Shown: one piece after another, positions 1 through 64,000 of the stretch
Layout: every line of letters begins with the position of its first letter
Position numbering within the stretch: position 1 is the first letter of the stretch
Sequence record: OZ195776.1
Strand: one strand, 5' to 3'
Length of the DNA: 64,000 bases
The notes under the pieces: generated by a model
Database searches by the model: none
Told to the model about the DNA's origin: nothing
Seen by the model: the letters and a program-made list of their open reading frames with translations, nothing else
Program-made: the position numbers and the translations under genes

Positions 1-1800
<1,800 letters not shown>

Positions 1801-1836
1801 ATATAACGACAAACAATTAACTTAAAGGAATCTCAA

Positions 1837-3855
1837 ATGGCGCTATTATCTCCTGGCGTGGAAACCAAAGAGATTAACCTTGCGAGTGCTATCGGCCGAG
1901 CGGCTACAGGCACAGGCGCAATGGTAGGTAAGTTCGAATGGGGTCCAGCTTATCAGCTAACTCAAGTAACTTCCGAATCAGACGTGGTTAGTATCTTTGG
2001 TCGTCCTAACGACTACACTGCTGCTTCATTTTTGACAGCAACAAACTTCCTTCGTTACGCAAATGACCTACGAGTTGTTCGTATTTGTGATGAAGGAACA
2101 GCTAAAAACGCATCAATTGTGTATAACACGATCAATTACGATAGCATTACCGGCACTGGTGGTTTTGCAGTTGGTGAAGAGCTAACAATCACGCTAGGTG
2201 GTTCGGATGCAATTACTGAAAAAGGCAAAGTCCTTGAAGTAGATGGATCTGGCAACCCAATGCGCTTGTGGCTTCCATCAGCGGAAATCATTGCAGATGC
2301 TCAAGCGGAGGGTACGTTCCCTTCAACACGCTCAATTGGTGTTGAAAACGCAACTTCTCAAACAGCTCAGTTGGTAACTCCTGTAATCGTACAAGATGCG
2401 AATATCTATTTCCCGAATCGCGATTTAGCGTTTGGCGCAATGACAGCAATCGATGATTCTGGTATCGCACCTACGTTCGGCGACGAGTCGGACAAATTCG
2501 ATTACCCTCGTATTGTCGCTCAGTATGTTGGTGAATTCGGCGATGGTGTATCAGTTGAAGTAATCAACTATGACGATTACCAAGCAGCATTTACGTTCAG
2601 CGCTGATGCAGGTTGGACTCGTGGTGAAATTGACCTACCAGTTTACCCAGATGGTGGTATTCGTACCCTGAACCTAGCAAGTACGTTCCAATTCGGTCCG
2701 GAAAACGCAAATCAATACGCTGTAGTAGTTCGTGTTGGTGGTGAAGTTCTTGAAACTCATATCGTTTCTACGAGCCCATCAGACCGTGACGTAAACGGTC
2801 AAACTATCTTCATTGACGAATACTTCGAAAATGGTGGCAGTCAGTACATCTTCGCTATTTCACAAGGTTGGATTACAGCATCAGGTGCTTACAACTTCGG
2901 TGGTGGTGTTGATAACGCAGCTCAAGCTGGCGATTGGATGCTTGGGTACGATATGCTTTCTGATCCAGAATTGCTAACTGTGAATCTTGTTGTTGTGGGC
3001 AATGCAGCAGCAGAAACCGTAGCAATTGCAAGTGAAGTGCAGAAATACGCAGTAACGTCTATCGGCGCAATCCGTCAAGACTGTGTTGTATTCTGTTCAC
3101 CACCAGCAGCTCACGTTGTTAATAAAACTGCAACCGATGCAGTGGACAACATCGTTGGTTGGAGAACTGGTATCGATCCGACAGATGGTCAAGCAGTAAA
3201 CGACAACTTGAATGTTTCGTCTACATACGCAGTTATCGATGGTAACTACAAATACATGTACGACAAGTACAGTGATCGCAACCGTTGGGTTCCTCTTGCA
3301 GGTGACATCGCCGGTCTTTGTGCGTTCACGGACCAAGTTGGTCAACCTTGGATGTCTCCAGCAGGTTTCAACCGTGGTCAAATCGCAGGTGTAAGCCGTC
3401 TGGCTATCGACCTACGTCGTGCTCACCGTGACCGTCTATATGAATTGGGCATCAACCCAGTTGTTGGATTCTCTGGTCAAGGCTTCGTGCTTTACGGTGA
3501 CAAAACCGCAACTACTCAAGCAAGTGCATTCGATCGTATCAACGTACGTCGTCTGTTCAACATGTTGAAGAAAGCGATTAGTGATTCTGCAAAATACAAG
3601 CTATTCGAACTGAACAACGCGTTCACTCGTAGCAGCTTCAAGTCAGAAATCGACTCATACTTGACTAACATTCAAGATTTGGGTGGCATTTACGACTTCA
3701 TGGTAGTTTGTGACGAATCGAACAACCCAGGATCTATAGTTGACCGCAACGAGTTTGTGGCAAGCATCTATATCAAGCCTGCACGTTCAATCAACTTCAT
3801 CACATTGAACTTCGTTGCTACGGCAACTGACGCAGACTTCTCTGAGTTAGTCTAA
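1837..3855 (+). CDS. 18: Tail sheath protein (gp18)
   Basis: MALLSPGVETKE N-terminus, FEWGP, WMSPAGFNRG, FDRINVRRLF, YIKPARSINFITLNF. Confidence 0.98.
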   Translation: MALLSPGVETKEINLASAIGRAATGTGAMVGKFEWGPAYQLTQVTSESDVVSIFGRPNDYTAASFLTATNFLRYANDLRVVRICDEGTAKNASIVYNTINYDSITGTGGFAVGEELTITLGGSDAITEKGKVLEVDGSGNPMRLWLPSAEIIADAQAEGTFPSTRSIGVENATSQTAQLVTPVIVQDANIYFPNRDLAFGAMTAIDDSGIAPTFGDESDKFDYPRIVAQYVGEFGDGVSVEVINYDDYQAAFTFSADAGWTRGEIDLPVYPDGGIRTLNLASTFQFGPENANQYAVVVRVGGEVLETHIVSTSPSDRDVNGQTIFIDEYFENGGSQYIFAISQGWITASGAYNFGGGVDNAAQAGDWMLGYDMLSDPELLTVNLVVVGNAAAETVAIASEVQKYAVTSIGAIRQDCVVFCSPPAAHVVNKTATDAVDNIVGWRTGIDPTDGQAVNDNLNVSSTYAVIDGNYKYMYDKYSDRNRWVPLAGDIAGLCAFTDQVGQPWMSPAGFNRGQIAGVSRLAIDLRRAHRDRLYELGINPVVGFSGQGFVLYGDKTATTQASAFDRINVRRLFNMLKKAISDSAKYKLFELNNAFTRSSFKSEIDSYLTNIQDLGGIYDFMVVCDESNNPGSIVDRNEFVASIYIKPARSINFITLNFVATATDADFSELV

Positions 3856-3898
3856 TCACTATGGGGTGGGAAACCACCCCTAATAAAAGGAAAAAACA

Positions 3899-4399
3899 AT
3901 GGCAATTAACGTTGATAACATCAAACGTGCCTTCGGTTCTGGTGATTTTGCGCGTTCAAACTTGTTTGAAGTAGAAATCCCATACCTAGGTGAAAACTTC
4001 AAATTCCAATGTCGTGCATCTGCAATGCCACCAGGTACTGTTGAGAAAATCGAAGTGTCGTACCAAAACCGCAAATTCAACATTGCTGGTGACCGTACGT
4101 TCGATGATTGGAATGTAACGGTATACAACGACCAAGAACACACAGTTCGTCGTTCGTTGATGGCTTGGCAAAACCGCATGGCTGGTTTGAGCAAAGAAGT
4201 ATCAGGCGAAGCACCTGACGCATACAAGCGTGAAGGTACAATTACGCAGCTTGACCGTAACGGTGATCCTGTTACATCAGCATCCGTGTACGGTATTTTC
4301 CCAACAACTGTTGGCGAAGTGGCGTTTGACTGGGATTCGAATAACGAAATCCAGACTTTTGAAGTAACATTCAGTTTGGATTACTTCTCAGTATCGTAA
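3899..4399 (+). CDS. 19: Tail tube protein (gp19)
   Basis: GDFARSNLFEV, NIAGDRTFDDWNVTVYND, FDWDSNNEIQTFEVTF; follows gp18. Confidence 0.97.
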   Translation: MAINVDNIKRAFGSGDFARSNLFEVEIPYLGENFKFQCRASAMPPGTVEKIEVSYQNRKFNIAGDRTFDDWNVTVYNDQEHTVRRSLMAWQNRMAGLSKEVSGEAPDAYKREGTITQLDRNGDPVTSASVYGIFPTTVGEVAFDWDSNNEIQTFEVTFSLDYFSVS

Positions 4400-4476
4400 A
4401 ATTACGACGCTAAATACCGGTAAGAACGAAAGGGTGAGCCTGTCTCGCCCTTTTACTATCGCATCAGAGGAACGAC

Positions 4477-6006
4477 ATGTTAGAATTTTTAAAGTTCTGG
4501 GACAAGCAAGAACAAGACGACCAAAAGGAAGCACAACGCTCTCCGATTAAGTCTTTCGCTGCTCCCGACAACATAGACGGTGCGACTGAAGTCGAACAGA
4601 GTATGCTTGGTCCAATGATGGCCGGCATGACAAACGTCAATGGCGAAGACAGTCGTCCAAAAATCCGAGAATTGGTTCGTACTTACCGTGGCTTAGCAAA
4701 CTACCACGAGGTAGATGACGCGATTCAAGAAATCGTTGATGAAGCCATTGTGGTTGAAGACGGCAAAGAAGTCGTTTGGTTGGATATGGATTCAACGGAC
4801 TTCTCGGAAAACATAAAAAAACGAATTGACGAAGAATTTGGCAAAATTGTCCAAATGTTAAAACTTCGTAAGCACGGCCACAAGTGGTTCCGTCGTTGGT
4901 ACGTGGATAGCAGAATTTACTTCCACAAAATCCTCGATAAGGACAACAACATCATTGAGCTACGTCCATTGGACCCAACCAAGTTGGAGTTAGTTCGTGA
5001 GATTAAGAAAGAAGAACGCGAAGGCGTTCAAGTGGTCGTTGGTACAGTTGAATACTACTTGTACAAGTCAGGCAACGGTAGTGGCTACGTCTGGACTCAG
5101 AATCATCAAAGCGAAGTTCGCATTCCAAAAGAAGCGATTGTGTTTGCTCATTCTGGTCAATATGATAGCTGTGGGGATTCACCATTTATTATTGGTTACC
5201 TACACCGCGCAATTAAGCCAGCCAACCAACTTAAAATGTTGGAAGACGCACTTGTAATTTACCGTTTATCACGCGCACCAGAACGTCGAGTTTTCTACGT
5301 TGATGTTGGTAACCTACCGACAAACAAAGCGCAGCAGTACGTAAACGGCATCATTAACTCAGTAAAAAATCGCCTCGTATACGATACCAACACCGGTAAG
5401 GTTAAAAACCAAACCAGTGCTATGTCGATGCTTGAGGATTATTACCTACCGCGCCGTGAGGGTGGTAAGGGTACTGAAGTAACTACGCTTCCAAGTGGCC
5501 AAAACCTTGGTGAAATTGAAGACGTACAATACTTCAACCGTAAATTGTTCAAAGCGATGTACATTCCATCTAGTCGCGCAGCCTCGGAAGATATGCAACA
5601 AGGCATTTCGTTTGGCGGTGGTGGTGAAATTACACGTGACGAGCTGAAGTTTAGTAAATTTATTCGCCGTCTACAATCTCGTTTCGAGCAAATCATGCTT
5701 GATCCACTGAAACATCAGCTAATTGTTAACAACATAATTACTGAACAAGAGTGGGACGAAAACGTAGAACGACTGTACGTGACCTTCAACAAGGACTCGT
5801 ACTTCGAAGAAGCTAAAGATTTAGAGATACTAAATAGTCGTATGAACGCACTTCGCGAGATACAAGAACACGTTGGTGTGTACTTCAGTAACGCGTATGT
5901 GCAAAAAGAGATTTTGCGTCTTTCAGATGACCAGATCGAGACAATCGCTAAGGAAATCGAAGAAGAACAGTCAAATCCACAATTTAAACGAGATGACGGA
6001 TTTTAA
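4477..6006 (+). CDS. 20: Portal vertex protein (gp20)
   Basis: WYVDSRIYFHK, YLHRAIKPANQLKMLEDALVIYRLSRAPERRVFYVDVGN, EDYYLPRREG. Confidence 0.98.
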   Translation: MLEFLKFWDKQEQDDQKEAQRSPIKSFAAPDNIDGATEVEQSMLGPMMAGMTNVNGEDSRPKIRELVRTYRGLANYHEVDDAIQEIVDEAIVVEDGKEVVWLDMDSTDFSENIKKRIDEEFGKIVQMLKLRKHGHKWFRRWYVDSRIYFHKILDKDNNIIELRPLDPTKLELVREIKKEEREGVQVVVGTVEYYLYKSGNGSGYVWTQNHQSEVRIPKEAIVFAHSGQYDSCGDSPFIIGYLHRAIKPANQLKMLEDALVIYRLSRAPERRVFYVDVGNLPTNKAQQYVNGIINSVKNRLVYDTNTGKVKNQTSAMSMLEDYYLPRREGGKGTEVTTLPSGQNLGEIEDVQYFNRKLFKAMYIPSSRAASEDMQQGISFGGGGEITRDELKFSKFIRRLQSRFEQIMLDPLKHQLIVNNIITEQEWDENVERLYVTFNKDSYFEEAKDLEILNSRMNALREIQEHVGVYFSNAYVQKEILRLSDDQIETIAKEIEEEQSNPQFKRDDGF

Positions 6007-6017
6007 AAGGTTTTAAT

Positions 6018-6185
6018 ATGAGCTTAGAAGCAATGGTGCAAGCAGCACGTGATGGTAAAATTAACGATTTCGATACAGCATTCAATTCTGTAATGGCGCA
6101 ACGCACCATGCAGCGTATCGAAGACAATAAAGTGGAAATTGGTAAATCTGTTCGAGTAGACGGGGAGTATACCAAGGAGGACTAA
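6018..6185 (+). CDS. 67: Prohead core protein (gp67), 55 aa, not in ORF track
   Basis: Hand translation MSLEAMVQAARDGKINDFDTAFNSVMAQRTMQRIEDNKVEIGKSV...; sits between gp20 and gp68 with TAATG overlap. Confidence 0.8.
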   Translation: MSLEAMVQAARDGKINDFDTAFNSVMAQRTMQRIEDNKVEIGKSVRVDGEYTKED

Positions 6186-6697
6186 TGAAGTTCATCACAG
6201 AATCCCAAGAGCAGCAAACAATCGAAGATATGGTTGAATCGGTGGTTATCGGTTCAATCGACAAAGAGCAGGTACACAAAGAACTGTTTGATTACGCAGA
6301 GCAACATGAGCTTGGTGCATATTCGCACAAGTCAATTGTAGAAAGTGTAAACCTAACAGTTCAAGTTCTGGAAGCAATGGCTGACGGATTGTGTGACTTG
6401 GATTCGGTCGATTCCTTCCTTGAAGCATTTGCTGATGAGTACGGCTTAGACGAAGCGACAGTTAAGCGTGTTTCGGTTGCGTCAAAACGCAGCGGTGGCA
6501 AGCTAGTAACTAAAGTGAAAGACCGCAAGACGCGCGCACGAAAAGCCGCATCTACAACTGGTCTGTCAAAATCTTCACTACGCAAACGTGCTCGTAAGGC
6601 TGCCAAGACGAAACGCCGTACAGGTGGATCGCAAAAGAAAAAATCTCAGCGTCTACGTGCTAAATCAATGAAAAAACGTAAGCAAATGGGACTATAA
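6185..6697 (+). CDS. 68: Prohead core protein (gp68)
   Basis: Basic C-terminus KVKDRKTRARKAASTTGLSKSSLRKRARKAAKTKR; synteny. Confidence 0.9.
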   Translation: MKFITESQEQQTIEDMVESVVIGSIDKEQVHKELFDYAEQHELGAYSHKSIVESVNLTVQVLEAMADGLCDLDSVDSFLEAFADEYGLDEATVKRVSVASKRSGGKLVTKVKDRKTRARKAASTTGLSKSSLRKRARKAAKTKRRTGGSQKKKSQRLRAKSMKKRKQMGL

Positions 6698-6699
6698 AC

Positions 6700-7359
6700 A
6701 TGGCAGAACAATTATTAATCGAATCTTGGGGCACTCCTTACCACGTGGATGATAGCGGCGTTTACGCACTTATCGAAGCGAAGGTTGAAAGCGATGGCCC
6801 TATGTACATCGAAGGCGTTTTCATGCAAGCAGATGTCGTAAACCGTAATGGTCGTCGATATCCAAAAAAAGTTATGGAAAAAGCCGTTGATAAATACATT
6901 ACAGAACAGGTGGTAACGCGACAAGCCCTTGGCGAGTTGAATCACCCTTCCCGTTCTAACGTTGATCCAGCAGAAGCTGCAATTCGAATTACTGAATTGT
7001 GGTGGGATGGGGCCAATGTAATGGGTAAAGCAATAGTACTGGACACTACCAAAGGTAAAGAAGTCCAAGCGCTTATCAAAGGCGGTTGGGTACCTGGAGT
7101 TAGCTCTCGTGGTCTCGGATCTGTTAAACAGGTTGGTGGCATTAACGAAGTGCAAGATTTCAGACTAACCGTTGGCGTAGATGTCGTGTGGGGACCTAGT
7201 GCTCCTAACGCTTATGTACGCGCAGTAAATGAAAGTACCCAACATCCTGCTGAAAAAGCGGCAATCAATACACCAATTTCTGAAAATTCTGACGAAAATT
7301 CTGCAAATTTGGACGCTGATTTCGCAAAACTGGCGGAAACATTAGAAAAACTCTTATAA
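6700..7359 (+). CDS. 21: Prohead protease (gp21)
   Basis: IEGVFMQADVVNRNGRRYPK, ALGELNHP, GVSSRGLGS, VDVVWGPSAPNAYV. Confidence 0.97.
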   Translation: MAEQLLIESWGTPYHVDDSGVYALIEAKVESDGPMYIEGVFMQADVVNRNGRRYPKKVMEKAVDKYITEQVVTRQALGELNHPSRSNVDPAEAAIRITELWWDGANVMGKAIVLDTTKGKEVQALIKGGWVPGVSSRGLGSVKQVGGINEVQDFRLTVGVDVVWGPSAPNAYVRAVNESTQHPAEKAAINTPISENSDENSANLDADFAKLAETLEKLL

Positions 7360-7362
7360 GTA
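7355..7362 (+). promoter_or_regulatory. T4-type late promoter variant TATAAGTA (gp22)
   Basis: One mismatch to TATAAATA, about 30 nt upstream of gp22; same 8-mer upstream of gp23. Confidence 0.7.
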
Positions 7363-7392
7363 CTATAAGAAAATCTTTAAAGGAAACAGGAA

Positions 7393-8238
7393 ATGCATAT
7401 CAAAGAGCAATTACTGGAAGCAGTATCTCAAGATGATACTCAAATCACTGCAGCTCTTGACGGCATCTTCGAGTCTGTTGAACTTTCCGAAGGTGTTCGC
7501 GAGAAGTTCAGCGTAGTATTTGAAAGTGCTATCAAAGCAAAAGCTGTTGAGCTTGCTGAAAGCTACATTACCGAAGCTGCTGACAAAGCAGAAGAAGTTA
7601 TCGCAGAGCATAAACAAGAGCTTAACGAAGCTGCTGAAAAGTACGGCGATCACATCGCTGAACAAATGTCAAACAAACTAGATTCTTACCTTGACCACGT
7701 TGTTGACGCATGGATGGCAGAAAACAAACTTGCTATCGAAAACGGTCTAAAAGTTTCAATGTTCGACAATATGATGGAAGGCATGAAAGATCTGTTCGTT
7801 GAGAACAACATCGAATGTCCGGAAGACAAGATTGACGTAGTTGAAACAATGGAAGAAAACATCCAAGACCTTGAGTCTCAACTTGATTCTGTTATCTGCG
7901 AAAATCGCAAGTACAAAGACTACGCATCATACGTTGAGAAGAACATCGTTATCGATGAAGCAACTGCAAACATGACTGAGTCTCAAAAAGAGAAAGTTCT
8001 GACTCTTGCAGAATCAATTCGCTTCGACGAAAACTTCAAGTCTAATCTTCACGCTGTAATCGATTTCGCTGCTGGTATCCAACTTTCAGAAGTTGAAGCG
8101 CCTGCGAAGAAAGACGAAGACGAAGAAGATGATATGGCATCTGAAAAAGATGACAAAAAAGACGACAAAAAAGACGATATGAAAGAACAATTCGTTCCTC
8201 GTATGTCACAATACCTGAGCGCTACCAACCTAAGCTAA
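7393..8238 (+). CDS. 22: Prohead scaffold protein (gp22)
   Basis: Acidic helical protein with YLDHVVDAWMAENKLAIENGLK; between gp21 and gp23. Confidence 0.95.
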   Translation: MHIKEQLLEAVSQDDTQITAALDGIFESVELSEGVREKFSVVFESAIKAKAVELAESYITEAADKAEEVIAEHKQELNEAAEKYGDHIAEQMSNKLDSYLDHVVDAWMAENKLAIENGLKVSMFDNMMEGMKDLFVENNIECPEDKIDVVETMEENIQDLESQLDSVICENRKYKDYASYVEKNIVIDEATANMTESQKEKVLTLAESIRFDENFKSNLHAVIDFAAGIQLSEVEAPAKKDEDEEDDMASEKDDKKDDKKDDMKEQFVPRMSQYLSATNLS

Positions 8239-8246
8239 TCAGGCTT

Positions 8247-8254
8247 TATAAGTA
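8247..8254 (+). promoter_or_regulatory. Late promoter TATAAGTA (gp23)
   Basis: Directly upstream of the gp23 RBS. Confidence 0.7.
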
Positions 8255-8285
8255 ATTGTATATTCAATCAAAGGAATTTTCTAAG

Positions 8286-9839
8286 ATGAAATTAACAGAA
8301 AAATGGAAAGAACTGCTTGAAGCTGAAGGCGCTCCAGAAATCGCGACTGCTTCCAAAGCAAAAATCATGGCTAAGATTTTCGAAAACCAAGATTCGGACA
8401 TCAACCATGATCCAGCATACCGCGATCCTCAGTTGATCGAAGCATTTAATGCTGGTCTAACTGAAGCACAAATTGGTGGTGACCACGGTTATAATGCGGA
8501 CAATATCGCAAAAGGCCAAACTTCTGGTTCAGTAACAAACATCGGTCCTACTGTAATGGGTATGGTTCGTCGTGCGATTCCAAACCTTATCGCGTTTGAC
8601 GTATGTGGCGTGCAGCCAATGTCAGGTCCAACTTCACAAGTGTTTACACTTCGCACAGTTTACGGTAGCAACCCTACTGATGCTAATGCACGTGAAGCGT
8701 TCCACCCAACTAACGCTCCAGACGCGTCGTTCTCTGGTCAAGCTGCTGCTGCAGTAATTGCAGACCTTCCAAACGGTGCACTAACTTCAGGTACTGCGTA
8801 CAAAGCAACCATGATTGGTTCTGAAACTGGTACAGAAGTTCGTTACTTCCTAGCAATCACAAGTGCAACAATCACTCTAGCAACTGCTGGTGAAGTGACT
8901 GCAGCAGAATACCAAACGCTAATCACTGGCGGCAACGTAACAGAAATCGATGCTGGTATGGCAACGTCTCAAGCAGAACTACAAGAAGGCTTCAACGGTT
9001 CTTCTGGTAACGCTTGGAACGAAATGAGCTTCCGTATCGACAAACAAGTTGTTGAAGCGAAGTCTCGTCAATTGAAAGCACAATACTCAATTGAGCTTGC
9101 ACAAGATCTACGCGCTGTTCACGGCCTTGACGCTGATGCAGAGCTATCTGGTATTCTTGCTAACGAAGTAATGGTTGAAATCAACCGCGAAATCATCAAC
9201 TTGATTAACGCACAAGCGCAAATCGGTGCTTCTGGTTGGACATCAACTGCAGCATCTGGTGTATTCAACTTCGGTAACTCAACTGATATCCGCGGTGCTC
9301 GTTGGGCTGGTGAAAGCTACAAAGCTCTACTAATCCAAATCGAAAAAGAAGCTAACGAAATCGGTCGTCAGACTGGTCGTGGTGTTGGTAACTTCATCAT
9401 CGCTTCTCGCAACGTTGTTTCTGCTCTTGCAATGACTGATACAATGGTTGGTCCTGCTGCTCAAGGTATGCAAAAAGGCGACATGAACACTGATACAAGT
9501 GCTTCAGTTTACGCTGGTGTTCTTGGTGGTAAGTACAAAGTGTACATCGACCAATACGCAGTAAGTGATTACTTCACAGTTGGTTACAAAGGTTCAAACG
9601 AAATGGACGCTGGTATCTTCTACAGCCCATACGTACCATTGACTCCACTACGTGGTAGCGATTCTCGTAACTTCCAACCAGTAATTGGTTTCAAAACTCG
9701 TTACGGTATCCAAGTTAACCCGTTTGCTGATCCAACTCAAACACCTAACGGTGCTGGTAAAGTATCAGGCGGCATGCCTGCTGCAACAAACATGGGCAAA
9801 AACTGCTACTTCCGTCGCGTATTCGTACAAGGTCTATAA
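8286..9839 (+). CDS. 23: Major capsid protein (gp23); start placed at MKLTEKW after AAGGA
   Basis: IGGDHGY, GMVRRAIPNLIAFDVCGVQPM, KSRQLKAQYSIELAQDLRAVHG, FQPVIGFKTRYG. Confidence 0.99.
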   Translation: MKLTEKWKELLEAEGAPEIATASKAKIMAKIFENQDSDINHDPAYRDPQLIEAFNAGLTEAQIGGDHGYNADNIAKGQTSGSVTNIGPTVMGMVRRAIPNLIAFDVCGVQPMSGPTSQVFTLRTVYGSNPTDANAREAFHPTNAPDASFSGQAAAAVIADLPNGALTSGTAYKATMIGSETGTEVRYFLAITSATITLATAGEVTAAEYQTLITGGNVTEIDAGMATSQAELQEGFNGSSGNAWNEMSFRIDKQVVEAKSRQLKAQYSIELAQDLRAVHGLDADAELSGILANEVMVEINREIINLINAQAQIGASGWTSTAASGVFNFGNSTDIRGARWAGESYKALLIQIEKEANEIGRQTGRGVGNFIIASRNVVSALAMTDTMVGPAAQGMQKGDMNTDTSASVYAGVLGGKYKVYIDQYAVSDYFTVGYKGSNEMDAGIFYSPYVPLTPLRGSDSRNFQPVIGFKTRYGIQVNPFADPTQTPNGAGKVSGGMPAATNMGKNCYFRRVFVQGL

Positions 9840-9861
9840 GACTAAGTCGAAACAAAGACAC

Positions 9862-9888
9862 AAAAAGCCACCTTCGGGTGGCTTTTTT
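9862..9888 (+). terminator. Rho-independent terminator after gp23
   Basis: AAAAAGCCACC-TTCG-GGTGGCTTTTTT; UUCG tetraloop and U tract. Confidence 0.92.
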
Positions 9889-9900
9889 CGTTTCTGGACA

Positions 9901-9951
9901 AAATTATTTTTAAACCCCGTTGTCTCCAAATCAAAATACTGTAATATGGGC
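9901..9951 (+). promoter_or_regulatory. Early promoter GTTGTC-N17-TAATAT with AT-rich UP element
   Basis: GTTGTC 9919-9924 and TAATAT 9942-9947, followed by GGGC; same architecture recurs elsewhere in the window. Confidence 0.85.
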
Positions 9952-9990
9952 CTCAGTTAAGCAAGACCAACCCATTCCAAGGAGACAGTT

Positions 9991-11184
9991 ATGTCAGTAC
10001 AACAAGCAACTAAATTCGAAAACGTTCTTAGCCTAAACTGCATCAACACTGCTGCTTTTGAAGCACGCGTTGAAGATGTAAACAAAATCGCTAAACGTTT
10101 GGGTCTTGATCCAATCACTTTCACTTACGGTGAAATCACTTCTGTTGTTAAACAAGGTGTTCATGGCAAATACAAAGAGCACTTCGTTGAAGTTACAATC
10201 ACTGGCGAGTACCCAACATACAATGGTTGGTCTTTCGTTACTCTCCTTGACCACGAAGAAGGTCTCGTTCGTTCATTCGGTGAAACAAACCACCGTCATC
10301 TAATCGGCGATACTACTTGTCATCACTGTAACACTAAGCGCTCTCGTTCTAAAACGTTCGTAATCACTAACGATGATAAAGAAATGCAGGTTGGTGGTGC
10401 TTGTCTGAAATACTACATCAACACCAAAACAACCAACTCTCTAACATCTTTTTACTCTGCATTTGATGCGTTCTTTGACGATTACCCAATGGGTGGTGGT
10501 TACGCTGCTAATCCAGTATTCTTGGTAGAAGATACTATCAAATGGTGTTGGGTAGATGTTCAAGAACGTGGTTACAAAGGTACTCACTCTGAATTATCAA
10601 CTCGTCGCGTTGTTTCTGGTATCTTGAACCCACCAGCTGGTGATTACGGTAAAGAAGACCGTGCACGTCGTGATGATTACACTGCGCGCTACGACCTTGA
10701 ACAAGCTGAGAAAGAAGCTGCTAAAATCATTGATTGGGTGAAAGCTCTTGAACCTAAAACTGATTTTGAACACAACATCAAAGCATGTATTGAGCGTGGG
10801 TTTGTTTCTTCTAAAGGATTTGGATTCACTTGCGCTGCAATCGTTGCTTACAACAAAGCTCAAGACAACGACATTCTTGCTAAGAAGAAAGTTAAGGAAG
10901 TTTTGGTTTCTAATTACATCGGCACTATCAAGAAACGTGAAGAGTTTGAATTAACTCTAGAACATGTGTTCGTAAGCGAAGGTTACTACGGTGACACTTA
11001 CATTCACAAGTTCACCGATCTTAACGGTAATGTTGTAACTTGGTTCGGTACGAAACGTCTATCACACAAAGATGGTAGCGCAGTAGGTGTTACTGACACG
11101 GTTAAAGTTAAAGCCACTGTTAAAGAACATGCTGAATACAAAGACGTTAAGCAAACGGTTGTACAAAGAGTAACTGTCGCGTAA
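9991..11184 (+). CDS. Early hypothetical protein with CxxC motif and probable C-terminal OB-fold
   Basis: 397 aa, phage-typical codon use, CHHC...C motif, C-terminal beta-rich segment; behind an early promoter. Confidence 0.7.
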   Translation: MSVQQATKFENVLSLNCINTAAFEARVEDVNKIAKRLGLDPITFTYGEITSVVKQGVHGKYKEHFVEVTITGEYPTYNGWSFVTLLDHEEGLVRSFGETNHRHLIGDTTCHHCNTKRSRSKTFVITNDDKEMQVGGACLKYYINTKTTNSLTSFYSAFDAFFDDYPMGGGYAANPVFLVEDTIKWCWVDVQERGYKGTHSELSTRRVVSGILNPPAGDYGKEDRARRDDYTARYDLEQAEKEAAKIIDWVKALEPKTDFEHNIKACIERGFVSSKGFGFTCAAIVAYNKAQDNDILAKKKVKEVLVSNYIGTIKKREEFELTLEHVFVSEGYYGDTYIHKFTDLNGNVVTWFGTKRLSHKDGSAVGVTDTVKVKATVKEHAEYKDVKQTVVQRVTVA

Positions 11185-11291
11185 TAAGCGATTTACGACA
11201 TAAGGTGGCAAATGCCACCTTTTCTTGGTTTTAAGCGCTTAGAATCGATTTTAGACCGCTAAATACCCCCACAACGATATAAGGGATACCC

Positions 11292-11921
11292 ATGAAAAAA
11301 GAAGAATTGGAAGATCACGTTAGTGACCTGAGTAAAAAAGACCTTTACGATTTCGCCTTGGAACACTTCGGCATCAAATTAGATACCCGTCGTCGTCCAG
11401 AGGTGGTACTCGAAACATTCTACAAACGTGTTGCTAAGAGAGACCCGATCAAGCCATTCGCTCGTCCCAAAAACGTTGTTCGTGACCCATTTGCTCACAT
11501 CGATGCAGATGAAGTTGAAGAACCTGTAATAGAGGATTTGAATGATGCCGAAACTGAGACGGTTGAAATCACCGAAGTTCAAGTGCAAGATTTGTCAAAT
11601 GGAACTGACGAGTTGCGAAGAGACTTGCAACCAGACGAACTCGAAAGAGTGGAAGAAACGCCGGTCTTTATTAACCCGACGTACCAGCTCAACATGAGTG
11701 ACGGAACATTACGTTTCGCTCAAGTTGCGTATCACGTAACGGATGTACTTGAAGACCTAAAAGCAGGTGGGAAGTTGAAAGATTTGTCATTAGCTGCTGA
11801 TGTTTTAGGACATGTACTAACCACGATTCAGTATGCACGCCAACTAGGCAGCGTTACTGTACGAGAAACCCGCAACAGCGGATTCCTCAAATATAAAGCG
11901 TCAGATTTCGCAAGAGTCTAA
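11292..11921 (+). CDS. inh: Inh-like protein (prohead protease inhibitor/minor head protein), paralogue 1
   Basis: N-terminal FGIKLD, acidic linker, C-terminal GSVTVRETRNSGF matching T4 Inh GSVLIRETRNSSF. Confidence 0.8.
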   Translation: MKKEELEDHVSDLSKKDLYDFALEHFGIKLDTRRRPEVVLETFYKRVAKRDPIKPFARPKNVVRDPFAHIDADEVEEPVIEDLNDAETETVEITEVQVQDLSNGTDELRRDLQPDELERVEETPVFINPTYQLNMSDGTLRFAQVAYHVTDVLEDLKAGGKLKDLSLAADVLGHVLTTIQYARQLGSVTVRETRNSGFLKYKASDFARV

Positions 11922-12046
11922 TACGTGAGCGACCGCACCAAAAGCGGTCGCACATCCTCCCAACCAAACCCTCCAAACATCCTCATTGTTCATATCCCCT
12001 CAAAAAAATCTCCATCATATTTGCTTGAAGTATTTGTCGAATGACG

Positions 12047-12054
12047 CATAAATA
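12047..12054 (+). promoter_or_regulatory. Late promoter variant CATAAATA
   Basis: One mismatch to TATAAATA, 25 nt upstream of 12080. Confidence 0.6.
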
Positions 12055-12079
12055 GAGCAAAACCCTAAGGAAAATCAAA

Positions 12080-12673
12080 ATGATTGAATTTATCACAGAG
12101 CGCAAAAGCGGCGACAAGTGGTATCAGGGTAGTCGTGGAGAGGTTGCTCACAACGTTCGTAAGATCGGTGTGAAGAAAGGCGGTGTGAAAGGAGCTATTC
12201 TTTCAAAGTCAGCGAATCTCATTGCCAAGGTGGCAGCTACGGGTACTTTGGGACGCGAGAATCGCAAAATCCAACAAGCGCAAACCAAAATGGAAGCGGC
12301 TGGCGTAAGCGCACTTCGTTATATGAACTACCTGGAAGCATCTATCAAATCTGACCGTCCTCGCGATGAAATTGTGAAGTCTGCGAAGCTATTGAAAGGC
12401 TATATTTCGGACACGAATAAGGCAGTACAAGAAGTTGTACGTCTAATTGACCGTTACCAACGACTTGACAACGAAGAGAAGCGTTCGCGTGGACTTGCTG
12501 GTGCAATCGTAGGTGCCGACGAGTTTTCGAAATACGACTTCCAAGATTTCTACCGAATGATGAACGACATCGAAGATGTTGCATTCAACTTAAACAAAGC
12601 AGCAACCGCTGCAATCACCAACGATTACGAATACGCATTGCGTCAAATGCATGCAGTTAAAGGTATTTTATGA
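12080..12673 (+). CDS. Putative internal head protein
   Basis: N-terminus MIEFITE resembles gp21-cleaved targeting leaders (T4 Alt MELITE); late promoter upstream. Confidence 0.55.
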   Translation: MIEFITERKSGDKWYQGSRGEVAHNVRKIGVKKGGVKGAILSKSANLIAKVAATGTLGRENRKIQQAQTKMEAAGVSALRYMNYLEASIKSDRPRDEIVKSAKLLKGYISDTNKAVQEVVRLIDRYQRLDNEEKRSRGLAGAIVGADEFSKYDFQDFYRMMNDIEDVAFNLNKAATAAITNDYEYALRQMHAVKGIL

Positions 12674-13197
12674 TTGAGTTTATCGCAGAACAGCGTCGTT
12701 TAAAGACGAGAAAAGGAAGCGCGATTAAGCGTTCCAAATGGGGCGTGGGCAAGGATATTGGCGGAAGCTTGTATGTTCACGTGAATTACGTGCCAGCGGA
12801 TTTTCGTAATATGGTAGATGAAGCACGAATGAAGATTTTGATTGAACATCCAACGTTTGATCCAAACATCGTGCGTATCGACTACAAGAAAGGAAGCGTG
12901 GCGTTTTACGACTCGCCGGAATTTGACAACTCAAACGAACCTGCAGCAGGTACGATGATTGTTGTTAAAGATGGTGTAGTTGCAAAACCAAGAGTGGTTA
13001 AACAGATATGGCATCACAAATGGCTATGGGTAGGAGACGACTATCGTGGTTTCAACGCGGAAGAAGCGTTCAAGCGAAGCGAAGAATGGTTGTCCAAGGA
13101 TACCGAGGATAATCCACTACCATTTGCAAAAATTGGCAACCGCCAGACTTGGAAAGACTGGCTGGCTGACAATAGTTTGAAAGAATCTGCTGGTTAG
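12670..13197 (+). CDS. Putative internal head protein with a domain resembling DNA-phosphorothioation-associated proteins
   Basis: Leader MIEFIAE; motifs GKDIGGSLYVH, NIVRI, VAFYDSPEFD, QIWHHKWLWV. Confidence 0.5.
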   Translation: MIEFIAEQRRLKTRKGSAIKRSKWGVGKDIGGSLYVHVNYVPADFRNMVDEARMKILIEHPTFDPNIVRIDYKKGSVAFYDSPEFDNSNEPAAGTMIVVKDGVVAKPRVVKQIWHHKWLWVGDDYRGFNAEEAFKRSEEWLSKDTEDNPLPFAKIGNRQTWKDWLADNSLKESAG

Positions 13198-14297
13198 TAG
13201 TTCTTCAACAATCCTTCAATAATACGGATACGTGCTTCTGCAAGTGCGTGTCCGTATTCCGGACCTGGTTCAACATCCAGCTTAATTCCAAGCGTGTCGG
13301 TCTTGACTCGTTTCGCAAACGCAGTGATCAGAGGTACGCGACAAGCACTTAACGCCATGTCCAACTCATCGTGAGCATTTCCCCACAATCCAATCGAACG
13401 AAGTACGCGGTACCAAGTACCAGAATCAGTACTAACAAACCCATCTGACATTAATTCATCCAAGACAATCGTTTTCTTAGCAACGCTGATGTATTTCTTC
13501 GGCGCATTTAAGAACTGTAACAATTCAACAAATTCCAATGACGCCATAAACACCTGCTTGTGACCACGGTACGTTTTGCTTGCGTGAATTGCATGAATGC
13601 GATCCCACACTCCAAGTTCCGGAATGAATCCGAATTCAGCCAACAGATCGAAGTACACGATTGGGTCATTTGCATCAAGAGCTTTTTCAGTCTCAACCCA
13701 AATACGCTCAGAAGATACTTTGTGCAACATACCATCACGAACCATTTGACGACACAGTTCCTTCGTCTCTGGAGCAACCGTAAATCCGAGATGGTAGTAA
13801 CGAGCTGCAAATCGAGCACAACGCAACACTCGTAACGGATCTTCTGCAAATGCATCTGAAACGTGACGAATCACCTTGTTTTTCAAATCTTTCAGACCTC
13901 CAAATGGGTCGATTAGATTAGTTGAATCATCTGGGAACGTATCGCAGAATCCCAAAGTCCATTCGCTACCTTTTTCAACTGCCATTGCGTTGATTGTAAA
14001 ATCACGACGACGTAGGTCATCTTCAATGGAAACGTTCTGAACATCACACGTGAAGTCACCGTAACCATCACCAATCGAACGTTCTATTCGAGCCAATGCC
14101 CATTCGTTACCATCAGAATCCAACCAAACAGGAAAGTCAGCACCGATAGTTGGACCGAAACGATCTACCATATCGTTAATCGAAGAGCCAGTTACAACAT
14201 AATCGATGTCTTTTGGACGGTAGCTGTAACCACCACCACTTTTCAAAATAGTGTCACGGACAAATCCACCCACTACGTATTCTGCATACTTTATCAT
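13194..14297 (-). CDS. cca: tRNA nucleotidyltransferase (CCA-adding enzyme)
   Basis: VGGFVRD, KDIDYVV, GADFPV, ALAR.ER, EDDLRRRDFTINAMA, DPFGG, EDPLRVLR.ARFAAR. Confidence 0.95.
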   Translation of the reverse strand: MIKYAEYVVGGFVRDTILKSGGGYSYRPKDIDYVVTGSSINDMVDRFGPTIGADFPVWLDSDGNEWALARIERSIGDGYGDFTCDVQNVSIEDDLRRRDFTINAMAVEKGSEWTLGFCDTFPDDSTNLIDPFGGLKDLKNKVIRHVSDAFAEDPLRVLRCARFAARYYHLGFTVAPETKELCRQMVRDGMLHKVSSERIWVETEKALDANDPIVYFDLLAEFGFIPELGVWDRIHAIHASKTYRGHKQVFMASLEFVELLQFLNAPKKYISVAKKTIVLDELMSDGFVSTDSGTWYRVLRSIGLWGNAHDELDMALSACRVPLITAFAKRVKTDTLGIKLDVEPGPEYGHALAEARIRIIEGLLKNY

Positions 14298-14488
14298 TAT
14301 TTCATATCTCCAGGTTTGAAGTTAGCCCAAGATGCGTCATCAGATAGACGTTTAGAGTGAGCGCGTTCATCTTTCAGTTCGCTACGAAGAGTCATCGTTT
14401 CGGCGATTAGTTGTTGCGTGGTTGATTTGGATACAACTCCAAATTGCTCAAGTTCACGAGCTGCTATTTGTTCAATTGTCGCTTTCAT
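14297..14488 (-). CDS. Hypothetical protein (start at MKATIE)
   Basis: GAGGAAA RBS, early promoter just upstream, stop/start overlap with cca. Confidence 0.6.
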   Translation of the reverse strand: MKATIEQIAARELEQFGVVSKSTTQQLIAETMTLRSELKDERAHSKRLSDDASWANFKPGDMK

Positions 14489-14522
14489 GTCGTTTTCCTC
14501 ATAAATACTCTTCAGTTCTTGT

Positions 14523-14551
14523 ATATTACGAGAATTCATTTAAAAGGCAAC
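14523..14551 (-). promoter_or_regulatory. Early promoter GTTGCC-N17-TAATAT driving the cca operon
   Basis: Forward-strand atatta 14523-14528 and ggcaac 14546-14551. Confidence 0.75.
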
Positions 14552-14552
14552 A

Positions 14553-14560
14553 CATAAATA
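14553..14560 (+). promoter_or_regulatory. Late promoter CATAAATA for the fibre gene cluster
   Basis: One mismatch to consensus, 23 nt upstream of ATG 14584. Confidence 0.65.
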
Positions 14561-14583
14561 CTAACAAAAATGAGGGCAAAATT

Positions 14584-14922
14584 ATGGCTTACGAAAAGGT
14601 AGAATTGCCACCTAAATTGTCGCGTCGCACTCACGGGATTAATTTGGCCGACTATGATGAAGGCGTTTACGTCGATCTGCTAGGTAGCCCAAATGGTATG
14701 GATAGCAATTATTTCGCAATACTCGGCGATCAAAACGTATCGATTGAGTTTGCGATGGGTGGATTTTATAACAACCTACCAGGAAAAGTGGATCCATTAC
14801 CAGGTGTTAGCGACTTTCACCAACTAGGTCCAAATGGTCACTACGAGGCACAAGGGCGATTGTTCACAGGTGATATTCGTTTGTGGTTCCGCGGACGTGG
14901 CATCGTTACAATAGTTTATTAA
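14584..14922 (+). CDS. Small putative virion structural protein (start at MAYEKV)
   Basis: GAGG RBS, first gene of the late cluster; the track start at 14422 overlaps opposite-strand gene and promoters. Confidence 0.6.
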   Translation: MAYEKVELPPKLSRRTHGINLADYDEGVYVDLLGSPNGMDSNYFAILGDQNVSIEFAMGGFYNNLPGKVDPLPGVSDFHQLGPNGHYEAQGRLFTGDIRLWFRGRGIVTIVY

Positions 14923-14931
14923 GGAGAAATC

Positions 14932-16746
14932 ATGTCAAGTATTGACTTGCCTGGCAAGCTGATTGACGCAACGGCAGTTGATCCGCACACTCATCCAATA
15001 TCTGATATTATTGGGTTGCAGGCGTATCTCGATAGAATCATCAACTGGCGCGGTGAATACGCCAACGGCATCGTATACGAACGTAACGATTTAGTGAGAG
15101 ACGGCGATTGGTTAATGCTTGCATTGCAAGAAACTACTGACCAACCAGCTCCTGCTAACTCGGAACCAAATTCGTCAATATACGATGGTCGCGAAACATT
15201 CGTTGAATCATCTTTCGATGGTACGGTGGATTCAGGCTACACAATTACATTCGATAAGGATGGTTACGTACGTCGTCTGTTGGTATACGTACCAGAAATT
15301 AAGGCGGGATTGACTCACCGTCTTATTGTTGAAAACATTACCGATCCTAACAACATATCGGTTTCAGACACAACAAACATTGAATTCATTGCAAATAACT
15401 GGGCATCGGTTGAGATTGGCAATAGCCTAATCAAAGCAGGTACCAAGTTCCGGGTTTATCTGAGTTCTCTTAGTCGCACAAGCGAAACTGTATTCAACGG
15501 TCGTTGGATGTTTGAAAGCTCAAGTGATACGGTACTACCAACTGTCGGTAGTGGTGGATGGACTCGCTTCAAACACAACCAGATTCGTATAAGTAAGCGC
15601 GATTTAGACGACCAGGTGTTGGATCCGACGTTTGCTGACATCGTACCAGGAACAACGTTAGACTTTACTCGTTCGAGTAACGTGGAAAATGGATATACGT
15701 ACCTTGTACGTCGTGTGGTTGATAATACATCAGTTGATTACATCGATTTGGATGTAACACTTAGCGATAACCGCGGTACGTTGGCTGATGGTGATATTAC
15801 AGATACAGTAATCAACATCCCTACTGGCGTTGATACTAAATACGTATCAGAAGCAGATTTTCTTTCAAATTATCCACCAACATTCGCAACCGTTGAAGGT
15901 TACCTATCGCTAAACGGCGCGGTTCAACCAGATACAACAAATATTGGTTATGGACTTGAATTTGACTATCAACCAGCTGTTCTTAGCAGCGATTGGACAA
16001 TGGTCGTTCATGCTCATGGTGGTGCTGGTGGAGATGGAAGCGTCATCGATCCAGATGCGTTCTTGCCTCAACTACGTGGTGGAGAAGAACCAGAAGCGTT
16101 TGCTGCTACCCTAGCGTACGATATAGATTCAAGAGTTGTTTACAACAGTCGAGAATACCGAGCGGTTGCTAGTTCATTAGCCGGTCCATGGGTAGAAGCG
16201 AATTGGGTAGAAGTGTCTATCCAGAACAACGAAGAGCGTATTTCGAATCTTGAAAATAGAACAGTAGAGATTGAATACGAGTACACGCAATCCAAAACGC
16301 CATCAGAATACTGGTCAGTTGATACAGCAGGTCTAACACTAGACGAATTCAATCAACCAAATGTTCAAATATTCTTTAACGGTATTAAGCTTCGCAAAGG
16401 CGGACAAGCAATTTGGATTAGTGCAAACGAACTTCGAATCATATATACGTCTATAGAAACCGAAGATTACCTGATAGTAAGAAAGACGCAGACAGCGTCG
16501 GCTGGCTCGATTACAGAAGTTGATATTACACAAGATAAGAATCCAAGCGAAGTTTGGACGATCTCAGGTGTTAACATTGGCAACTCAGTATCGGAGTTTG
16601 CAGACCCTAAAATCCAAGTGTACTACAACGGAGTTAAACTTCGTAAAGGCGCACAAGTTGTTTGGATTAGTGCAACAGAACTACAGCTTAATCATTACAC
16701 CTCTGTTCAATCAGAAGATTACCTAACTATCAGAACAACTGTCTAA
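14932..16746 (+). CDS. Putative fibre/structural protein with CBM-like motifs and duplicated C-terminal domain
   Basis: WRGEYANGIVYERNDLV motif, one CBM5/12-like repeat, two copies of Q(I/V)xxNGxKLRKGxQxxWISAxEL. Confidence 0.65.
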   Translation: MSSIDLPGKLIDATAVDPHTHPISDIIGLQAYLDRIINWRGEYANGIVYERNDLVRDGDWLMLALQETTDQPAPANSEPNSSIYDGRETFVESSFDGTVDSGYTITFDKDGYVRRLLVYVPEIKAGLTHRLIVENITDPNNISVSDTTNIEFIANNWASVEIGNSLIKAGTKFRVYLSSLSRTSETVFNGRWMFESSSDTVLPTVGSGGWTRFKHNQIRISKRDLDDQVLDPTFADIVPGTTLDFTRSSNVENGYTYLVRRVVDNTSVDYIDLDVTLSDNRGTLADGDITDTVINIPTGVDTKYVSEADFLSNYPPTFATVEGYLSLNGAVQPDTTNIGYGLEFDYQPAVLSSDWTMVVHAHGGAGGDGSVIDPDAFLPQLRGGEEPEAFAATLAYDIDSRVVYNSREYRAVASSLAGPWVEANWVEVSIQNNEERISNLENRTVEIEYEYTQSKTPSEYWSVDTAGLTLDEFNQPNVQIFFNGIKLRKGGQAIWISANELRIIYTSIETEDYLIVRKTQTASAGSITEVDITQDKNPSEVWTISGVNIGNSVSEFADPKIQVYYNGVKLRKGAQVVWISATELQLNHYTSVQSEDYLTIRTTV

Positions 16747-16757
16747 CAGGAGACAAC

Positions 16758-19700
16758 ATGAATCAAGACATGATTAGTCGCTTGAATGTAGGTACAATCT
16801 CAGATGCAGTAGCAGCGAACTTCCGTATTGGGGAGTTCGTTTCTATCGCGGAGACTGGTCTTACATATCAATGTAAAGCGACAAGCGGAGACATCACGCT
16901 TTCAAATGGTCTTTTCCTACTAGCATCCGATCACGTTCTTCGTGGCGGTAGCTCATACGAAGTTTACACCTCAGGTAAAGCGTATTCTGTAGGTGATAAA
17001 GTTTTCAACACAACAACAAACTTATACTACCGTTGTATCGCGGACGCGTCAACATCAGACCCATTCAGTGCGGCGTTCTTCCAAGAAATGTCACTTGAGC
17101 AAGGTTATGAAATTGCAGACGAAGCGACTCAGTACGCGCGTGCTAAAGACGCAGAGTTTGGACAAACTCTACAAGTCATGCAAACTCGTGACAGTCTTAC
17201 TAACGGTGACTTACTAACAACTCGCCAATGTGCCATTATTGCATCGACTCTTGGTCTAGGTGCTTACTTCCGTACTACAAACGGTCGTGTTCTACCGCGC
17301 TTTGGTAACAACGCAACGAACAACTACGGTATCTACGGTGGTGATTTAGCAGATCCAACAACAGATGGCGCGGCGGTTGAGCTAGTGATTCCACGTGTTC
17401 ACTTACACAAGTTCATGCGTTTGAATCTACATAAGATTCAATCTTCAACTGGTGGTGTTAAAAACACTTGGTTGTACTCTGGCGACCCACTTACAGGCGG
17501 TACTGAGGTTCTACCAGAAGCTGGTGTGCGTTCGAGTAGCGACACAAGCCGTCAGGTTACCTATCTAATCGATGACATTTCAAACGATTTACACCTAGTG
17601 ATTCGTAACGAGTGGGTTCAAGACATCAACGTGATGGGTTACATTGCAGAGACGCCAGACAAAACACGTATGGCAATCGCTATGGGCGAAATCGTTGGTA
17701 TCAGTGGATATGTAAACGGTGACCAGTTCACATCGTGGGATGCGGATGCAATCTTACGCCCACTAGGTGTTGCGGCTTACTTCCGTAAAGACCAAGGTCG
17801 TGTTTTACCTAGCTACTACAATCAGTGGGGCTTGGGCTTTACAGCACCAGAACACGCTGACCCAACAACGGCAGGTCCGGCAGTAGAAATAGTTGTTCCA
17901 AAAGCGATTCTGGATCCAAACAACGAGATTACGATTCTTCGTTCAGCATCAACTGGTACTGGATCTCGTTACGTTCGTGTGTTCTCTGGCGACCCAATTA
18001 GTGGCGGCACTGAAATCACTCCACATTACGGCACTGCGATTCAGTTAACAACCGACTCGGCTGTTGCTTCGTTTCGTGTGGGTTCTGGTAACATCAACTT
18101 GCCAGAAGATATTCATATCGTTATTTCACTACAATACGTGAAAGATATTAGCGTCGGCAATTACCGTGTTCAAGATACTTTTGACACAACTCCGATTGAT
18201 GCAATTCGTGGTTCGGGTGCTTACGCAGATTACCAAGAAACAGGTACGGCGTATACAACAGGCGATAAAGTGTTCGACTCTGCATCGCGTTTGAACTACC
18301 GTGCTCTAGTTGATATTGCCGATCCAGCAGGCGCGTTTGATCCGACAGACTGGCGTGAGCTATCAATCGAATCGTTAGACGAAGCAAGCCCAACGACTCA
18401 AATCGACGCGCTTCGTGGTGATGCTCAGTATCCACAATACCAACCGACTGGTACGGCATACAGCATTGGTGATAAAGTATTCGAACCAGTAACAGGTCGA
18501 AACTATCGCGCAAACCAATTAATCATTCCTCCTGCAGGTGCGTTTAACGCTTCTGAGTGGACAGAGTTATCAGTTCGTGCAATGGATGAGGGATTGACGG
18601 TTGGATTCGCTCGTATCGAAACTCAAATCGATGCGCTTCGTGGTGATACTGAGTACGACGAATACGACGTGAACAGTTCATATACTGTAGATGATAAGGT
18701 TCGATACAACAACAAAAACTTCATATGTATCGTCAATACTCCTGTACCAACAGGCGCGTTTGATCCGAACGACTGGAAAGAACTTTCAATCGAGTCGATT
18801 CATACAGAAATTGATGACAACGTGTTGCAGATTAATGCAGTACGTGGTGCGGGCGTATATGAAACCTACGCAGAGACTGGTACGGCATACAGCATTGGTG
18901 ATAAAGTATTCGAACCGACGTTAAACAAGAACTACAAAGCAAAAGTTGCGATTGCTGACCCAGCGGGTGCGTTTACACCAGCAAGTTGGGAAGAACTTTC
19001 AGTAGAGTTTAACGCAGAACCAACAACTATTCGTGACCGTCTATCTGAACTATCAGGTGACGACCGTCTAGATGCTTCGGCAATCAAGAACATTGTTTCA
19101 CCTTCAAGTGGTGGTTCTGGATTGCATCGTGAAATGCTACGAGTTGCGGCTCGTGATAGTATTACTAACGGTGACTTATTCACAGAAGCACAAATCAACG
19201 AGGTCTTTAGTGGTCTTCCGTTTGAAACAACTGTAGTTACTTCTGGTGCTAACTACGCTATGCCTAACTATTTCAATGATGCTAATGTTATTGGTTTCTA
19301 TACTAACAATGGTTACGCAGACCCTACATTTGGTGGTGCAAATGGTCTGGTTCTAAAGATTGACAAAGAATACTTTGATTCGTCTAAAGAACTTGCAATC
19401 AGCTCAGTAGCTTGGGGTACAACAAACGAACGTTGGATTCGTGCGTATAATGGTGATGCAACAGCAAGCGGCACAGAGCTTGAATTGTCAGTAGGTCTTT
19501 CACAGTACTACGATACATCTACACCAATGACACGTAAATGGGCAATCCCAGATGGTTGTGACGACATTTACATCTACATTGGACAACAAGTAGTATTTGA
19601 CATCCAACTAACAGATGTAACTACAACATCAAGACCTATTCTTGGGAACAACAGTGTAAGTGCAGTAGTTCGTGGACTTGTTGAACAGTACGACTACGCA

Positions 19701-21020
19701 CACACAAGTCAACTAGCGGTAGGTGATGCAGAATTAGTTGCAGGTTCTATCTCGGCAGGTGCTTACTTCCGTACTACAAACGGTCGTTTGATTCCTGTGG
19801 TTTTCAACTCAGGTGGTAGAACAGGTTTCTGGTTAGCTGGTGCAAGTCTTGACCCAACTGGCGACGTGGCTATTCCTGAAATCGTAATCCCTGCAAGTTC
19901 GTTACAGCACAACATGACCATCAAGATGGTGAACACTAACGTTACTTCTGTTGCAGGTCAATCTGTTCAAGTCTACTCTGGAAACCCAACAGGTTCTGGT
20001 GTACGTCTTACTCCTATTGCAGGAACTGAAACGGACGTAGGTTACACTGAATGGAACGTATCATCTACTCCTACCGCAACTGGCGTTGTAGCAGATGACT
20101 TACACTTGTGTTTCATTTCTAAATGTATTCACGACATTGAACTAATCAATCACTCTCTGGATGTTCTACGAACTTCCCATGGTGAAGGTTTCGAAAACGT
20201 ACACGAAGAACTACGTGGCGGTACAGTCCCAAGCGAGTTTAGTTCTACATCATCGTATAGCGCAGGTGATAGAGTTTATCGAGCAACCGATAACAGAGTA
20301 TACGCCGCTAAGGTAGCAATCACAGCAGGTGCGTGGAATGCGTCTCAATGGAATGAATCTTCTATCAATGAGAACGAATCTCGTATTACCGTAGCCGAAA
20401 GCACAGTAGCTAACCACGAAACGGAGATTGACGCTCTACGCGGTGCAAATGCTTACGGCATCTACGACCAAACGGCTAACTACGTAATCGGTGACAGAGT
20501 TTACTACTCTGGTAGAGACTATGAAGCGATTGCTCCAAGTACAGCACAAGCGTTTACTCCTGCTAACTGGTATCAACTGTCAGTACGAAACAACGCTTCG
20601 CCTTACGCAGTACGTGACCGTCTACAACGCCTAACAGGTGACGATAGACTTGACGTGAGTGCTGTTAAAGGTTTAGTTGCGGTTGATAGAGAAGTATCAC
20701 AAACAGCACACGGTTTCGCTTTACTTCAACCAGTTGTTTACAACGGAACACAGTGGATTGTAGCAGACAACTCATCTGCAGACACAACGGCTCAGGCTGT
20801 AGTCACTGAGATTGTTGATGTAAATACATTCAGAGCGCAAGTATCCGGCATTGCAGAAATCCCATCACATGGTCTGACAGTAGGTGACTATTACTGGCTA
20901 GGTGCATCAGGATCGCTAGATATTACACAACCGACAACTGGAATTATCCAAGAAGTGTTACGAGTGTTCGATACCGACCTCATTCACATTAACCTTGGCC
21001 AGGCTTTCCAAGTCGCTTAA
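16758..21020 (+). CDS. Large fibre protein with seven CBM5/12 (chitin-binding)-like repeats and a C-terminal capsid-fibre-base-like domain
   Basis: Repeats Y-x-x-GD(K/R)V-x5-8-Y-x-A...AF-x-P-x-x-W-x-ELS; C-terminal HGF...HGLTVGDYYWL...G.L...P domain. Confidence 0.7.
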   Translation: MNQDMISRLNVGTISDAVAANFRIGEFVSIAETGLTYQCKATSGDITLSNGLFLLASDHVLRGGSSYEVYTSGKAYSVGDKVFNTTTNLYYRCIADASTSDPFSAAFFQEMSLEQGYEIADEATQYARAKDAEFGQTLQVMQTRDSLTNGDLLTTRQCAIIASTLGLGAYFRTTNGRVLPRFGNNATNNYGIYGGDLADPTTDGAAVELVIPRVHLHKFMRLNLHKIQSSTGGVKNTWLYSGDPLTGGTEVLPEAGVRSSSDTSRQVTYLIDDISNDLHLVIRNEWVQDINVMGYIAETPDKTRMAIAMGEIVGISGYVNGDQFTSWDADAILRPLGVAAYFRKDQGRVLPSYYNQWGLGFTAPEHADPTTAGPAVEIVVPKAILDPNNEITILRSASTGTGSRYVRVFSGDPISGGTEITPHYGTAIQLTTDSAVASFRVGSGNINLPEDIHIVISLQYVKDISVGNYRVQDTFDTTPIDAIRGSGAYADYQETGTAYTTGDKVFDSASRLNYRALVDIADPAGAFDPTDWRELSIESLDEASPTTQIDALRGDAQYPQYQPTGTAYSIGDKVFEPVTGRNYRANQLIIPPAGAFNASEWTELSVRAMDEGLTVGFARIETQIDALRGDTEYDEYDVNSSYTVDDKVRYNNKNFICIVNTPVPTGAFDPNDWKELSIESIHTEIDDNVLQINAVRGAGVYETYAETGTAYSIGDKVFEPTLNKNYKAKVAIADPAGAFTPASWEELSVEFNAEPTTIRDRLSELSGDDRLDASAIKNIVSPSSGGSGLHREMLRVAARDSITNGDLFTEAQINEVFSGLPFETTVVTSGANYAMPNYFNDANVIGFYTNNGYADPTFGGANGLVLKIDKEYFDSSKELAISSVAWGTTNERWIRAYNGDATASGTELELSVGLSQYYDTSTPMTRKWAIPDGCDDIYIYIGQQVVFDIQLTDVTTTSRPILGNNSVSAVVRGLVEQYDYAHTSQLAVGDAELVAGSISAGAYFRTTNGRLIPVVFNSGGRTGFWLAGASLDPTGDVAIPEIVIPASSLQHNMTIKMVNTNVTSVAGQSVQVYSGNPTGSGVRLTPIAGTETDVGYTEWNVSSTPTATGVVADDLHLCFISKCIHDIELINHSLDVLRTSHGEGFENVHEELRGGTVPSEFSSTSSYSAGDRVYRATDNRVYAAKVAITAGAWNASQWNESSINENESRITVAESTVANHETEIDALRGANAYGIYDQTANYVIGDRVYYSGRDYEAIAPSTAQAFTPANWYQLSVRNNASPYAVRDRLQRLTGDDRLDVSAVKGLVAVDREVSQTAHGFALLQPVVYNGTQWIVADNSSADTTAQAVVTEIVDVNTFRAQVSGIAEIPSHGLTVGDYYWLGASGSLDITQPTTGIIQEVLRVFDTDLIHINLGQAFQVA

Positions 21021-21063
21021 TATGTACTCCCTGTCTTCGGGCAGGGATTAATAAGGAAACAAG

Positions 21064-24000
21064 ATGTCAAAATCAAATGTTGTTCAGATTCGAGACACAG
21101 CGACTCAAATCCGTGACAAACTTCAAGGTCTAGCTGGTACAAATCGACTAGACGCAACCGCTGTAGAGTTTATTGATAGTTTCCAAACTATCTGGGTAAG
21201 CACGAACGGTTCGGATACAAACGACGGTCGAACTCCAACAGAACCGTTCTTAACTATCGGTGCGGCATTAACTGCGGCAGCGACACTGCCTGCTACTTCT
21301 AAGCGAGTTGTTAAGTGTGTAGACGCATCAACATTCGCAGAGAATGTAAGTGTCAGCAGCTCGGTCGATTTAGACCTAGAGCATTGTTCACTAGTTGGTA
21401 ATATTACATCATCTTTGCCAGTTCGTACCAAAATCAAACTAGCAGTTCTACAAGGTAGCTTAACAACATCCAATGGTGTTCATGCAGAGATTCAGCAAGT
21501 AGCTGGTAATCTGATTGTAGGTAACTCTAATTCCGCTGCTGCTTACATTAGCGTAGAAGATTGGGTATCTGGTACAATAGACACAACAAACGCAGTTGGT
21601 GATTTGTTTGTAGATATCAAACACAATGACGCTAACTTGGTAATCCCGACAGACGTTGTAGGCTTTAACCCATTTGGTTTTGTAGCAGGCTCAGTTGTTC
21701 AACCAACAAGTCTAGTAGATTCACTGGAAACGCTAACGGGTGACGACCGTCTAGATGCATCGGCAATCAAAGGTATCACTTCTGGGTCTAATCCACACAC
21801 TAGAGTAGACTTCACGGACTTCGGTGCGGCAGGTAACGGTTGGTACGACTTGATTAGCTGGCCGGCAATCCCAGCGTTTACTACCGATACTTGGGGTGCG
21901 GATTTCATTATCTACATGAACTCTAACACAACTGACACCATCATTACTCAACGAGTGAATATAAACTTCCCCGTAGGTATTGCAAACTCAAGCGACGATA
22001 CTATGATTCGTATCATCGGTCGTATTGTTGCAGGTAGCTCGGTTGGTGGTGGACAGTATCGTATCATTCAAGACACTTCAACTGTAACCTCAATGACTCG
22101 TTTACAGGTTCAGTTTACCTCCGGTAATACATACGCTGGTTCAATGACTAACGCGCTACCATTGGATTATTCTGGTTCGGGTGCTACGTTCGGTGGACTT
22201 GCTCTGCACACTCCAACTGGTAACGAAGTTGTTATTAAAGAAATCAACACAGCAAACTGGGACGACCAAAGTATTCACGATGGTTCAACAGGTGGTATTG
22301 CTTGTGAGAGTATTGGTAATCACCAAACAAGCAACGCTTACATTGATTTCACTACCTCTGATATTGCAACCGTTGTAAACGACCAAACGGTTATCCGTGC
22401 GTCGGAGGTTGGTACACGATTCTCGGCCGGTGAATATGAAGTATTTGAGAAACAGTTCAGAGGTTCTACTCCAACTGCTTGGCCATGGGATACAACACCT
22501 AGTACTGATTCTACACTTACTCTAGGCAATACGGACAACCCGAACTTTACGTTCCCGATTGTGACTTGTGAACAAACAGAAACAGCGATGGTGACAACAC
22601 CTATCATTGGTTATGTTCCTCCGTTTATCAGTAACACAAGCGCACTTCGCCCAACTGGCGCGAACGGACGTTGTAACTTCTCGATTACTGGATTTGTTCC
22701 TAATCAACGAGTTGGTATTCGAGTATACATTACGAAAGATGGTTCTAGCCAAGGTGGTGTATGGAGAATGGACCGCGGTGGTGTTCAGCAATCAGATATC
22801 AACTTATCTGGTACAGCAGGACAAACACTAACAACATTCTTGGAATACACAACTGTAGTTACAGAAGCAGACTTCACCGCAGGTGCTATTGACTTGCAAG
22901 TGTATCGTACAGATAACCCACCGGGTGGTACTCCTTGGAACGACGCGGGTTGGATGTCATTCGTTGTGTCTTACGACCTTATCGTAGAATCTATTGAACC
23001 AGCTTTGGACACAAACGTTGTAGCTCAGTTCGACTCGAACACGCGTGGTATCTTACCACCTCGTATTGCTCCATTCTTGAATCCTAATCACCCAGATGGC
23101 GCACAAGCTGTTGATGTGTTTAGCGGCAGACCTATCGTTTCTTTCGATGGTGATTGGAGCTATTACTTGTCTTCTCGTCGTAAAGCGTCAGACCTAGAGT
23201 ACGGTATGTTCGCGTATGCAGATGCTGGCACGACATGGGGAGAGCAAGGCTGGACGGGTAACATGGTTGATACGTCTCAGATTGTTGATGACTACTTGGG
23301 CTTCCCTAAGCTGATTCGCTCAACGAGTACTACATCGGTACGCGATGCAAACGCACCACTCAATACAGACGCACTGTGGCAAGCAGCTTGGGACAACGGT
23401 TACCGACTGGACTTCCGTATCATGCTGAACGGTGACGGGGACATAATGCAGGTCAATGCTGAACCTCGCAATACAGCTACATCTTGGCCTACTGGTCGAT
23501 ACACACTGACCGCTATCAGCGAAACTGGTGTTGTGAACATCTATGACACCACTGACACTGTTATAGCTTCGACCACTCAAGATGAGATGCACACATTCTC
23601 AATCGTTGTACAAAACCCTACTGCAAGCACAATCGCTCAATACTACCTAGACGATGTTTTAATTGGTGAAATAGACATTCAAGGGTTTGACGGTCAGCGT
23701 GGTTTGTACTTGTGGGAGAATGCAGGCGCTAGTCGTGGTTGGTCTATTGAGTACATTGCAATGTACGTACTGGAAACAGGAGCTAACGACGTAACGCTAA
23801 ACCGTACTGATGTAGAAGCCGCAGTTACTTACAGTAACGCAGTGGAGAACGCGACAGTTCGTATTCCGAAAGGTTTGTTCGACTTCGATGCAACGGTAGA
23901 CGTTATTAATGGTTCTAGTACTCCTATGACTATTACTGGTGAAGTTGGTTCAAACATCTCGTTCCACTCAGGTGACCAAGAAATCACTATCCCTGCTGGT

Positions 24001-24399
24001 TCTGGTGCTCGTATTGCTCAGACAGCACGACCACGCGGTAATAAGTGGGCGATTGTTGGTTCAGAGCGTAACAAGACCCCTACCTCACAAGGGCATTCGT
24101 TGCAGTTCTTGTTCGACCCTGCATCTAACACAATCCTTAATAGACACGGTAGCTTCACTGGAGCAATCACTATTACGGATAACGGTGTAGGTGACATCTG
24201 GTTTGACTTTGAAGGTTATTCTTCAATTGGTTCGTTCGGTTCTGACAATGTAACGGCTTTAGCTACTACTAACCGAGGTTTTGGAACAAACTTTATTGAT
24301 GTTGAGTTAGACTCTGCGGCAGCAAACTTAGTAGTTAACACACAAAACATTGGCGGCAACCCGATTGATACAATCTTCTCGGTTGCACTTTACTGGTAA
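21064..24399 (+). CDS. Putative receptor-binding/fibre protein, paralogue A
   Basis: 1111 aa, Thr/Gly/Ser-rich beta content, WVSTNGSDTNDGRTP motif, colinear similarity to the next gene. Confidence 0.65.
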   Translation: MSKSNVVQIRDTATQIRDKLQGLAGTNRLDATAVEFIDSFQTIWVSTNGSDTNDGRTPTEPFLTIGAALTAAATLPATSKRVVKCVDASTFAENVSVSSSVDLDLEHCSLVGNITSSLPVRTKIKLAVLQGSLTTSNGVHAEIQQVAGNLIVGNSNSAAAYISVEDWVSGTIDTTNAVGDLFVDIKHNDANLVIPTDVVGFNPFGFVAGSVVQPTSLVDSLETLTGDDRLDASAIKGITSGSNPHTRVDFTDFGAAGNGWYDLISWPAIPAFTTDTWGADFIIYMNSNTTDTIITQRVNINFPVGIANSSDDTMIRIIGRIVAGSSVGGGQYRIIQDTSTVTSMTRLQVQFTSGNTYAGSMTNALPLDYSGSGATFGGLALHTPTGNEVVIKEINTANWDDQSIHDGSTGGIACESIGNHQTSNAYIDFTTSDIATVVNDQTVIRASEVGTRFSAGEYEVFEKQFRGSTPTAWPWDTTPSTDSTLTLGNTDNPNFTFPIVTCEQTETAMVTTPIIGYVPPFISNTSALRPTGANGRCNFSITGFVPNQRVGIRVYITKDGSSQGGVWRMDRGGVQQSDINLSGTAGQTLTTFLEYTTVVTEADFTAGAIDLQVYRTDNPPGGTPWNDAGWMSFVVSYDLIVESIEPALDTNVVAQFDSNTRGILPPRIAPFLNPNHPDGAQAVDVFSGRPIVSFDGDWSYYLSSRRKASDLEYGMFAYADAGTTWGEQGWTGNMVDTSQIVDDYLGFPKLIRSTSTTSVRDANAPLNTDALWQAAWDNGYRLDFRIMLNGDGDIMQVNAEPRNTATSWPTGRYTLTAISETGVVNIYDTTDTVIASTTQDEMHTFSIVVQNPTASTIAQYYLDDVLIGEIDIQGFDGQRGLYLWENAGASRGWSIEYIAMYVLETGANDVTLNRTDVEAAVTYSNAVENATVRIPKGLFDFDATVDVINGSSTPMTITGEVGSNISFHSGDQEITIPAGSGARIAQTARPRGNKWAIVGSERNKTPTSQGHSLQFLFDPASNTILNRHGSFTGAITITDNGVGDIWFDFEGYSSIGSFGSDNVTALATTNRGFGTNFIDVELDSAAANLVVNTQNIGGNPIDTIFSVALYW

Positions 24400-24443
24400 T
24401 AATAATGAGCCCTTCGGGGCTCCATTTAAGGAACCATTGCTAC

Positions 24444-27272
24444 ATGTCTAAAGACAATATAATAAGATTACCTTCCGGATCTCCAGACACGCCGATCCAG
24501 GTGAGAGATAAACTACAAGGTCTTGTACATGACGACCGTCTATCGTCAGATGCCGTACACTTTGCAAGTAGCACCAACGTCGTATATGTCAGCCAACAAG
24601 GTGATGATTCAAACGAAGGTCGTTGTCCAGTAGAACCCAAGCGTACACTCGACGCTGCACTTCAACTAGCATATACACTGCCTGACGCATCGAGACGATT
24701 TGTTGTTTGTGTAGATGCTTCGGTTTTCAGCGAGGATGTAGTACTAACAGAATCAATCGATCTGTATTGCCCTCTAGCATCATTGATTGGTGACCTAACT
24801 GCATCAGCCAGTGATATTAACTACGTGGAATTCTTCTTTGTTCAAGGGACTGTAAACCTAAATGCATTCGATCACTTTAAATTTAACGAAGTGGTGAGTG
24901 TAGTTAGAATTGGTGATCTCACTTCAGCGGGAGCAAGTTTGTACGTAACAAACTTCGTAACTGGTCAGGTAGATCTCACCAACGCTAAAGGCAAGGCGTA
25001 CATACACATAGATCATAACCTAGCACCTGTTACACTAGATCCACCAGATGGATTTGCAATGGCAGGTAATTTGAATGGTACTCCCTTATCACCGGACGAG
25101 CACGCTAGGGCATTAGAAACTCTGACTGGTGATAGGAGAATCGACCCACTGGCCCTCCAGAACTTTAAATCGGTAGGTGATCCAGACGTCGCAAGATCGT
25201 GGTTGGACTTTACCACTCAAGGGACAGAGGTTCACGCCAATGGCAAGTCATCGATTAAAGTATCTGGTACTGGTACTAGATTTAACTCCGGCGCGTATGA
25301 TACATTCACGAGATATTTCAGAGGTAGCATACCGACCAAATGGCCATGGTATTCGATATCTGGAACGGAGTCTGTGCTAACGATAAGCTCGTCATGGGAT
25401 GCTTTATTTGTATTCCCTACAGTTACTTGCAATCAGTACTCACATAACCTCGTAGCGGTTCCTATAACCGGATTTCCAGATCCGTTCATTAACAATATCA
25501 ATGCCCTGCGCCCAAACGGTACCTCTAGTATAGCGCAATTCACCATAACAGGATTCAATCTAAATCAACGAGTTGGCGTTCGCGTGTACATATCCAAATC
25601 TGGCACGACTCAGCGTGGCGATTGGAGAATGGAGAATGGCGGCACTGAGGTTGATTCTGTAGTTCTAGGAGCTGATGATTATCAAAACCTCGATTCATAC
25701 CTAGAATACACTAAAGTGGTAACTCAAGCTGATATCGACGCCGGATCTATTATAGTAACAGTTCGTCGTGCAGACACCCCAAATGGTACCACCGACACTT
25801 GGTGGGATGATCATTGGATGAGTTTCATAGTTTCGTACGATTTGATCGTGGAAACACTCGAACCGAATCTAGATTCCCATGCGGTGGTACAATTCGATTC
25901 GGAACGAAAAGGCATATTACCACCTAGGATTACACCTACTGACGAAGTGAATCGTACTGATGGGATACTTGCCGTAGAACGCAGCACAGGACTGCCTATA
26001 GTATCACATAAAAACGGATGGTCTCATTATTTGACGAACCGTCGCAAAGCAAATGAGATGCTCCATGAGTATCCTATGTACGCAAGTGAAGGTAACATGG
26101 CCGATCAGGGCTGGACTGGTAGTATGGCAACCTCATCTACGGTTGTGCACGACTTCATTGGCTTCCCGGATCTTATCACATGTAACGCGCCAGACAGCAC
26201 AGTGGAAGCTACGGTACCATTCACCAGCACGATTCAATTCTGGTTGGATGCTTGGAATAACGGATTTAGAGTAGATTTCCGAATGTTTTTCGGTCTTGGC
26301 GATAAGCTACAAATCAACGTTGAGCCGAGTACCACAGTTACAGATTGGCCATCAGGTCGATACGAGCTAACGCTCGAACAGAATGGAGCACATGTAGACG
26401 TGCGCTTCCAGGGTATTCTATTGACAAATACATCAGTAGATACCATGAACACGTACAGCATCATATGTGATAACCCAAGAGCCAGCACTCATGCACGCAT
26501 ACTATTGAACGACAAAGAGATTGGCACTGGTGATATTGGCGGCCACAACGGTCAACGCGGTATGTACCTATGGGATGATACAGGACCTACTAGAGATTGG
26601 CATATAGAATACGCAAATGCGTACGTTATTGGCAATCTTACAGATGATGTTACGTTGACTCATGATGATGTATCGTCGTCGATCGTGTACAGCAATGTTG
26701 TGGAGAATGCTACAGTAAGAATCCCTAAGGGATTGTTCGAATTGGGCACTACCATAGAACTTACAAACGCATCCACTACTCCAATGACGGTTACCGGAAC
26801 ACACCTATCGGAAATTTCCATTCAAGGTGAAACCTCCGTGCAAGTGCCATCAGGTTCTGGTGTGTATCTAACGCAAATGACTAGGCCACGTGGAACCACT
26901 TGGGCATTGATAGGTGGCGAACGGCCTAAGACTCCAGTGTCAGAAGGACATAGTTTGTTCTTCTCGTACAATGGATATAGTAACCAAATAACCAACCGTC
27001 ATGGTACTTTTACCGGAAATATCGGTCACACGAGAAGAGCTACCGGAGAGTACGTGTTTGATATTGCCGGAGTTACCATTGACGACTACGCGACTACTGT
27101 AATGGTGCAAGTCACTGACGTGCTAGCAATGCCCGCAGTAACAACAGCGCTTCTCAATGGTGCATACGGTGATTTGGAAATCAACGTGTTTGAAGAAGAT
27201 AGGTCCGTTGGTGGCAGTGGATTGTTTGATACGCTAATAGATCGACGCATTTCGGTATGCTTGTACTGGTAA
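24444..27272 (+). CDS. Putative receptor-binding/fibre protein, paralogue B (start at MSKDN)
   Basis: Shares blocks with paralogue A (GTRF..G.Y..F...FRGS.PT.WPW; LRP.G....F.ITGF..NQRVG.RVYI; NATVRIPKGLF; same final LYW). Confidence 0.65.
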   Translation: MSKDNIIRLPSGSPDTPIQVRDKLQGLVHDDRLSSDAVHFASSTNVVYVSQQGDDSNEGRCPVEPKRTLDAALQLAYTLPDASRRFVVCVDASVFSEDVVLTESIDLYCPLASLIGDLTASASDINYVEFFFVQGTVNLNAFDHFKFNEVVSVVRIGDLTSAGASLYVTNFVTGQVDLTNAKGKAYIHIDHNLAPVTLDPPDGFAMAGNLNGTPLSPDEHARALETLTGDRRIDPLALQNFKSVGDPDVARSWLDFTTQGTEVHANGKSSIKVSGTGTRFNSGAYDTFTRYFRGSIPTKWPWYSISGTESVLTISSSWDALFVFPTVTCNQYSHNLVAVPITGFPDPFINNINALRPNGTSSIAQFTITGFNLNQRVGVRVYISKSGTTQRGDWRMENGGTEVDSVVLGADDYQNLDSYLEYTKVVTQADIDAGSIIVTVRRADTPNGTTDTWWDDHWMSFIVSYDLIVETLEPNLDSHAVVQFDSERKGILPPRITPTDEVNRTDGILAVERSTGLPIVSHKNGWSHYLTNRRKANEMLHEYPMYASEGNMADQGWTGSMATSSTVVHDFIGFPDLITCNAPDSTVEATVPFTSTIQFWLDAWNNGFRVDFRMFFGLGDKLQINVEPSTTVTDWPSGRYELTLEQNGAHVDVRFQGILLTNTSVDTMNTYSIICDNPRASTHARILLNDKEIGTGDIGGHNGQRGMYLWDDTGPTRDWHIEYANAYVIGNLTDDVTLTHDDVSSSIVYSNVVENATVRIPKGLFELGTTIELTNASTTPMTVTGTHLSEISIQGETSVQVPSGSGVYLTQMTRPRGTTWALIGGERPKTPVSEGHSLFFSYNGYSNQITNRHGTFTGNIGHTRRATGEYVFDIAGVTIDDYATTVMVQVTDVLAMPAVTTALLNGAYGDLEINVFEEDRSVGGSGLFDTLIDRRISVCLYW

Positions 27273-27321
27273 TAAATACGACAGAGGGTCAATGTTGGCC
27301 CTTTCTTCGTAGGAGAGTTGT

Positions 27322-27759
27322 ATGCAACGTCTTAGAGACAATTGGATCCCTTTGGCTGCGCTGATTCTATCTTGCGTGGTAGCAGTTGGTGGGTATTATA
27401 GCAGCACCGTAGTAGTTGCTACGAAAGTAACATATCTTGAAAGTGAACTTGCTCAAATGAAAGATCAGGCCGTGGACATCACGGTTCTTGAATCGGAAGT
27501 GAAAGCATTACAAGAAGCTGATAAGAGGTTTTTTAAGACTATGGATGGAATAGGGGAAGGATTGGTTTCTGTCTCTGATCGTCTATACTCTCTTGAGACT
27601 TTGTCGACGTTGTCAATCGATACGAATAAACGTCTAGTGAATGCTTTGGATAAACTGGATGGGACTTTGGATAAGATTAACGATACTGTTATCCGTTTAG
27701 AAACAAGAGTTAGTGTGTTAGAAGGGCAATACGATCGTACTGATCGTAGAAACCCATAA
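27322..27759 (+). CDS. Membrane-anchored coiled-coil protein (lysis or fibre-associated candidate)
   Basis: N-terminal hydrophobic helix WIPLAALILSCVVAVGGYY, then heptad-rich helix; AATAAATA at 27273 upstream. Confidence 0.55.
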   Translation: MQRLRDNWIPLAALILSCVVAVGGYYSSTVVVATKVTYLESELAQMKDQAVDITVLESEVKALQEADKRFFKTMDGIGEGLVSVSDRLYSLETLSTLSIDTNKRLVNALDKLDGTLDKINDTVIRLETRVSVLEGQYDRTDRRNP

Positions 27760-27761
27760 AC

Positions 27762-27789
27762 AAAAAAGGCCGCAATTGCGGCCTTTTCT
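27762..27789. terminator. Bidirectional terminator
   Basis: AAAAAAGGCCGC-AATT-GCGGCCTTTTCT between convergent genes. Confidence 0.85.
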
Positions 27790-28320
27790 TTATTTCAATG
27801 TTACGAAACGACTGTTTGCAGACTCACGTACAAGCACTTCACCGTTTTTAGCAATCCAATGACGGATTGTTTTCAAATCAGACTCAATAGATGAATCTAC
27901 TGACGTTTCATCGCCAGCCAAGAACGCGTTAATCGAACGGAAATCAACGTTTGCGTATGGCTTATCACCATTCACTAAATTCAATTCCCAAGCAGGTTCG
28001 AAACCTTCTTCTACTACTGGTGGAAGCCAAGGCTCTTCGTCAGAATCGATGCTAACATCAACTTCGACGATTTCTTCTGGTGTTTCCACTTCTTCTTCCA
28101 CAATCGCGTTTACAACGACCAATTCTTCATTGTCGTCTTCTGCTACGAATGGGAGAGGCTTCACAGGCGCTGTGCCTTCAATTGCTTTGTTAAGTTGTTC
28201 TACCATAACCTTCTTACTTTTACGACGATCCAAATCTACCTCAAAATATTCAGTAGCGAATGCGTCTAATTCGGCCTTACTAAGACCTTCAATGTATTGT
28301 TCCATTTTATTATCACTCAT
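27790..28320 (-). CDS. inh: Inh-like protein, paralogue 2
   Basis: C-terminal IRHWIAKNGEVLVRESANSRFVTLK vs T4 Inh YYINRDGSVLIRETRNSSFVTLK; acidic linker. Confidence 0.8.
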   Translation of the reverse strand: MSDNKMEQYIEGLSKAELDAFATEYFEVDLDRRKSKKVMVEQLNKAIEGTAPVKPLPFVAEDDNEELVVVNAIVEEEVETPEEIVEVDVSIDSDEEPWLPPVVEEGFEPAWELNLVNGDKPYANVDFRSINAFLAGDETSVDSSIESDLKTIRHWIAKNGEVLVRESANSRFVTLK

Positions 28321-28335
28321 CGTTGAAAGATGAGA

Positions 28336-28611
28336 TTATTTATAAGGATGGCGCTCTCTTACCGATTCGATAAAATCACTCTCCCATTTCAAGCAATCAT
28401 CCACCGAACCACCAGCATTTGAAATAGCAATCAGATTGCGATTGCTACCAGCGTAGTATATTGCAGCGTTAACTGCAAACAAATGCGCAGCTCGTTTAAC
28501 CGAGTAATGCTGGAACTTTACCAAACGATCGATGAACAAATGTGCTTGTTCGTCGTTCAACCCTAAATCGGCTGCTGCAAGCATAACTCGACGTAATTCT
28601 GATTTCTTCAT
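28336..28611 (-). CDS. Hypothetical protein
   Basis: 91 aa ORF with GAGA RBS in a co-oriented run. Confidence 0.65.
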   Translation of the reverse strand: MKKSELRRVMLAAADLGLNDEQAHLFIDRLVKFQHYSVKRAAHLFAVNAAIYYAGSNRNLIAISNAGGSVDDCLKWESDFIESVRERHPYK

Positions 28612-28661
28612 AATAGTCTCTCAAAGACAAAAAAGCCCACCGAAGTGGGCTCTTGGAATGA

Positions 28662-29285
28662 TTAAGCGTAGATAAACGCGATTCGGTTGTATTCAGGTGA
28701 GGATGCAGTCAGCTTTTTAAGACGTGCATGGACGTTCTTGTAAAGACGGTGAGCAAACTCTTCGTTGGTCAACCGTGCTTCTGCGAACAACTCATCTAAC
28801 GCAATTTTAGAAGCGTTGTCGTTGTTGAAGAATTCAAGAAGAACCTTCACACGAGCGCGATGAGAGCTGTTCACGTAGTTGTGAATAGTTGCTTGATTGC
28901 TTACCGCAAGAAAACGATGGAACGAACTATCGATGATAGCAGAAACACCAACCATACAAACGGTAGGAGATACACGCTCTTGCTTAGGCACCGGAGTGAT
29001 ACCGAAAGTTTTAGCATCTTGAGTAAGAACCCAAAGGTGTTTAGCAAGGTACGCTTCGCGATCGTAAACTTCCATCGACTTAGTGAAACGGCGATCTTCT
29101 GTCAGAACGTATTGAATACGACGACGTTGGTTTTCATCGTACTGACGGAACAAACGAACCATTAGATCGACAATAGAAAGGCTGTGTTGAACAGATAGAA
29201 TCTCTTCGATTGCATCACCAAGTTGCTGAACAGTTACTTTTTTACCAAGAGAGTAGTTAGTGTTTACAAGTTGAATGTTTTTCAT
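28662..29285 (-). CDS. Hypothetical protein (start at MKNIQ)
   Basis: AAGGA RBS, phage-typical codon usage. Confidence 0.7.
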   Translation of the reverse strand: MKNIQLVNTNYSLGKKVTVQQLGDAIEEILSVQHSLSIVDLMVRLFRQYDENQRRRIQYVLTEDRRFTKSMEVYDREAYLAKHLWVLTQDAKTFGITPVPKQERVSPTVCMVGVSAIIDSSFHRFLAVSNQATIHNYVNSSHRARVKVLLEFFNNDNASKIALDELFAEARLTNEEFAHRLYKNVHARLKKLTASSPEYNRIAFIYA

Positions 29286-29313
29286 GATATTTTCCTTCAC
29301 AATTTAATATAGT

Positions 29314-29556
29314 TTACTCAAAAATGATCTCAACAGTACCGGTGTTTCCGGTTAGTTGGTAATACGCATCTTCCAAGTTCCAGGTGTCGAGGTCAACCTT
29401 TTTTTCTGAATGACCATTAAACCAGAACGTATACGTGTTTGAATTCCAATCATGCTCAGAGATTAACTCGAGTCCATTATCACACATCATGCGAGGAACA
29501 CGAGAGTGATCATCAGATGTCATCATAACTTGATTTACGAATTCTGTACCGTTCAT
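29314..29556 (-). CDS. Hypothetical protein (start at MNGTEF)
   Basis: AGGAG RBS; early-type promoter upstream. Confidence 0.6.
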   Translation of the reverse strand: MNGTEFVNQVMMTSDDHSRVPRMMCDNGLELISEHDWNSNTYTFWFNGHSEKKVDLDTWNLEDAYYQLTGNTGTVEIIFE

Positions 29557-29619
29557 GCTTTGCTCCTGTATCGTTGAAAGCCCGGCCATAATATGCGTTA
29601 TGGCCGAACAAGACAACAG

Positions 29620-30114
29620 CTATCTACGAAATTTATCAATATTTTTCTGATATTCTTTGTGACTCCACAATCCAAACGTAATTGTCTTACCGTTTCTCCA
29701 CCACACTAAGGCGATTGGATCAGGTTGACGTGGATTGTTTGGGTTCATGCCGTCAATCAGCTTAGGGTGCGGCTTAGAGTGCCAAATCGGCTGTGTAAAC
29801 TTGCCTTTGAATGCCCAACCATTCTTCGACTTGCCCATCTTATCGTCCGGACGTGATGCATTGCCCTTGTAAGCAACTTCGTAAATCGTGTTCATTACGG
29901 CACGCATCGCATCTGGGTTAGATTGTAGTTTGGCAAAGTGATGCTGTGAATCTGAATCGAATTTCCACTGATATTCCGGAGTCTCGGTGTCCATTAGATG
30001 CTGGACTTCTGCGGTCGTCAATAGATTGCTGATTTGTGCATACGCTTCGTCAAGTACGTCAAGTCGAACTACGCCTAAGATGTTTTCATAGTGAAATTCG
30101 CTAAATGTTTTCAT
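29620..30114 (-). CDS. Putative internal head protein
   Basis: N-terminus MKTFSEFHYE resembles the T4 capsid targeting sequence MKTYQEFIAE; downstream of late promoter 30551. Confidence 0.6.
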   Translation of the reverse strand: MKTFSEFHYENILGVVRLDVLDEAYAQISNLLTTAEVQHLMDTETPEYQWKFDSDSQHHFAKLQSNPDAMRAVMNTIYEVAYKGNASRPDDKMGKSKNGWAFKGKFTQPIWHSKPHPKLIDGMNPNNPRQPDPIALVWWRNGKTITFGLWSHKEYQKNIDKFRR

Positions 30115-30115
30115 A

Positions 30116-30523
30116 CTACCTCAAATATACAAAGTTATCGCGAGCGTTGTTACGTACAAGCAACTTGCCACGCTTTTTAATCCAATATTCGATTGTTTGT
30201 AGATCTGCGCTATCACGACGACCACTGTTCCAAGAGTGAATCATTTCTGGACTCATGGATATGTAATATTCGTTACCGCGACGGAAGGTAGGTGCCCAAC
30301 GTGGTCGGAACTTTTCAAGTGCAGGCACTTCTTGCTCAACCAACTCGGACTCTTCTTTTACTTCTTCCTCGTCAACAACCACCTCTGGTTCTATTACCAG
30401 GTCTCGGTCCTTGATTAGCTCTAAGATTGATACCTTCGGAAGATTTTTGTCAAATTCAACATCTGGGAAATTTTCTTCTATGTATTCAATCAGTTTACGC
30501 TTTGTTAATGATGATAAGCTCAT
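30116..30523 (-). CDS. Inh-like protein, paralogue 3
   Basis: C-terminal TIEYWIKKRGKLLVRNNARDNFVYLR; acidic linker; F.P.W motif shared with paralogue 2. Confidence 0.65.
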   Translation of the reverse strand: MSLSSLTKRKLIEYIEENFPDVEFDKNLPKVSILELIKDRDLVIEPEVVVDEEEVKEESELVEQEVPALEKFRPRWAPTFRRGNEYYISMSPEMIHSWNSGRRDSADLQTIEYWIKKRGKLLVRNNARDNFVYLR

Positions 30524-30550
30524 TAGCGTCTCCTTACGTTATTAGTCTAA

Positions 30551-30576
30551 TACTTATAAAACTCCGTCTATAAATA
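30551..30576. promoter_or_regulatory. Divergent late promoters: TATAAGTA (minus, 30551-30558) and TATAAATA (plus, 30569-30576)
   Basis: Between divergent inh-like and uvsW genes, as in the T4 inh/uvsW arrangement. Confidence 0.75.
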
Positions 30577-30607
30577 AAATCACAAGAAGTCAATATGAGT
30601 TTTAAAA

Positions 30608-32131
30608 ATGGATATTACAATTTCATACCACAACGAAAGCTATGTACAAATACTAGCTGAACCTGGTGTGCTTCATGAAATGATCGATTATTTTTCGTTC
30701 CAAGCTGAAGGATACAGGTTCAACCCGAAATACAAGATGGGTATTTGGGACGGAAAGATAAGACTCATGACTTATCAAGGTCTCCTACCATACGGATTGG
30801 TAGAACAAGCTCTATCATTCGCGCGTAACATGATGTACAAAGTTGAGATGGATCCAAAGATCAATCCAATCAATGATCTATCACGCGAAGAATTTGATAA
30901 ATGGATTGATGGCGTAGAGATGTACTCAGGCGCTAACCGAATCGATCCGTATTGGTACCAAAAAGATTCTGTGTATCACGCGATTACACAAAAACGTGGC
31001 GTACTTAACCTACCAACATCTGCTGGTAAGAGTTGCATTCAGTCATTAATTTCCTTGTACTTCCTGGAAACGTTGCGTGAATCGGAAGAAGAGAAGATTC
31101 TAATCATCGTTCCTACAACTGCTCTCGTTCAGCAAATGATGGATGATTTCGTAGACTATCGTATATTTGGCTATGACAACCTCTACGGCATTAAAGGCGG
31201 AGTTGACCGCAATGCTATAGGTGACCGCGAAATCGTTGTCTCAACGTGGCAGAGCGCCGTTAAACAGCCACAAGAGTGGTTTGAGCAATTCGGTATGCTG
31301 TTGGTGGATGAATGTCACCTTGCCACTGGTAAATCACTTGATGGCATCATCAAGAAAATGACGAACTGTGTATACAAGTTTGGTCTGACTGGCTCGCTTC
31401 GAGACGGCAAAGCAAACATCATGCAATACGTTGGTTCATTTGGACAAATCTTCCGTCCGGTTGATACTAAGCAACTAATGGAAGAAGGCCAGGTAACTGA
31501 CTTGGACATTAAGTGTTTGATGTTGGAATACCCAGAGACGGTCCGATCTGAAATGAAAGGCTCTGATTACCAGAGTGAAGTGAAGTGGTTGCTATCGAAT
31601 GTAGCGCGAAACAAGTTCTTGATTAAACTTGCGTACAACCTAAGCGCGAAACAAGGTGAGAACACACTGTTGCTGTTCAAAAACCTAAAGCACGGCAAGC
31701 TGTTGTACGAAGCGTTGAAGAAAGTCCATGATCCGGAAAAAGTGTTCTACGTTTCTGGTGCTACGAAGACGGAAGCTCGTACAGAGGTGAAGAAGATCTC
31801 GGAAGACATCGATGGAGCAATTATCGTTGCGAGTTACGGTGTATTCAGTACCGGTATCAGTATCAAGAAACTTCACAACGTTATCTTCGCACACCCAACG
31901 AAGAGCAAGGTAACAACGCTACAGTCAATCGGTCGTGTGTTGCGTAAACACGGTAGTAAGGTTCGCGCGAAGCTATTCGATGTCATCGATAACTTGGCAA
32001 TCAAACCTAAACGTGCAAATGCTAAGAAGCAATACAGTCACGTCAACTACACCATGAAGCATGGCATGAAGCGTATCGAGCTGTACAACCAAGAACAGTT
32101 TGATTACATCATCAGAAAAGTACACTTATAA
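30608..32131 (+). CDS. uvsW: UvsW DNA helicase
   Basis: LPTSAGKS, IIVPTTALV, DECH, GLTGS, LQSIGRVLR. Confidence 0.97.
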   Translation: MDITISYHNESYVQILAEPGVLHEMIDYFSFQAEGYRFNPKYKMGIWDGKIRLMTYQGLLPYGLVEQALSFARNMMYKVEMDPKINPINDLSREEFDKWIDGVEMYSGANRIDPYWYQKDSVYHAITQKRGVLNLPTSAGKSCIQSLISLYFLETLRESEEEKILIIVPTTALVQQMMDDFVDYRIFGYDNLYGIKGGVDRNAIGDREIVVSTWQSAVKQPQEWFEQFGMLLVDECHLATGKSLDGIIKKMTNCVYKFGLTGSLRDGKANIMQYVGSFGQIFRPVDTKQLMEEGQVTDLDIKCLMLEYPETVRSEMKGSDYQSEVKWLLSNVARNKFLIKLAYNLSAKQGENTLLLFKNLKHGKLLYEALKKVHDPEKVFYVSGATKTEARTEVKKISEDIDGAIIVASYGVFSTGISIKKLHNVIFAHPTKSKVTTLQSIGRVLRKHGSKVRAKLFDVIDNLAIKPKRANAKKQYSHVNYTMKHGMKRIELYNQEQFDYIIRKVHL

Positions 32132-32161
32132 AAAAAGCCGCTAATGCGGCTTTTTCTTTAT
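32130..32161. terminator. Bidirectional terminator, identical to 57580-57611
   Basis: AAAAAAAGCCGC-TAAT-GCGGCTTTTTC. Confidence 0.85.
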
Positions 32162-32164
32162 CTA

Positions 32165-32323
32165 CTATACCAACAGTTCAACTTGGTTAAGTTGATCAGT
32201 CGATTCGGTCATCGCCATTTCTTGTAGGTGCTGATGACACGTTCCAGTGTGCACAGTACCTTGTGGCGTTTCGACGACCGGTTCGCCTTCTTTAATAGGC
32301 TGCTTACAAACTACGCAGTTCAT
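32165..32323 (-). CDS. UvsY.-2-like small protein (52 aa), not in ORF track
   Basis: Hand translation MNCVVCKQPIKEGEPVVETPQGTVHTGTCHQHLQEMAMTESTDQLNQVELLV matches the T4 UvsY.-2 pattern CVVCK...GPVH.G.C. Confidence 0.85.
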   Translation of the reverse strand: MNCVVCKQPIKEGEPVVETPQGTVHTGTCHQHLQEMAMTESTDQLNQVELLV

Positions 32324-32325
32324 TG

Positions 32326-32493
32326 TTACTCCAAAAGTTCATCGATGGTTGCTTTGCGAGTCATTGCTTGACAGTAGCATGAATCTTTTGAAAATGGGTT
32401 ACCGTGAAGTTCCCACCCTTCTGCCAATGCTTCGTTCATCGCGGTTTCAAATCCACCAATTGAATGATGGACCACTAACTTGTATTTAAGCAT
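32326..32493 (-). CDS. Small DUF1737-like protein (55 aa), not in ORF track
   Basis: Hand translation MLKYKLVVHHSIGGFETAMNEALAEGWELHGNPFSKDSCYCQAMTRK... Confidence 0.6.
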   Translation of the reverse strand: MLKYKLVVHHSIGGFETAMNEALAEGWELHGNPFSKDSCYCQAMTRKATIDELLE

Positions 32494-32920
32494 TGATATG
32501 TTCCATTACGTAACGTTTAACTTCGGCGCCATCGATAGTGAAATCAGAGTAGTTCTGTTTCAGATAACCCATCACTTTGCCCATTCCGCCCATGTTTTCC
32601 ACGTTCAGTTCAAGACACTTCGATTTAACCAATACTTCCAATTGCTCACCAGCAAGGGATTGTGGTAGATACACAGACAGAACTTCAACTTCGTGATCAA
32701 GCTCTGCTTTTGCATCTGGGCGGTATTGCAGCTCATCTGCCACTGCTTTGATTTGCTTGCTGATGGTTGACTTCACCAGTTCATCAGACTTTTCAACACC
32801 CAGCTTAATTGCTTGAGTATCAACGGTCGCCATGATACGAGAAAGAGCATTCTTCGCAACTACGTCTTTTGATTTAAGAGCAAGCATACGAGCGGTTTTG
32901 ATTTTGTTGTATAGTTCCAT
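32486..32920 (-). CDS. GatB/YqeY domain protein
   Basis: IKTARMLALKSKD, EVEVLSVYLPQ, MGKVMGYLK, DGAEVK. Confidence 0.85.
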   Translation of the reverse strand: MELYNKIKTARMLALKSKDVVAKNALSRIMATVDTQAIKLGVEKSDELVKSTISKQIKAVADELQYRPDAKAELDHEVEVLSVYLPQSLAGEQLEVLVKSKCLELNVENMGGMGKVMGYLKQNYSDFTIDGAEVKRYVMEHINA

Positions 32921-32947
32921 TTTGTGTTTCTCACTTTTTAGTTTAAA

Positions 32948-33361
32948 TTAGTACAGTTTACCAGTTAGGTCAGTTGCCATTGAACGGAATGCGTGCGACC
33001 AGTTCCACTCATCCATAACCAGTTGGTTGAATTGTTGAGCAGTTAGTTGTAGCTCGTCCATAGTGGACATTTCAATCATACGAATTGCACGCTTGTATTC
33101 AGCAGCGTTTGATTGAGGGTGCGTAGGACGTTGTAGCAGTTCGTTTTCACGACCATGCTTTTTGATAAACGCCGCTTGTTTACGGTGGAAGGTGATTGAC
33201 TTTTCACGCCATGCTTCCATAGCTTCCGCGTAGATCACATCGTGCTGTTCAGCGTTTGCTTTAACTGTTTCAAGCAGTTTATCACGATTTACAATTACTT
33301 CATTCAATGCCACAGCATTTCTCCCAATGTTGAGATTGTTAAGGTTAAGAGTGGGTGTCAT
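32948..33361 (-). CDS. Hypothetical protein
   Basis: 137 aa ORF coupled to the uvsY stop. Confidence 0.7.
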   Translation of the reverse strand: MTPTLNLNNLNIGRNAVALNEVIVNRDKLLETVKANAEQHDVIYAEAMEAWREKSITFHRKQAAFIKKHGRENELLQRPTHPQSNAAEYKRAIRMIEMSTMDELQLTAQQFNQLVMDEWNWSHAFRSMATDLTGKLY

Positions 33362-33771
33362 ACAACGCCAGCCTCTAATTTACGCAAATCGATGATGTTC
33401 TTGACCGTAAAGCCAAGATCACGAATTGCTTTGATTGAATCTTCAATGTGCGCTAACACATTCTTTACATGAGCCATCATCAGCTCGGATTTCATCACTT
33501 CTGGATCACCAGCAAGCACGATTTTAATCTCGCTTTTCTCAACGAGCATATCGCTCACCATCTCTGGATGTTTACCAATGTAATACAAGAACTGATTACG
33601 ACGGACTGTATTCAAGTCACGTTCAGCCTTGGCCAACATTGATTTAGCTTGTGCGCGATAGTTTAACCATTTACCGACCAGAATTGGAACGCGATGAGTT
33701 GCTGTTTGCAAGTTCGCTACATCCAATTTCAAATCATTGGCTAATTCTGCTTTCAAGTCTTCTAATTTCAT
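33358..33771 (-). CDS. uvsY: UvsY recombination mediator
   Basis: MKLEDLKAELANDLKLD, KWLNY, YYIGK, GFTVKNIIDLRKLEAG; 137 aa from ATG 33771. Confidence 0.92.
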   Translation of the reverse strand: MKLEDLKAELANDLKLDVANLQTATHRVPILVGKWLNYRAQAKSMLAKAERDLNTVRRNQFLYYIGKHPEMVSDMLVEKSEIKIVLAGDPEVMKSELMMAHVKNVLAHIEDSIKAIRDLGFTVKNIIDLRKLEAGVV

Positions 33772-33791
33772 TTTTCCCTCCACACGACCAG

Positions 33792-33820
33792 AGTATATAT
33801 CTCAAACGCGTGATTGTTAA
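33792..33820 (-). promoter_or_regulatory. Sigma70-like promoter TTAACA-N17-TATACT for uvsY
   Basis: Read on the minus strand just upstream of uvsY. Confidence 0.45.
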
Positions 33821-33848
33821 ACTTGCTTATATAAAGACTTTTAAGGTC

Positions 33849-33856
33849 TATAAATA
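33849..33856 (+). promoter_or_regulatory. Perfect late promoter TATAAATA with no downstream plus-strand gene
   Basis: Exact consensus in the 300 bp intergenic region. Confidence 0.55.
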
Positions 33857-34083
33857 AACTCCTTAAACCCCTAATACAATAACTACTATAAGATCCTGGA
33901 GGATTTTAGCGCTGCTAAAATCGAAACAGGTTCGTAGACCTTAAAATTTAGACGAAATCCGCAAGAGAACACGTCTAGAACCCTCTCTATAACGTTTTCT
34001 CATTAGAAATGATAAAGTATACCAAACTGAACCAATACTGGCTTAGAATCGTTTATAGACGCTCCGAAGAGCGTCCTTGAATA

Positions 34084-34866
34084 TTATAGGTAGTAGTAAG
34101 AAGAGTTTTTAGAGCTCTCAACGCGACCTTTGATTACTGAGTAGTAAGAACCAAGAGCTTTAGCAGCAGCGTAAATGCTTGTGAACTCACCCTCTGGAGT
34201 CATGATGGTCTTACCGGTAGTTTTCTTCGCTGGTTTAACAACAGCTTTTGGAGCTGGTTTTGGAGCAGGAGTGTTTACCTCAGTTGTTTTTGGAGCAGCT
34301 TTTGGAGCAACAACTACGTTCTTGTTTTCAGAAAGAGCTTTGATGCGAGCGTACTCGGTACCAGTAACAACTTTCAATTTACCCATTGTTTCAGCTTTAC
34401 GACCTGGCATCCAAGATTGGCTGATGTTTTGGATTTTACGAGTCATCTTCTGGTAACCGCAGATGTATTCGATTGAACCATCATCCTTTTGGAAGTAAAC
34501 AACGTACTTCGCAGGAGCAGCTTCTGGTTTAGAGATTGAAGAACAACGTTGTCCGTCACCACCAAGTTCAAGGTGAATTTGACGCCAGATGTTGCTGTGG
34601 TCAGAAGTACCACGACGTGTGTGGTCGATAGCGTGAGCAAGTTCATGTGTTAGCGTGTTTACTTGTTCTTCGTAAGAACGAGCGTTGATTAGCTTCTTGC
34701 TCAAACGAATCAGTTTACGACCACCCCAGCAATCACCAAGAGTGCGTGAAGTGTTAGACCACTCAAATTTCCAACCTTTTGATTTAAGATCGATGCCAAG
34801 TTTGTTGTCACCGCTTAGAAGTGCATTTGCTTTTGCTTCAAGGTTAGCCATAGTTGCTGTAGTCAT
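34084..34866 (-). CDS. SprT-like zinc metalloprotease with C-terminal NUMOD1/HTH-like domain
   Basis: RTLGDC, IRLS, TLTHELAHA, H...W, H..LGG..QRC; PAPK-rich linker; TPEGEFTSIYAAAKAL. Confidence 0.85.
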   Translation of the reverse strand: MTTATMANLEAKANALLSGDNKLGIDLKSKGWKFEWSNTSRTLGDCWGGRKLIRLSKKLINARSYEEQVNTLTHELAHAIDHTRRGTSDHSNIWRQIHLELGGDGQRCSSISKPEAAPAKYVVYFQKDDGSIEYICGYQKMTRKIQNISQSWMPGRKAETMGKLKVVTGTEYARIKALSENKNVVVAPKAAPKTTEVNTPAPKPAPKAVVKPAKKTTGKTIMTPEGEFTSIYAAAKALGSYYSVIKGRVESSKNSSYYYL

Positions 34867-34884
34867 GATAATTCTCCGTAGTGT

Positions 34885-34945
34885 TTCTTAATGACCGTTC
34901 CCGGCCGACAGAGCCCATATTACAGTAATACGGATTTGAGACAAC
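34885..34945 (-). repeat. Early promoter/stem-loop cassette, family A copy 1
   Basis: GTTGTC-N17-TAATAT plus leader; 34885-34925 is identical (41 bp) to 56736-56776. Confidence 0.9.
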
Positions 34946-35032
34946 ACGTTTATACGAAATTAAACCAATTAATCGAAACTTTTTCTTTCAGGCACAAAAA
35001 ACCCGCGATGAACGCGGGTTCTTGTTTTGCTG

Positions 35033-35539
35033 TTAAACGATTTTGTGTCGTTCGATTGCATCGTTAATCAGTTCAACCAACTGGTCTTGACTCAGACCAC
35101 CGTTGATTAGAATAGCTCCTTTTTTACCGTGTTTGGTATTGAACTTGTAATCAGCGTAGAAATGCTCCATCATCTGCGCTGTAAACACTTCCGACACGAT
35201 GTTGATGCCGTATGTTTCACCAGCACCTACAACAACGTAAAAGCGAAGGTCTTCAAGTTCAGCACCTGGTTGAGTTTCACGAATCTTCCACTCAAAATCA
35301 AACTCGGTGTTCAGCCACAATAGTGCTTCTTCAATGTTTGCGTTTTTAGCAGCTTTTATCTCGACTTTTTTAGCTGCAGCTTTCGCACCACGGTTTGCTT
35401 CTTGACGCATCTTCGTACGAAGGTCTGTAAGGTAAGAAGCACGACCTTTCTCATCAACAGCAGTGAAACCGTTAGATGAAAGAGTAAGACCGAAGTAAGC
35501 AGCAACTTGTTCGTTAGTAGCAGTTTGAAAGTTAGTCAT
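35033..35539 (-). CDS. Early hypothetical protein
   Basis: GGAG RBS, behind a family A cassette. Confidence 0.75.
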   Translation of the reverse strand: MTNFQTATNEQVAAYFGLTLSSNGFTAVDEKGRASYLTDLRTKMRQEANRGAKAAAKKVEIKAAKNANIEEALLWLNTEFDFEWKIRETQPGAELEDLRFYVVVGAGETYGINIVSEVFTAQMMEHFYADYKFNTKHGKKGAILINGGLSQDQLVELINDAIERHKIV

Positions 35540-35573
35540 GGTGAATCTCCGTTATTGTTTCTATTTGATTTTG

Positions 35574-35626
35574 GCCTTTGCCGGCCGACAGAGCCAATAT
35601 TACAGAATCGTGGGTTCAGAGGCAAC
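35574..35626 (-). promoter_or_regulatory. Early promoter cassette, family A variant
   Basis: GTTGCC-N18-TAATAT followed by TGGCTCTGTCGGCCGGCAAAGGCC. Confidence 0.75.
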
Positions 35627-35797
35627 CGTTTTTTCTCTTTTCCAGGTATATTTTTGGTATTTTGATATAACTCCGTCTTTATACAGGGAATCCACGTACT
35701 CCATCCATCGTAGAATTTCGCAACCTTCGTAAACCATCTCAGAAAATATAGTTCTGGCTTCTCTTTTCGTTATTCTATCTTGCATAACGTTTTCCAT
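35600..35797 (-). CDS. Small hypothetical protein
   Basis: 65 aa ORF whose 3' end overlaps the promoter; support is weak. Confidence 0.4.
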   Translation of the reverse strand: MENVMQDRITKREARTIFSEMVYEGCEILRWMEYVDSLYKDGVISKYQKYTWKREKTVASEPTIL

Positions 35798-35836
35798 AAG
35801 TAAGTTAGTGATAATATTTAAAGGAACTGTAACGTG

Positions 35837-37561
35837 ATGTTGACGTTTAATGAATTAAAAGAAAATGCAGATGGCGTGTATGACTACCACGTTGCACGCA
35901 AAGTAGGGAAAACTCACCTATACCGTATCAGCAACCCAGCGAAGCAAGATATCGCAGTTGCATTTAGTCCACTTAGCCAATCTGGCTTTACATCGACCGC
36001 TAAACGAGTTTGGTTTGGTACGGTGTCCGCGATCAAGCAACGTAAAGGTGGCGCTGTGATTCGTGACCTGGGTGATCCTGGTATGATGGCCAATACCATT
36101 GGCAATGTGGTTGATGAATTCTTCGTAGCGCGCAAAGCTAACGCGGTTATGCTTCGTGTGAATAAAGTTGGTAGTGGTAAGCTGTGGGACGTGCAATTGA
36201 AACGCGTTCTGAAGAAATATCGCCTAAAAGCAGAAACCACTCAAATGGTCGCTAATGGTGAATCAGATATTCGTGGTTCGTACAGCTTCTTCGTAATCAG
36301 TCGCGCGTCATTTAACCCAGACACGCTATTTGAATCAGAAGAATCAACAATCCGTCGTATCGCTTCGATGATGGCTCAAGAACCGGATCCAGCGTTTGTA
36401 ACCGTGTCTATGGCGATGTCTGACGTACCTGGTGCAGAGTTTAAAAGCGAAGAAGCAATCGCTCAGTGGATGGAAGACGAGCCACCTCGTGTTGTAACAA
36501 ACTCATTGCAACTTACTCTTGGTGCACGCTTCTCATACCCACAAACAATCATCGGTCGTAAAATCGAAGCACAAAATGCTGTTAAACAAGCAGTGTTTAC
36601 TGACGAAGACACGCAACGACAAGTTGAATTGCTTCTGAGTGCGTCAGAAGGCGCTATTGAACTGGATTCTGATCCAATTGCAATCGCGAACAAATTAATG
36701 CCAATGGTTCGTAATATTGACATGTCATCTCCGTCAGTAGCACGTGCTGTTAAAAAGCTGACTGCTCACGTTGGTCGTGCCCAAGCCGATAGAACACGTA
36801 ACCAGTATGCGGATTTGTCTGCTAAGTTGGTTGACGACTACGCTGACAAGATATCTCCAGAAGAACGCACCGTAATCAAAGAATACACAGGTCTTGAATA
36901 CGAAAGCATTAACGAAGCGTTGATGCACGGTACGGAAGATTCTGAATACATCGATAAGATCAATACGCTTGATAACGCGTTTAGCTCTATCGGAATGAAC
37001 ATGGGAAATCTCAAACCACGTACGATGTTGTATCGCGGATTGCCAATGGATAACCACGTTGCAATTGAGATGGTCAAGAACAAATCATTTGCGAGTTTGG
37101 CATTCATGTCATCTTCGATGGATCCAATGACAGCGTCTCAGTTTGCTGAATTGTATCCGTTCCGTTTGGTAGCATCAGAGACTGAGCCTGCTGACTTCGT
37201 AAACGTATTGCGTGAGTCTTCGGCGAAAGAGTGTGGCGTGGTATTCATTATCGATCCGGAAGGCGTACCTGGTTTGATTCCTGGTGATATGGGTGTTGCT
37301 GCAGAAACGGAAGTGATTATCAACCGTGGAGTGACGTTCAGAGCTGATCCAGTTAGTATATCGCCAGATGGCAAGTACATGGTCGTTCGATTGTCAGTAG
37401 CTGATAAGAAGGCTTACGTTGAATCTGTTTTGGGAATGGTACAAGCAAACAATGCTGCTGTTGCGTTGGAAGGTATTGCTGATATGATTTCCGTGATGGA
37501 ATTTGATGAAGAAGATATTGGTACAACCTGCGCTGAGAAGCAAAGAAGTCCAATCGTGTAA
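35837..37561 (+). CDS. alt: Alt-like NAD:protein ADP-ribosyltransferase, likely virion-packaged
   Basis: C-terminal ART signature YTG..Y..IN, LYRG, FMSSS, ETEVIINRG; leader MLTFNELKE; CATAAGTA late promoter at 35795. Confidence 0.85.
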   Translation: MLTFNELKENADGVYDYHVARKVGKTHLYRISNPAKQDIAVAFSPLSQSGFTSTAKRVWFGTVSAIKQRKGGAVIRDLGDPGMMANTIGNVVDEFFVARKANAVMLRVNKVGSGKLWDVQLKRVLKKYRLKAETTQMVANGESDIRGSYSFFVISRASFNPDTLFESEESTIRRIASMMAQEPDPAFVTVSMAMSDVPGAEFKSEEAIAQWMEDEPPRVVTNSLQLTLGARFSYPQTIIGRKIEAQNAVKQAVFTDEDTQRQVELLLSASEGAIELDSDPIAIANKLMPMVRNIDMSSPSVARAVKKLTAHVGRAQADRTRNQYADLSAKLVDDYADKISPEERTVIKEYTGLEYESINEALMHGTEDSEYIDKINTLDNAFSSIGMNMGNLKPRTMLYRGLPMDNHVAIEMVKNKSFASLAFMSSSMDPMTASQFAELYPFRLVASETEPADFVNVLRESSAKECGVVFIIDPEGVPGLIPGDMGVAAETEVIINRGVTFRADPVSISPDGKYMVVRLSVADKKAYVESVLGMVQANNAAVALEGIADMISVMEFDEEDIGTTCAEKQRSPIV

Positions 37562-37601
37562 TAAAGGAAAAGCCGGCAAATGCCGGCTTTTTTTGTGCGT
37601 G

Positions 37602-37931
37602 TTAGTTTAGTTCGAGTTCTTCCATTTCACCCGCACCAACGTCCATCACTTTTTCTAAAGGAATCCAACGAGTGCCGTTAAAGTACTGACACTGGTCATT
37701 CCACTTAGAAGGAAGAACGTTGAAACGCCACTTCTCGTAAGGAACCGACTGAACGACCATTGCTTTCCAAGCACATGACGTTGCAGGAGGAAGACGGGAG
37801 TATGCAGCAAAACCAAGAAGAACCACAGCAATTAGAATAGCAAGCGCAGAGCGCTTGTATTCCATCGCAAGTTCCCAAAAGATTGTTGCGTTGTCCCAGA
37901 ATGCAACTACTTTATTCCAGTATGTTTTCAT
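37602..37931 (-). CDS. Membrane protein downstream of dda (Dda.1-like position; start at MKTYW)
   Basis: One TM segment, C-x-W...C-Q-Y...WIP pattern. Confidence 0.55.
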   Translation of the reverse strand: MKTYWNKVVAFWDNATIFWELAMEYKRSALAILIAVVLLGFAAYSRLPPATSCAWKAMVVQSVPYEKWRFNVLPSKWNDQCQYFNGTRWIPLEKVMDVGAGEMEELELN

Positions 37932-37944
37932 CACTTTTACCTTT

Positions 37945-39213
37945 CTAGTAGAATAAACACCACTTTTCGGCACGAGTACTTCCAACGTAAGCAAGTTGTT
38001 TACGTAAGCAAGGATCTGCGTAATCCAAATCGGCAGTGTAGATTGCAGCACCTTTAATGGTGATGCCTTGTGCTTTGTGTAACGTACTAGCACCTAGCGA
38101 TTTGGTATCGACCATGCGATCCTTCAACGCCCAGAATGCTTGCCACATCATCTTACGATTTCGTGACGCTGCCAAACCTTTGTATTCGTTTGATGCACGG
38201 AACATGAAGCGACCGAAAGTCTTCTCAGCTTCTTCACCCCACAACACGCACACCTCTTGAATGTCGCCTTCTTCTTGCTCAACCTCCAAGAATGCAACTT
38301 CAACGTGTTCAGTTTCCATTCGAGGTAGAGTAAGTGCAAACAACACTGGTTCTGGTTCGTTGATAATACGGACAATCTCTCCATTGTTCAACACAATTTC
38401 TGAGAATTTCCCATTTGTTTTGGATACAGGCTGTTGTAATACCAGATATTCGCCATCGACAAATGGTAAGTCTGTTTTGTAAACATGCTGACGAATGAAG
38501 CCGTTTAGGATGTCAACGTTCTTGTTCGTGAAAGCGAACATACGATAGTTAAGCAAATCCTCTGGAGTCTTGATGACCTTTAGGAATTGGTTAATCATCT
38601 TCATTGAATCCGGAATATGGAACATTCCGCATTTTGTTGCTCTATCCCAGTTTGTACGGAACCATCCACCTTCGCGAATTTCCGTCGCCACTTGGATAAG
38701 TGGATTGTTCGCAGCTTGTCGAACAATCTCATCCAAATACACACACTCAAACAAATCAAACAACGGGCTTAGATGGCCATCAGCATGACGTACAGGTTGA
38801 ATCTGATCCTTATCACCAATCGCAATGATGCGACATGATTTAGGGAGTGTATTTAGCATGATATTAACGAGATCGTCATCATACATCGATGCTTCGTCAA
38901 TTAACAGCACGTCTAATCCAGCCAAGTCCGGAACTTCGGATTGCTCAAACATACGTTGGTCTTCGTACGTATCTGGATGGATTTTTAGAAGGCTGTGGAT
39001 CGTACACGCATCTTCACCAGACATTCCCGCCAGTACGATTTTCGCTTGGTGCGTTGGAGCAGCCAAAGCGAATCGTTTCATTTTGGCTTTTAGACCTTCA
39101 ATGATGTACTTGGTTAGGAACGATTTACCGGACCCAGCAGGTCCGGAAATTGTCAAATGTTCGGATGTTTCTAATGCACGATCGAGGGCGTTTTGTTGAC
39201 CTTCGTTTAGCAT
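37945..39213 (-). CDS. dda: Dda DNA helicase
   Basis: GPAGSGKS, AAPTHQAK, CTIHSLLKI, IDEASM, GDKDQIQPV, TLHKAQG. Confidence 0.96.
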   Translation of the reverse strand: MLNEGQQNALDRALETSEHLTISGPAGSGKSFLTKYIIEGLKAKMKRFALAAPTHQAKIVLAGMSGEDACTIHSLLKIHPDTYEDQRMFEQSEVPDLAGLDVLLIDEASMYDDDLVNIMLNTLPKSCRIIAIGDKDQIQPVRHADGHLSPLFDLFECVYLDEIVRQAANNPLIQVATEIREGGWFRTNWDRATKCGMFHIPDSMKMINQFLKVIKTPEDLLNYRMFAFTNKNVDILNGFIRQHVYKTDLPFVDGEYLVLQQPVSKTNGKFSEIVLNNGEIVRIINEPEPVLFALTLPRMETEHVEVAFLEVEQEEGDIQEVCVLWGEEAEKTFGRFMFRASNEYKGLAASRNRKMMWQAFWALKDRMVDTKSLGASTLHKAQGITIKGAAIYTADLDYADPCLRKQLAYVGSTRAEKWCLFY

Positions 39214-39221
39214 GAATTCTC

Positions 39222-40556
39222 CTATTCTTTGAAACCACTAAGTTCTTCTAACGTGTTCGCGACGTCTTTGTCCCAACGACAATTTTGGAAAATTGGTAGG
39301 AATAGTGCGTACACGTCCTTATTTTTTGATTTGATTACAGCGTTGTACTTCGCTTCGAAGATTGCTTCAAGCAAATCGCCACGAAGATACATGTCCCACA
39401 AATCAATACGCTCTTGTGTGTTGAAACCACTACCACAGTTTGTAACCAAACGACCACAATCAGTAGTTAGCGTAACAGCACCAAGCATGCCTTTGTACTT
39501 GCCAGAACCTTCATGAGCTTCAATGACGCGCAGGTCAGCAGTATGCTCTTCTTTGTACTTCACAAGTGCTTTAGAACGACGATCTTCCCACAAAGCATTT
39601 GGATCTTTTAGGATAATACCTTCAAGACCTTGCTCTGTGTACGAATGATAAACGTCAGATGCTTCTTCTTTGTTGTTTACCATTGTATATGGGATTGCTT
39701 GCAAACTAACCTCGTTCGCAATTAAATCGTTCAAATGAGTTTTACGCTGAATGTAAGGACGATTCAGTCTCATAGATTCGCCGGTGTAAACGCTTAGCGG
39801 AATCAGATCCCAAACCTGGTACACGATGCCCATTTGCTCTTCATGAGAGATGGTGCCTTTGTTTGATTTGTTCACGATGCCGTTACCAGCAGCACGACTG
39901 TCAACATTGTCGATACCATCTGGAGCGTAAACTAGCTCACCGTCAATAACACAGTCGGTAAGACCAAGACGTGCAATTGATTCGCGTAGATTCGTTAGGT
40001 TTTGGTACTGCTTGCCGTTACGAGACACGAACGTAATGTCGCCAATCGCATCGATGATTGCCATACAACGAGCGCCATCAGCTTTCAATTCAGCAAACGC
40101 AGGACGTTTCAGAATCTTATCGACCAAAGCTTCTTTGTACGAACTTGCAAGCATACAAGGCTGTTCTGGAATCAGCTTCTTCCAGGTCTTGTTTGCAGAA
40201 CTACCAGACGCACCACAGTCAAGTTTACGTTTGATAACACGACTTAGCACTTCTGCATCATCTGGATGCAATTGCGATAGTACGTTACCGAGGAAATCGA
40301 TTGCTGATTGACCACGATTCTTTTCAGTTACGAGATGATCAAACACGTCGTCAAACGCTTCATCCAGCGTATAACCATCGGTAGGGTTGGAGATGAACTC
40401 AGGAATCTGCTTGATGTTGAAGCTGATCTGAGGTGTATAAGCCAGTTTGAAGGCGTATTTCAGCGCCAAGTTGTTAGATTGACTGGTCAGGATTGCCAGT
40501 TTCTCTTTCTTCTTGGTAGTGCTTGCGATTTGGTTTAGGATATCAAGAACGCGCAT
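39222..40556 (-). CDS. 30: ATP-dependent DNA ligase (gp30)
   Basis: ELKADGAR, IDGELV, EGIILKD, ALVKYKE, FLPIF. Confidence 0.97.
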   Translation of the reverse strand: MRVLDILNQIASTTKKKEKLAILTSQSNNLALKYAFKLAYTPQISFNIKQIPEFISNPTDGYTLDEAFDDVFDHLVTEKNRGQSAIDFLGNVLSQLHPDDAEVLSRVIKRKLDCGASGSSANKTWKKLIPEQPCMLASSYKEALVDKILKRPAFAELKADGARCMAIIDAIGDITFVSRNGKQYQNLTNLRESIARLGLTDCVIDGELVYAPDGIDNVDSRAAGNGIVNKSNKGTISHEEQMGIVYQVWDLIPLSVYTGESMRLNRPYIQRKTHLNDLIANEVSLQAIPYTMVNNKEEASDVYHSYTEQGLEGIILKDPNALWEDRRSKALVKYKEEHTADLRVIEAHEGSGKYKGMLGAVTLTTDCGRLVTNCGSGFNTQERIDLWDMYLRGDLLEAIFEAKYNAVIKSKNKDVYALFLPIFQNCRWDKDVANTLEELSGFKE

Positions 40557-40755
40557 TTGCTGTTTCCTTCATTTGGGGATTATCTAAAAATACTTGCGGG
40601 AACACTTCACGAACGTAGCACGTATGTTGCATATCGTTTTTGTAAAGCGTTTCTTCCGCATGCTCACGTTTGATGAATAAAGCAGGCATCGTCATCGTCT
40701 CACCGATGTTGATAATTGCCACTTCATCTGTTTCTTTGATCAAGATTGCATGCAT
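40543..40755 (-). CDS. Hypothetical protein
   Basis: 70 aa, overlaps both neighbours in an operon. Confidence 0.6.
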   Translation of the reverse strand: MHAILIKETDEVAIINIGETMTMPALFIKREHAEETLYKNDMQHTCYVREVFPQVFLDNPQMKETANARS

Positions 40756-41045
40756 CAGTTATTCACTATAGGTTGGTTGGTGAAATGGGCGTCATTCTCT
40801 TCAACGAACACATTACCATCGACAATGGCAACGTCAAAGATACGACTTGCAATTACACCAGGATATACGTGGTTGATGTAATTGCGTGCGTCTTGGAACC
40901 AATCGTTCCAATCAGCTTCAAGAAGAGCTTCCCACTCTTCTTTCTTTTGAAATAGTTGTTTTCCTTGCTGCTGACGATCGTTCAGCTTTACCGCGCGTTC
41001 CGCTAGAGCAGAACCACGTTGAATGATGTATGCGCGTTTAATCAT
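40755..41045 (-). CDS. Hypothetical protein
   Basis: 96 aa, GGAG RBS, coupled stop/start. Confidence 0.65.
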   Translation of the reverse strand: MIKRAYIIQRGSALAERAVKLNDRQQQGKQLFQKKEEWEALLEADWNDWFQDARNYINHVYPGVIASRIFDVAIVDGNVFVEENDAHFTNQPIVNN

Positions 41046-41096
41046 ATTGACTCCAATTGGAAATCCCCAACCAAATTTAGTCAGGGATTCGTTTTG

Positions 41097-41693
41097 TTAC
41101 GGGTGAATCGCTTTGCATCGATTCAAGTATGCTTTGATTTCACCAACCGACTTCAAATCAGCGTGGTCATCGAAGCGATTTAGGAATACAGTTTCGACGC
41201 CGCAATTATCCCGGATTTCGTTAATGTTTTCAAGCTGATCATCGATAAAACCAACAACATTCTCGCGACCCATTATCTCGTGAACATACGGAACCTTTGA
41301 TTCGGTATACTCAATGGTGATCAGCTCTTTGAAACAACGAGGAAAGAACGTTTCCAAGTTGAATTTGCGAATGGTCCAATGCTCAGTGGTATTGCCGAAC
41401 TTTGTAAGTGCGATTAGATTGTAATCACGAGCTAATTTGTGAATTGATTCGACGGCATCAGTAAATGCGGTCATGTACTTACCATGTTCGATGTTGTAAC
41501 GCTGGAGCATGTCGCTGGCCATCTTATGATCACGAATACCCAATAGTTTGTTTGGCGTAGAGTGAACTGGGCATGTAAAATGCTTCAATACGTTTGTTGG
41601 ATCGATGCCATTCTTAGCACAGAAGAACGGTAGTTGGCTCTCCCATTGAATTAGAACACCATCTACGTCGAAAATTAGAGTTGGTTTTTCCAT
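41097..41693 (-). CDS. HAD-family protein (T4 gp30.2-like)
   Basis: LIFDVDGVL motif I, FIDD motif IV; upstream of gene 30. Confidence 0.8.
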   Translation of the reverse strand: MEKPTLIFDVDGVLIQWESQLPFFCAKNGIDPTNVLKHFTCPVHSTPNKLLGIRDHKMASDMLQRYNIEHGKYMTAFTDAVESIHKLARDYNLIALTKFGNTTEHWTIRKFNLETFFPRCFKELITIEYTESKVPYVHEIMGRENVVGFIDDQLENINEIRDNCGVETVFLNRFDDHADLKSVGEIKAYLNRCKAIHP

Positions 41694-41704
41694 TATTAAG
41701 CTCC

Positions 41705-42169
41705 TTACTTGGCTTTGTTGAAGTTAGCCCAGTACGTAGATGCACCGGCTTTTGACATTTCAAGTTTTTCTACTGCAAGTTCAATCGCTTGTTTGCGCGT
41801 AGAAACATCGTTCTCAGCCATTAGAGCAGCAAAACGTTCTTTCTTCGATGTTGGTTTAGTAGCAACAACATCAGGTGTTTCTTCGATTACAACTTCCGGA
41901 ACTGTAGGTTCGTTACGAATAACGGTGTTGAAACATTGAATAGCTTCATCAGCTTCTGCAAGTTTAGCAAACACTTCTTCGTTCGTATCACAGCGGAAGT
42001 ATTCCACAGCAGCAATTTCAAGAACAGCTTGAGATTCATCGGTGTATGTAGCAGTAGATAGAACACGTTCTTGTGTTAATGGATCCACATGACAGATAAT
42101 CTCGTAACGAGAGTTTGCTTTAGCGTTTAGAGATTCAACTGCGTTGCGAACAAGTTTGAAGTTAGTCAT
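41705..42169 (-). CDS. Early hypothetical protein with C-terminal HTH-like segment
   Basis: Behind a family B cassette; RKQAIELAVEKLEMSKAGASTYW. Confidence 0.7.
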   Translation of the reverse strand: MTNFKLVRNAVESLNAKANSRYEIICHVDPLTQERVLSTATYTDESQAVLEIAAVEYFRCDTNEEVFAKLAEADEAIQCFNTVIRNEPTVPEVVIEETPDVVATKPTSKKERFAALMAENDVSTRKQAIELAVEKLEMSKAGASTYWANFNKAK

Positions 42170-42171
42170 AA

Positions 42172-42240
42172 TGTTTTCCTTTAGTAGGTCAGCCCCGTGC
42201 CAACAAAGCCCATATTACAGGATTCATTATAAAGGGCAAC
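42172..42240 (-). repeat. Early promoter/leader cassette, family B copy 1
   Basis: GTTGCC-N17-TAATAT; 42172-42222 matches 48466-48516 at 50 of 51 bp, including the RBS. Confidence 0.9.
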
Positions 42241-42266
42241 GATTGCTACCCTTTATTTTGATTATT

Positions 42267-42632
42267 TTATGCGTTATCTTCGATCAAGTACTCTCGCTCC
42301 TCGCCTTCGAATAGATTCAGAAGCTCATCGAATGTGAATCGCGCACCAAGAACGGCGTTCACAGCATCTGTGATGGTTAGAGCGCTTTTGATCTCGCTAA
42401 AAGGCAACACACGTTCGATGTGGTTCTTAACACGATCTACGCCTTCTACAACCGGCTGTACGCCGCCAATGATTCGCAGTTCCATATCTTCCACGTACAC
42501 CATTGCATGATTTTCACACCAGATCTTTCCAGCACGGTAGTGAACATCATCAGCATCGTAGAAGTACAAATTATCTTCAAGTTGCTCTAATAGCGTTTGT
42601 TCGTTTAGTAGCTTGATGATTTTAGATTTCAT
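42267..42632 (-). CDS. Hypothetical protein (start at MKSK)
   Basis: GAAGGA RBS; variant early promoter GTTGCC-N17-TTATAT at 42677-42705. Confidence 0.65.
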   Translation of the reverse strand: MKSKIIKLLNEQTLLEQLEDNLYFYDADDVHYRAGKIWCENHAMVYVEDMELRIIGGVQPVVEGVDRVKNHIERVLPFSEIKSALTITDAVNAVLGARFTFDELLNLFEGEEREYLIEDNA

Positions 42633-42741
42633 GATATTTCCTTCAAGTTGTGATAGCGTTGTTGCTATGGGCATCAATATAAAGAAGGTTAATCGTGAGG
42701 GCAACAGTGGGATACAAAAAAAGCGCCAAAAGGCGCTTTTC

Positions 42742-43050
42742 TTATTTCAACAACAACCACTTGGCAGTTTGTACTGCTACTTGATGAGAGGTGTAGTCGT
42801 ATATTTTGATGAAATTGTGCTTCAGCAACCAATCAACCGCTTCCAAATCTTCTTTGGTGGCGTGATTCTTTTTCCATTGCTTGAAACACGGATATTGAGA
42901 TATCCGATTCACTGTTTTCTTAACGTGCTCTGGGCGATTGGCCCATTCGCGACGTACGCTCCGTGAGTACGGATCTCCAGCATATTCTTTGCGGGAAACG
43001 ATCACGATTATGATCAATAATATAATTGCGGCTATTAGTAGTCCAGTCAC
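42742..43050 (-). CDS. Small membrane-anchored protein
   Basis: N-terminal TM helix LLIAAIILLIIIVIV. Confidence 0.6.
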   Translation of the reverse strand: MTGLLIAAIILLIIIVIVSRKEYAGDPYSRSVRREWANRPEHVKKTVNRISQYPCFKQWKKNHATKEDLEAVDWLLKHNFIKIYDYTSHQVAVQTAKWLLLK

Positions 43051-43116
43051 TTACTTCTCCAGTTATGACTCCACATTCCAATACACGCCAATATCAAACA
43101 GAATAGGATAAAGCCC

Positions 43117-43362
43117 TCAGCCACGTCTGACCGCCTTAATATACACTTCACCTTGACGAACTCCGAAAACGGGAACACCTGGTATGCTGTGATATAACGT
43201 TGGTGAAAAAGTAGGCATGCCAACTATATTGCCGATTGCGACCTGTACCTGACCACATCGACTACAGTATCTGTATTCAAAGGAAACCGCACCAAACGCA
43301 AAATCATCTGAAATGTGGTTGTAGTATTCCCATTCGTGTCCAAACCAGCATCGTATCTTCAT
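43117..43362 (-). CDS. Hypothetical protein with CWFGH...CSRC putative Zn motif
   Basis: 81 aa ORF in a co-oriented run. Confidence 0.55.
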   Translation of the reverse strand: MKIRCWFGHEWEYYNHISDDFAFGAVSFEYRYCSRCGQVQVAIGNIVGMPTFSPTLYHSIPGVPVFGVRQGEVYIKAVRRG

Positions 43363-43366
43363 CGGA

Positions 43367-43618
43367 TTATCCTTCTTTGATTATTTCAAAGATTTCATCT
43401 AAAAACGGTTCGATGTCGTCAATATTGATATCATCTTCCGATAACTCGAGCATGTCGGTTAATAGGTCGATGATATCATGTTCTGTTAATGTACCTGTAG
43501 CAAAATGCACCTGGCCAATCTGTTCGGCAACGTTCCAATAATATTCATCGAAACCGTCTTCCGTATTAAAATTCGCCAGGTTGTACTGCTCAAGTAACAA
43601 GTTAAAATCATGAGTCAT
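43367..43618 (-). CDS. Acidic hypothetical protein
   Basis: 83 aa, AAGGT RBS. Confidence 0.55.
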   Translation of the reverse strand: MTHDFNLLLEQYNLANFNTEDGFDEYYWNVAEQIGQVHFATGTLTEHDIIDLLTDMLELSEDDINIDDIEPFLDEIFEIIKEG

Positions 43619-43670
43619 TTGTAAATACCTTAATTGTTAATTATGTAACAACCGTATTTACAACCCATGT

Positions 43671-43892
43671 TTACGCCATTGCTTTTTTAAACAAGACGGC
43701 AATGGTAGCAATGGTAGCAAGTACAGGACCAAGCAATACAAGCGTGAACAGCGTGCATACTTCGACATGCTTGTCTGTGCACTTAGGATTTTCTTTACGG
43801 AAAGCGACGATTTCTTCGTGATTCATCATGCGCTCACGGAAAGCAACGTAAAGCATAAGGCCAAGTACAACGTAAATCAGTGTTAGGATCAT
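43671..43892 (-). CDS. Small membrane protein (two TM segments)
   Basis: Two hydrophobic stretches; ATGA overlap with the upstream gene. Confidence 0.6.
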   Translation of the reverse strand: MILTLIYVVLGLMLYVAFRERMMNHEEIVAFRKENPKCTDKHVEVCTLFTLVLLGPVLATIATIAVLFKKAMA

Positions 43893-44629
43893 GTTAATTC
43901 CTTTGTATCAATAATGCGAATACCAAATTCTGGATTTTCGCGTTGAGAGTAGGCACGTGGGTTACAAACAACGTTGCAACCGTACACCTCGTAGTCGCAC
44001 TCTTGATGGATGTGTCCGTGAATGTGGACATCGATTCCTTCCAAGAGTTCGGGGTTTTCAGAGTAATACCAACGATTTGAATCTTGACCAGCGTAACGCT
44101 CATCGAGACTCAGAGAGCAGAGAGCGTGGTGCGTAATAAGCACTTTCTTCAAGTCAGGAAACGTTCGCTTGACATCCTCTATGAATTTCAGCGTATTCAG
44201 ATGAGCGTGTTGTATATCGTTACCAGTAAGGCGGCGATATTGCGGACCTCGAATCCTTTTCGCGTCGTTCATTGTGTACCGCCAGTTCATTTCATCTAGC
44301 GGCGTGACGATTGAGTGCCAGGCAGTTCCACCAAAGAACACAACATCTTCAACCACCAACCAATCGTCCATCAGAACATGGACATTGTCTTTCGTAGTCT
44401 CAAACTTGTGCACCTCGTGTATTGCAAGTCTCCACCAATCGTGGTTACCAGGAACAGCTATCACATGCAGCCAACGGTCAGCAACTTCTTCTAAGTCACG
44501 AACCGTACGACCTTTTGAATTAATATCCCCTGCAACCACGAGAACGGCAGACTTATCGCCAGTTAATTCTGTGAGGTAGTTCCCACCATGATAATCGTTG
44601 TGGATGTCAGAAAGATAGTAAATTCTCAT
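43889..44629 (-). CDS. Calcineurin-like metallophosphoesterase
   Basis: SDIH, AGDI, PGNHD, ITHH, HGHIH, NPRAY. Confidence 0.92.
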   Translation of the reverse strand: MRIYYLSDIHNDYHGGNYLTELTGDKSAVLVVAGDINSKGRTVRDLEEVADRWLHVIAVPGNHDWWRLAIHEVHKFETTKDNVHVLMDDWLVVEDVVFFGGTAWHSIVTPLDEMNWRYTMNDAKRIRGPQYRRLTGNDIQHAHLNTLKFIEDVKRTFPDLKKVLITHHALCSLSLDERYAGQDSNRWYYSENPELLEGIDVHIHGHIHQECDYEVYGCNVVCNPRAYSQRENPEFGIRIIDTKELT

Positions 44630-44892
44630 GCAGCTTTTAGTCCTTGTTCGAGCAAAATCATCACAGGAGCTAAACAGCCGTATGCTCCGATCATTGCAGC
44701 GTGGGTTGAATAATGCATTGCGTTAAACACTGCACCACCAATGTAGTAACGAGCCATAATGGCAAGTTTAGCAGCTTTGCTTGATGTTTCTTCCATATCC
44801 AGAGTGAACTTAACAAAGCGCTCGATGTTCGTATCACGACGATCAATATTAGTTAATTGGTGCCATGCGATTACACTATCTACGTATTTCAT
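44626..44892 (-). CDS. Hypothetical protein
   Basis: 88 aa, ATGA overlaps at both ends. Confidence 0.6.
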   Translation of the reverse strand: MKYVDSVIAWHQLTNIDRRDTNIERFVKFTLDMEETSSKAAKLAIMARYYIGGAVFNAMHYSTHAAMIGAYGCLAPVMILLEQGLKAA

Positions 44893-45047
44893 ATTACTTT
44901 ATACCCATTGTTGAGTTTTTCACAAATGTAAGAATTACCACCGACGCAATGAACGCGCCAGATGTTCTTGTCGTATCCGCCGTCGCTAGACCAGCGATAA
45001 TGGGGTAGATGTTCTACCCCGATAACGTATTGACGGTGAATAATCAC
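44889..45047 (-). CDS. Small hypothetical protein (52 aa, GTG start), not in ORF track
   Basis: Fills the gap with GTGA overlap on the topoisomerase stop and ATGA overlap downstream. Confidence 0.5.
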   Translation of the reverse strand: MIIHRQYVIGVEHLPHYRWSSDGGYDKNIWRVHCVGGNSYICEKLNNGYKVI

Positions 45048-46858
45048 TTACTCATCCAGTCCTTACGAAGCTGAGAATCGTCACCGAACATTACATCAAA
45101 ACAAGACGTATCATCGATTTCGACTACATCATACACGGGTTCGTTGATAACCTTGCCGTATTCTTTCTCGGTAAGCGAACCCAGACCTTTAATGTACCGG
45201 ATTTTCCAGGTTGAGCCAAGGCGAGATTTGCGATAATCGTCTAAATTATAGAACCAACGCGTTTCTTCGCTCTTACCTTTGCCTTTAGTCGCGATGATTA
45301 CAGGCGTTTTGATGAACTTCACACGACCTTGCTTGTACAAATCAGGCCAGTTGTTGAAGAAAGCCAATAGCAACGGATAGATGCTACCTTGACCATCCAC
45401 ATCCGCATCCACAAGAATACCGATGTCTTGATAGTACATGTCACGAATGTCTTCGTTACCAAGTTGAATGTCCAAGATGGCCATTACGTCACTCAGTTCC
45501 TTACATTTCATGATTTTGTTCGGCTTCTCATTCCATGTGTTCATCGGCTTACCACGTAGCGCATAACCGCCGTGTTTCGCTGAATCTCGCACTTTAATCA
45601 GATAACCGATTGCTGACTTACCTTCCGCTAAGAACAGCGTACCGCCACGTTGAGACGCTTTGATGTGGTCGTCAACCTTTTTGCGTTTCTGTTCTTTCTG
45701 CTTCTTAGCAAGTTCACGAGCTTCTGCTGCCATTTGCTTGGCAAGCAAGTTATCAATGATCGGATGAATGATCGCATCGCAATCAACCACACGCTTAGCG
45801 ATTTTCTCGTAGCTCAGATCTTTCAGATATGGACTAACTTCACCTTGCGAGTTTGTTAGACGTTCTTTCGTCTGGCTATCGAACTTCGGATTCGTAAACC
45901 CTCGAACAAATAGACCAAGCATCAGACCGTTTTTCAATAACGGCTTTGTAACATCGACTTTGTGTTTGCGCTTAACGAGAGGCACTATGGCGTCCGTTAA
46001 ACGGTTCATAAAGTAATCAACGTGAGTTCCGCCTTTTGACGTTCCTACACCGTTTACAAAGCTATTCTGACGGAATTCATCAGTGCTGCCAATGAATCCA
46101 GTTACGTTAGAACCTTCGTCAAATACCAGCTCAGTGCCGTACAACTTAGCGTATTGCTTGATGTTGCCAGAAACCTTCTTCTTGTTAAATCGGAATGTGA
46201 TTTCTGGGTATGCGACCGCAAGGGTTTCAACACGATCACGAATGATTGCAACGTCATTTGGAGACAGGCTGAAAATCTCAAAGCGATTGAAGTCAGGTAC
46301 GAATGTTACAGACGTTCCTTTGTACTTCCCTTTAGTCTCATTGACGAAGATGCGACTTGCATTGTTGCTACACGATACAGTTACCGTGTTTTTGCCATCA
46401 CCTGTTTTACCAACAAAGCGTTGACTGAAAATGTTCGTACAGAACGAACCTACACCGTTTGTACCGATACCTTCTCGGTCGTCCGTAAAGTTACTACCGG
46501 CTTTTGCTTTGGTCCAAGCAGCAACTGGACGTAGAATTTTGCTACCATCCGTATCTGTGATAAGGTCTTGAGGAATGCCTCGTCCGTTATCTTCTACGGT
46601 AATTTCATTCACATTCACGGTAACGCTGATTTCGTTACCATGCTTGAACTTCGTGCGAATTGCTTCATCGATTGAGTTATCAATAATCTCGTTAATAATC
46701 TTAGCGAGACCTGGGATGTATTTGATTGACTTATACTCACCAGAAACAAAGCACTCGAGTTCTTCAAGAGCCGTACTACCGATATACATTCCTGGTTTCG
46801 CAAGAATATGGTCTCGGTCAGTTAGGATCTTAAAATCTGTTTCGTTTGCGTTTGTCAT
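45044..46858 (-). CDS. 39: DNA topoisomerase II large subunit (gp39+gp60 fused)
   Basis: INEIIDNSIDE, VEDNGRGIP, GTNGVGS, AEGKSA, LRGK, DADVDG, YIKGLGSL; 604 aa from MTNANE. Confidence 0.96.
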   Translation of the reverse strand: MTNANETDFKILTDRDHILAKPGMYIGSTALEELECFVSGEYKSIKYIPGLAKIINEIIDNSIDEAIRTKFKHGNEISVTVNVNEITVEDNGRGIPQDLITDTDGSKILRPVAAWTKAKAGSNFTDDREGIGTNGVGSFCTNIFSQRFVGKTGDGKNTVTVSCSNNASRIFVNETKGKYKGTSVTFVPDFNRFEIFSLSPNDVAIIRDRVETLAVAYPEITFRFNKKKVSGNIKQYAKLYGTELVFDEGSNVTGFIGSTDEFRQNSFVNGVGTSKGGTHVDYFMNRLTDAIVPLVKRKHKVDVTKPLLKNGLMLGLFVRGFTNPKFDSQTKERLTNSQGEVSPYLKDLSYEKIAKRVVDCDAIIHPIIDNLLAKQMAAEARELAKKQKEQKRKKVDDHIKASQRGGTLFLAEGKSAIGYLIKVRDSAKHGGYALRGKPMNTWNEKPNKIMKCKELSDVMAILDIQLGNEDIRDMYYQDIGILVDADVDGQGSIYPLLLAFFNNWPDLYKQGRVKFIKTPVIIATKGKGKSEETRWFYNLDDYRKSRLGSTWKIRYIKGLGSLTEKEYGKVINEPVYDVVEIDDTSCFDVMFGDDSQLRKDWMSK

Positions 46859-46883
46859 GCAATCTCCATAAAATGAATAACCA

Positions 46884-47390
46884 TTACTCCACAAGTTTGG
46901 TGTAATAATGAACTTTTTTGCAAGGCTCAATAGAGGAGCCTGGATATACATATCGTCGTTCAGTTACTCCCAAATTATGAAAGCCGTTTTTCGCGAATAA
47001 GTTCTGCGAACGCGTATTATGCGGCAATATTGTTGCGAAGACAACTGCCAATCCCAATTCTTTTGCAAATTGTTCTGCGTGTTTGATTACCAAAGAACCG
47101 TAACCTTTACCCCAGAACGCACTTCCCATGCTCAACCCAACTTCCATCGTTGCTCCACGAGGAGTGAACGTAGCGAACCCAATTGCTTGATCCGATTCTT
47201 CTTCAATGATGATAAAGCGGTAAAAATCACCCAGTTCGATGTTGTTTCGTGCGTTTTTAAGCACTCTGAGAATCATTTCGTGTGATTTCACTGGAGTCGA
47301 TGAAAGCATCTTCCACATTACATCGTCCGTAGCCCAGTTTTCAAATAACTGCTGAACGCGGTTGTCGTCCGGTTCGATCATATGAATCAT
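46884..47390 (-). CDS. GNAT acetyltransferase (RimJ/RimL-like)
   Basis: EVGLSMGSAFWGKGYGS acetyl-CoA motif, NTRSQNLFAKNGF. Confidence 0.85.
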   Translation of the reverse strand: MIHMIEPDDNRVQQLFENWATDDVMWKMLSSTPVKSHEMILRVLKNARNNIELGDFYRFIIIEEESDQAIGFATFTPRGATMEVGLSMGSAFWGKGYGSLVIKHAEQFAKELGLAVVFATILPHNTRSQNLFAKNGFHNLGVTERRYVYPGSSIEPCKKVHYYTKLVE

Positions 47391-48214
47391 TAGTGGCCCC
47401 ACTTCTCATTAAATTTTGCTTCTGCGTCACGACGCAAAATTTCGCGACGGACTGAACGGATTTTGTAGCATTGGTCTGTAACCAATGAGTTCCAGTTACG
47501 TTCCCACTTGCGCGCATCTTTGATGCCAGCTTTCTTAGCATCGAGGATTTTGGCAATAGTACCGTCAAATTCTGCGCGCTGAGCGTTGTATGCTTCCATG
47601 AACGCTGATTCGTTATACTCACCCAGCTTCGTTAGTTTAGCGGTAAGAACATCTTTGACTTCGAATGCGTCTTTGTGAGCCATACGGTTACCACCATCAC
47701 ACAGCGAGCTCCAACCCATAAACTGACCGAAGTGTTTGTTGGTCTTGATATCAACCATACGATCGAACTCAGCTTGTTCTTTTTCCAATTCTTCTTGGGC
47801 AGCTTTGTCCGCAGCAGCTTTTGCAGCAAGACGTGATTCTGAGTTTTGGAACTCGTGCAGGTTACGGTTCAGCGCTTTGACGGTATTTTTGTCAGACATG
47901 ATGCACGAATTTACAGCGTCAGATACACGAGACATGTCGAAGTAAACGCGTTTACTTGAGTTGTTAAATTCAAGCACGTAAACTTGTTCGTTGCGAAGTA
48001 CCGACTCTTCTACCTTGGTGTTAAAGAAACCACCTTGACACGAACCTGGACGAACGATTTCAGCAAGATTTAGCGCAATTGGTTGGGCTTGCCATTCGCG
48101 GTAACCGTCATACGATGCAGACAGTCCGTTGAAAGATGCTGATGCGTTGTCAAGTGCGAAAGCGCCAGATGAAGCAGTAGATAGTAGTAGAGCTGCGATG
48201 ATAGACTTTTTCAT
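47390..48214 (-). CDS. Secreted/periplasmic protein with Sec signal peptide
   Basis: MKKSIIAALLLSTASSGAFA signal peptide with A-F-A cleavage site. Confidence 0.75.
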   Translation of the reverse strand: MKKSIIAALLLSTASSGAFALDNASASFNGLSASYDGYREWQAQPIALNLAEIVRPGSCQGGFFNTKVEESVLRNEQVYVLEFNNSSKRVYFDMSRVSDAVNSCIMSDKNTVKALNRNLHEFQNSESRLAAKAAADKAAQEELEKEQAEFDRMVDIKTNKHFGQFMGWSSLCDGGNRMAHKDAFEVKDVLTAKLTKLGEYNESAFMEAYNAQRAEFDGTIAKILDAKKAGIKDARKWERNWNSLVTDQCYKIRSVRREILRRDAEAKFNEKWGH

Positions 48215-48226
48215 AGTAATTTCCTC

Positions 48227-48463
48227 TTATTTTGCAAGTTCGATGTTAGCAGAAACGAATTCGATGATTTGAGCAGATAGTTTCTTACCAGCTTTTTTCA
48301 TACCATTTTTACCAGATGGAGTTTTGTAGTTTACTTTAACGATAGGAGCATCAGTTTCGATACCAAATACGCGACCGTAAGCACCATCTAAGTTGAAACC
48401 AACTTGAGATTTGTGGATACCGAAAGCAGCAGTGAAAGATTTAGTAGCGATTGTGATGTTCAT
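48227..48463 (-). CDS. Small early hypothetical protein
   Basis: Directly behind family B cassette copy 2. Confidence 0.7.
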   Translation of the reverse strand: MNITIATKSFTAAFGIHKSQVGFNLDGAYGRVFGIETDAPIVKVNYKTPSGKNGMKKAGKKLSAQIIEFVSANIELAK

Positions 48464-48465
48464 AG

Positions 48466-48534
48466 TGTTTTCCTTTAGTAGGTCAGCCCCGTGCCAACAA
48501 AGCCTATATTACAGGAATCCGAATAAATGGCAAC
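48466..48534 (-). repeat. Early promoter/leader cassette, family B copy 2
   Basis: GTTGCC-N17-TAATAT; near-identical to 42172-42222. Confidence 0.9.
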
Positions 48535-48582
48535 ACTGCAGATACAAAAAAACCGCCTTTTGGCGGTTTAATTTAAAACGAA

Positions 48583-49011
48583 TTAGAACTTCGAGAGGTC
48601 AAGTTCGTCTTGATCCATGCTTGCAAGCGCAAGTAACGTGAATACGTCGAATGGATTTGTGATGTACAAGACTTCTTCGTCAATACAATTGCTGCACGCT
48701 TCTTCTGGACCGAAGCAATTGCAAAGCATCTCGTCTTCTTCCATCGCATCGCGGCGTAGGTCTGCGAAGAACTTCTTCACATAACCATGAATCGCTTCTT
48801 GCATTGATGCTTCATCGCGGATGAAACCGAACATTTCTACCATATCTTCTGGTACGGGAATGTCAAACCACTGCGTGTTTAGTGGGTTATCGACCATGTA
48901 ACCAAGTGCAGTCATTGCATCGATTAGGAAATCGTTTTCTGGAACCAAATCCATTTTGATGCGAATTGTGTGCGAATCGAACAGGTGTGTAATTACGAAT
49001 GGAGTTTTCAT
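48583..49011 (-). CDS. Acidic hypothetical protein
   Basis: 142 aa, AAGGA RBS, CNC...CSNC motif. Confidence 0.65.
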   Translation of the reverse strand: MKTPFVITHLFDSHTIRIKMDLVPENDFLIDAMTALGYMVDNPLNTQWFDIPVPEDMVEMFGFIRDEASMQEAIHGYVKKFFADLRRDAMEEDEMLCNCFGPEEACSNCIDEEVLYITNPFDVFTLLALASMDQDELDLSKF

Positions 49012-49028
49012 GAACTTTCCTTACTTGA

Positions 49029-49523
49029 TTATTTGTCGTATTTTGTTTCGTCGAACTTGCCAAGACCGTACGAGCCATCATAAGCGTGGCCAGTATCAGC
49101 TTCTGTTAGCACAAATTGTGCTAGACGAGTACCAGGTTTGGTAATCATCATTCCCTGCGTTACGTGCAGACAACCTGCAACATAACCATTAAACCCACTG
49201 TCGTACAGACCGCTTGTTACAAAGCAAGCATTGCGGTTTAGCGTGCTACGTTGGATTAACCAACCAGCTTCACCTTCTGCAATTTGAACCTTGTGATCAA
49301 ACAACACGTCGTATCGACCTGGTGGTAGACGAATGAAGCCGTCTTCACCTGGGATAATTTCTTTACCACCGCGGTGCTCTTTCATGTCTTCCGTAATAAC
49401 GAAAGGAGCATCTGAGATTGTGAAAACCTTAGCCAAACGTACGTCGTACGCATTTGGTTGGATATGGTCTTCAACGATGTTTGTGATTGTGCTCTTAGAA
49501 GAGTCTGTTGCGATGTTAATCAT
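49029..49523 (-). CDS. Trimeric dUTPase/dCTP deaminase family protein
   Basis: IQPNAYDVRL, QRSTLNRN, GLYDSGFNG, GTRLAQ. Confidence 0.88.
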   Translation of the reverse strand: MINIATDSSKSTITNIVEDHIQPNAYDVRLAKVFTISDAPFVITEDMKEHRGGKEIIPGEDGFIRLPPGRYDVLFDHKVQIAEGEAGWLIQRSTLNRNACFVTSGLYDSGFNGYVAGCLHVTQGMMITKPGTRLAQFVLTEADTGHAYDGSYGLGKFDETKYDK

Positions 49524-50061
49524 TGATGTTTGCCTTTATGTATTCGTCAATATCGCCGTCGTAGATGCCGTTGACCAAGTTGATCAATTCACGACGGAAG
49601 TGCCAATCGTGGCTGTTTTTAACCTTGAAGTCCGGTTCGAAAGGAATTGTTTCGCTTTCGTGACCATCAGATTCGGTTTTGTCTGATAGAACCTGAATAA
49701 CGATTACATCTTCTTCTTCTTTGCAGAACTTGTATTCATTCTCAAAGCGTAAATCAGTAATCACGACAGGTTGTATCATTTTACGTTTCACTTCCTCAAC
49801 GAAGAAGTTGACGTTTGCACGACGAGCAAACATACCAGTGTTTCTTACGATGTCGCGACCGTCAATTTCACGACCTCGAATCTCATGAATGGAACGTTTG
49901 AACACGTCATACTCAGCAGTGCCAGTAAGCTGGTACGTTTCGCAGATTTCTTCACGAATTGGATCTGCGAAAGCTACCATGCGATGCCCGAAGGCATCGC
50001 TAATGATTTGTCCAGCGTAATCTTTGCCACTGCCTCTATATCCACAGATAGCAATATGCAT
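49516..50061 (-). CDS. Deoxynucleoside monophosphate kinase (gp1-like)
   Basis: IAICGYRGSGKD P-loop, AFADPIR, VITDLRFENE, HESE. Confidence 0.9.
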   Translation of the reverse strand: MHIAICGYRGSGKDYAGQIISDAFGHRMVAFADPIREEICETYQLTGTAEYDVFKRSIHEIRGREIDGRDIVRNTGMFARRANVNFFVEEVKRKMIQPVVITDLRFENEYKFCKEEEDVIVIQVLSDKTESDGHESETIPFEPDFKVKNSHDWHFRRELINLVNGIYDGDIDEYIKANIND

Positions 50062-50918
50062 TATTTCACCATTTTATCAATGAAAGCAATGTTTTGTTTA
50101 GCGAGCTCAACGTCGCCACCAGCGAAGTCAAAGTCAACTTCTTTTTCAAACTTACCGTCGATCAGACCAGTTGGAGTCTCGTCGTAAGCAACGCCGTTTA
50201 GACCTGCCCAAGGAGCTGATGATGTATCCCAAGAACGAATCGCCCATTGGAAGTTTTTAACAAGCTCGATTTCACGAGGACCATCAAGCATACCCAAGAA
50301 GTGAAGACGTTTCGTTGCACGACCATCTAAGATACCACGTTCTTGTAGTAAGTTCATCATGCGCCAGCGAGCAAGGAAGCGCTGTAGTTTGTTGTCTTTC
50401 TCGATGCCACCAAATGCGTTTGGAACACCTAGAATACTGATACCGATAACATCAATGTCTTCGTTATCTAAAGCCCATTCGATTGATTGGATGTAACCTT
50501 CCAAATCACCGATTTCAGATTGTGGTACGTAGAACGTATCAAAACCTGCTTCTTTGAACTGAGGAATCTGTTTGATTGCCATGTCACGTGTCTTTTCCCA
50601 AGGCTCTGCTGGGTAATCCGAAAGAACAATACAGTCAGCATTAACGCGTTTGCCCATTTCGATTAGACGTTCTGGTTGGTACATGACACCACCGTTGTGT
50701 TTTACCATTTCAAATGCGCTGTTGTCCATCATTACGTATTTGCCGTCGTCAAGATCACGGTAGTAATCTGTGTACGCTTGGTTGTACATAACACCGACAT
50801 TGAACGTTGGATCGATTAGATGCGCAAGGATCAAGTGAGAACCGTTTGTTTTGGTTAGTTCTTCTAGGTGCGGAGTTGGTACGATGTGGCAAAAGTTGAT
50901 AGAAGTTGTGAAATCCAT
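50061..50918 (-). CDS. dpdA: TGT-fold DNA guanine transglycosylase (DpdA-like)
   Basis: TIM-barrel TGT-type motifs MDNSAFE, VLSD, VPQ, IGIS, LHFLG, SWDTSS; no Zn-binding CxCxxC; near QueD-like and folE genes. Confidence 0.7.
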   Translation of the reverse strand: MDFTTSINFCHIVPTPHLEELTKTNGSHLILAHLIDPTFNVGVMYNQAYTDYYRDLDDGKYVMMDNSAFEMVKHNGGVMYQPERLIEMGKRVNADCIVLSDYPAEPWEKTRDMAIKQIPQFKEAGFDTFYVPQSEIGDLEGYIQSIEWALDNEDIDVIGISILGVPNAFGGIEKDNKLQRFLARWRMMNLLQERGILDGRATKRLHFLGMLDGPREIELVKNFQWAIRSWDTSSAPWAGLNGVAYDETPTGLIDGKFEKEVDFDFAGGDVELAKQNIAFIDKMVK

Positions 50919-50996
50919 GTTTTATTCCTCAAGTGGTTCATTCAAATTAGTATACACATTTGTGTAGAAAAATAAAGCCGCAATTGCGGCTTTTTC

Positions 50997-51200
50997 TTAG
51001 TAACCTGCTACGTCGTCGATTGCTTGATTAAAATCGTTCATGTAGTGGTGACCAAATTTTTTGACAAACTCTTTCTTCATCTTATCGATGTCCATGTCAG
51101 AGTTTTCTAGTTTGTCAACTGCCCAGTCGTAAGCTGCCATTGATGCAGCGCCGTTACGTTCAGTTATTTTGCTTTCGCTAAATTGCTCGAATGTTTTCAT
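50997..51200 (-). CDS. Small putative internal head protein
   Basis: MKTFEQFSE leader; CATAAGTA late promoter at 51235-51242. Confidence 0.65.
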   Translation of the reverse strand: MKTFEQFSESKITERNGAASMAAYDWAVDKLENSDMDIDKMKKEFVKKFGHHYMNDFNQAIDDVAGY

Positions 51201-51237
51201 TTGCGTGGTTCCTTTTGTATTAATGAATTCTTTTTAC

Positions 51238-51612
51238 TTATGAGAACTCTACAATGGCACCATTTTCAGCATCTTCGTTAACTTCAACTTTCCACCAACG
51301 ACCTTCAGCACCCCAAATGTCGTTCAGATGTTCGATGATGTTCATACCAAACTGCTCACATGACATTCGACCCAAATCTCGTGGAAGTGTGCTTAGATAT
51401 GCATCCAGTGTACGACGGAGTTGTATGAATTCGATGTCTCGATCATCGTGAAAGACGTTTGTTTCTACACGAAAGCCAAAAATATGACGATGTGGGTGCG
51501 CCAAGAACGATACATCCAAATCGCTCCCATCGCATAGCTCTGGGATGGTAGCGGATTCTGGAAAGTTGTGAATAAATTCACGAGAAGTTGTAACAAATAC
51601 CGAAGTCTTCAT
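51238..51612 (-). CDS. QueD-like T-fold protein (6-pyruvoyl-tetrahydropterin synthase family paralogue)
   Basis: FIH, HPHRHIF, DRDIEFI, MSCE, VEVNEDAENGA match the QueD/PTPS pattern. Confidence 0.75.
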   Translation of the reverse strand: MKTSVFVTTSREFIHNFPESATIPELCDGSDLDVSFLAHPHRHIFGFRVETNVFHDDRDIEFIQLRRTLDAYLSTLPRDLGRMSCEQFGMNIIEHLNDIWGAEGRWWKVEVNEDAENGAIVEFS

Positions 51613-51664
51613 AAAGAGTCCTTATAAATAACAATAAACTGCATATCCCATTTTGGAACATACT

Positions 51665-52342
51665 ATGAAAAAATACCACTATACCTACAAAACTACCATA
51701 TGTCACCCATCTAAAGGAGATTTAATTTACGTCGGTAAGCACTCGACGGATAATCTCGACGACGGATATCTTGGTTCTGGTAAGATATTACTCGCTATGA
51801 TAGCCAAATACGGCAGAGACATAGCCAGTCTGGAAGTTGCTGATATGCATTTAACTGAAAGTGCTGCGTACGAAGCAGAATGTCAGTTGATATCAGAAAC
51901 CGTACAATCATACCCAAATACCTGTTTGAATTTAACTGGGTTTGGTGGTCGTTACGATTATAATCCAGACAAACCATACGAAAGACAACCATTTCAACAC
52001 GATGAAGCTGCCAAAGCAAAAATGAGTAAGAGTCGCTTTGGAAAAAAGCAAAGTACCGAAACAAAAGCTAAGCGAGCTGCGTCACACAGAGGCCGTAAAA
52101 ACACCACCGAAACCAAGCAAAAAATGCGCGAGTCTCGATTGAAAGTTGCTCAAACTCAAGAACACAAAGATTTAGTTAGCGGTGAAAATCACCCCAAGTT
52201 TAAAGGGTGGTATCACACTCCACTTGGAAAGTTTCCAAGTGCTAATCAAGCCGCAAAAGCCTACAATACCAAAACACAGTGTATTATTAACTGGTGCAAG
52301 ACGACGAGAAAGCCGGAGTTCTGGTTTGAGCCAAAGGGGTAG
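51665..52342 (+). mobile_element. Free-standing Seg-like GIY-YIG homing endonuclease with NUMOD3/NUMOD1-like motifs
   Basis: HYTYKTT...IYVGKHSTDNLDDGYLGSG, EAE..LI, CLNL; ETKAKRAASHRG and ETKQKMRES repeats; own TATAAATA at 51623; opposite strand to neighbours. Confidence 0.88.
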
Positions 52343-52918
52343 CTATAAAATTTTACCTATACAGAATACTTCTTCATCATAATGCTTTTGAATTGCATCA
52401 CGAAAGAAGAATACGTCATCCAATGATACGGGATAGAAGTGGTGACAGTCAACGCCAACATTCAATCCATTTCGTTTAAATTTCTGACCATGAACATGTC
52501 CGAACAAAGTGAACATTTCAAAGTCGCTGATGGAAGGTTCGTGAACTAACATGAAATCATCAAACACAGCTTTCATGTTGGCTTCGCCATCGCTGGTTGC
52601 TATCAAACTTTCTGCATCCGGATGAACGAAGCAGTAGCGCACAAAGCGATTATACACCGTTTTGAACGGTGATTTGTCATACTCGATATCTCGTTCGTAA
52701 TTGCCTTCAATTAGCGTTATATTGCCATTGAGGCGTTCTAAGACATCAAAGTTGCCAAAATCTCCAAGATGAAAAACTTCATCATCTGGTTTGACTTTAG
52801 CATTCCATCGATGAATCATTTCCTGATCCATTTGAGCTACATTATCAAATGGCCGCTTGCTCAAAGTCAACGTTCTTTCTGAACCAAAATGAGTATCGGA
52901 TGTAAACCACGTTGCCAT
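52343..52918 (-). CDS. Calcineurin-like metallophosphoesterase
   Basis: FTSDTHF, HLGDFG, GNYE, LVHEP, FGHVH, NVGVD. Confidence 0.9.
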   Translation of the reverse strand: MATWFTSDTHFGSERTLTLSKRPFDNVAQMDQEMIHRWNAKVKPDDEVFHLGDFGNFDVLERLNGNITLIEGNYERDIEYDKSPFKTVYNRFVRYCFVHPDAESLIATSDGEANMKAVFDDFMLVHEPSISDFEMFTLFGHVHGQKFKRNGLNVGVDCHHFYPVSLDDVFFFRDAIQKHYDEEVFCIGKIL

Positions 52919-52973
52919 AATATACCTTTGCATAAAAATAAAGCCGCTTTCGCGGCTTTTTCAATTGAATCGA

Positions 52974-53663
52974 TTACAGATTCGATAGGAACTCACGGCG
53001 AAGACCGCTATCCTTTTCTGCAAAACGACCACCGGAAGCAAGAGTAGTTGTTACAGACTGTTCGTCTTCAACGCCACGCATGCTAACGCAAGTATGTTTT
53101 GCACCCATATGAACGATTACATCGTCGGTACCCAGAATGTGTTTCAGAGCTTCGCAAATTTGCGATGTAAGACGCTCTTGTACTTGTGGGCGACGTGCAA
53201 AATATTCAACGATGCGGTTCAGCTTGCTTAAACCAAGGACTTTGTCACCTGGAATGTACGCAATTGTACAACCAAAATCACGGTCACCGAAATCGCTAAA
53301 CGGCATTAGGTGATGCTCGCAAAGAGACTTCACTTTGATGTTTTTAACGAGAACGAACTCATCACCATGACTGAACTTGTTTTCAACAGTAGTACATTTA
53401 GGGAAATGATCCGGAGTTAGACCGCTCATTAGCTCTTTAACGTACATTTTTGCCACACGACGTGGTGTTTCAACAAGCGAGTCGTCAGCCAAATCCAGAC
53501 CAAGAGTTTCGAGTACTTGCGTCATCAGACCTTCAATCTTTTCGATTTTCTCTTCTGCTGGCACGTTTACCAAATCAGTAGTTGGAGTTTGGATACCAAG
53601 CTCAAGTAGACGAGCTTCAACTGATTTACCTAGTTCTGCATTTGCTTTTGACTTATCAAACAT
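52974..53663 (-). CDS. folE: GTP cyclohydrolase I
   Basis: ETPRRVAKMY, SLCEHHLMPF, LGLSKLNRIV, RPQVQERLT, HTCVSMRGV. Confidence 0.97.
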   Translation of the reverse strand: MFDKSKANAELGKSVEARLLELGIQTPTTDLVNVPAEEKIEKIEGLMTQVLETLGLDLADDSLVETPRRVAKMYVKELMSGLTPDHFPKCTTVENKFSHGDEFVLVKNIKVKSLCEHHLMPFSDFGDRDFGCTIAYIPGDKVLGLSKLNRIVEYFARRPQVQERLTSQICEALKHILGTDDVIVHMGAKHTCVSMRGVEDEQSVTTTLASGGRFAEKDSGLRREFLSNL

Positions 53664-53689
53664 AAATTTTACCTTTCGACTTTATTATC

Positions 53690-53767
53690 CAGACCAAAAA
53701 GGACAAGGGGTCTGTCACCTTGGACTATCTCAACTCAGATAGCTAGGGAAGCATATCACCACTTCCC
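53690..53767 (-). promoter_or_regulatory. Structured 5' leader of folE: two hairpins and an H-type pseudoknot
   Basis: GGGAAG/CTTCCC, CTATCT/AGATAG, CAAGG/CCTTG with loop CAGACC complementary to downstream GGTCTG. Confidence 0.55.
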
Positions 53768-53791
53768 ATAATTGTAAACGTATTTATTAAT

Positions 53792-54472
53792 TTAAAACGG
53801 CCAGTCATCATCCAATACTTCGAAGTATGGTGCTGCTGAAATCGTACCCTCGATTCGAAAAATCGAACGGTCTGGGTTACGGACCGCAACATTACGCGAT
53901 GGCGTCGTTGCAGCTCGCTGATCCGTAATATCATCACGGAACGGGCCAGTATCAACAACACCATGCACCAATATTGCACTTTTGCTACCGAGTTCTTTTG
54001 CGTCAGCATCAAACTGAGTAAATTGATTGAATCTGTCGCTAGGTTTGTTAAATTCTTTTACGAATTCAGGGCGTAGCTTAACACCAGTAATAGTACCGTC
54101 AGGACCAGCATACGTCGCCGCTTGGTGGATGTTTTCTGTTAGAAACGTTGCATAGCCATCTCGACTGCGCATTCCATAATCACCTCGCGTACCACGATAC
54201 CAAATCGCGCCACCTACTAAACGTGCAGCTTCTCGTTTCAAACCTGTTCTCCAAACGCTCTCTAAATCAGCAATTGCCTTTTTGACCGCAGATGGAGCAT
54301 CGTCTGTATCGTAACCGTTCATGAACAGTTCCCATGTAAAATCATTGTAATTGCTCGGAGAGACGGATTTAACGATTTTAACACGAGACTGATCATCCGT
54401 TGCTGCTATGAATTCTGCTACAGCTCTTTCAACTGCTACAGATTCCCATAGATGTTCATTGAATGATTTCAT
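53792..54472 (-). CDS. Putative packaged ADP-ribosyltransferase-like protein
   Basis: Leader MKSFNEHLWE; WYRGT, FLTENIHQAATYAG, ILVHGVVD pattern; GATAAATA at 54498-54505. Confidence 0.55.
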   Translation of the reverse strand: MKSFNEHLWESVAVERAVAEFIAATDDQSRVKIVKSVSPSNYNDFTWELFMNGYDTDDAPSAVKKAIADLESVWRTGLKREAARLVGGAIWYRGTRGDYGMRSRDGYATFLTENIHQAATYAGPDGTITGVKLRPEFVKEFNKPSDRFNQFTQFDADAKELGSKSAILVHGVVDTGPFRDDITDQRAATTPSRNVAVRNPDRSIFRIEGTISAAPYFEVLDDDWPF

Positions 54473-54503
54473 TGTAATTTCCAATGTAGAAAACTACTAT
54501 TTA

Positions 54504-54887
54504 TCAAGAAACCGTTTCTAACACAACGTGTTTGACTTTGGTTACCTTATGGACCTTGGCGATCGCAAATTGCTCATCGCTTTTAGCAGCCCACTCAGTT
54601 GCCAATTTTTCAGCTTCCGCAAGAGACAAGTCGCTCGCTTCTACATCAGCGTTATCGATGTTAAGAACACACCAAACTTGACGTTCTGGTTTGACGACCT
54701 TAGTCGATTCCAGCATGTTCTCTGCGATTGTCGCCGAACGATTGTCATCGGTTTTCACACGATACCGTTGGGATTCCCAATTGAATCCCTTTGCTTTCAC
54801 CGCTACTACGTATCCGTAACAGCCCGCACAAGGCGATTGGCTGTTTTCGGAAACACGCACACGCTCTTTCATTTTAAATCGAGCCAT
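54504..54887 (-). CDS. Hypothetical protein with N-terminal KOW/SH3-like barrel
   Basis: FKMKERVRV...G.VVAV...YRVK...I.E..LE. Confidence 0.6.
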   Translation of the reverse strand: MARFKMKERVRVSENSQSPCAGCYGYVVAVKAKGFNWESQRYRVKTDDNRSATIAENMLESTKVVKPERQVWCVLNIDNADVEASDLSLAEAEKLATEWAAKSDEQFAIAKVHKVTKVKHVVLETVS

Positions 54888-55906
54888 CAGAATTCACCAT
54901 CTAGGATGTCCATCCAATAATGACGAACGGTGTTAACACAAAGATTACCAAATGGCTTTTTAAGCACTTTCCAGTCATCCTTGTGGATAGGAACTTCGTC
55001 ACGTTCATCGCGTTCGAACTCGGCTTTAGCATCTTGGATTAGAAGACCTTGCAGCATGCCAAATTGCTTTTGGTTCACTGTACCGATTTTAGATAGAACG
55101 TTACGGAGACGAGCTTCGGTCACGTAAAGAGACAATTCGCTGTACAGTTTCTCTTGTTCTTCTGTTAGAACAATCGGAGCTGCAGGAGCTTTGGTATCTT
55201 TACCTTTCTTTTCTTTGAACTTTTCGCTCTTCACTTTGATACACGCTCGTGCACCATGAGGGAGCAATTGTTCTTTGTGAAGCTGCTTGATTACGAAACC
55301 TTCTGACACATTGTCTTCGGTTTGCGGACCAAGTTTAGTCACGAATTCAGGGCTGATTGCAAGCAAATCGTCCAGAGTACCAGTTGCAAGTTCCGGCACG
55401 GTTGGGATGTCGCTCATTAGGCAGTAGCTTTGAACGATAGGCCATTCCAGCCAAAACTCTTGAGCTCCGCGGATGACTTTGATGTCGTATGCGATGAAAT
55501 CTTTCTCACCGTATTTGACTTCTTTTTGGATGCCATCGCCAAACAACTCACCGTAAGTGATTGTAACGTCACCAGATTCGATGATGCCAGCATCCCACAG
55601 ACGATCGTTTAGGAAACGAATCTTGTCAGCGTAGTCTTCAACCACGTCGGTACAACCATAGAAGTCGTAATCGCCAACCGCGTTGGCACCGATGGTGCTG
55701 CTACGTTTAGCTGGAGTTACACGAAGATCGCCAACTTCTGTTTTGTCAGGCTCAGCAATGAAGCTAAAGTTAGCACCATGAACCTTCTCTGTCGCTACCC
55801 AGTCTTTAACACCGAGCATAGAACAGTAGTTTACAAACTTTTGACGGTAACCGTTTTCAAGAGATGTGAATTTACGAAAGAATTTAGACACCGATGTATT
55901 CCTCAT
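54887..55906 (-). CDS. rnlB: RNA ligase 2 (Rnl2 family)
   Basis: WVATEKVHGANFSF, YGELFG, FIAYDI, SEGFVIK, IKVKSEKFKE, YVTEARLRNVLSKIG. Confidence 0.95.
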   Translation of the reverse strand: MRNTSVSKFFRKFTSLENGYRQKFVNYCSMLGVKDWVATEKVHGANFSFIAEPDKTEVGDLRVTPAKRSSTIGANAVGDYDFYGCTDVVEDYADKIRFLNDRLWDAGIIESGDVTITYGELFGDGIQKEVKYGEKDFIAYDIKVIRGAQEFWLEWPIVQSYCLMSDIPTVPELATGTLDDLLAISPEFVTKLGPQTEDNVSEGFVIKQLHKEQLLPHGARACIKVKSEKFKEKKGKDTKAPAAPIVLTEEQEKLYSELSLYVTEARLRNVLSKIGTVNQKQFGMLQGLLIQDAKAEFERDERDEVPIHKDDWKVLKKPFGNLCVNTVRHYWMDILDGEF

Positions 55907-56195
55907 TATTAGCGTTGTCGATTGCAGTTTGAATTGCAGTCCATATTAAGTGTGAATTCAGAGAATGGACGATTCCAGATTCTGATTCAACAAATGCACG
56001 ATACGTCGTGTTCTTGTAGTTTACGTCAGTGTAATAACGAGCTACTAGAACGTCCGCATCAATTACGATGACTTGGTCGTTGTCAAGCAAGTATGCTTCT
56101 GACCCATCACCATCGTTACAATATTCCATCGTAACTGTTGACAGTGGGTTGATTGCCAGTTCTTCTAACTGGTTACGTATTTTGATTGGAGTCAT
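55884..56195 (-). CDS. Hypothetical protein
   Basis: 103 aa in an operon with overlaps. Confidence 0.6.
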   Translation of the reverse strand: MTPIKIRNQLEELAINPLSTVTMEYCNDGDGSEAYLLDNDQVIVIDADVLVARYYTDVNYKNTTYRAFVESESGIVHSLNSHLIWTAIQTAIDNANNEEYIGV

Positions 56196-56524
56196 AATTT
56201 AGCTCTCTCAGTGTCGATGTATTTCTCGAGTTCGGCGAGCACAACGCTCAGTTTGAATCGATAATTGATTGGCTTGACGGCTTCACGCGTGTCAGTACCA
56301 TGAATTTTTTGAGATTTGATGGCAACACCATCTTTGTCGTCCATCATACAACCAGTATTGTCTGATTGACGGAACAACTCTATTGCAATCACTTTTGGTA
56401 GACTCGATACCGTCGCTGCAGAAATTACACTAACCGGATGAGTCAGCTCACGTTTGAGCCACATCTCATACTTTCGTTCTAGATCGTCCAGAACACGAGT
56501 CATTACTTCACTGCGAATGCCCAT
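56192..56524 (-). CDS. Hypothetical protein
   Basis: 110 aa, GGAG RBS. Confidence 0.65.
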   Translation of the reverse strand: MGIRSEVMTRVLDDLERKYEMWLKRELTHPVSVISAATVSSLPKVIAIELFRQSDNTGCMMDDKDGVAIKSQKIHGTDTREAVKPINYRFKLSVVLAELEKYIDTERAKL

Positions 56525-56532
56525 ACGTACTC

Positions 56533-56721
56533 CTATTTCATTAGTTGTTGCGTTGCGTAACGGTAAAGCGCATCACGAGTTTTCTCAGTGATTTGCTCCA
56601 TCTTGAAACACTCATCAGCATTACGACGAATAACGTCATAACGTTCTTGGCAAGGCCAGTGAGCGATTTCTTTAGGAGTAAGGTTACACGCTTTTTTAAA
56701 AGAAGCAACGGTTAATTTCAT
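56533..56721 (-). CDS. Small early hypothetical protein (start at MKLTV)
   Basis: Directly behind family A cassette copy 2. Confidence 0.65.
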   Translation of the reverse strand: MKLTVASFKKACNLTPKEIAHWPCQERYDVIRRNADECFKMEQITEKTRDALYRYATQQLMK

Positions 56722-56735
56722 AATGTTTTCCTGAA

Positions 56736-56796
56736 TTCTTAATGACCGTTCCCGGCCGACAGAGCCCATATTACAGATCTGAGTAGAAATGGCAAC
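56736..56796 (-). repeat. Early promoter/stem-loop cassette, family A copy 2
   Basis: GTTGCC-N17-TAATAT; 41 bp identical to 34885-34925. Confidence 0.9.
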
Positions 56797-56826
56797 ACTA
56801 AATAACAGAAAAATGAGGAAAGAATA

Positions 56827-57336
56827 ATGCCAAAGCAATTACGACAATCACAAATGACCGAAGTACGCAACGAACTAACCATGAACCAACTTGGTAAGTG
56901 TTTGTTGTGCGACACGCCATTATCACAAGAGAAACGCACTCCTCATGTAGACCACGATCACCAATTCGGAAACGTTCGAGGAATCCTTTGCGCAGCTTGT
57001 AACACATACGAGGGTGTGGTTCATCACAAATTCGAACGAAGTGGGTTGAAAGGACGTGGCGTTGATTACACAACTTGGTTGCGCCGTCTTGCGGATTATC
57101 TTGAAGATGATTACACCGACAACGACTTCCATCCTCAGCATCCGAAAGATCAGACGAAAATCTTCGGTAAAATGCGTTTAAACGAGATGAAAGAGCATCT
57201 GACGAGCGTTGGCATTACTTTTCCTGAAAACGCTAAGAAGGCGGATTTAGAGAAGATTTACCGCAAGAGTTTCTTGCACAATCCACGCTGTGATTTTGAT
57301 AACGGCAAGTATGACAGCGGCAATAAAGCCGAATAA
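56827..57336 (+). CDS. 49: Recombination endonuclease VII (gp49)
   Basis: CLLC, HVDHDH, VRGILCAACN..EG, Y...L..L..YL..D, HP. Confidence 0.93.
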   Translation: MPKQLRQSQMTEVRNELTMNQLGKCLLCDTPLSQEKRTPHVDHDHQFGNVRGILCAACNTYEGVVHHKFERSGLKGRGVDYTTWLRRLADYLEDDYTDNDFHPQHPKDQTKIFGKMRLNEMKEHLTSVGITFPENAKKADLEKIYRKSFLHNPRCDFDNGKYDSGNKAE

Positions 57337-57351
57337 CATGAGAGAAATGAA

Positions 57352-57576
57352 ATGGACAATCAACACAAGAAAATCAAAGGCTATCGCGACCTATCTCAAG
57401 CTGAAATTGATGGTATGAATGCCGTCAAAGCAGAAGGTGAGCGTCTAAAGCAAATGATTGCTGATTTACGTGAGCAAGAAACAATCGATGAGCGTTGGGT
57501 AGCAATTGCTGAGACTCATCTACAGCAAGGTATTATGGCAGCAGTTCGCTCCATCGCCAAACCAGAATCATTCTGA
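57352..57576 (+). CDS. acb2: Anti-CBASS protein Acb2 homologue (cyclic oligonucleotide sponge)
   Basis: MDNQHKKIKGYRDLSQAEIDGMNAVK...RWVAIAETHLQQGIMAAVRSIAKPESF closely matches the recalled Acb2/T4 Vs.4 family sequence. Confidence 0.9.
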   Translation: MDNQHKKIKGYRDLSQAEIDGMNAVKAEGERLKQMIADLREQETIDERWVAIAETHLQQGIMAAVRSIAKPESF

Positions 57577-57579
57577 TAC

Positions 57580-57611
57580 AAAAAAAGCCGCTAATGCGGC
57601 TTTTTCTTTAT
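57580..57611. terminator. Bidirectional terminator, identical to 32130-32161
   Basis: GCCGC-TAAT-GCGGC flanked by A and T tracts, between convergent genes. Confidence 0.85.
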
Positions 57612-57916
57612 AGATTTGATGGATCGAAGGTTCCTTCGAACTCCGGCAGAGTTTCAATTCGAATCTCACCCCACGGCTCGTTACGACCATCGGTTCCAGA
57701 TTTAATTTCAACTATCGTCCAACCAGCTTCTTGTAGCAATGATTTGATCACTGCTTCGTCAGATGGGCTGAAACGCTGATAGAACATCATTGTTCCTGAT
57801 AGCGAAGTCATTTTATCTAAACGCGTGTTTAGTTGTTCAATCCATTTGAGACGCTGCTCGTTAGATTGGCGTTCAAGTCGGTCAGATACGTTTCTTGGGG
57901 TGCGAATTTGGCTCAT
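57608..57916 (-). CDS. Hypothetical protein
   Basis: 102 aa, ATGA overlap with the upstream gene. Confidence 0.6.
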   Translation of the reverse strand: MSQIRTPRNVSDRLERQSNEQRLKWIEQLNTRLDKMTSLSGTMMFYQRFSPSDEAVIKSLLQEAGWTIVEIKSGTDGRNEPWGEIRIETLPEFEGTFDPSNL

Positions 57917-58281
57917 AGTCGGATTTCAACTCCATTCATAATACAAGTTAGTGTAGTGACAAACTCAAGGCCACTTGTTACTTCACGATGACGTTTTTCC
58001 ATTTCGGTAACGTCTTCTGCAGACATAAAGTCGGCAAGATGTTCGATTAGGTGGTCGCTACCGGTGCATTCGTGCCAAGCACGTAGACCGTCTTCCAAAT
58101 ACTCGTAAACAGCAAGTTCTGCTTGAGTTTCTGAGTGCTTACCATCCAATTCGTAGAAATACATACTCAATTCATGATTGATTTGGTTTTCGTACTTCTC
58201 ATACATGCCATCATCCAGCCAAACCATTTGACTTTCAGTTTGATTACTGTAGTAACCACATGCAGACATTTCAATAAACAT
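57913..58281 (-). CDS. Acidic hypothetical protein
   Basis: 122 aa, GGAG RBS nearby. Confidence 0.6.
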   Translation of the reverse strand: MFIEMSACGYYSNQTESQMVWLDDGMYEKYENQINHELSMYFYELDGKHSETQAELAVYEYLEDGLRAWHECTGSDHLIEHLADFMSAEDVTEMEKRHREVTSGLEFVTTLTCIMNGVEIRL

Positions 58282-58329
58282 GACAATTGCTCCAATTAAG
58301 AAAAAAGCGGCATAATGCCGCTTTTAGAA

Positions 58330-58713
58330 TTACTTCGCTGCGCGTTTTTGCTTGCGCGTTTTGTTAGGCTTGCGACCTTTTGATGCAGCATTGTCACGAC
58401 GAACCTTCGCTTGAAGTTCGCGAACTTCTTTCGGTTGATGCATCGCTTCGTTCAGACCAGCTTTAGCAAGTTTGGTCAACTGCTTGAACTCTTTCGCTGG
58501 GCGAGTTAGACGACCCGCTTGACGACTCGCTTTTACACGACCAGAGTAGTTGCTGCCTTTTAGCTTCTGCAGAGAAGCGATTGCCTGACCATCGTCTGGC
58601 TGTACCTTGATGTGACGCTCAAGCTTCGCGACCTTATTGGTCAGTGCGCGGTTGTCGCCTTTGTAACGTGCGTAGCAACCTTTTTGAGAAGCAGATGTAG
58701 TTTTCTTAGCCAT
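58330..58713 (-). CDS. Highly basic hypothetical protein
   Basis: Lys/Arg-rich; GAAAGGT RBS. Confidence 0.7.
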   Translation of the reverse strand: MAKKTTSASQKGCYARYKGDNRALTNKVAKLERHIKVQPDDGQAIASLQKLKGSNYSGRVKASRQAGRLTRPAKEFKQLTKLAKAGLNEAMHQPKEVRELQAKVRRDNAASKGRKPNKTRKQKRAAK

Positions 58714-58785
58714 GTTCAATTACCTTTCATTAAAATATATGATGCTCACAAGAGCGTTTTCAAGAATTGTTACTATACCAGAGTT

Positions 58786-59112
58786 TTACTCTGATTTATA
58801 CACTACAGCGATGTTTTTGTAGTGTGTATGTACCCATTTAACACGTTTAGTGTCGGTTTGTTCCATCTGACCAGCGATGATACGTGGATCTGGTACGTTC
58901 TTAATGTGACCTTGTGGCAACAGAACGATGTCCCCTACGCTTACGATGTCTTGGTCAACTTCACCACCAACTGAAATTACTTTGCCATGCAAAGGCACTT
59001 CACCTTGGTTAAGTGTACCTAAAACGATACCACCAGCGGATTTAAGTTCTTCACCTTCCGACTTGGCGTTGGTATCAATGATGACTTGTTCACCTTGAGC
59101 GTATGCTTTCAT
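58786..59112 (-). CDS. 31: GroES-like co-chaperonin (gp31)
   Basis: AQGEQVII, KSAGGIVLG mobile loop, GKVISVG, VGDIVLLP, HYKNI. Confidence 0.92.
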   Translation of the reverse strand: MKAYAQGEQVIIDTNAKSEGEELKSAGGIVLGTLNQGEVPLHGKVISVGGEVDQDIVSVGDIVLLPQGHIKNVPDPRIIAGQMEQTDTKRVKWVHTHYKNIAVVYKSE

Positions 59113-59312
59113 TCTTTGCTTCCATATTTTGCACGAGCTTCTTCAAATGCTGACGTGCGTTGTTTTACTGCTTTTTGTCGTTCTTCAAATTCACGACACT
59201 TACGACGTCTTGGTCCGTCTTCCACATCATAATCGATTGGATTGGAACCACGTTGGTCCCAACCAATCCAGTAATCAGTGAGTTCATCCAAGATTTCTTT
59301 AGAGCTTGCCAT
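59109..59312 (-). CDS. Small hypothetical protein
   Basis: 67 aa with overlaps at both ends. Confidence 0.55.
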   Translation of the reverse strand: MASSKEILDELTDYWIGWDQRGSNPIDYDVEDGPRRRKCREFEERQKAVKQRTSAFEEARAKYGSKE

Positions 59313-59565
59313 TCGGTACGATGCCTACGAACTTATCTGATTTAAACGAACGCCAACCTTTAGCATCAAAATCGTAATAACGAATTGTTTTGACGCCCTC
59401 GTGGTCTTCCGTAACCAGTCCATCCTGGACACCGCCTTTCGGCAATTTATCATCAGGTACGTAATCGATGTTACGGGTACCCAATGCGATTCGTTCAGAA
59501 CCATCGGCTTTCTTAAAAGAGAACTTAACGATAGAACCGTTTAACGCTTTAACAATGTCAATCAT
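59299..59565 (-). CDS. WYL_2/DUF2693-like protein (T4 gp31.1-like)
   Basis: VKFSFKKADGSERIALGTRN, YYDFDAKGWRSFK. Confidence 0.8.
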   Translation of the reverse strand: MIDIVKALNGSIVKFSFKKADGSERIALGTRNIDYVPDDKLPKGGVQDGLVTEDHEGVKTIRYYDFDAKGWRSFKSDKFVGIVPNGKL

Positions 59566-59605
59566 ATTACCACCAATATAAGGCCGGTTAAACCGGCCAT
59601 TTCAA

Positions 59606-60505
59606 TTAAAGTTCTACAATTGCGCCTTTCGACAAACCTTCCGATACCCATAGACGAGTAGCGCCAAGCTCACGAAGACGGTCGCCAAACTCACGCTCAA
59701 CAGCGCTTGCTAGGTTTTCGATTGTAGTTTCGTGTGGGAACACTGTAACTTTCGAAGTTGTTTCCATGCGGAAGTTACCGCGTAGTGAACGATATGCGAT
59801 AACCAAGTTTGGATCTTCTACCGTTACGTTTTCGTTCCAAGCAAAGATGCCTTGATAGAAATCAGCGATTTCTTGTAGCAATGCAGTTGCTTCTACGTCA
59901 GTTGCGATGAACGAACGATGGCCATGAGCAATGTTTTGACAACCGTAGCTCGTGCTCGAACGTAGACCGTGAACGTATTTGAATGTTGTGTGCGAAACTA
60001 CTGCTTTTGGCAAGAAGAAGTTGCTGCACAAATCAACTACCACTTTAGTTACTGGATAACCAAGAGCGATTAGTTCACGTTTTAGCATATCTTCGATGTA
60101 TGCCTTTAGATGAGCATGGTATTGCTCTTCTTCTGTTGCATCTTCCGCTGCGATACCGTTCATTGGAATTACTTGATACCAATCATCAACCGATGCAACT
60201 ACTGATGTGGTCGATGTGTCAAGTGCAACACGGTCACGGTCTTTAACATCTTGCATACCGTATATACCAAAGCCGTCAACAACAACCATACGGTGGTCAA
60301 TTGCGTGCTCGCTATCATCGATCAGTTTTTTGATTTCTTTCTTACAACCAGAAAAGTCGATTACAACCTGCTCTTGAGCATCAACTTCACCAGCGATTTC
60401 ACATGACAGTGTTAACGACTCGCCGATTAGATTACCGTTTTTACCTAACCAACAATGATCGATTACTGAAATATCGCCGACGTACATGTTTGCTGTTTGA
60501 ATCAT
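59606..60505 (-). CDS. queD: Two-domain 6-carboxy-tetrahydropterin synthase (QueD2-type)
   Basis: ISVIDH.W...GES, VIDFSGCKKEIK, IDHRMVV, YVHGLR...GCQNIAHGHRS, TTIENLA; resembles the long gammaproteobacterial QueD. Confidence 0.85.
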   Translation of the reverse strand: MIQTANMYVGDISVIDHCWLGKNGNLIGESLTLSCEIAGEVDAQEQVVIDFSGCKKEIKKLIDDSEHAIDHRMVVVDGFGIYGMQDVKDRDRVALDTSTTSVVASVDDWYQVIPMNGIAAEDATEEEQYHAHLKAYIEDMLKRELIALGYPVTKVVVDLCSNFFLPKAVVSHTTFKYVHGLRSSTSYGCQNIAHGHRSFIATDVEATALLQEIADFYQGIFAWNENVTVEDPNLVIAYRSLRGNFRMETTSKVTVFPHETTIENLASAVEREFGDRLRELGATRLWVSEGLSKGAIVEL

Positions 60506-60506
60506 T

Positions 60507-60743
60507 TTAAACCCTTTCATATTCATTTGATTGTAACCAGATTTGGAACTCTTCGATCCAAACTTGGTCGCTTGTTGCGTGAAGTTTTACTTCTATTGGA
60601 AGTGTACCGTACTTAGCGGCTGCTTTTAAAGCTCGAATCGCATATAAACTTTCCATAATGGATTGTTCTGCCAATTCATCTTCACTTTCTATTTGGTCGA
60701 CTATTGCCTCAGGCTTTAGTCTGACAACGATAAAAGTACTCAT
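60507..60743 (-). CDS. Hypothetical protein (start at MSTF)
   Basis: 78 aa between dCMP deaminase and queD. Confidence 0.5.
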   Translation of the reverse strand: MSTFIVVRLKPEAIVDQIESEDELAEQSIMESLYAIRALKAAAKYGTLPIEVKLHATSDQVWIEEFQIWLQSNEYERV

Positions 60744-61242
60744 CTGAGTCCCACCATCTCGAGCGATCCTCTGGATCATTTACAAAAACTTCAATGTCGT
60801 GAGAAAGCAACCACTTTCTCCAATTCGGACCTACCGAAGGATGCACATCCTTAACAAAAACGCGTCTGATGCCCGCAGCTACGATGATTTTTGCGCAATT
60901 AACACAAGGACTTAGCGTAACATAGATGTCAGCTCCCTCTGTGCTCAATCCGGCACGTGCAGCGTAACAAACAGCGTTTTGTTCAGCGTGTATCTCATTT
61001 TCAAGAGACCACTTTGTGTGAGCTTGACGGTTAGTTAGAACATAACCTCCAGCCCCATTGGATTTAGCGAATCCTAAACGTTGACCTTCGCAGCCGCATT
61101 TGGGAGCTCCCGAAGGAGTCCCGTTGTAACCAGTGCTCAAAACACGATCGTTTTTAACAATGACCGCACCAACTTGGTATTTCAAGCAGCTACTTTCCTG
61201 AGCAACTAACGTTGCCATTCCCATGAACGTACAAGGCTTCAT
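60709..61242 (-). CDS. cd: dCMP deaminase
   Basis: SSCLKYQVGAVIV, STGYNG, HAEQNA, TLSPCVNCAK. Confidence 0.95.
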   Translation of the reverse strand: MKPCTFMGMATLVAQESSCLKYQVGAVIVKNDRVLSTGYNGTPSGAPKCGCEGQRLGFAKSNGAGGYVLTNRQAHTKWSLENEIHAEQNAVCYAARAGLSTEGADIYVTLSPCVNCAKIIVAAGIRRVFVKDVHPSVGPNWRKWLLSHDIEVFVNDPEDRSRWWDSDEYFYRCQTKA

Positions 61243-61243
61243 A

Positions 61244-61528
61244 TTACAGTCCAAACATTGATTCAGCAGGAATCCACTTCTCAAGGCATACAAAGCCACG
61301 AGAAACGATTTTCGGAATCATGTCCGAAGCAACTTCCATTGCTGTGCGTGTTTGTTGATAGAAACCATCTTCGTCGCAACCGAATACCGGATGGAACATG
61401 ATTGGATTCACGTAAAGAACACCGTTGTATTCAAATGAAAGGTGAGCTACTGGGTAAGTGCCATTGGCTACTTCGATTAGGTTACCTTCCATTGCTTTGA
61501 TTTCGATTGCAGTTGTGTTCAAGTTCAT
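61244..61528 (-). CDS. Small early hypothetical protein
   Basis: AAGGA RBS, behind family A cassette copy 3. Confidence 0.65.
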   Translation of the reverse strand: MNLNTTAIEIKAMEGNLIEVANGTYPVAHLSFEYNGVLYVNPIMFHPVFGCDEDGFYQQTRTAMEVASDMIPKIVSRGFVCLEKWIPAESMFGL

Positions 61529-61548
61529 ATTGAATCCTTAGTTGTTTG

Positions 61549-61607
61549 GTTAATGGCCGTTGCCGGCCGACAGAGCACATATTACAGGATTCAGAATTTC
61601 AGACAAC
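61549..61607 (-). repeat. Early promoter/stem-loop cassette, family A copy 3
   Basis: GTTGTC-N17-TAATAT then GTGCTCTGTCGGCCG-GCAA-CGGCCATTAA. Confidence 0.85.
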
Positions 61608-61928
61608 TTATTTTTCGATATTTTCGATAGGAATTTCTAAGTCAGGACGGTCAGCCACCATTTGACGCACGGTAGCTTCGTCTACATTAAGTTCGTAGAA
61701 CGACATAGATTTGGTTTGAGCGTAGCAAACTTCGTCAGATACGAAGAACTTTGCGACATTTGACGTGATTACCCACTTGTCTTCACCGAAGCGCTCGTGG
61801 ATATCGTCGGTAATGTAGCCAGACAGTGCAGCTTTCTTGAAAGGATTGAACGGACGTTCGTCGATTAGACGCTCTTCTTTTAGACGTAGTTGAGCGGTAA
61901 CGATTTCTTGCAGTTTTTCAATAAACAT
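61608..61928 (-). CDS. Hypothetical protein
   Basis: 106 aa, TAATG overlap with the DUF4326 gene. Confidence 0.6.
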   Translation of the reverse strand: MFIEKLQEIVTAQLRLKEERLIDERPFNPFKKAALSGYITDDIHERFGEDKWVITSNVAKFFVSDEVCYAQTKSMSFYELNVDEATVRQMVADRPDLEIPIENIEK

Positions 61929-62224
61929 TATGTAAACCTCAGTAAAGGACTGGAGAGACGCTCCAGATGTTTCAAAATAATATCACCATGACAACGCTTC
62001 GGTTTACACCAACAACCGAGCTTTTTACCACGCAGTTTGAGAAACTCCGTGACGTTATCTGGATCTTCAAGTTCGCAAAGCAACCACTCTTCGTAAAGAG
62101 CGATTACTTCGGTTCTGGTACCGTGGACACCAATCTTAAATGGGTTTCCCCACCGACTGAGTCCACGAGCTACCGGTACGTCACAATCTTCGTGACGCAT
62201 GTTGACAACGGTTGTTTTTACCAC
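61928..62224 (-). CDS. DUF4326 family protein
   Basis: VVN...DV...R.SRWGNPF, Y.EWL, LRGKKLGCWCKPKRCHGD. Confidence 0.88.
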   Translation of the reverse strand: MVKTTVVNMRHEDCDVPVARGLSRWGNPFKIGVHGTRTEVIALYEEWLLCELEDPDNVTEFLKLRGKKLGCWCKPKRCHGDIILKHLERLSSPLLRFT

Positions 62225-62835
62225 TCATCATCCTCGTCAAGTTCGTCACCATGGTAGGCAACGATTGACGAACTTGACGATAGGTTCAGACCCATTACAG
62301 ACTTCGCGAAGCTGTTTACTTCGTTAACCGTATTGGATGTAAGACGACTGTCGTTAAGAATCAGATCGTCACCAACGAATGAGCTGTTAATTGGAACTAG
62401 CACGTTTTCGTTTGGTAAAAGACCAGCACCATGCTTCTTACACGCAGCAATCAGTTTCTCTACGCGTGCGATGTCCGAATCAGACATAACGTAAAACTCA
62501 CTACGATCGATTTCAAGACCATATACGTAAAACGGTTCACCGCCGGAGTATTTGCGAACACTGTAGCCTTTGAGTTTCGATGGTACCACTGGAATTTGGT
62601 AAATCCTCATGCCAAAGCCAAGAACCGCTGCTGGATCTTTCTTAGCAGGCAATGCGTCTTTCAACATTTTGCTAGTATTGACTGTTCTGCGTGAGCTTGA
62701 GCTTGATGAGCGCATTGAGCTACCAAGTCCTTGACCAGCCATGTAAGATCGTGCCTGACGCGCGTCCATGCCACTTGAGCGAATGAAATCGCGTGCTGTG
62801 TTACGCTGTTCGTTAAATTGAGTAAATGTTTTCAT
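62218..62835 (-). CDS. Putative internal head protein (start at MKTFTQF)
   Basis: MKTFTQFNE leader, AGGGA RBS; the track extension overlaps the next gene. Confidence 0.65.
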   Translation of the reverse strand: MKTFTQFNEQRNTARDFIRSSGMDARQARSYMAGQGLGSSMRSSSSSSRRTVNTSKMLKDALPAKKDPAAVLGFGMRIYQIPVVPSKLKGYSVRKYSGGEPFYVYGLEIDRSEFYVMSDSDIARVEKLIAACKKHGAGLLPNENVLVPINSSFVGDDLILNDSRLTSNTVNEVNSFAKSVMGLNLSSSSSIVAYHGDELDEDDEW

Positions 62836-62848
62836 TGTAATCCCTATG

Positions 62849-63292
62849 TTATTCTGAAAGAATGAATAGAACTGAATCATCTTGGTCTTGCGTGCGTAGA
62901 GTGTGGTACCCGTACTGCTTACCAAAACGTAAAGCCATTCTTTTGTATAATGATACACGACTTCGGTCCGCTTTAGAACCCTCAAATCGTATCGTATCAA
63001 TATCGTAACCTTGTTGCATTGATTTATTCAAAAATGCGCTAATTCCAGCTACGACTGTTGAGAATACCATAGGAGCATTGCCTGTTCCTGTCGCATCCCA
63101 TCTAATTTTGTTGCCATCTCGGAGGCTAAATTCGACATCAAGCGTACCTTCGTATTCGGTCAAATATATTCCGTACATACGGTCGTCTATTTTGAACGTT
63201 CCGGTCCACTCTTCGTCGTATTGCCACTTCCAAGTGATTTGAGCTGGTCGTGAATTAAACGACTCAGTCAAATGTTCTCTGAACGATATCAT
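62849..63292 (-). CDS. Putative internal head protein
   Basis: MISFREHLTE leader, GGAGG RBS, CATAAATA late promoter at 63311-63318. Confidence 0.7.
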   Translation of the reverse strand: MISFREHLTESFNSRPAQITWKWQYDEEWTGTFKIDDRMYGIYLTEYEGTLDVEFSLRDGNKIRWDATGTGNAPMVFSTVVAGISAFLNKSMQQGYDIDTIRFEGSKADRSRVSLYKRMALRFGKQYGYHTLRTQDQDDSVLFILSE

Positions 63293-63332
63293 ACGCCCTC
63301 CTTAAACTTGTATTTATGGAAGGCATATGCGA

Positions 63333-64000
63333 TTACGCCATTGAGTACTGGACACCAATCATATCTGGGTTGCAACCAATTGCTTGGAAATGCACTGCAA
63401 AACCAACAGGAACACCGAACGTGATAACGTTATCGGAAGTGTCTACTGGCTGGAATTCAAATCCATCAGCAAAACATTTGATGGTCGCGTCTACCGGTAG
63501 TCGAGAAATGTCGAATTCTACCGAAAGTACGCTACCTGCTGGCATGTCTGGGTGAGGATAAACCTGACCATTACCGCCGCTCCAAAGAAGCTCAACGTAT
63601 TCGCGTAGGTCTACACTCGTCCAATCAATTGGCGGAATACGCGGATCAACGCCCTTAGCAAACTCGATTAGAGTAATGTCAAGATCTGGAGTTGCATCGT
63701 TGATAACCTGCTCAATGATGTTCCAATCACCACCAGCAAGTTCGCTACCGATTTTCGGAATGTACAGCATTTCGATTTGAGATGCACGAGCGTTAAGCTC
63801 CATGAACGCAAGACCGATAGCAGCGTAGTTCGCATGACGTTTGTCCGTACCATACTCGTATTGAGAATACACGTTCAGTACGTGACAATCAGCACCAACG
63901 TTAGCAAGAGAGAATCCGCCAAGTTTCGCTCGATCGCCTTCCATGCCGTAGTCAACATCAGCTTGGAATACTTCAGGGAACTCACGAAGTTGACCAGCAA
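63333..64000 (-). CDS. Macro-domain (ADP-ribose hydrolase/binding) protein with C-terminal extension; 5' end outside the window
   Basis: AGQLREFP, VLNVYSQY, PKIGSELAGGDW..I..VI pattern; frame stays open to the window edge. Confidence 0.8.
   Translation of the reverse strand, partial: AGQLREFPEVFQADVDYGMEGDRAKLGGFSLANVGADCHVLNVYSQYEYGTDKRHANYAAIGLAFMELNARASQIEMLYIPKIGSELAGGDWNIIEQVINDATPDLDITLIEFAKGVDPRIPPIDWTSVDLREYVELLWSGGNGQVYPHPDMPAGSVLSVEFDISRLPVDATIKCFADGFEFQPVDTSDNVITFGVPVGFAVHFQAIGCNPDMIGVQYSMA

Follow-up and report, generated by a model that had tools for sequence, protein, structure and literature searches.

The locus analysed here raises two related questions: which 7-deazaguanine base the phage would place in its DNA, and whether guanine would be exchanged in the finished DNA or on the free nucleotide. 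The window corresponds, at 100% identity, to the opening 64 kb of the genome of the T4-like Vibrio phage D479 (OZ195776.1). All four genes named in a preliminary description of the window are minus-strand ORFs and annotated CDSs (VPHD479_0064, 0066, 0069 and 0084); being long ORFs with homologues that number from hundreds into thousands, they cannot be chance features. The central reading of that description, a 7-deazaguanine genome-modification system, is supported, and we hold it to be very likely that the D479 genes form a 7-deazaguanine DNA system. As the whole explanation we favour phiST-type 7-deazaguanine DNA hypermodification with exchange at the nucleotide level, which we consider reasonably probable.

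A TGT-fold enzyme without a zinc site

For the product of the gene at 50061..50918 (minus strand; VPHD479_0064, 285 aa), previously described as a divergent TGT-fold enzyme lacking the zinc motif, Pfam and NCBIfam searches found no family. Its AlphaFold model (pLDDT 93.1) has as top Foldseek matches in the PDB the TGT of Z. mobilis and DpdA 7UI4 (E about 1e-7, probability 1.0, TMq 0.54-0.59); the TGT fold, on which the earlier reading depended, is recovered in the model. Among the viral models of BFVD the best match is phiST M4SLA5 (E 1.6e-13, TM 0.75/0.82), with nt-1 DpdA2 reaching a TM of only 0.46. Profile comparison by hhalign agrees, aligning the protein with phiST gp042 (DpdA3) over 247 columns (98.4% probability, E 5e-15) at an identity of only 24%; plain tblastn over the phage collection gave no connection between the two proteins, and hhalign against E. 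coli Tgt and against nt-1 DpdA2 was not significant. As judged from the model and the profiles, the product is a TGT-fold enzyme related to phiST DpdA3, and the DpdA earlier called atypical is indeed zinc-less, with phiST DpdA3 as its closest relative.

With bacterial DpdA (S. Montevideo, 7UI4) and tRNA-guanine transglycosylases the D479 protein shares the TIM-barrel TGT fold and three invariant aspartates at comparable positions: in a D-x3-F motif (cf. Asp95/Phe99), in the middle of the barrel, and late, after an L-G motif (PMC10164549). The invariant residues D65, D101 and D231 would be equivalent to the catalytic aspartates of TGT/DpdA by motif spacing and strand ends, not by residue-level superposition. 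The differences are that the protein has neither the CXCX2CX22H zinc site nor a Pfam TGT match, that it is shorter than bacterial DpdA (285 vs 413 aa), and that D479 has no DpdB partner. When the zinc-binding Cys and His residues were sought, Cys10 and Cys95 proved to be the sole cysteines, neither Cys nor His was present beyond Asp231, and no Cys was invariant in a 28-sequence alignment.

The DpdL homologue

The small separate QueD-like T-fold protein of the preliminary description is encoded at 51238..51612 (minus strand; VPHD479_0066, 124 aa). A Pfam search gave no match, and the structure model (pLDDT 95.5) confirms a beta-beta-alpha-alpha-beta-beta T-fold, with E. coli QueD as the best PDB match (TM 0.70). 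The protein contains L-AHP-HRH-I-F, that is, the published DpdL signature LxxxHRHxF (PMC10516641), which is kept in eight of nine aligned homologues; H41, R42 and H43 are invariant (n = 30 sequences). In tblastn it matched phiST, phi13:1 and phi19:2 (E 2e-8) and ACP17 (E 1e-18). Signature, tblastn and model together identify a DpdL homologue, a QueD-paralogous T-fold protein and predicted CDG decarboxylase. This activity of DpdL is a published proposal, and no dDG was produced in E. coli when DpdL was expressed together with its cognate DpdA (PMC10516641).

Between the DpdL and DpdA3-like genes there is a 67-aa ORF (50997..51200, minus strand; VPHD479_0065), an uncertain member of the system. 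BLASTP gave it weak similarity to gene 070 of RHph_I1_18 and to the 65-aa ORF that occupies the corresponding place in metagenomic cassette L015 (E 3e-7).

Genes for the precursor

FolE (52974..53663, minus strand; VPHD479_0069, 229 aa) is canonical: it matches Pfam GTP_cyclohydroI (E 5e-57) and the NCBIfam FolE equivalog (258.8 bits; cut-off 202), and is 66% identical to the Bakedbeans FolE and 53% to that of nt-1. The long QueD (59606..60526, minus strand, alternative start 60505; VPHD479_0084, 306 aa) is, as described earlier, a two-module protein, with PTPS/QueD matches in both halves (residues 28-75, Pfam, 29.7 bits, cut-off 22.4; residues 176-286, PHROG QueD-like). Position 60505, previously given as the end of the gene, is the internal Met8, and since relatives align from residues 7-12, either start is possible. 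The protein is 47-49% identical to the QueD of nt-1 (VPFG_00168), KVP40, VH7D and others over 96-98% of the length; a long two-domain QueD is normal, not unusual, in nt-1/KVP40-type phages. Its C-terminal half carries GCQNIAHGH, that is, C-x4-HGH where the canonical motif is C-x3-HGH, which counts against the assigned role.

In agreement with the earlier statement, none of QueE, QueC and QueF is in the window. Elsewhere in the D479 genome there are a QueC-like ORF at 153.7 kb and a QueE-like gene at 189067-189969, whose product matches five NCBIfam QueE models (best E 5e-14) and has three invariant Cys that align with those of phiST QueE.

The adjoining kinase and DCD-like genes

The span 50061-60505 assigned to the system in the preliminary description was incomplete, leaving out two genes of the same unit that are the most informative part for the mechanism. 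A dNMP kinase of the T4 gp1 type (49516..50061, minus strand; VPHD479_0063, 181 aa) is identified by Pfam DNMK (36.3 bits; cut-off 27.1) and PHROG 139 (E 1e-29), and the D479 genome has no other DNMK match. Next to it lies the gene for a protein of the dCTP-deaminase/dUTPase superfamily (49029..49523, minus strand; VPHD479_0062, 164 aa), with Pfam matches to DCD (E 1e-12) and dUTPase (E 2e-4) and 'probable dUTPase' 9w59 as the best PDB sequence match (E 5e-9); it is distinct from the ordinary D479 dUTPase at 126.4 kb. The kinase start overlaps the DpdA3-like stop by 1 nt (ATGA), and the kinase and DCD-like genes overlap by 8 nt; both are translationally coupled, downstream of the DpdA3-like gene. 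A terminator-like scan (consensus match only) placed a GC-rich hairpin with a T-run at 50974..50993 (minus strand), just upstream of the DpdA3-like gene; this hairpin and another at 48550-48569 bracket the DpdA3-like, kinase and DCD-like genes and a 142-aa ORF.

Conservation of the cassette

Gene order was derived from 80 IMG/VR loci, with per-gene counts on 72-76 of them. The common order is QueE-like, PTPS, FolE/FolE2, DpdL, DpdA3-like, kinase, DCD-like, and the part from DpdL through DpdA3-like and kinase (T4 gp1-type or DUF3310) to DCD-like is essentially invariant. Of 76 loci, 75 have DpdL upstream of the DpdA3-like gene; the DCD-like gene is no more than 1.6 kb downstream of the latter in 72 of 72 loci with enough flank. 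Immediately behind the DpdA3-like gene comes a kinase-type gene in 74 of 75 loci (DNMK, n = 41; DUF3310, n = 33), the remaining locus having the DCD-like gene first and then DNMK. T7 gp1.7, whose Pfam domain is DUF3310, is annotated as a nucleotide kinase; the short DUF3310 proteins correspond to no more than its C-terminal domain and are presumed to have kinase activity. In RHph_I1_18 and in five of ten long representatives DUF3310 is fused to the C-terminus of the DpdA3-like protein.

At least 504 IMG/VR loci contain the cassette, as do three further cultured phages, among them the T4-like Aeromonas phage Ahp1_CNU-2021 (Straboviridae). Among 50,697 phage records searched by tblastn, the DCD-like family was limited to four phages, those with the DpdA3-like gene. 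Given this distribution, and since descriptions of DpdA3 and DpdL date from 2023 (Cui, Hutinet et al., NAR 2023; PMC10516641), the term "new variant" used earlier is too strong; D479 adds a new member to an already published kind of system.

Comparison with phiST and nt-1

Cellulophaga phage phiST, which encodes FolE, QueD, QueE, DpdL and DpdA3 but lacks QueC, has its dG wholly replaced by dDG (PMC10516641). D479 has the same enzyme set, and both phages are without canonical QueC; in common are also the fold and sequence of the DpdA3-like protein (hhalign 98.4%, TM 0.75-0.82), a DpdL with LxxxHRHxF, and a dNTP pyrophosphatase-type and a kinase-type gene in the cassette. The latter are, however, MazG and an AAA_18 protein in phiST, and a DCD/dUTPase-fold protein and a T4 gp1-type kinase in D479. 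D479 further differs in being T4-like, phiST belonging to Cbastvirus, in having a QueD of the long form of the nt-1/KVP40 lineage, and in its scattered genes, with QueD 9 kb and QueE 139 kb away.

The preQ0/dG+ system of Vibrio phage nt-1 and Schizotequatrovirus comprises FolE, long QueD, QueE, QueC and DpdA2 (PMC6884629, PMC12028318). Both nt-1 and D479 are T4-like Vibrio phages with orthologous long QueD (48%) and FolE (53%), and the flanks (gp31, endonuclease VII, RNA ligase) are syntenic in D479. In contrast to nt-1, D479 has DpdL, DpdA3-like, kinase and DCD-like genes, and no match to nt-1 DpdA2 or nt-1 QueC was detectable in it. The presence of the former and the absence of the latter point to a phiST-type (dDG) system; hence the earlier preference for a dDG/CDG type over the preQ0 type of nt-1 holds, the extra QueD paralogue being a DpdL homologue with the exact published signature. 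In nt-1 about 0.1% of G is modified (PMC6884629), in DpdA3 phages all G (PMC10516641).

Product and level of exchange

By homology, FolE would convert GTP to dihydroneopterin triphosphate, the long QueD would form CPH4, and the divergent QueE (189 kb) would yield 7-carboxy-7-deazaguanine (CDG), which the DpdL homologue, a predicted decarboxylase, would turn into 7-deazaguanine (DG). The DpdA3-like zinc-less TGT-fold enzyme would swap guanine for the deazapurine at the glycosidic bond, and virion DNA is predicted to contain 2'-deoxy-7-deazaguanosine (dDG) for much or all dG. We regard DG as the probable final base; if so, dDG in place of dG would blunt restriction enzymes.

For the exchange, we propose that the DCD-like protein is a dGTP-clearing, dGMP-supplying pyrophosphatase. 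It would hydrolyse dGTP to dGMP, on which the DpdA3-like enzyme would then exchange the base; the neighbouring dNMP kinase would begin rephosphorylation toward dDGTP, and the phage polymerase would incorporate dDGTP into DNA. T4 gp1 accepts dGMP. We see about an even chance that the exchange takes place on the deoxyguanosine nucleotide and not on finished DNA; if true, the base would be swapped on free nucleotides prior to replication, contrary to the currently assumed exchange in finished DNA. T4 gp56 dCTPase/gp42/gp1 and S-2L DatZ/MazZ/PurZ follow the same logic of dNTP hydrolase, monophosphate enzyme and dNMP kinase, and the D479 kinase belongs to the T4 gp1 family. To our knowledge, the complete base replacements described so far (T4 hmC, S-2L Z) all have a dNTPase and a kinase upstream of the polymerase. 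The central enzyme of D479, by contrast, would be a transglycosylase that exchanges bases, a step without precedent on nucleotides, the activities being predicted; we know of no TGT-superfamily enzyme with a mononucleotide substrate.

The nucleotide-level route is suggested by several observations: a kinase and a dNTP-hydrolase-type protein invariably accompany the enzyme; in cultured phages the DCD-like family occurs only with the DpdA3-like gene; the gp1.7 domain DUF3310 is fused to some DpdA3-like proteins; the phiST cassette has non-homologous equivalents, MazG and the kinase-like AAA_18 protein; and the three D479 genes overlap and are flanked by two hairpins. Moreover, replacement of dG is complete in DpdA3 phages, whereas with DpdA1, DpdA2 and DpdA4 it does not exceed 30% (PMC10516641), and DpdL with DpdA yielded no dDG in E. 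coli.

With the same genes and product, the DpdA3-like enzyme might instead be a DNA transglycosylase acting after replication (on DG, or on CDG decarboxylated later), the kinase and DCD-like genes being ordinary metabolic neighbours; we consider this possible but doubtful. The substrate of all characterised TGT/DpdA relatives is a polynucleotide, with which they form a covalent Asp-ribose intermediate (PMC10164549), insertion after replication is the proposal of the DpdA3 authors themselves (PMC10516641), there is a strong structural match to DpdA 7UI4, and, as T4-like genomes cluster nucleotide-metabolism genes, the linkage could be partly historical. Such an enzyme would, however, leave unexplained a dNTP-hydrolase-type protein in 72 of 72 and a nucleotide kinase in 75 of 75 loci, the filling of the same slot by three unrelated kinase-type families, one of them fused to the enzyme, and the restriction of the DCD-like family to DpdA3-like genes. 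Nor do we know of a precedent for complete replacement through post-replicative exchange. The D479 enzyme also lacks the zinc-pinned insertion, which makes up about 30% of bacterial DpdA (PMC10164549).

The inserted base could also be another 7-deazaguanine: CDG, should DpdL not act as a decarboxylase, or ADG/preQ0, since D479 encodes a QueC-like protein. We find this unlikely, as the DpdL and DpdA3-like genes are closely linked and dDG is the base in the only chemically analysed phages with DpdL and DpdA3; still, the role of DpdL is a predicted one, its heterologous expression gave no dDG, and ADG occurs in Campylobacter DpdA3 phages (PMC10516641). The QueC-like ORF matches Pfam QueC with its C-terminal part (32.8 bits) and has a CxxCxxC-type, QueC-like C-terminal Cys motif, but its near-intact PP-loop (SGIDS) is one residue short, tblastn found no similarity to nt-1 QueC, and the gene sits apart from the cassette, among radical-SAM genes in a cluster that is conserved in KVP40-type phages.

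It is highly improbable that the genes serve RNA or cofactors, that is, queuosine or archaeosine-like tRNA modification, or folate/biopterin supply. FolE and PTPS-family enzymes do also feed the folate and biopterin pathways, and D479 encodes DHFR, ThyA, a FolD-like enzyme and roughly 30 tRNAs; however, the TGT-fold protein has neither the zinc subdomain nor tRNA-binding extensions, and its nearest characterised relative comes from phages with fully modified DNA. Furthermore, the cassette includes QueE and DpdL, neither of which has a role in folate synthesis, and it is joined to the dNMP kinase and the dNTPase-type protein, with replication genes adjoining.

Source phage and synthesis genes

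The window is 100% identical to positions 1-64000 of the genome of Vibrio phage D479 (OZ195776.1, 257,764 bp; isolate from a mix of seawater and oyster), which, judging from its gene content, is a T4-like myovirus. The four open reading frames named in the preliminary description are all present on the minus strand: a protein ascribed to the tRNA-guanine transglycosylase (TGT) fold (50061-50918, 285 aa), a small QueD-like protein (51238-51612, 124 aa), FolE (52974-53663) and a long QueD (59606-60526, 306 aa). In the GenBank annotation FolE is named, and the other three are hypothetical proteins.

The identity of FolE is unambiguous, given the Pfam match (E 5e-57) and NCBIfam equivalog matches above the cut-off (NF006824, 258.8 bits vs. 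202; TIGR00063, 209.3 vs. 181.6). The long QueD is indeed a two-domain protein, with PTPS/QueD-like matches in both halves (PTPS being the Pfam family containing QueD; 29.7 bits, cut-off 22.4), and it is the full-length orthologue of QueD from nt-1, KVP40, VH7D and related phages (47-49% identity). The PHROG QueD-like match falls on its C-terminal half, where the motif is C-QNIA-HGH, that is, C-x4-HGH with one residue more than C-x3-HGH; the same is observed in the nt-1 orthologue.

The search for queE and queC, proposed earlier, was extended to the whole genome. A gene at 189067-189969, outside the window, encodes a QueE-like protein of 300 aa. The top five NCBIfam matches of this protein are QueE models without exception, the best having E 5e-14, all below the cut-offs; it contains the QueE N-terminal motif, the invariant C35, C39 and C82 of the radical-SAM three-Cys motif, aligned to the cysteines of QueE from Cellulophaga phage phiST, and a 42-residue insertion. 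For queC the outcome was mixed: there is a QueC-like paralogue at 153.7 kb, and no canonical QueC of the nt-1 type, as tblastn of D479 with nt-1 QueC, and likewise with nt-1 DpdA2, found nothing. The annotated QueC-like gene has a QueC match in the C-terminal part only and a PP-loop-like SGIDS motif. It was rejected as a member of the module, being part of another conserved cluster and unrelated to nt-1 QueC by tblastn, though it may have some role. Hence, the D479 set comprises FolE, QueD, QueE, DpdL (described below) and the DpdA3-like protein, without canonical QueC.

The cluster containing the QueC-like gene (152.8-159.5 kb, outside the window; 32823-39523 in the D479 piece L004) encodes, besides this protein with SGIDS and a C-terminal Cys motif, two enzymes of the radical-SAM/SPASM type, two proteins without an assigned function and an NAPRTase-like protein that looks truncated; the calls for genes 0262, 0263 and 0264 run into each other, with overlaps of up to 135 nt. 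The cluster is retained in KVP40-type phages, where its genes are annotated as queC_1 and queE_1, and it may represent a separate, uncharacterised modification pathway.

The DpdA3-like protein

The 285-aa protein belongs to no Pfam or NCBIfam family; it has no match to Pfam TGT (PF01702), and TgtA is reached with E 0.13 at best. Sequence comparison with PDB chains, by single query as well as by profile, yielded only noise, so that comparison of folds was needed. The structural model, built with 28 homologues (pLDDT 93), was matched by Foldseek in the PDB to tRNA-guanine transglycosylases and the DNA preQ0 insertase DpdA (7UI4), with E about 1e-7 and probability 1.0. The fold ascribed to the protein is thus borne out, the model being a TGT-like TIM-barrel. 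The closest named viral model is phiST M4SLA5 (E 1.6e-13, TM 0.75/0.82), whereas DpdA2 of nt-1 is much more distant (TM 0.46), as are the DpdA1 proteins of actinophages. Sequence comparisons point to the same relative, phiST gp042 (CGPG_00065), the founding member of DpdA3 (PMC10516641): alignment of the family profile with hhalign gives 98.4% probability and E 5e-15 over 247 columns, that is, the full length, and BLASTP gives E 2e-10 in a small database. The family is large: it makes up 1,527 clusters when grouped at 90% identity and, at 50% identity with hits of E up to 1e-3 admitted, 1,844.

Three aspartates, D65 (in DNSAFE), D101 (SDYP) and D231 (SWDSS), are invariant in the alignment of 28 sequences, as is H206-x-L-G, and in the hhalign alignment each of the three corresponds to an Asp of phiST DpdA3. 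The spacing D65-x3-F69 is the same as that of DpdA Asp95/Phe99. Based on spacing and on positions at strand ends, these residues are putatively the active-site aspartates of TGTs (acid/base, base recognition, nucleophile). Aligned with hhalign, the family profile had no significant match to either nt-1 DpdA2 or Escherichia coli Tgt, and hence no residue-level mapping to them; a weak, non-significant Tgt alignment, which we do not rely upon, places SDYP on the Tgt 'FDEC' segment.

The zinc site CXCX2CX22H, conserved in DpdA and TGTs (PMC10164549), is missing, as the preliminary description had claimed: there is no Cys or His past D231, the only two Cys are found in the N-terminal part, both before residue 100, and the alignment of 28 sequences has no conserved Cys column. 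Net charge and pI were dropped as a proxy for DNA binding, since acidity does not discriminate here: the median pI of the family is 5.0, and nt-1 DpdA2 is acidic as well (pI 5.8). Overall, every feature of the DpdA3 subfamily that could be tested is found in D479, and those of canonical DpdA and TGT proteins, the zinc site and the Pfam TGT match, are absent from the 285-aa protein.

The DpdL homologue

The small QueD-like protein was modelled with pLDDT 95.5 and does have a T-fold, E. coli QueD being the closest structure (TM 0.70). We identify it as a DpdL homologue. Residues 37-45, LAHPHRHIF, exactly match the DpdL signature LxxxHRHxF, which takes the place of the QueD motif CxxxHGH (PMC10516641), and the signature is kept in homologues. 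A tblastn search with this protein hits DpdL of Acidovorax phage ACP17 (E 1e-18) as well as that of phiST, phi13:1 and phi19:2 (E 2e-8), with coverage of 97-98%. DpdL is predicted to be a decarboxylase converting 7-carboxy-7-deazaguanine (CDG) to 7-deazaguanine (DG) (PMC10516641).

In Vibrio phage Bakedbeans the DpdL homologue, 64% identical to that of D479, makes up the last 125 residues of gp176 (1111-2262 in locus L011), a protein annotated with 383 aa; either the two parts are fused, or the gene call extends too far. The ACP17 cassette contains two large genes adjoining DpdL that are not DpdA3-like, and gave no information on the kinase and dNTPase discussed below. One of the two, directly upstream of DpdL, encodes gp124 (4966-5994 in locus L102), which has weak similarity to glycosyltransferases (GT1/GT4, E about 3e-4); the end product of this DpdL lineage may be different, possibly glycosylated.

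Comparison with known systems

Phage phiST has the same gene set as D479, FolE, QueD, QueE, DpdL and a DpdA3-type protein without canonical QueC, and dG in its DNA is wholly replaced by 2'-deoxy-7-deazaguanosine (dDG) (PMC10516641). The D479 clade is distinct and very large, with 24% identity to phiST DpdA3. D479 and nt-1 share the flanking order of long QueD, gp31, endonuclease VII, RNA ligase and FolE, but the DpdA2-QueC pair of nt-1 is missing in D479, where the DpdL/DpdA3-like module follows FolE instead. The suggestion that D479 may carry a new variant therefore goes too far: the system has every testable defining feature of the DpdA3/DpdL kind, which was described in 2023, and belongs to it. 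What is new here is the comparative evidence on how such systems may function, together with the wide spread of the cassette in uncultured T4-like phages.

A conserved cassette with kinase and dCTP-deaminase-like genes

Directly 3' of the DpdA3-like gene there are two genes overlooked in the preliminary description, both on the minus strand. The first encodes a T4 gp1-type dNMP kinase (DNMK; 49516-50061), its start overlapping the DpdA3-like stop by 1 nt, and the second, which shares 8 nt with the kinase gene, encodes a protein of the dCTP-deaminase/dUTPase superfamily (DCD-like; 49029-49523), which is not the ordinary dUTPase of D479. Hairpins followed by T-runs, identified by consensus match only, immediately precede the DpdA3-like gene and follow a small ORF located after the DCD-like gene. 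Each component of the module is single-copy in D479.

Among cultured phages, the DpdA3-like protein was found in three others only, Aeromonas phage Ahp1_CNU-2021, Vibrio phage Bakedbeans and Rhizobium phage RHph_I1_18, and among 50,697 records the DCD-like protein occurs in exactly these four phages, D479 included. We then scanned four long metagenomic contigs and 80 IMG/VR loci with profiles built from the module proteins, and observed the same order throughout: QueE-like, PTPS, FolE or FolE2, DpdL, DpdA3-like, DNMK or DUF3310, DCD-like. Among loci with sufficient flanks, DpdL is upstream of the DpdA3-like gene in 75 of 76, and the DCD-like gene is downstream in all 72. The slot after the DpdA3-like gene (n = 75) is occupied by DNMK in 41 loci and by DUF3310 in 33, the remaining locus having the DCD-like gene and then DNMK. 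DUF3310 (PF11753) is the domain of T7 gp1.7 (E 4.5e-23), whose annotation is nucleotide kinase; in RHph_I1_18, and likewise in five of the ten long family representatives, the DpdA3-like protein has this domain fused at its C-terminus. The cassette is present in at least 504 IMG/VR loci.

Other features of the cassettes are variable. In about one in nine, FolE2 (PF02649, GCHY-1) replaces type I FolE in the same position, a non-orthologous displacement (IMG/VR and ENA loci L015, L028, L030, L050, L065, L067, L081, L092, L101). Some have a small phosphoribosyltransferase gene (PF00156) between the QueE-like and PTPS genes (2835-3314 in L017; 1521-2006 in L018); no homologue was found in D479. 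Its product could convert the deazapurine base to a ribonucleotide, an alternative entry at the nucleotide level. Most metagenomic cassettes, and RHph_I1_18 too, encode a further conserved protein, 'post300' (about 300 aa, no Pfam match; 12016-12870 in L013 and equivalents), between the DCD-like gene and that of the gp45 clamp. D479 lacks this protein, which could be a part of the module or a mere syntenic neighbour.

phiST is an unrelated type of virus, and yet its DpdL and DpdA3 are flanked by the pyrophosphohydrolase MazG and by a kinase-like protein of the AAA_18 type. For Campylobacter phage CP220, a third DpdA3 lineage, the scan covered the first 50 kb of the genome, where QueE alone matched the profiles. 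This phage, fully dADG-substituted, has adjacent genes for a P-loop NTPase and a dUTPase-like protein (CPT_0006 and CPT_0007; 5407-6410 in locus L020), which do not match the DNMK and DCD profiles.

Possible routes of the base into DNA

The synthesis of CDG by FolE, QueD and QueE is established enzymology, and DpdL would then decarboxylate CDG to DG. For the next stage we considered two alternatives. In the published model, DpdA3 exchanges the base post-replicatively, in DNA. Alternatively, the exchange could occur on nucleotides: a dNTPase (the DCD-like protein; MazG in phiST) would turn dGTP into dGMP, both depleting the canonical triphosphate and supplying the substrate; the DpdA3-like enzyme would swap guanine for DG on dGMP; a dedicated kinase (T4 gp1-type, T7 gp1.7-type/DUF3310 or AAA_18-type) would start rephosphorylation; and the polymerase would incorporate dDGTP. 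Such a pathway parallels the synthesis of hmC in T4 and of Z in S-2L.

Gene linkage favours the nucleotide-level model, to which we give approximately even chances, over the post-replicative one, which is possible but less probable. Exchange on nucleotides would account for the dNTPase-type and kinase-type genes that invariably accompany the enzyme, for the non-orthologous fillers of both slots, for the fusion of a kinase-type domain to the enzyme itself, and for the loss of zinc-pinned insertion on the nucleic-acid side. On the other hand, no TGT-family enzyme is known to act on a mononucleotide, which counts against this model. It would also account for two published observations, namely, that 100% replacement is reached by DpdA3 phages only, and that co-expression of DpdL with the cognate DpdA in E. 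coli yields no dDG (PMC10516641). Under this model, DpdA3-type enzymes would be deoxyguanosine-nucleotide:7-deazaguanine transglycosylases at the core of a pre-replicative pathway, rather than DNA transglycosylases.

Since the order of DpdL, DpdA3-like, kinase and DCD-like genes hardly varies across the 80 IMG/VR loci, and the kinase-type proteins come from unrelated families, one of them fused to the enzyme, the question of how DpdA3 phages replace every G is reduced to simple enzyme assays, and so is the failure of DpdL with DpdA in E. coli. If the nucleotide route is true, it would be a new type of reaction for the TGT superfamily and an enzymatic route to 7-deaza-dGTP analogues, already useful in PCR and sequencing; and, as at least 504 IMG/VR loci have the cassette, complete substitution of the genome with 7-deazaguanine would be common in uncultured T4-like phages. 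D479 itself can be cultured, and as a T4-like Vibrio phage with predicted dDG it has close relatives, of the nt-1 and KVP40 types, that use low-level DpdA2/preQ0. Together they form a natural pair for comparing the benefit of full and trace 7-deazaguanine against restriction and other defences.

Neighbouring genes in D479

A Metallophos_2-type phosphoesterase gene (PHROG 547; 52343-52933, minus strand) is situated between FolE and DpdL. It was dropped as a member of the system, having no counterpart in any other cassette; D479 has further metallophosphoesterases at 43889-44629 and at 122287. Between the phosphoesterase gene and DpdL there is a homing-endonuclease gene on the plus strand (VPHD479_0067, 51653-52342), which separates FolE from the DpdL/DpdA3-like unit; other homing-type endonuclease genes are located at 67293 and 127158, and an HNH gene at 220058. 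Just 3' of the module, a 274-aa ORF (47390-48214, minus strand) encodes an exported phage protein, with an evident signal peptide at the N-terminus (MKKSIIAALLLSTASSGAFA) and a central part resembling a coiled coil.

Follow-up and report, generated by a model that had tools for sequence, protein, structure and literature searches.

The THF-II RNAs are validated riboswitches of the folE 5′ UTR, which mask the ribosome-binding site (RBS) (PMC6800512). They are rod-like hairpins, consisting of helices P1 and P2 with an asymmetric bulge and no pseudoknot, and are found only in Rhizobiales (PMC6800512). In type III preQ1-I riboswitches, an H-type pseudoknot has a pyrimidine-rich loop that occludes an AAGG sequence (PMC11625349). 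In the preQ1-I class, UU follows the 5′ strand of P1, and an AC/UC motif containing a specificity C stands just before the P1 3′ strand; preQ1-II is confined to Bacillota (PMC11625349).

Folate synthesis and 7-deazaguanine synthesis both begin with FolE, the latter being the route to queuosine and to the modified guanines in some phage DNA. In T4-like phages, leader pseudoknots and AU-rich start regions take part in protein-mediated translational control, as in gene 32 and RegA. The T4 gene 32 pseudoknot, a 5′-terminal element that is not known to include the Shine-Dalgarno (SD) sequence, nucleates the binding of gp32.

Here we describe the folE leader of Vibrio phage D479. From comparison of sequences, the leader is read as the core of a conserved family of 5′-UTR RNAs upstream of folE in T4-like aquatic phages, which would fold into an RBS-masking pseudoknot; we put the probability of this at roughly 0.6. 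The best reading is that this is a new family of RBS-masking pseudoknot leaders, absent from Rfam 15, and a literature search found no description of a phage folE-leader pseudoknot family.

The folE locus of Vibrio phage D479

The DNA analyzed (the window) is a stretch of 64,000 nucleotides, and is identical in sequence to Vibrio phage D479 (OZ195776.1, 257,764 bp). D479 is a T4-like phage. Its genes include late transcription factors of the gp55 and gp33 types, a RegA-type translation repressor, DHFR, thymidylate synthase and the usual replication genes; the gene annotated 'translation repressor' is VPHD479_0187. The start codon of folE is the AUG at 53663-53661 on the minus strand. The gene and the parts of its leader are listed here.

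52974-53663, minus strand: folE (GTP cyclohydrolase I), annotated VPHD479_0069, matching Pfam PF01227 (GTP_cyclohydroI) with E = 5e-57
53664-53791, minus strand: folE leader gap, 128 nt, between a hypothetical gene (53792-54472) and folE
53781-53788, minus strand: AAUAAAUA box, resembling a T4-type late promoter and aligned with the ATAAATA box of relatives
53746-53767, minus strand: hairpin 1, GGGAAG/CUUCCC, in D479 only, without a counterpart in relatives
53724-53743, minus strand: hairpin 2, GCUAUCU/AGAUAGU, in D479 only, placed where most relatives have domain A
53718-53722, minus strand: CAAGG, the 5′ strand of stem 1, which can pair with CCUUG at 53704-53708
53709-53714, minus strand: CAGACC, the 5′ strand of P1 (5′ side of stem 2 in the first-pass annotation), with all 6 pairs compensatory in the family
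53696-53708, minus strand: pyrimidine-rich 13-nt loop CCUUGUCCUUUUU, whose opening CCU is invariant in the family
53697-53702, minus strand: CCUUUU, the 5′ strand of P2, within the P1 loop, which pairs with GAAAGG
53690-53695, minus strand: GGUCUG, the 3′ strand of P1, which pairs with CAGACC
53678-53689, minus strand: A-rich linker L3, GAUAAUAAAGUC, 12 nt; in relatives 12-14 nt, of the (G)UUAAAC.. or AAUAAA.. type
53672-53677, minus strand: GAAAGG, both SD sequence and 3′ strand of P2, forming 6 bp with 53697-53702, one of them G-U
53661-53730, minus strand: family core (domain B) through the AUG, matched at full length by covariance model R1

The remaining connectors of the D479 fold are L1 (CCUUGU), L2 (a single U), and an 8-nt spacer between the SD and the AUG.

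The NTAAATA core of the upstream box is also found upstream of the phage's own late genes, and an identical AATAAATAC precedes the D479 gene at 27322. The leader transcript probably starts near 53775, from a putative T4-type late promoter. Hairpin 1 is overlapped by a weak sigma70-like match, TTTACA-17-TATGCT. The T4-type early promoter pattern over this hairpin, GTTTAC-N-TAnnnT, occurs 3 times in the window against 2.7 expected, and in view of this lack of enrichment the match is treated as chance.

About 100 kb from folE, the D479 record contains a cluster (152.8-159.5 kb; L436:42824-49524) with a QueC-like gene, two radical-SAM proteins and a nicotinamide phosphoribosyltransferase. The QueC-like gene makes a partial match to Pfam QueC of 32.8 bits, and no QueD or DpdA was identified in the cluster. 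Judged by these genes, D479 may make a 7-deazaguanine derivative.

Close to folE, strong terminator-like hairpins are present on the minus strand at 52940-52959 and 50919-50996 (AAAGCCGCGAAAGCGGCUUU then AUUUUUAUG), and their U tract leads straight into the initiation codon of the gene that follows. No SD is evident for the phosphoesterase gene that begins at 52933. Two genes downstream of folE, a homing endonuclease gene (51665-52342, plus strand) is inserted in the run of minus-strand genes, with its own perfect T4 late-promoter box, TATAAATA, at 51623-51630. The window also has a repeated sigma70-like promoter, GTGTTGCCATTT .. CTGTAATATGGGC, which is followed by a conserved 5′ leader (CUUUGUUGGCACGGGGCUGACCUACUAAAGGAAAAC..AUG), and a 16-mer of the repeat, TTGTTGGCACGGGGCT, is present in two exact copies. 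The repeat is probably the early promoter and leader cassette of D479, and its copies are located as follows.

42170-42266, 48464-48582, 34867-34968 and 56722-56826, minus strand; 9840-9990, plus strand: promoter and leader repeat

The first-pass annotation of the leader had placed, after the AAUAAAUA box, hairpins 1 and 2 and then an H-type pseudoknot composed of stem 1 (CAAGG/CCUUG) and stem 2 (CAGACC/GGUCUG), with UGA as loop 1 and UCCUUUUU as loop 3. All of these elements are present on the minus strand where it had placed them, and the gap from stem 2 to GAAAGG (53677-53672) is 12 nt, as it had counted. A pseudoknot of this quality is found in 17 of 3000 dinucleotide shuffles (0.6%) and, when the window is cut into 998 tiles of 128 nt, in 3 of them. 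It is thus uncommon, yet a few are expected per 64 kb, and the match is not significant window-wide. The leader has a nested minimum free energy (MFE) of -30.1 kcal/mol (z = -1.67), a value reached by 14 of 200 shuffles. The same annotation had considered the other intergenic gaps to be less packed with structure. However, z-scores of -3.4 to -4.2 are obtained for five other gaps (60 nt or longer), compared with -1.7 here, so that the claim of unique structuring for the folE gap fails.

Related leaders and their covarying helices

No close DNA relative of D479 is present in the phage collection, and megablast returns D479 alone; distant blastn matches to the locus are confined to the folE coding sequence. 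The folE loci were therefore gathered via the protein, and consisted of 65 + 80 from IMG/VR, 80 from metagenomes and 80 from bacterial genomes. Two conserved leader types are seen upstream of these genes. The type resembling that of D479 accompanies FolE proteins 53-60% identical to D479 FolE, and has a constant layout: an AGG motif, a 6-7-bp stem, a pyrimidine-rich loop of 11-15 nt which begins with CCU in all cases, an A-rich linker of 12-14 nt, and the SD. The sequence of the stem varies from locus to locus (CAGACC, GACAGC, GACGGC, GUCGGA, GUCUGU, GACCGU, AACGGU, GUGAGU).

At least 53 metagenomic loci (L085-L150, with many of L170-L230) have the second, different leader type, in the region about 100 nt upstream of folE. 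Its parts are a TAAATA box, the hairpin GCUAC-ACAAMGG-GUAGC, a stretch rich in A and U, and an SD within a small hairpin, AUCC/AACC...AAGGAAGG(AU/UU). The corresponding FolE proteins form one clade with 95% support, and the four loci tested had no Rfam match. KVP40-type phages have a different, short folE leader with a terminator-like hairpin. In Acidovorax phage ACP17 (L439:2339-2491), a 153-nt folE leader has CCUUG in a hairpin loop, and the complementary CAAGG lies farther downstream, past that hairpin; the pseudoknot topology differs from that of the family, and the models described below do not match it.

A covariance model, R1, was built from 15 metagenomic phage folE leaders, leaving out D479, Vibrio phage Bakedbeans, L076 and L081. 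Its structure input consisted of the hairpin only, and P2 was not in the model. The best match of R1 in the 64-kb window, searched on both strands (128 kb), is to 53661-53730 on the minus strand, at full length and with all 6 pairs formed (24.1 bits; a rough E-value of ~6e-4). On the sense strand, this match directly precedes folE, and its 3′ end falls at the start codon. The next matches in the window have E of at least 0.05 and are partial, covering flank plus SD. R1 also recovers two members on which it was not trained, L081 with 30.7 bits and L076 with 18 bits. The 80 bacterial folE loci, which lack the element, yield a single chance-level match, and a search of 755 kb of unrelated viral DNA yields nothing at E ≤ 0.1 except two known members. 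Neither R1 nor a second model, R2, significantly matches Bakedbeans (E = 0.5) or L164, whose family likeness is by eye only.

R2 detects the leader of Aeromonas phage Ahp1_CNU-2021 (MT161459), a cultured member of Straboviridae, at the right place (L438:2385-2497; E = 0.021). Its domain B reads CAAG-UAC-[GGAUGC]-CCUUGACUCUUCC-[GCAUCC]-A-rich-GAAGAAAGG. By eye this leader seems to have two domains, the upstream part being CUCGUU..GUUGU..CCGAAAGG..AACGAG, where the domain A model finds nothing.

The pairing of the helices was counted in a model-derived alignment of 18 leaders (A7). P1, which corresponds to stem 2 of the first-pass annotation, is paired in 100% of cells, and each of its 6 pairs shows compensatory changes. 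For P2, formed between the last seven nucleotides of the loop and the SD region, the paired fraction is 92.4%, with compensation at 6 of 7 pairs. For the two helices together, 96% of cells are paired, compared with 75.5% in shuffles, none of 500 being as high; controls in which the strands were slid gave 35-63%. Both strands of P2 are compositionally biased, and a test of cognate against non-cognate pairing was therefore added. Cognate loop-SD duplexes have a mean of -8.0 kcal/mol, against -5.3 kcal/mol for non-cognate ones (p < 2e-5; p = 2e-4 after removal of the two strongest cases). Examples of P2 are CUCAUUC/GAAUGAG (L081), UUCCUUC/GAAGGAA (L154), CCUCUU/AAGAGG (L156), and the 11-bp helix CUUGACCAUUC/GAAUGGUCAAG of L164; the pairings in L081 and L164 are not of low complexity.

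Stem 1 gives a different result. It is 73.5% paired against 70.4% in shuffles, its cognate pairing does not differ significantly from non-cognate (p = 0.11), and it is missing in L164 and Bakedbeans. It may form nonetheless: matching variants of its two strands are found in separate lineages (CAAGG/CCUUG, CAAG/CUUG, CAGG/CCUG, AAAGG/CCUUU); the CAAG(G)/C(C)UUG pair recurs in L071, L076 and Ahp1, and relatives keep an AGG-containing motif at this position. The covariation thus points to a conserved pseudoknot made of P1 and the loop-to-SD helix, not of stem 1.

The first-pass annotation had also proposed a terminator-like alternative fold, with a stem followed by a U run. A terminator scan does not flag it, and the leader does not qualify as an intrinsic terminator or attenuator, for which a G+C-rich stem with a U run directly behind it should be conserved in relatives. 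In the relatives the U run is not kept as a tail: it forms one strand of the loop-SD helix, and is replaced by UCUCC, UCUU or CAUUCC, paired with the SD region. Hairpins 1 and 2 occur in D479 alone and are not conserved. The annotation would therefore appear to have found a real conserved regulatory RNA, with an H-type pseudoknot immediately upstream of the folE RBS, while misdrawing its second helix and its alternative fold. The covariation that it had proposed to look for across phage folE leaders is seen in its stem 2, and is not significant in its stem 1.

Most members have a second H-type pseudoknot upstream, domain A, composed of GCAAC..CCAGG..GUUGC, a mini-hairpin, and CCUGG. In a plain MAFFT alignment it is 97.1% paired, compared with 83.8% in shuffles (0 of 500 as high), and 8 of 14 pairs are compensatory. 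The domain A model, R3, has no match in the D479 leader, and L076 and L164 also lack this domain, which shows that it is not universal in the family. Searching viral contigs with a 14-base domain A pattern gave nearly all chance matches; among the 80 loci listed, 2 carry the element, both of them already known.

An ATAAATA box lies 5-8 nt upstream of the structured leader in nearly all members, D479 included (alignment A8). The phages that carry the leader are T4-like and have gp43, clamp loader, RegA, UvsX, gp41 and ThyX; in them the local gene order is phosphoribosyltransferase, small ORF, PTPS/QueD, folE. Metagenomic members encode PF01818 (Translat_reg) beside the clamp loader, and a cyanophage relative has QueE, phosphoribosyltransferase, QueD and FolE grouped together. 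The element is always immediately upstream of folE, in one copy per locus, and searches of 160 kb of D479 and of 17-kb contexts from the relatives yielded no further copy.

In a tree of FolE proteins, all leader-bearing loci fall into one clade (SH-aLRT 95%), with D479 inside it as sister to Bakedbeans (97%). The presence of the leader requires 3 changes on this tree, compared with 18.5 for shuffled labels. The clade also includes many FolE relatives whose genes lack such a leader, and the distribution fits descent of the leader together with folE, followed by losses.

D479 has the CCU-start loop, the 6-bp P1, P2 with a 12-nt linker, and the ATAAATA box. Its P2 is the weakest of the family, with 6 bp, a terminal G-U and -3.9 to -5.8 kcal/mol; set against other members' tails, it comes 15th of 17. 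In the D479 core, a competing nested fold has an MFE of -11.6 kcal/mol, compared with -7.7 for P1 alone. These points count against the preferred reading, as do the lack of domain A and the lack of a significant match in Bakedbeans, the closest FolE relative of D479. By these comparisons D479 appears to be a divergent member with a weak P2, and we think it somewhat probable that the member it carries is functional.

Possible mechanism and rival explanations

The most likely role of the leader, as suggested by its conserved pairing, is to control the amount of FolE made. The P1 hairpin (53714-53709 with 53695-53690) would present the pyrimidine-rich loop, the 3′ half of which (CCUUUU, 53702-53697) is predicted to pair with the SD (GAAAGG, 53677-53672) across the 12-nt A-rich linker. 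The resulting H-type pseudoknot of P1 and P2 would mask the RBS, and so lower translation of FolE. The invariant CCU(UG) at the 5′ end of the loop could pair instead with the upstream CAAGG, to form stem 1. This makes CAAGG (53718-53722) a possible rival of the SD for the P1 loop; the CAAGG/CCUUG duplex in D479 is calculated at -4.3 to -5.9 kcal/mol. A 13-nt loop cannot fully close both helices under P1, by a geometric argument of our own, which considers stacked helices of 5 and 6 bp, connectors of 0-1 nt, and adjacent halves of the loop. Two alternative pseudoknots sharing P1 are therefore proposed, one with the SD masked and the other with the SD free, and an effector would shift the balance between them.

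A riboswitch or autoregulatory role for the leader, which the first-pass annotation had raised, is a live hypothesis. The leading candidate for the effector is a small metabolite of the route from GTP to pterins or to 7-deazaguanines, which would make the leader a riboswitch. That it belongs to a new riboswitch class, specific to T4-like phages and sensing a product of the FolE pathway (preQ0, CDG, a pterin or folate), is put forward tentatively, and we consider it more unlikely than likely.

The pseudoknot could alternatively be a translational operator, in which a RegA-type repressor or FolE would bind the pseudoknot and the AU-rich start, with no small molecule involved. Genes for RegA-type repressors are present in D479 (VPHD479_0187) and in the metagenomic relatives (PF01818), the start region of D479, AAAAUUUAUGUUU, is AU-rich, and the T4-like phages offer the precedents noted above. 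We nevertheless regard such an operator as doubtful, since RegA has many target genes, yet the element is found at folE only, and a covarying RNA-RNA helix with the SD already accounts for repression without a protein. Somewhat more doubtful is a constitutive structural leader with no specific effector, which would set a fixed low level of translation, protect the 5′ end of the mRNA, or respond to temperature. It would suit a small fold whose D479 version is weak, in a setting where SD-masking structures are common, an upstream domain has been lost or replaced in several members, and many FolE relatives of the same clade are leaderless. It would not explain why unpaired nucleotides are kept invariant (the CCU at the start of the loop, the GUUAAAC-type A-rich linker, and AAGGU and UUUU in domain A), and two pseudoknots, kept in most members across FolE proteins only 53-60% identical, exceed the needs of a simple attenuating hairpin.

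The metagenomic family might be real and the resemblance of D479 to it vestigial or due to chance. The modest score (24 bits), the weak P2, the lack of domain A and the unremarkable z-score of the fold are compatible with this, as is the lack of close relatives of D479 for a test of conservation. On the other hand, the match is the top one in 128 kb and falls exactly upstream of folE, on the same strand, ending at the AUG; all 6 pairs of P1, the CCU at the start of the loop and the same ATAAATA box upstream are present, and the FolE phylogeny places D479 within the leader-bearing clade. We therefore think this, too, unlikely. There is finally the original model of the first-pass annotation, in which the pseudoknot of stems 1 and 2 alternates with an intrinsic terminator, giving transcriptional attenuation. 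Its stems do exist, and the nested MFE fold uses the alternative GACAG/CUUGUC. The terminator stem is weak, however, and with the scan, the replaced U run and the behavior of stem 1 described above, the model is very improbable.

The reading that we prefer, a family of leaders that mask the folE RBS, has some wider implications. Such an RNA would be the first dedicated cis-regulator in viruses of folE, an auxiliary metabolic gene, and if it binds a metabolite, it would represent a new riboswitch class found mainly in phages. With a riboswitch here, the phage could adjust the entry step of the pathway, and with it the supply of precursors for folate, queuosine or DNA modification, during infection. 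The strong covariation makes the family directly testable, with Vibrio phage D479, and probably also Aeromonas phage Ahp1_CNU-2021, as cultured entry points.

Comparison with known riboswitches and leaders

A search of Rfam 15 with D479 53300-54200 gave no match at E ≤ 10, and 16 related loci gave none at E ≤ 1. In particular, there were no matches to preQ1-I (RF00522), preQ1-II (RF01054), preQ1-III (RF02680) or THF-II (RF03111), and the first-pass annotation had likewise noted a lack of fit to preQ1-I. Membership in preQ1-I/II/III, THF-I/II, SAM-II/V and the like is rejected on this basis.

Several aspects of the phage leader can be compared with the gene 32 and RegA systems of T4, in that a leader of a T4-like phage would combine an H-type pseudoknot with an AU-rich start region for translational control. 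In contrast to the gene 32 structure, the SD of D479 is part of the pseudoknot, and the gene under control codes for a metabolic enzyme. A hairpin embedded in a pseudoknot loop, as in domain A of the phage family, is found in preQ1-II. The likeness to preQ1-II and preQ1-III is that of a pseudoknot in which an anti-SD stretch buries the SD, and in preQ1-III, as in the phage family, the SD pairs with the hairpin loop (PMC11625349). The topology of both classes is different (HLout), and D479 also lacks domain A.

By architecture, the closest known system would be preQ1-I type III, where a pyrimidine-rich hairpin loop likewise pairs with an AAGG SD across an A-rich 3′ linker (PMC11625349). The phage leader also resembles preQ1-I in being tied to the 7-deazaguanine pathway, which starts with FolE. 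The sequence signature differs, the D479 loop starting with CC and ending with UU; across the family, CC, CU or UU stands before the P1 3′ strand, with no conserved AC/UC. The loops differ as well: the phage family has an invariant CCU start, an L1 of 5-8 nt, an L2 of 0-1 nt and an L3 of 12-14 nt, whereas preQ1-I has a short first loop and an A tail of 6-8 nt.

By function, the closest known system would be THF-II. Like those RNAs, the element is short (about 60 nt), is in the folE 5′ UTR, is exclusive to folE, and has the RBS as a strand of a conserved helix; folding blocks initiation in THF-II (PMC6800512) and would do so here. It is unlike THF-II in being an H-type pseudoknot with no sequence similarity; THF-II is a rod of P1, bulge and P2, in which the right shoulder of P1 contains the RBS (PMC6800512). 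From these comparisons, the phage folE leader would work in the manner of the THF-II and preQ1 riboswitches, while being a member of none of them.
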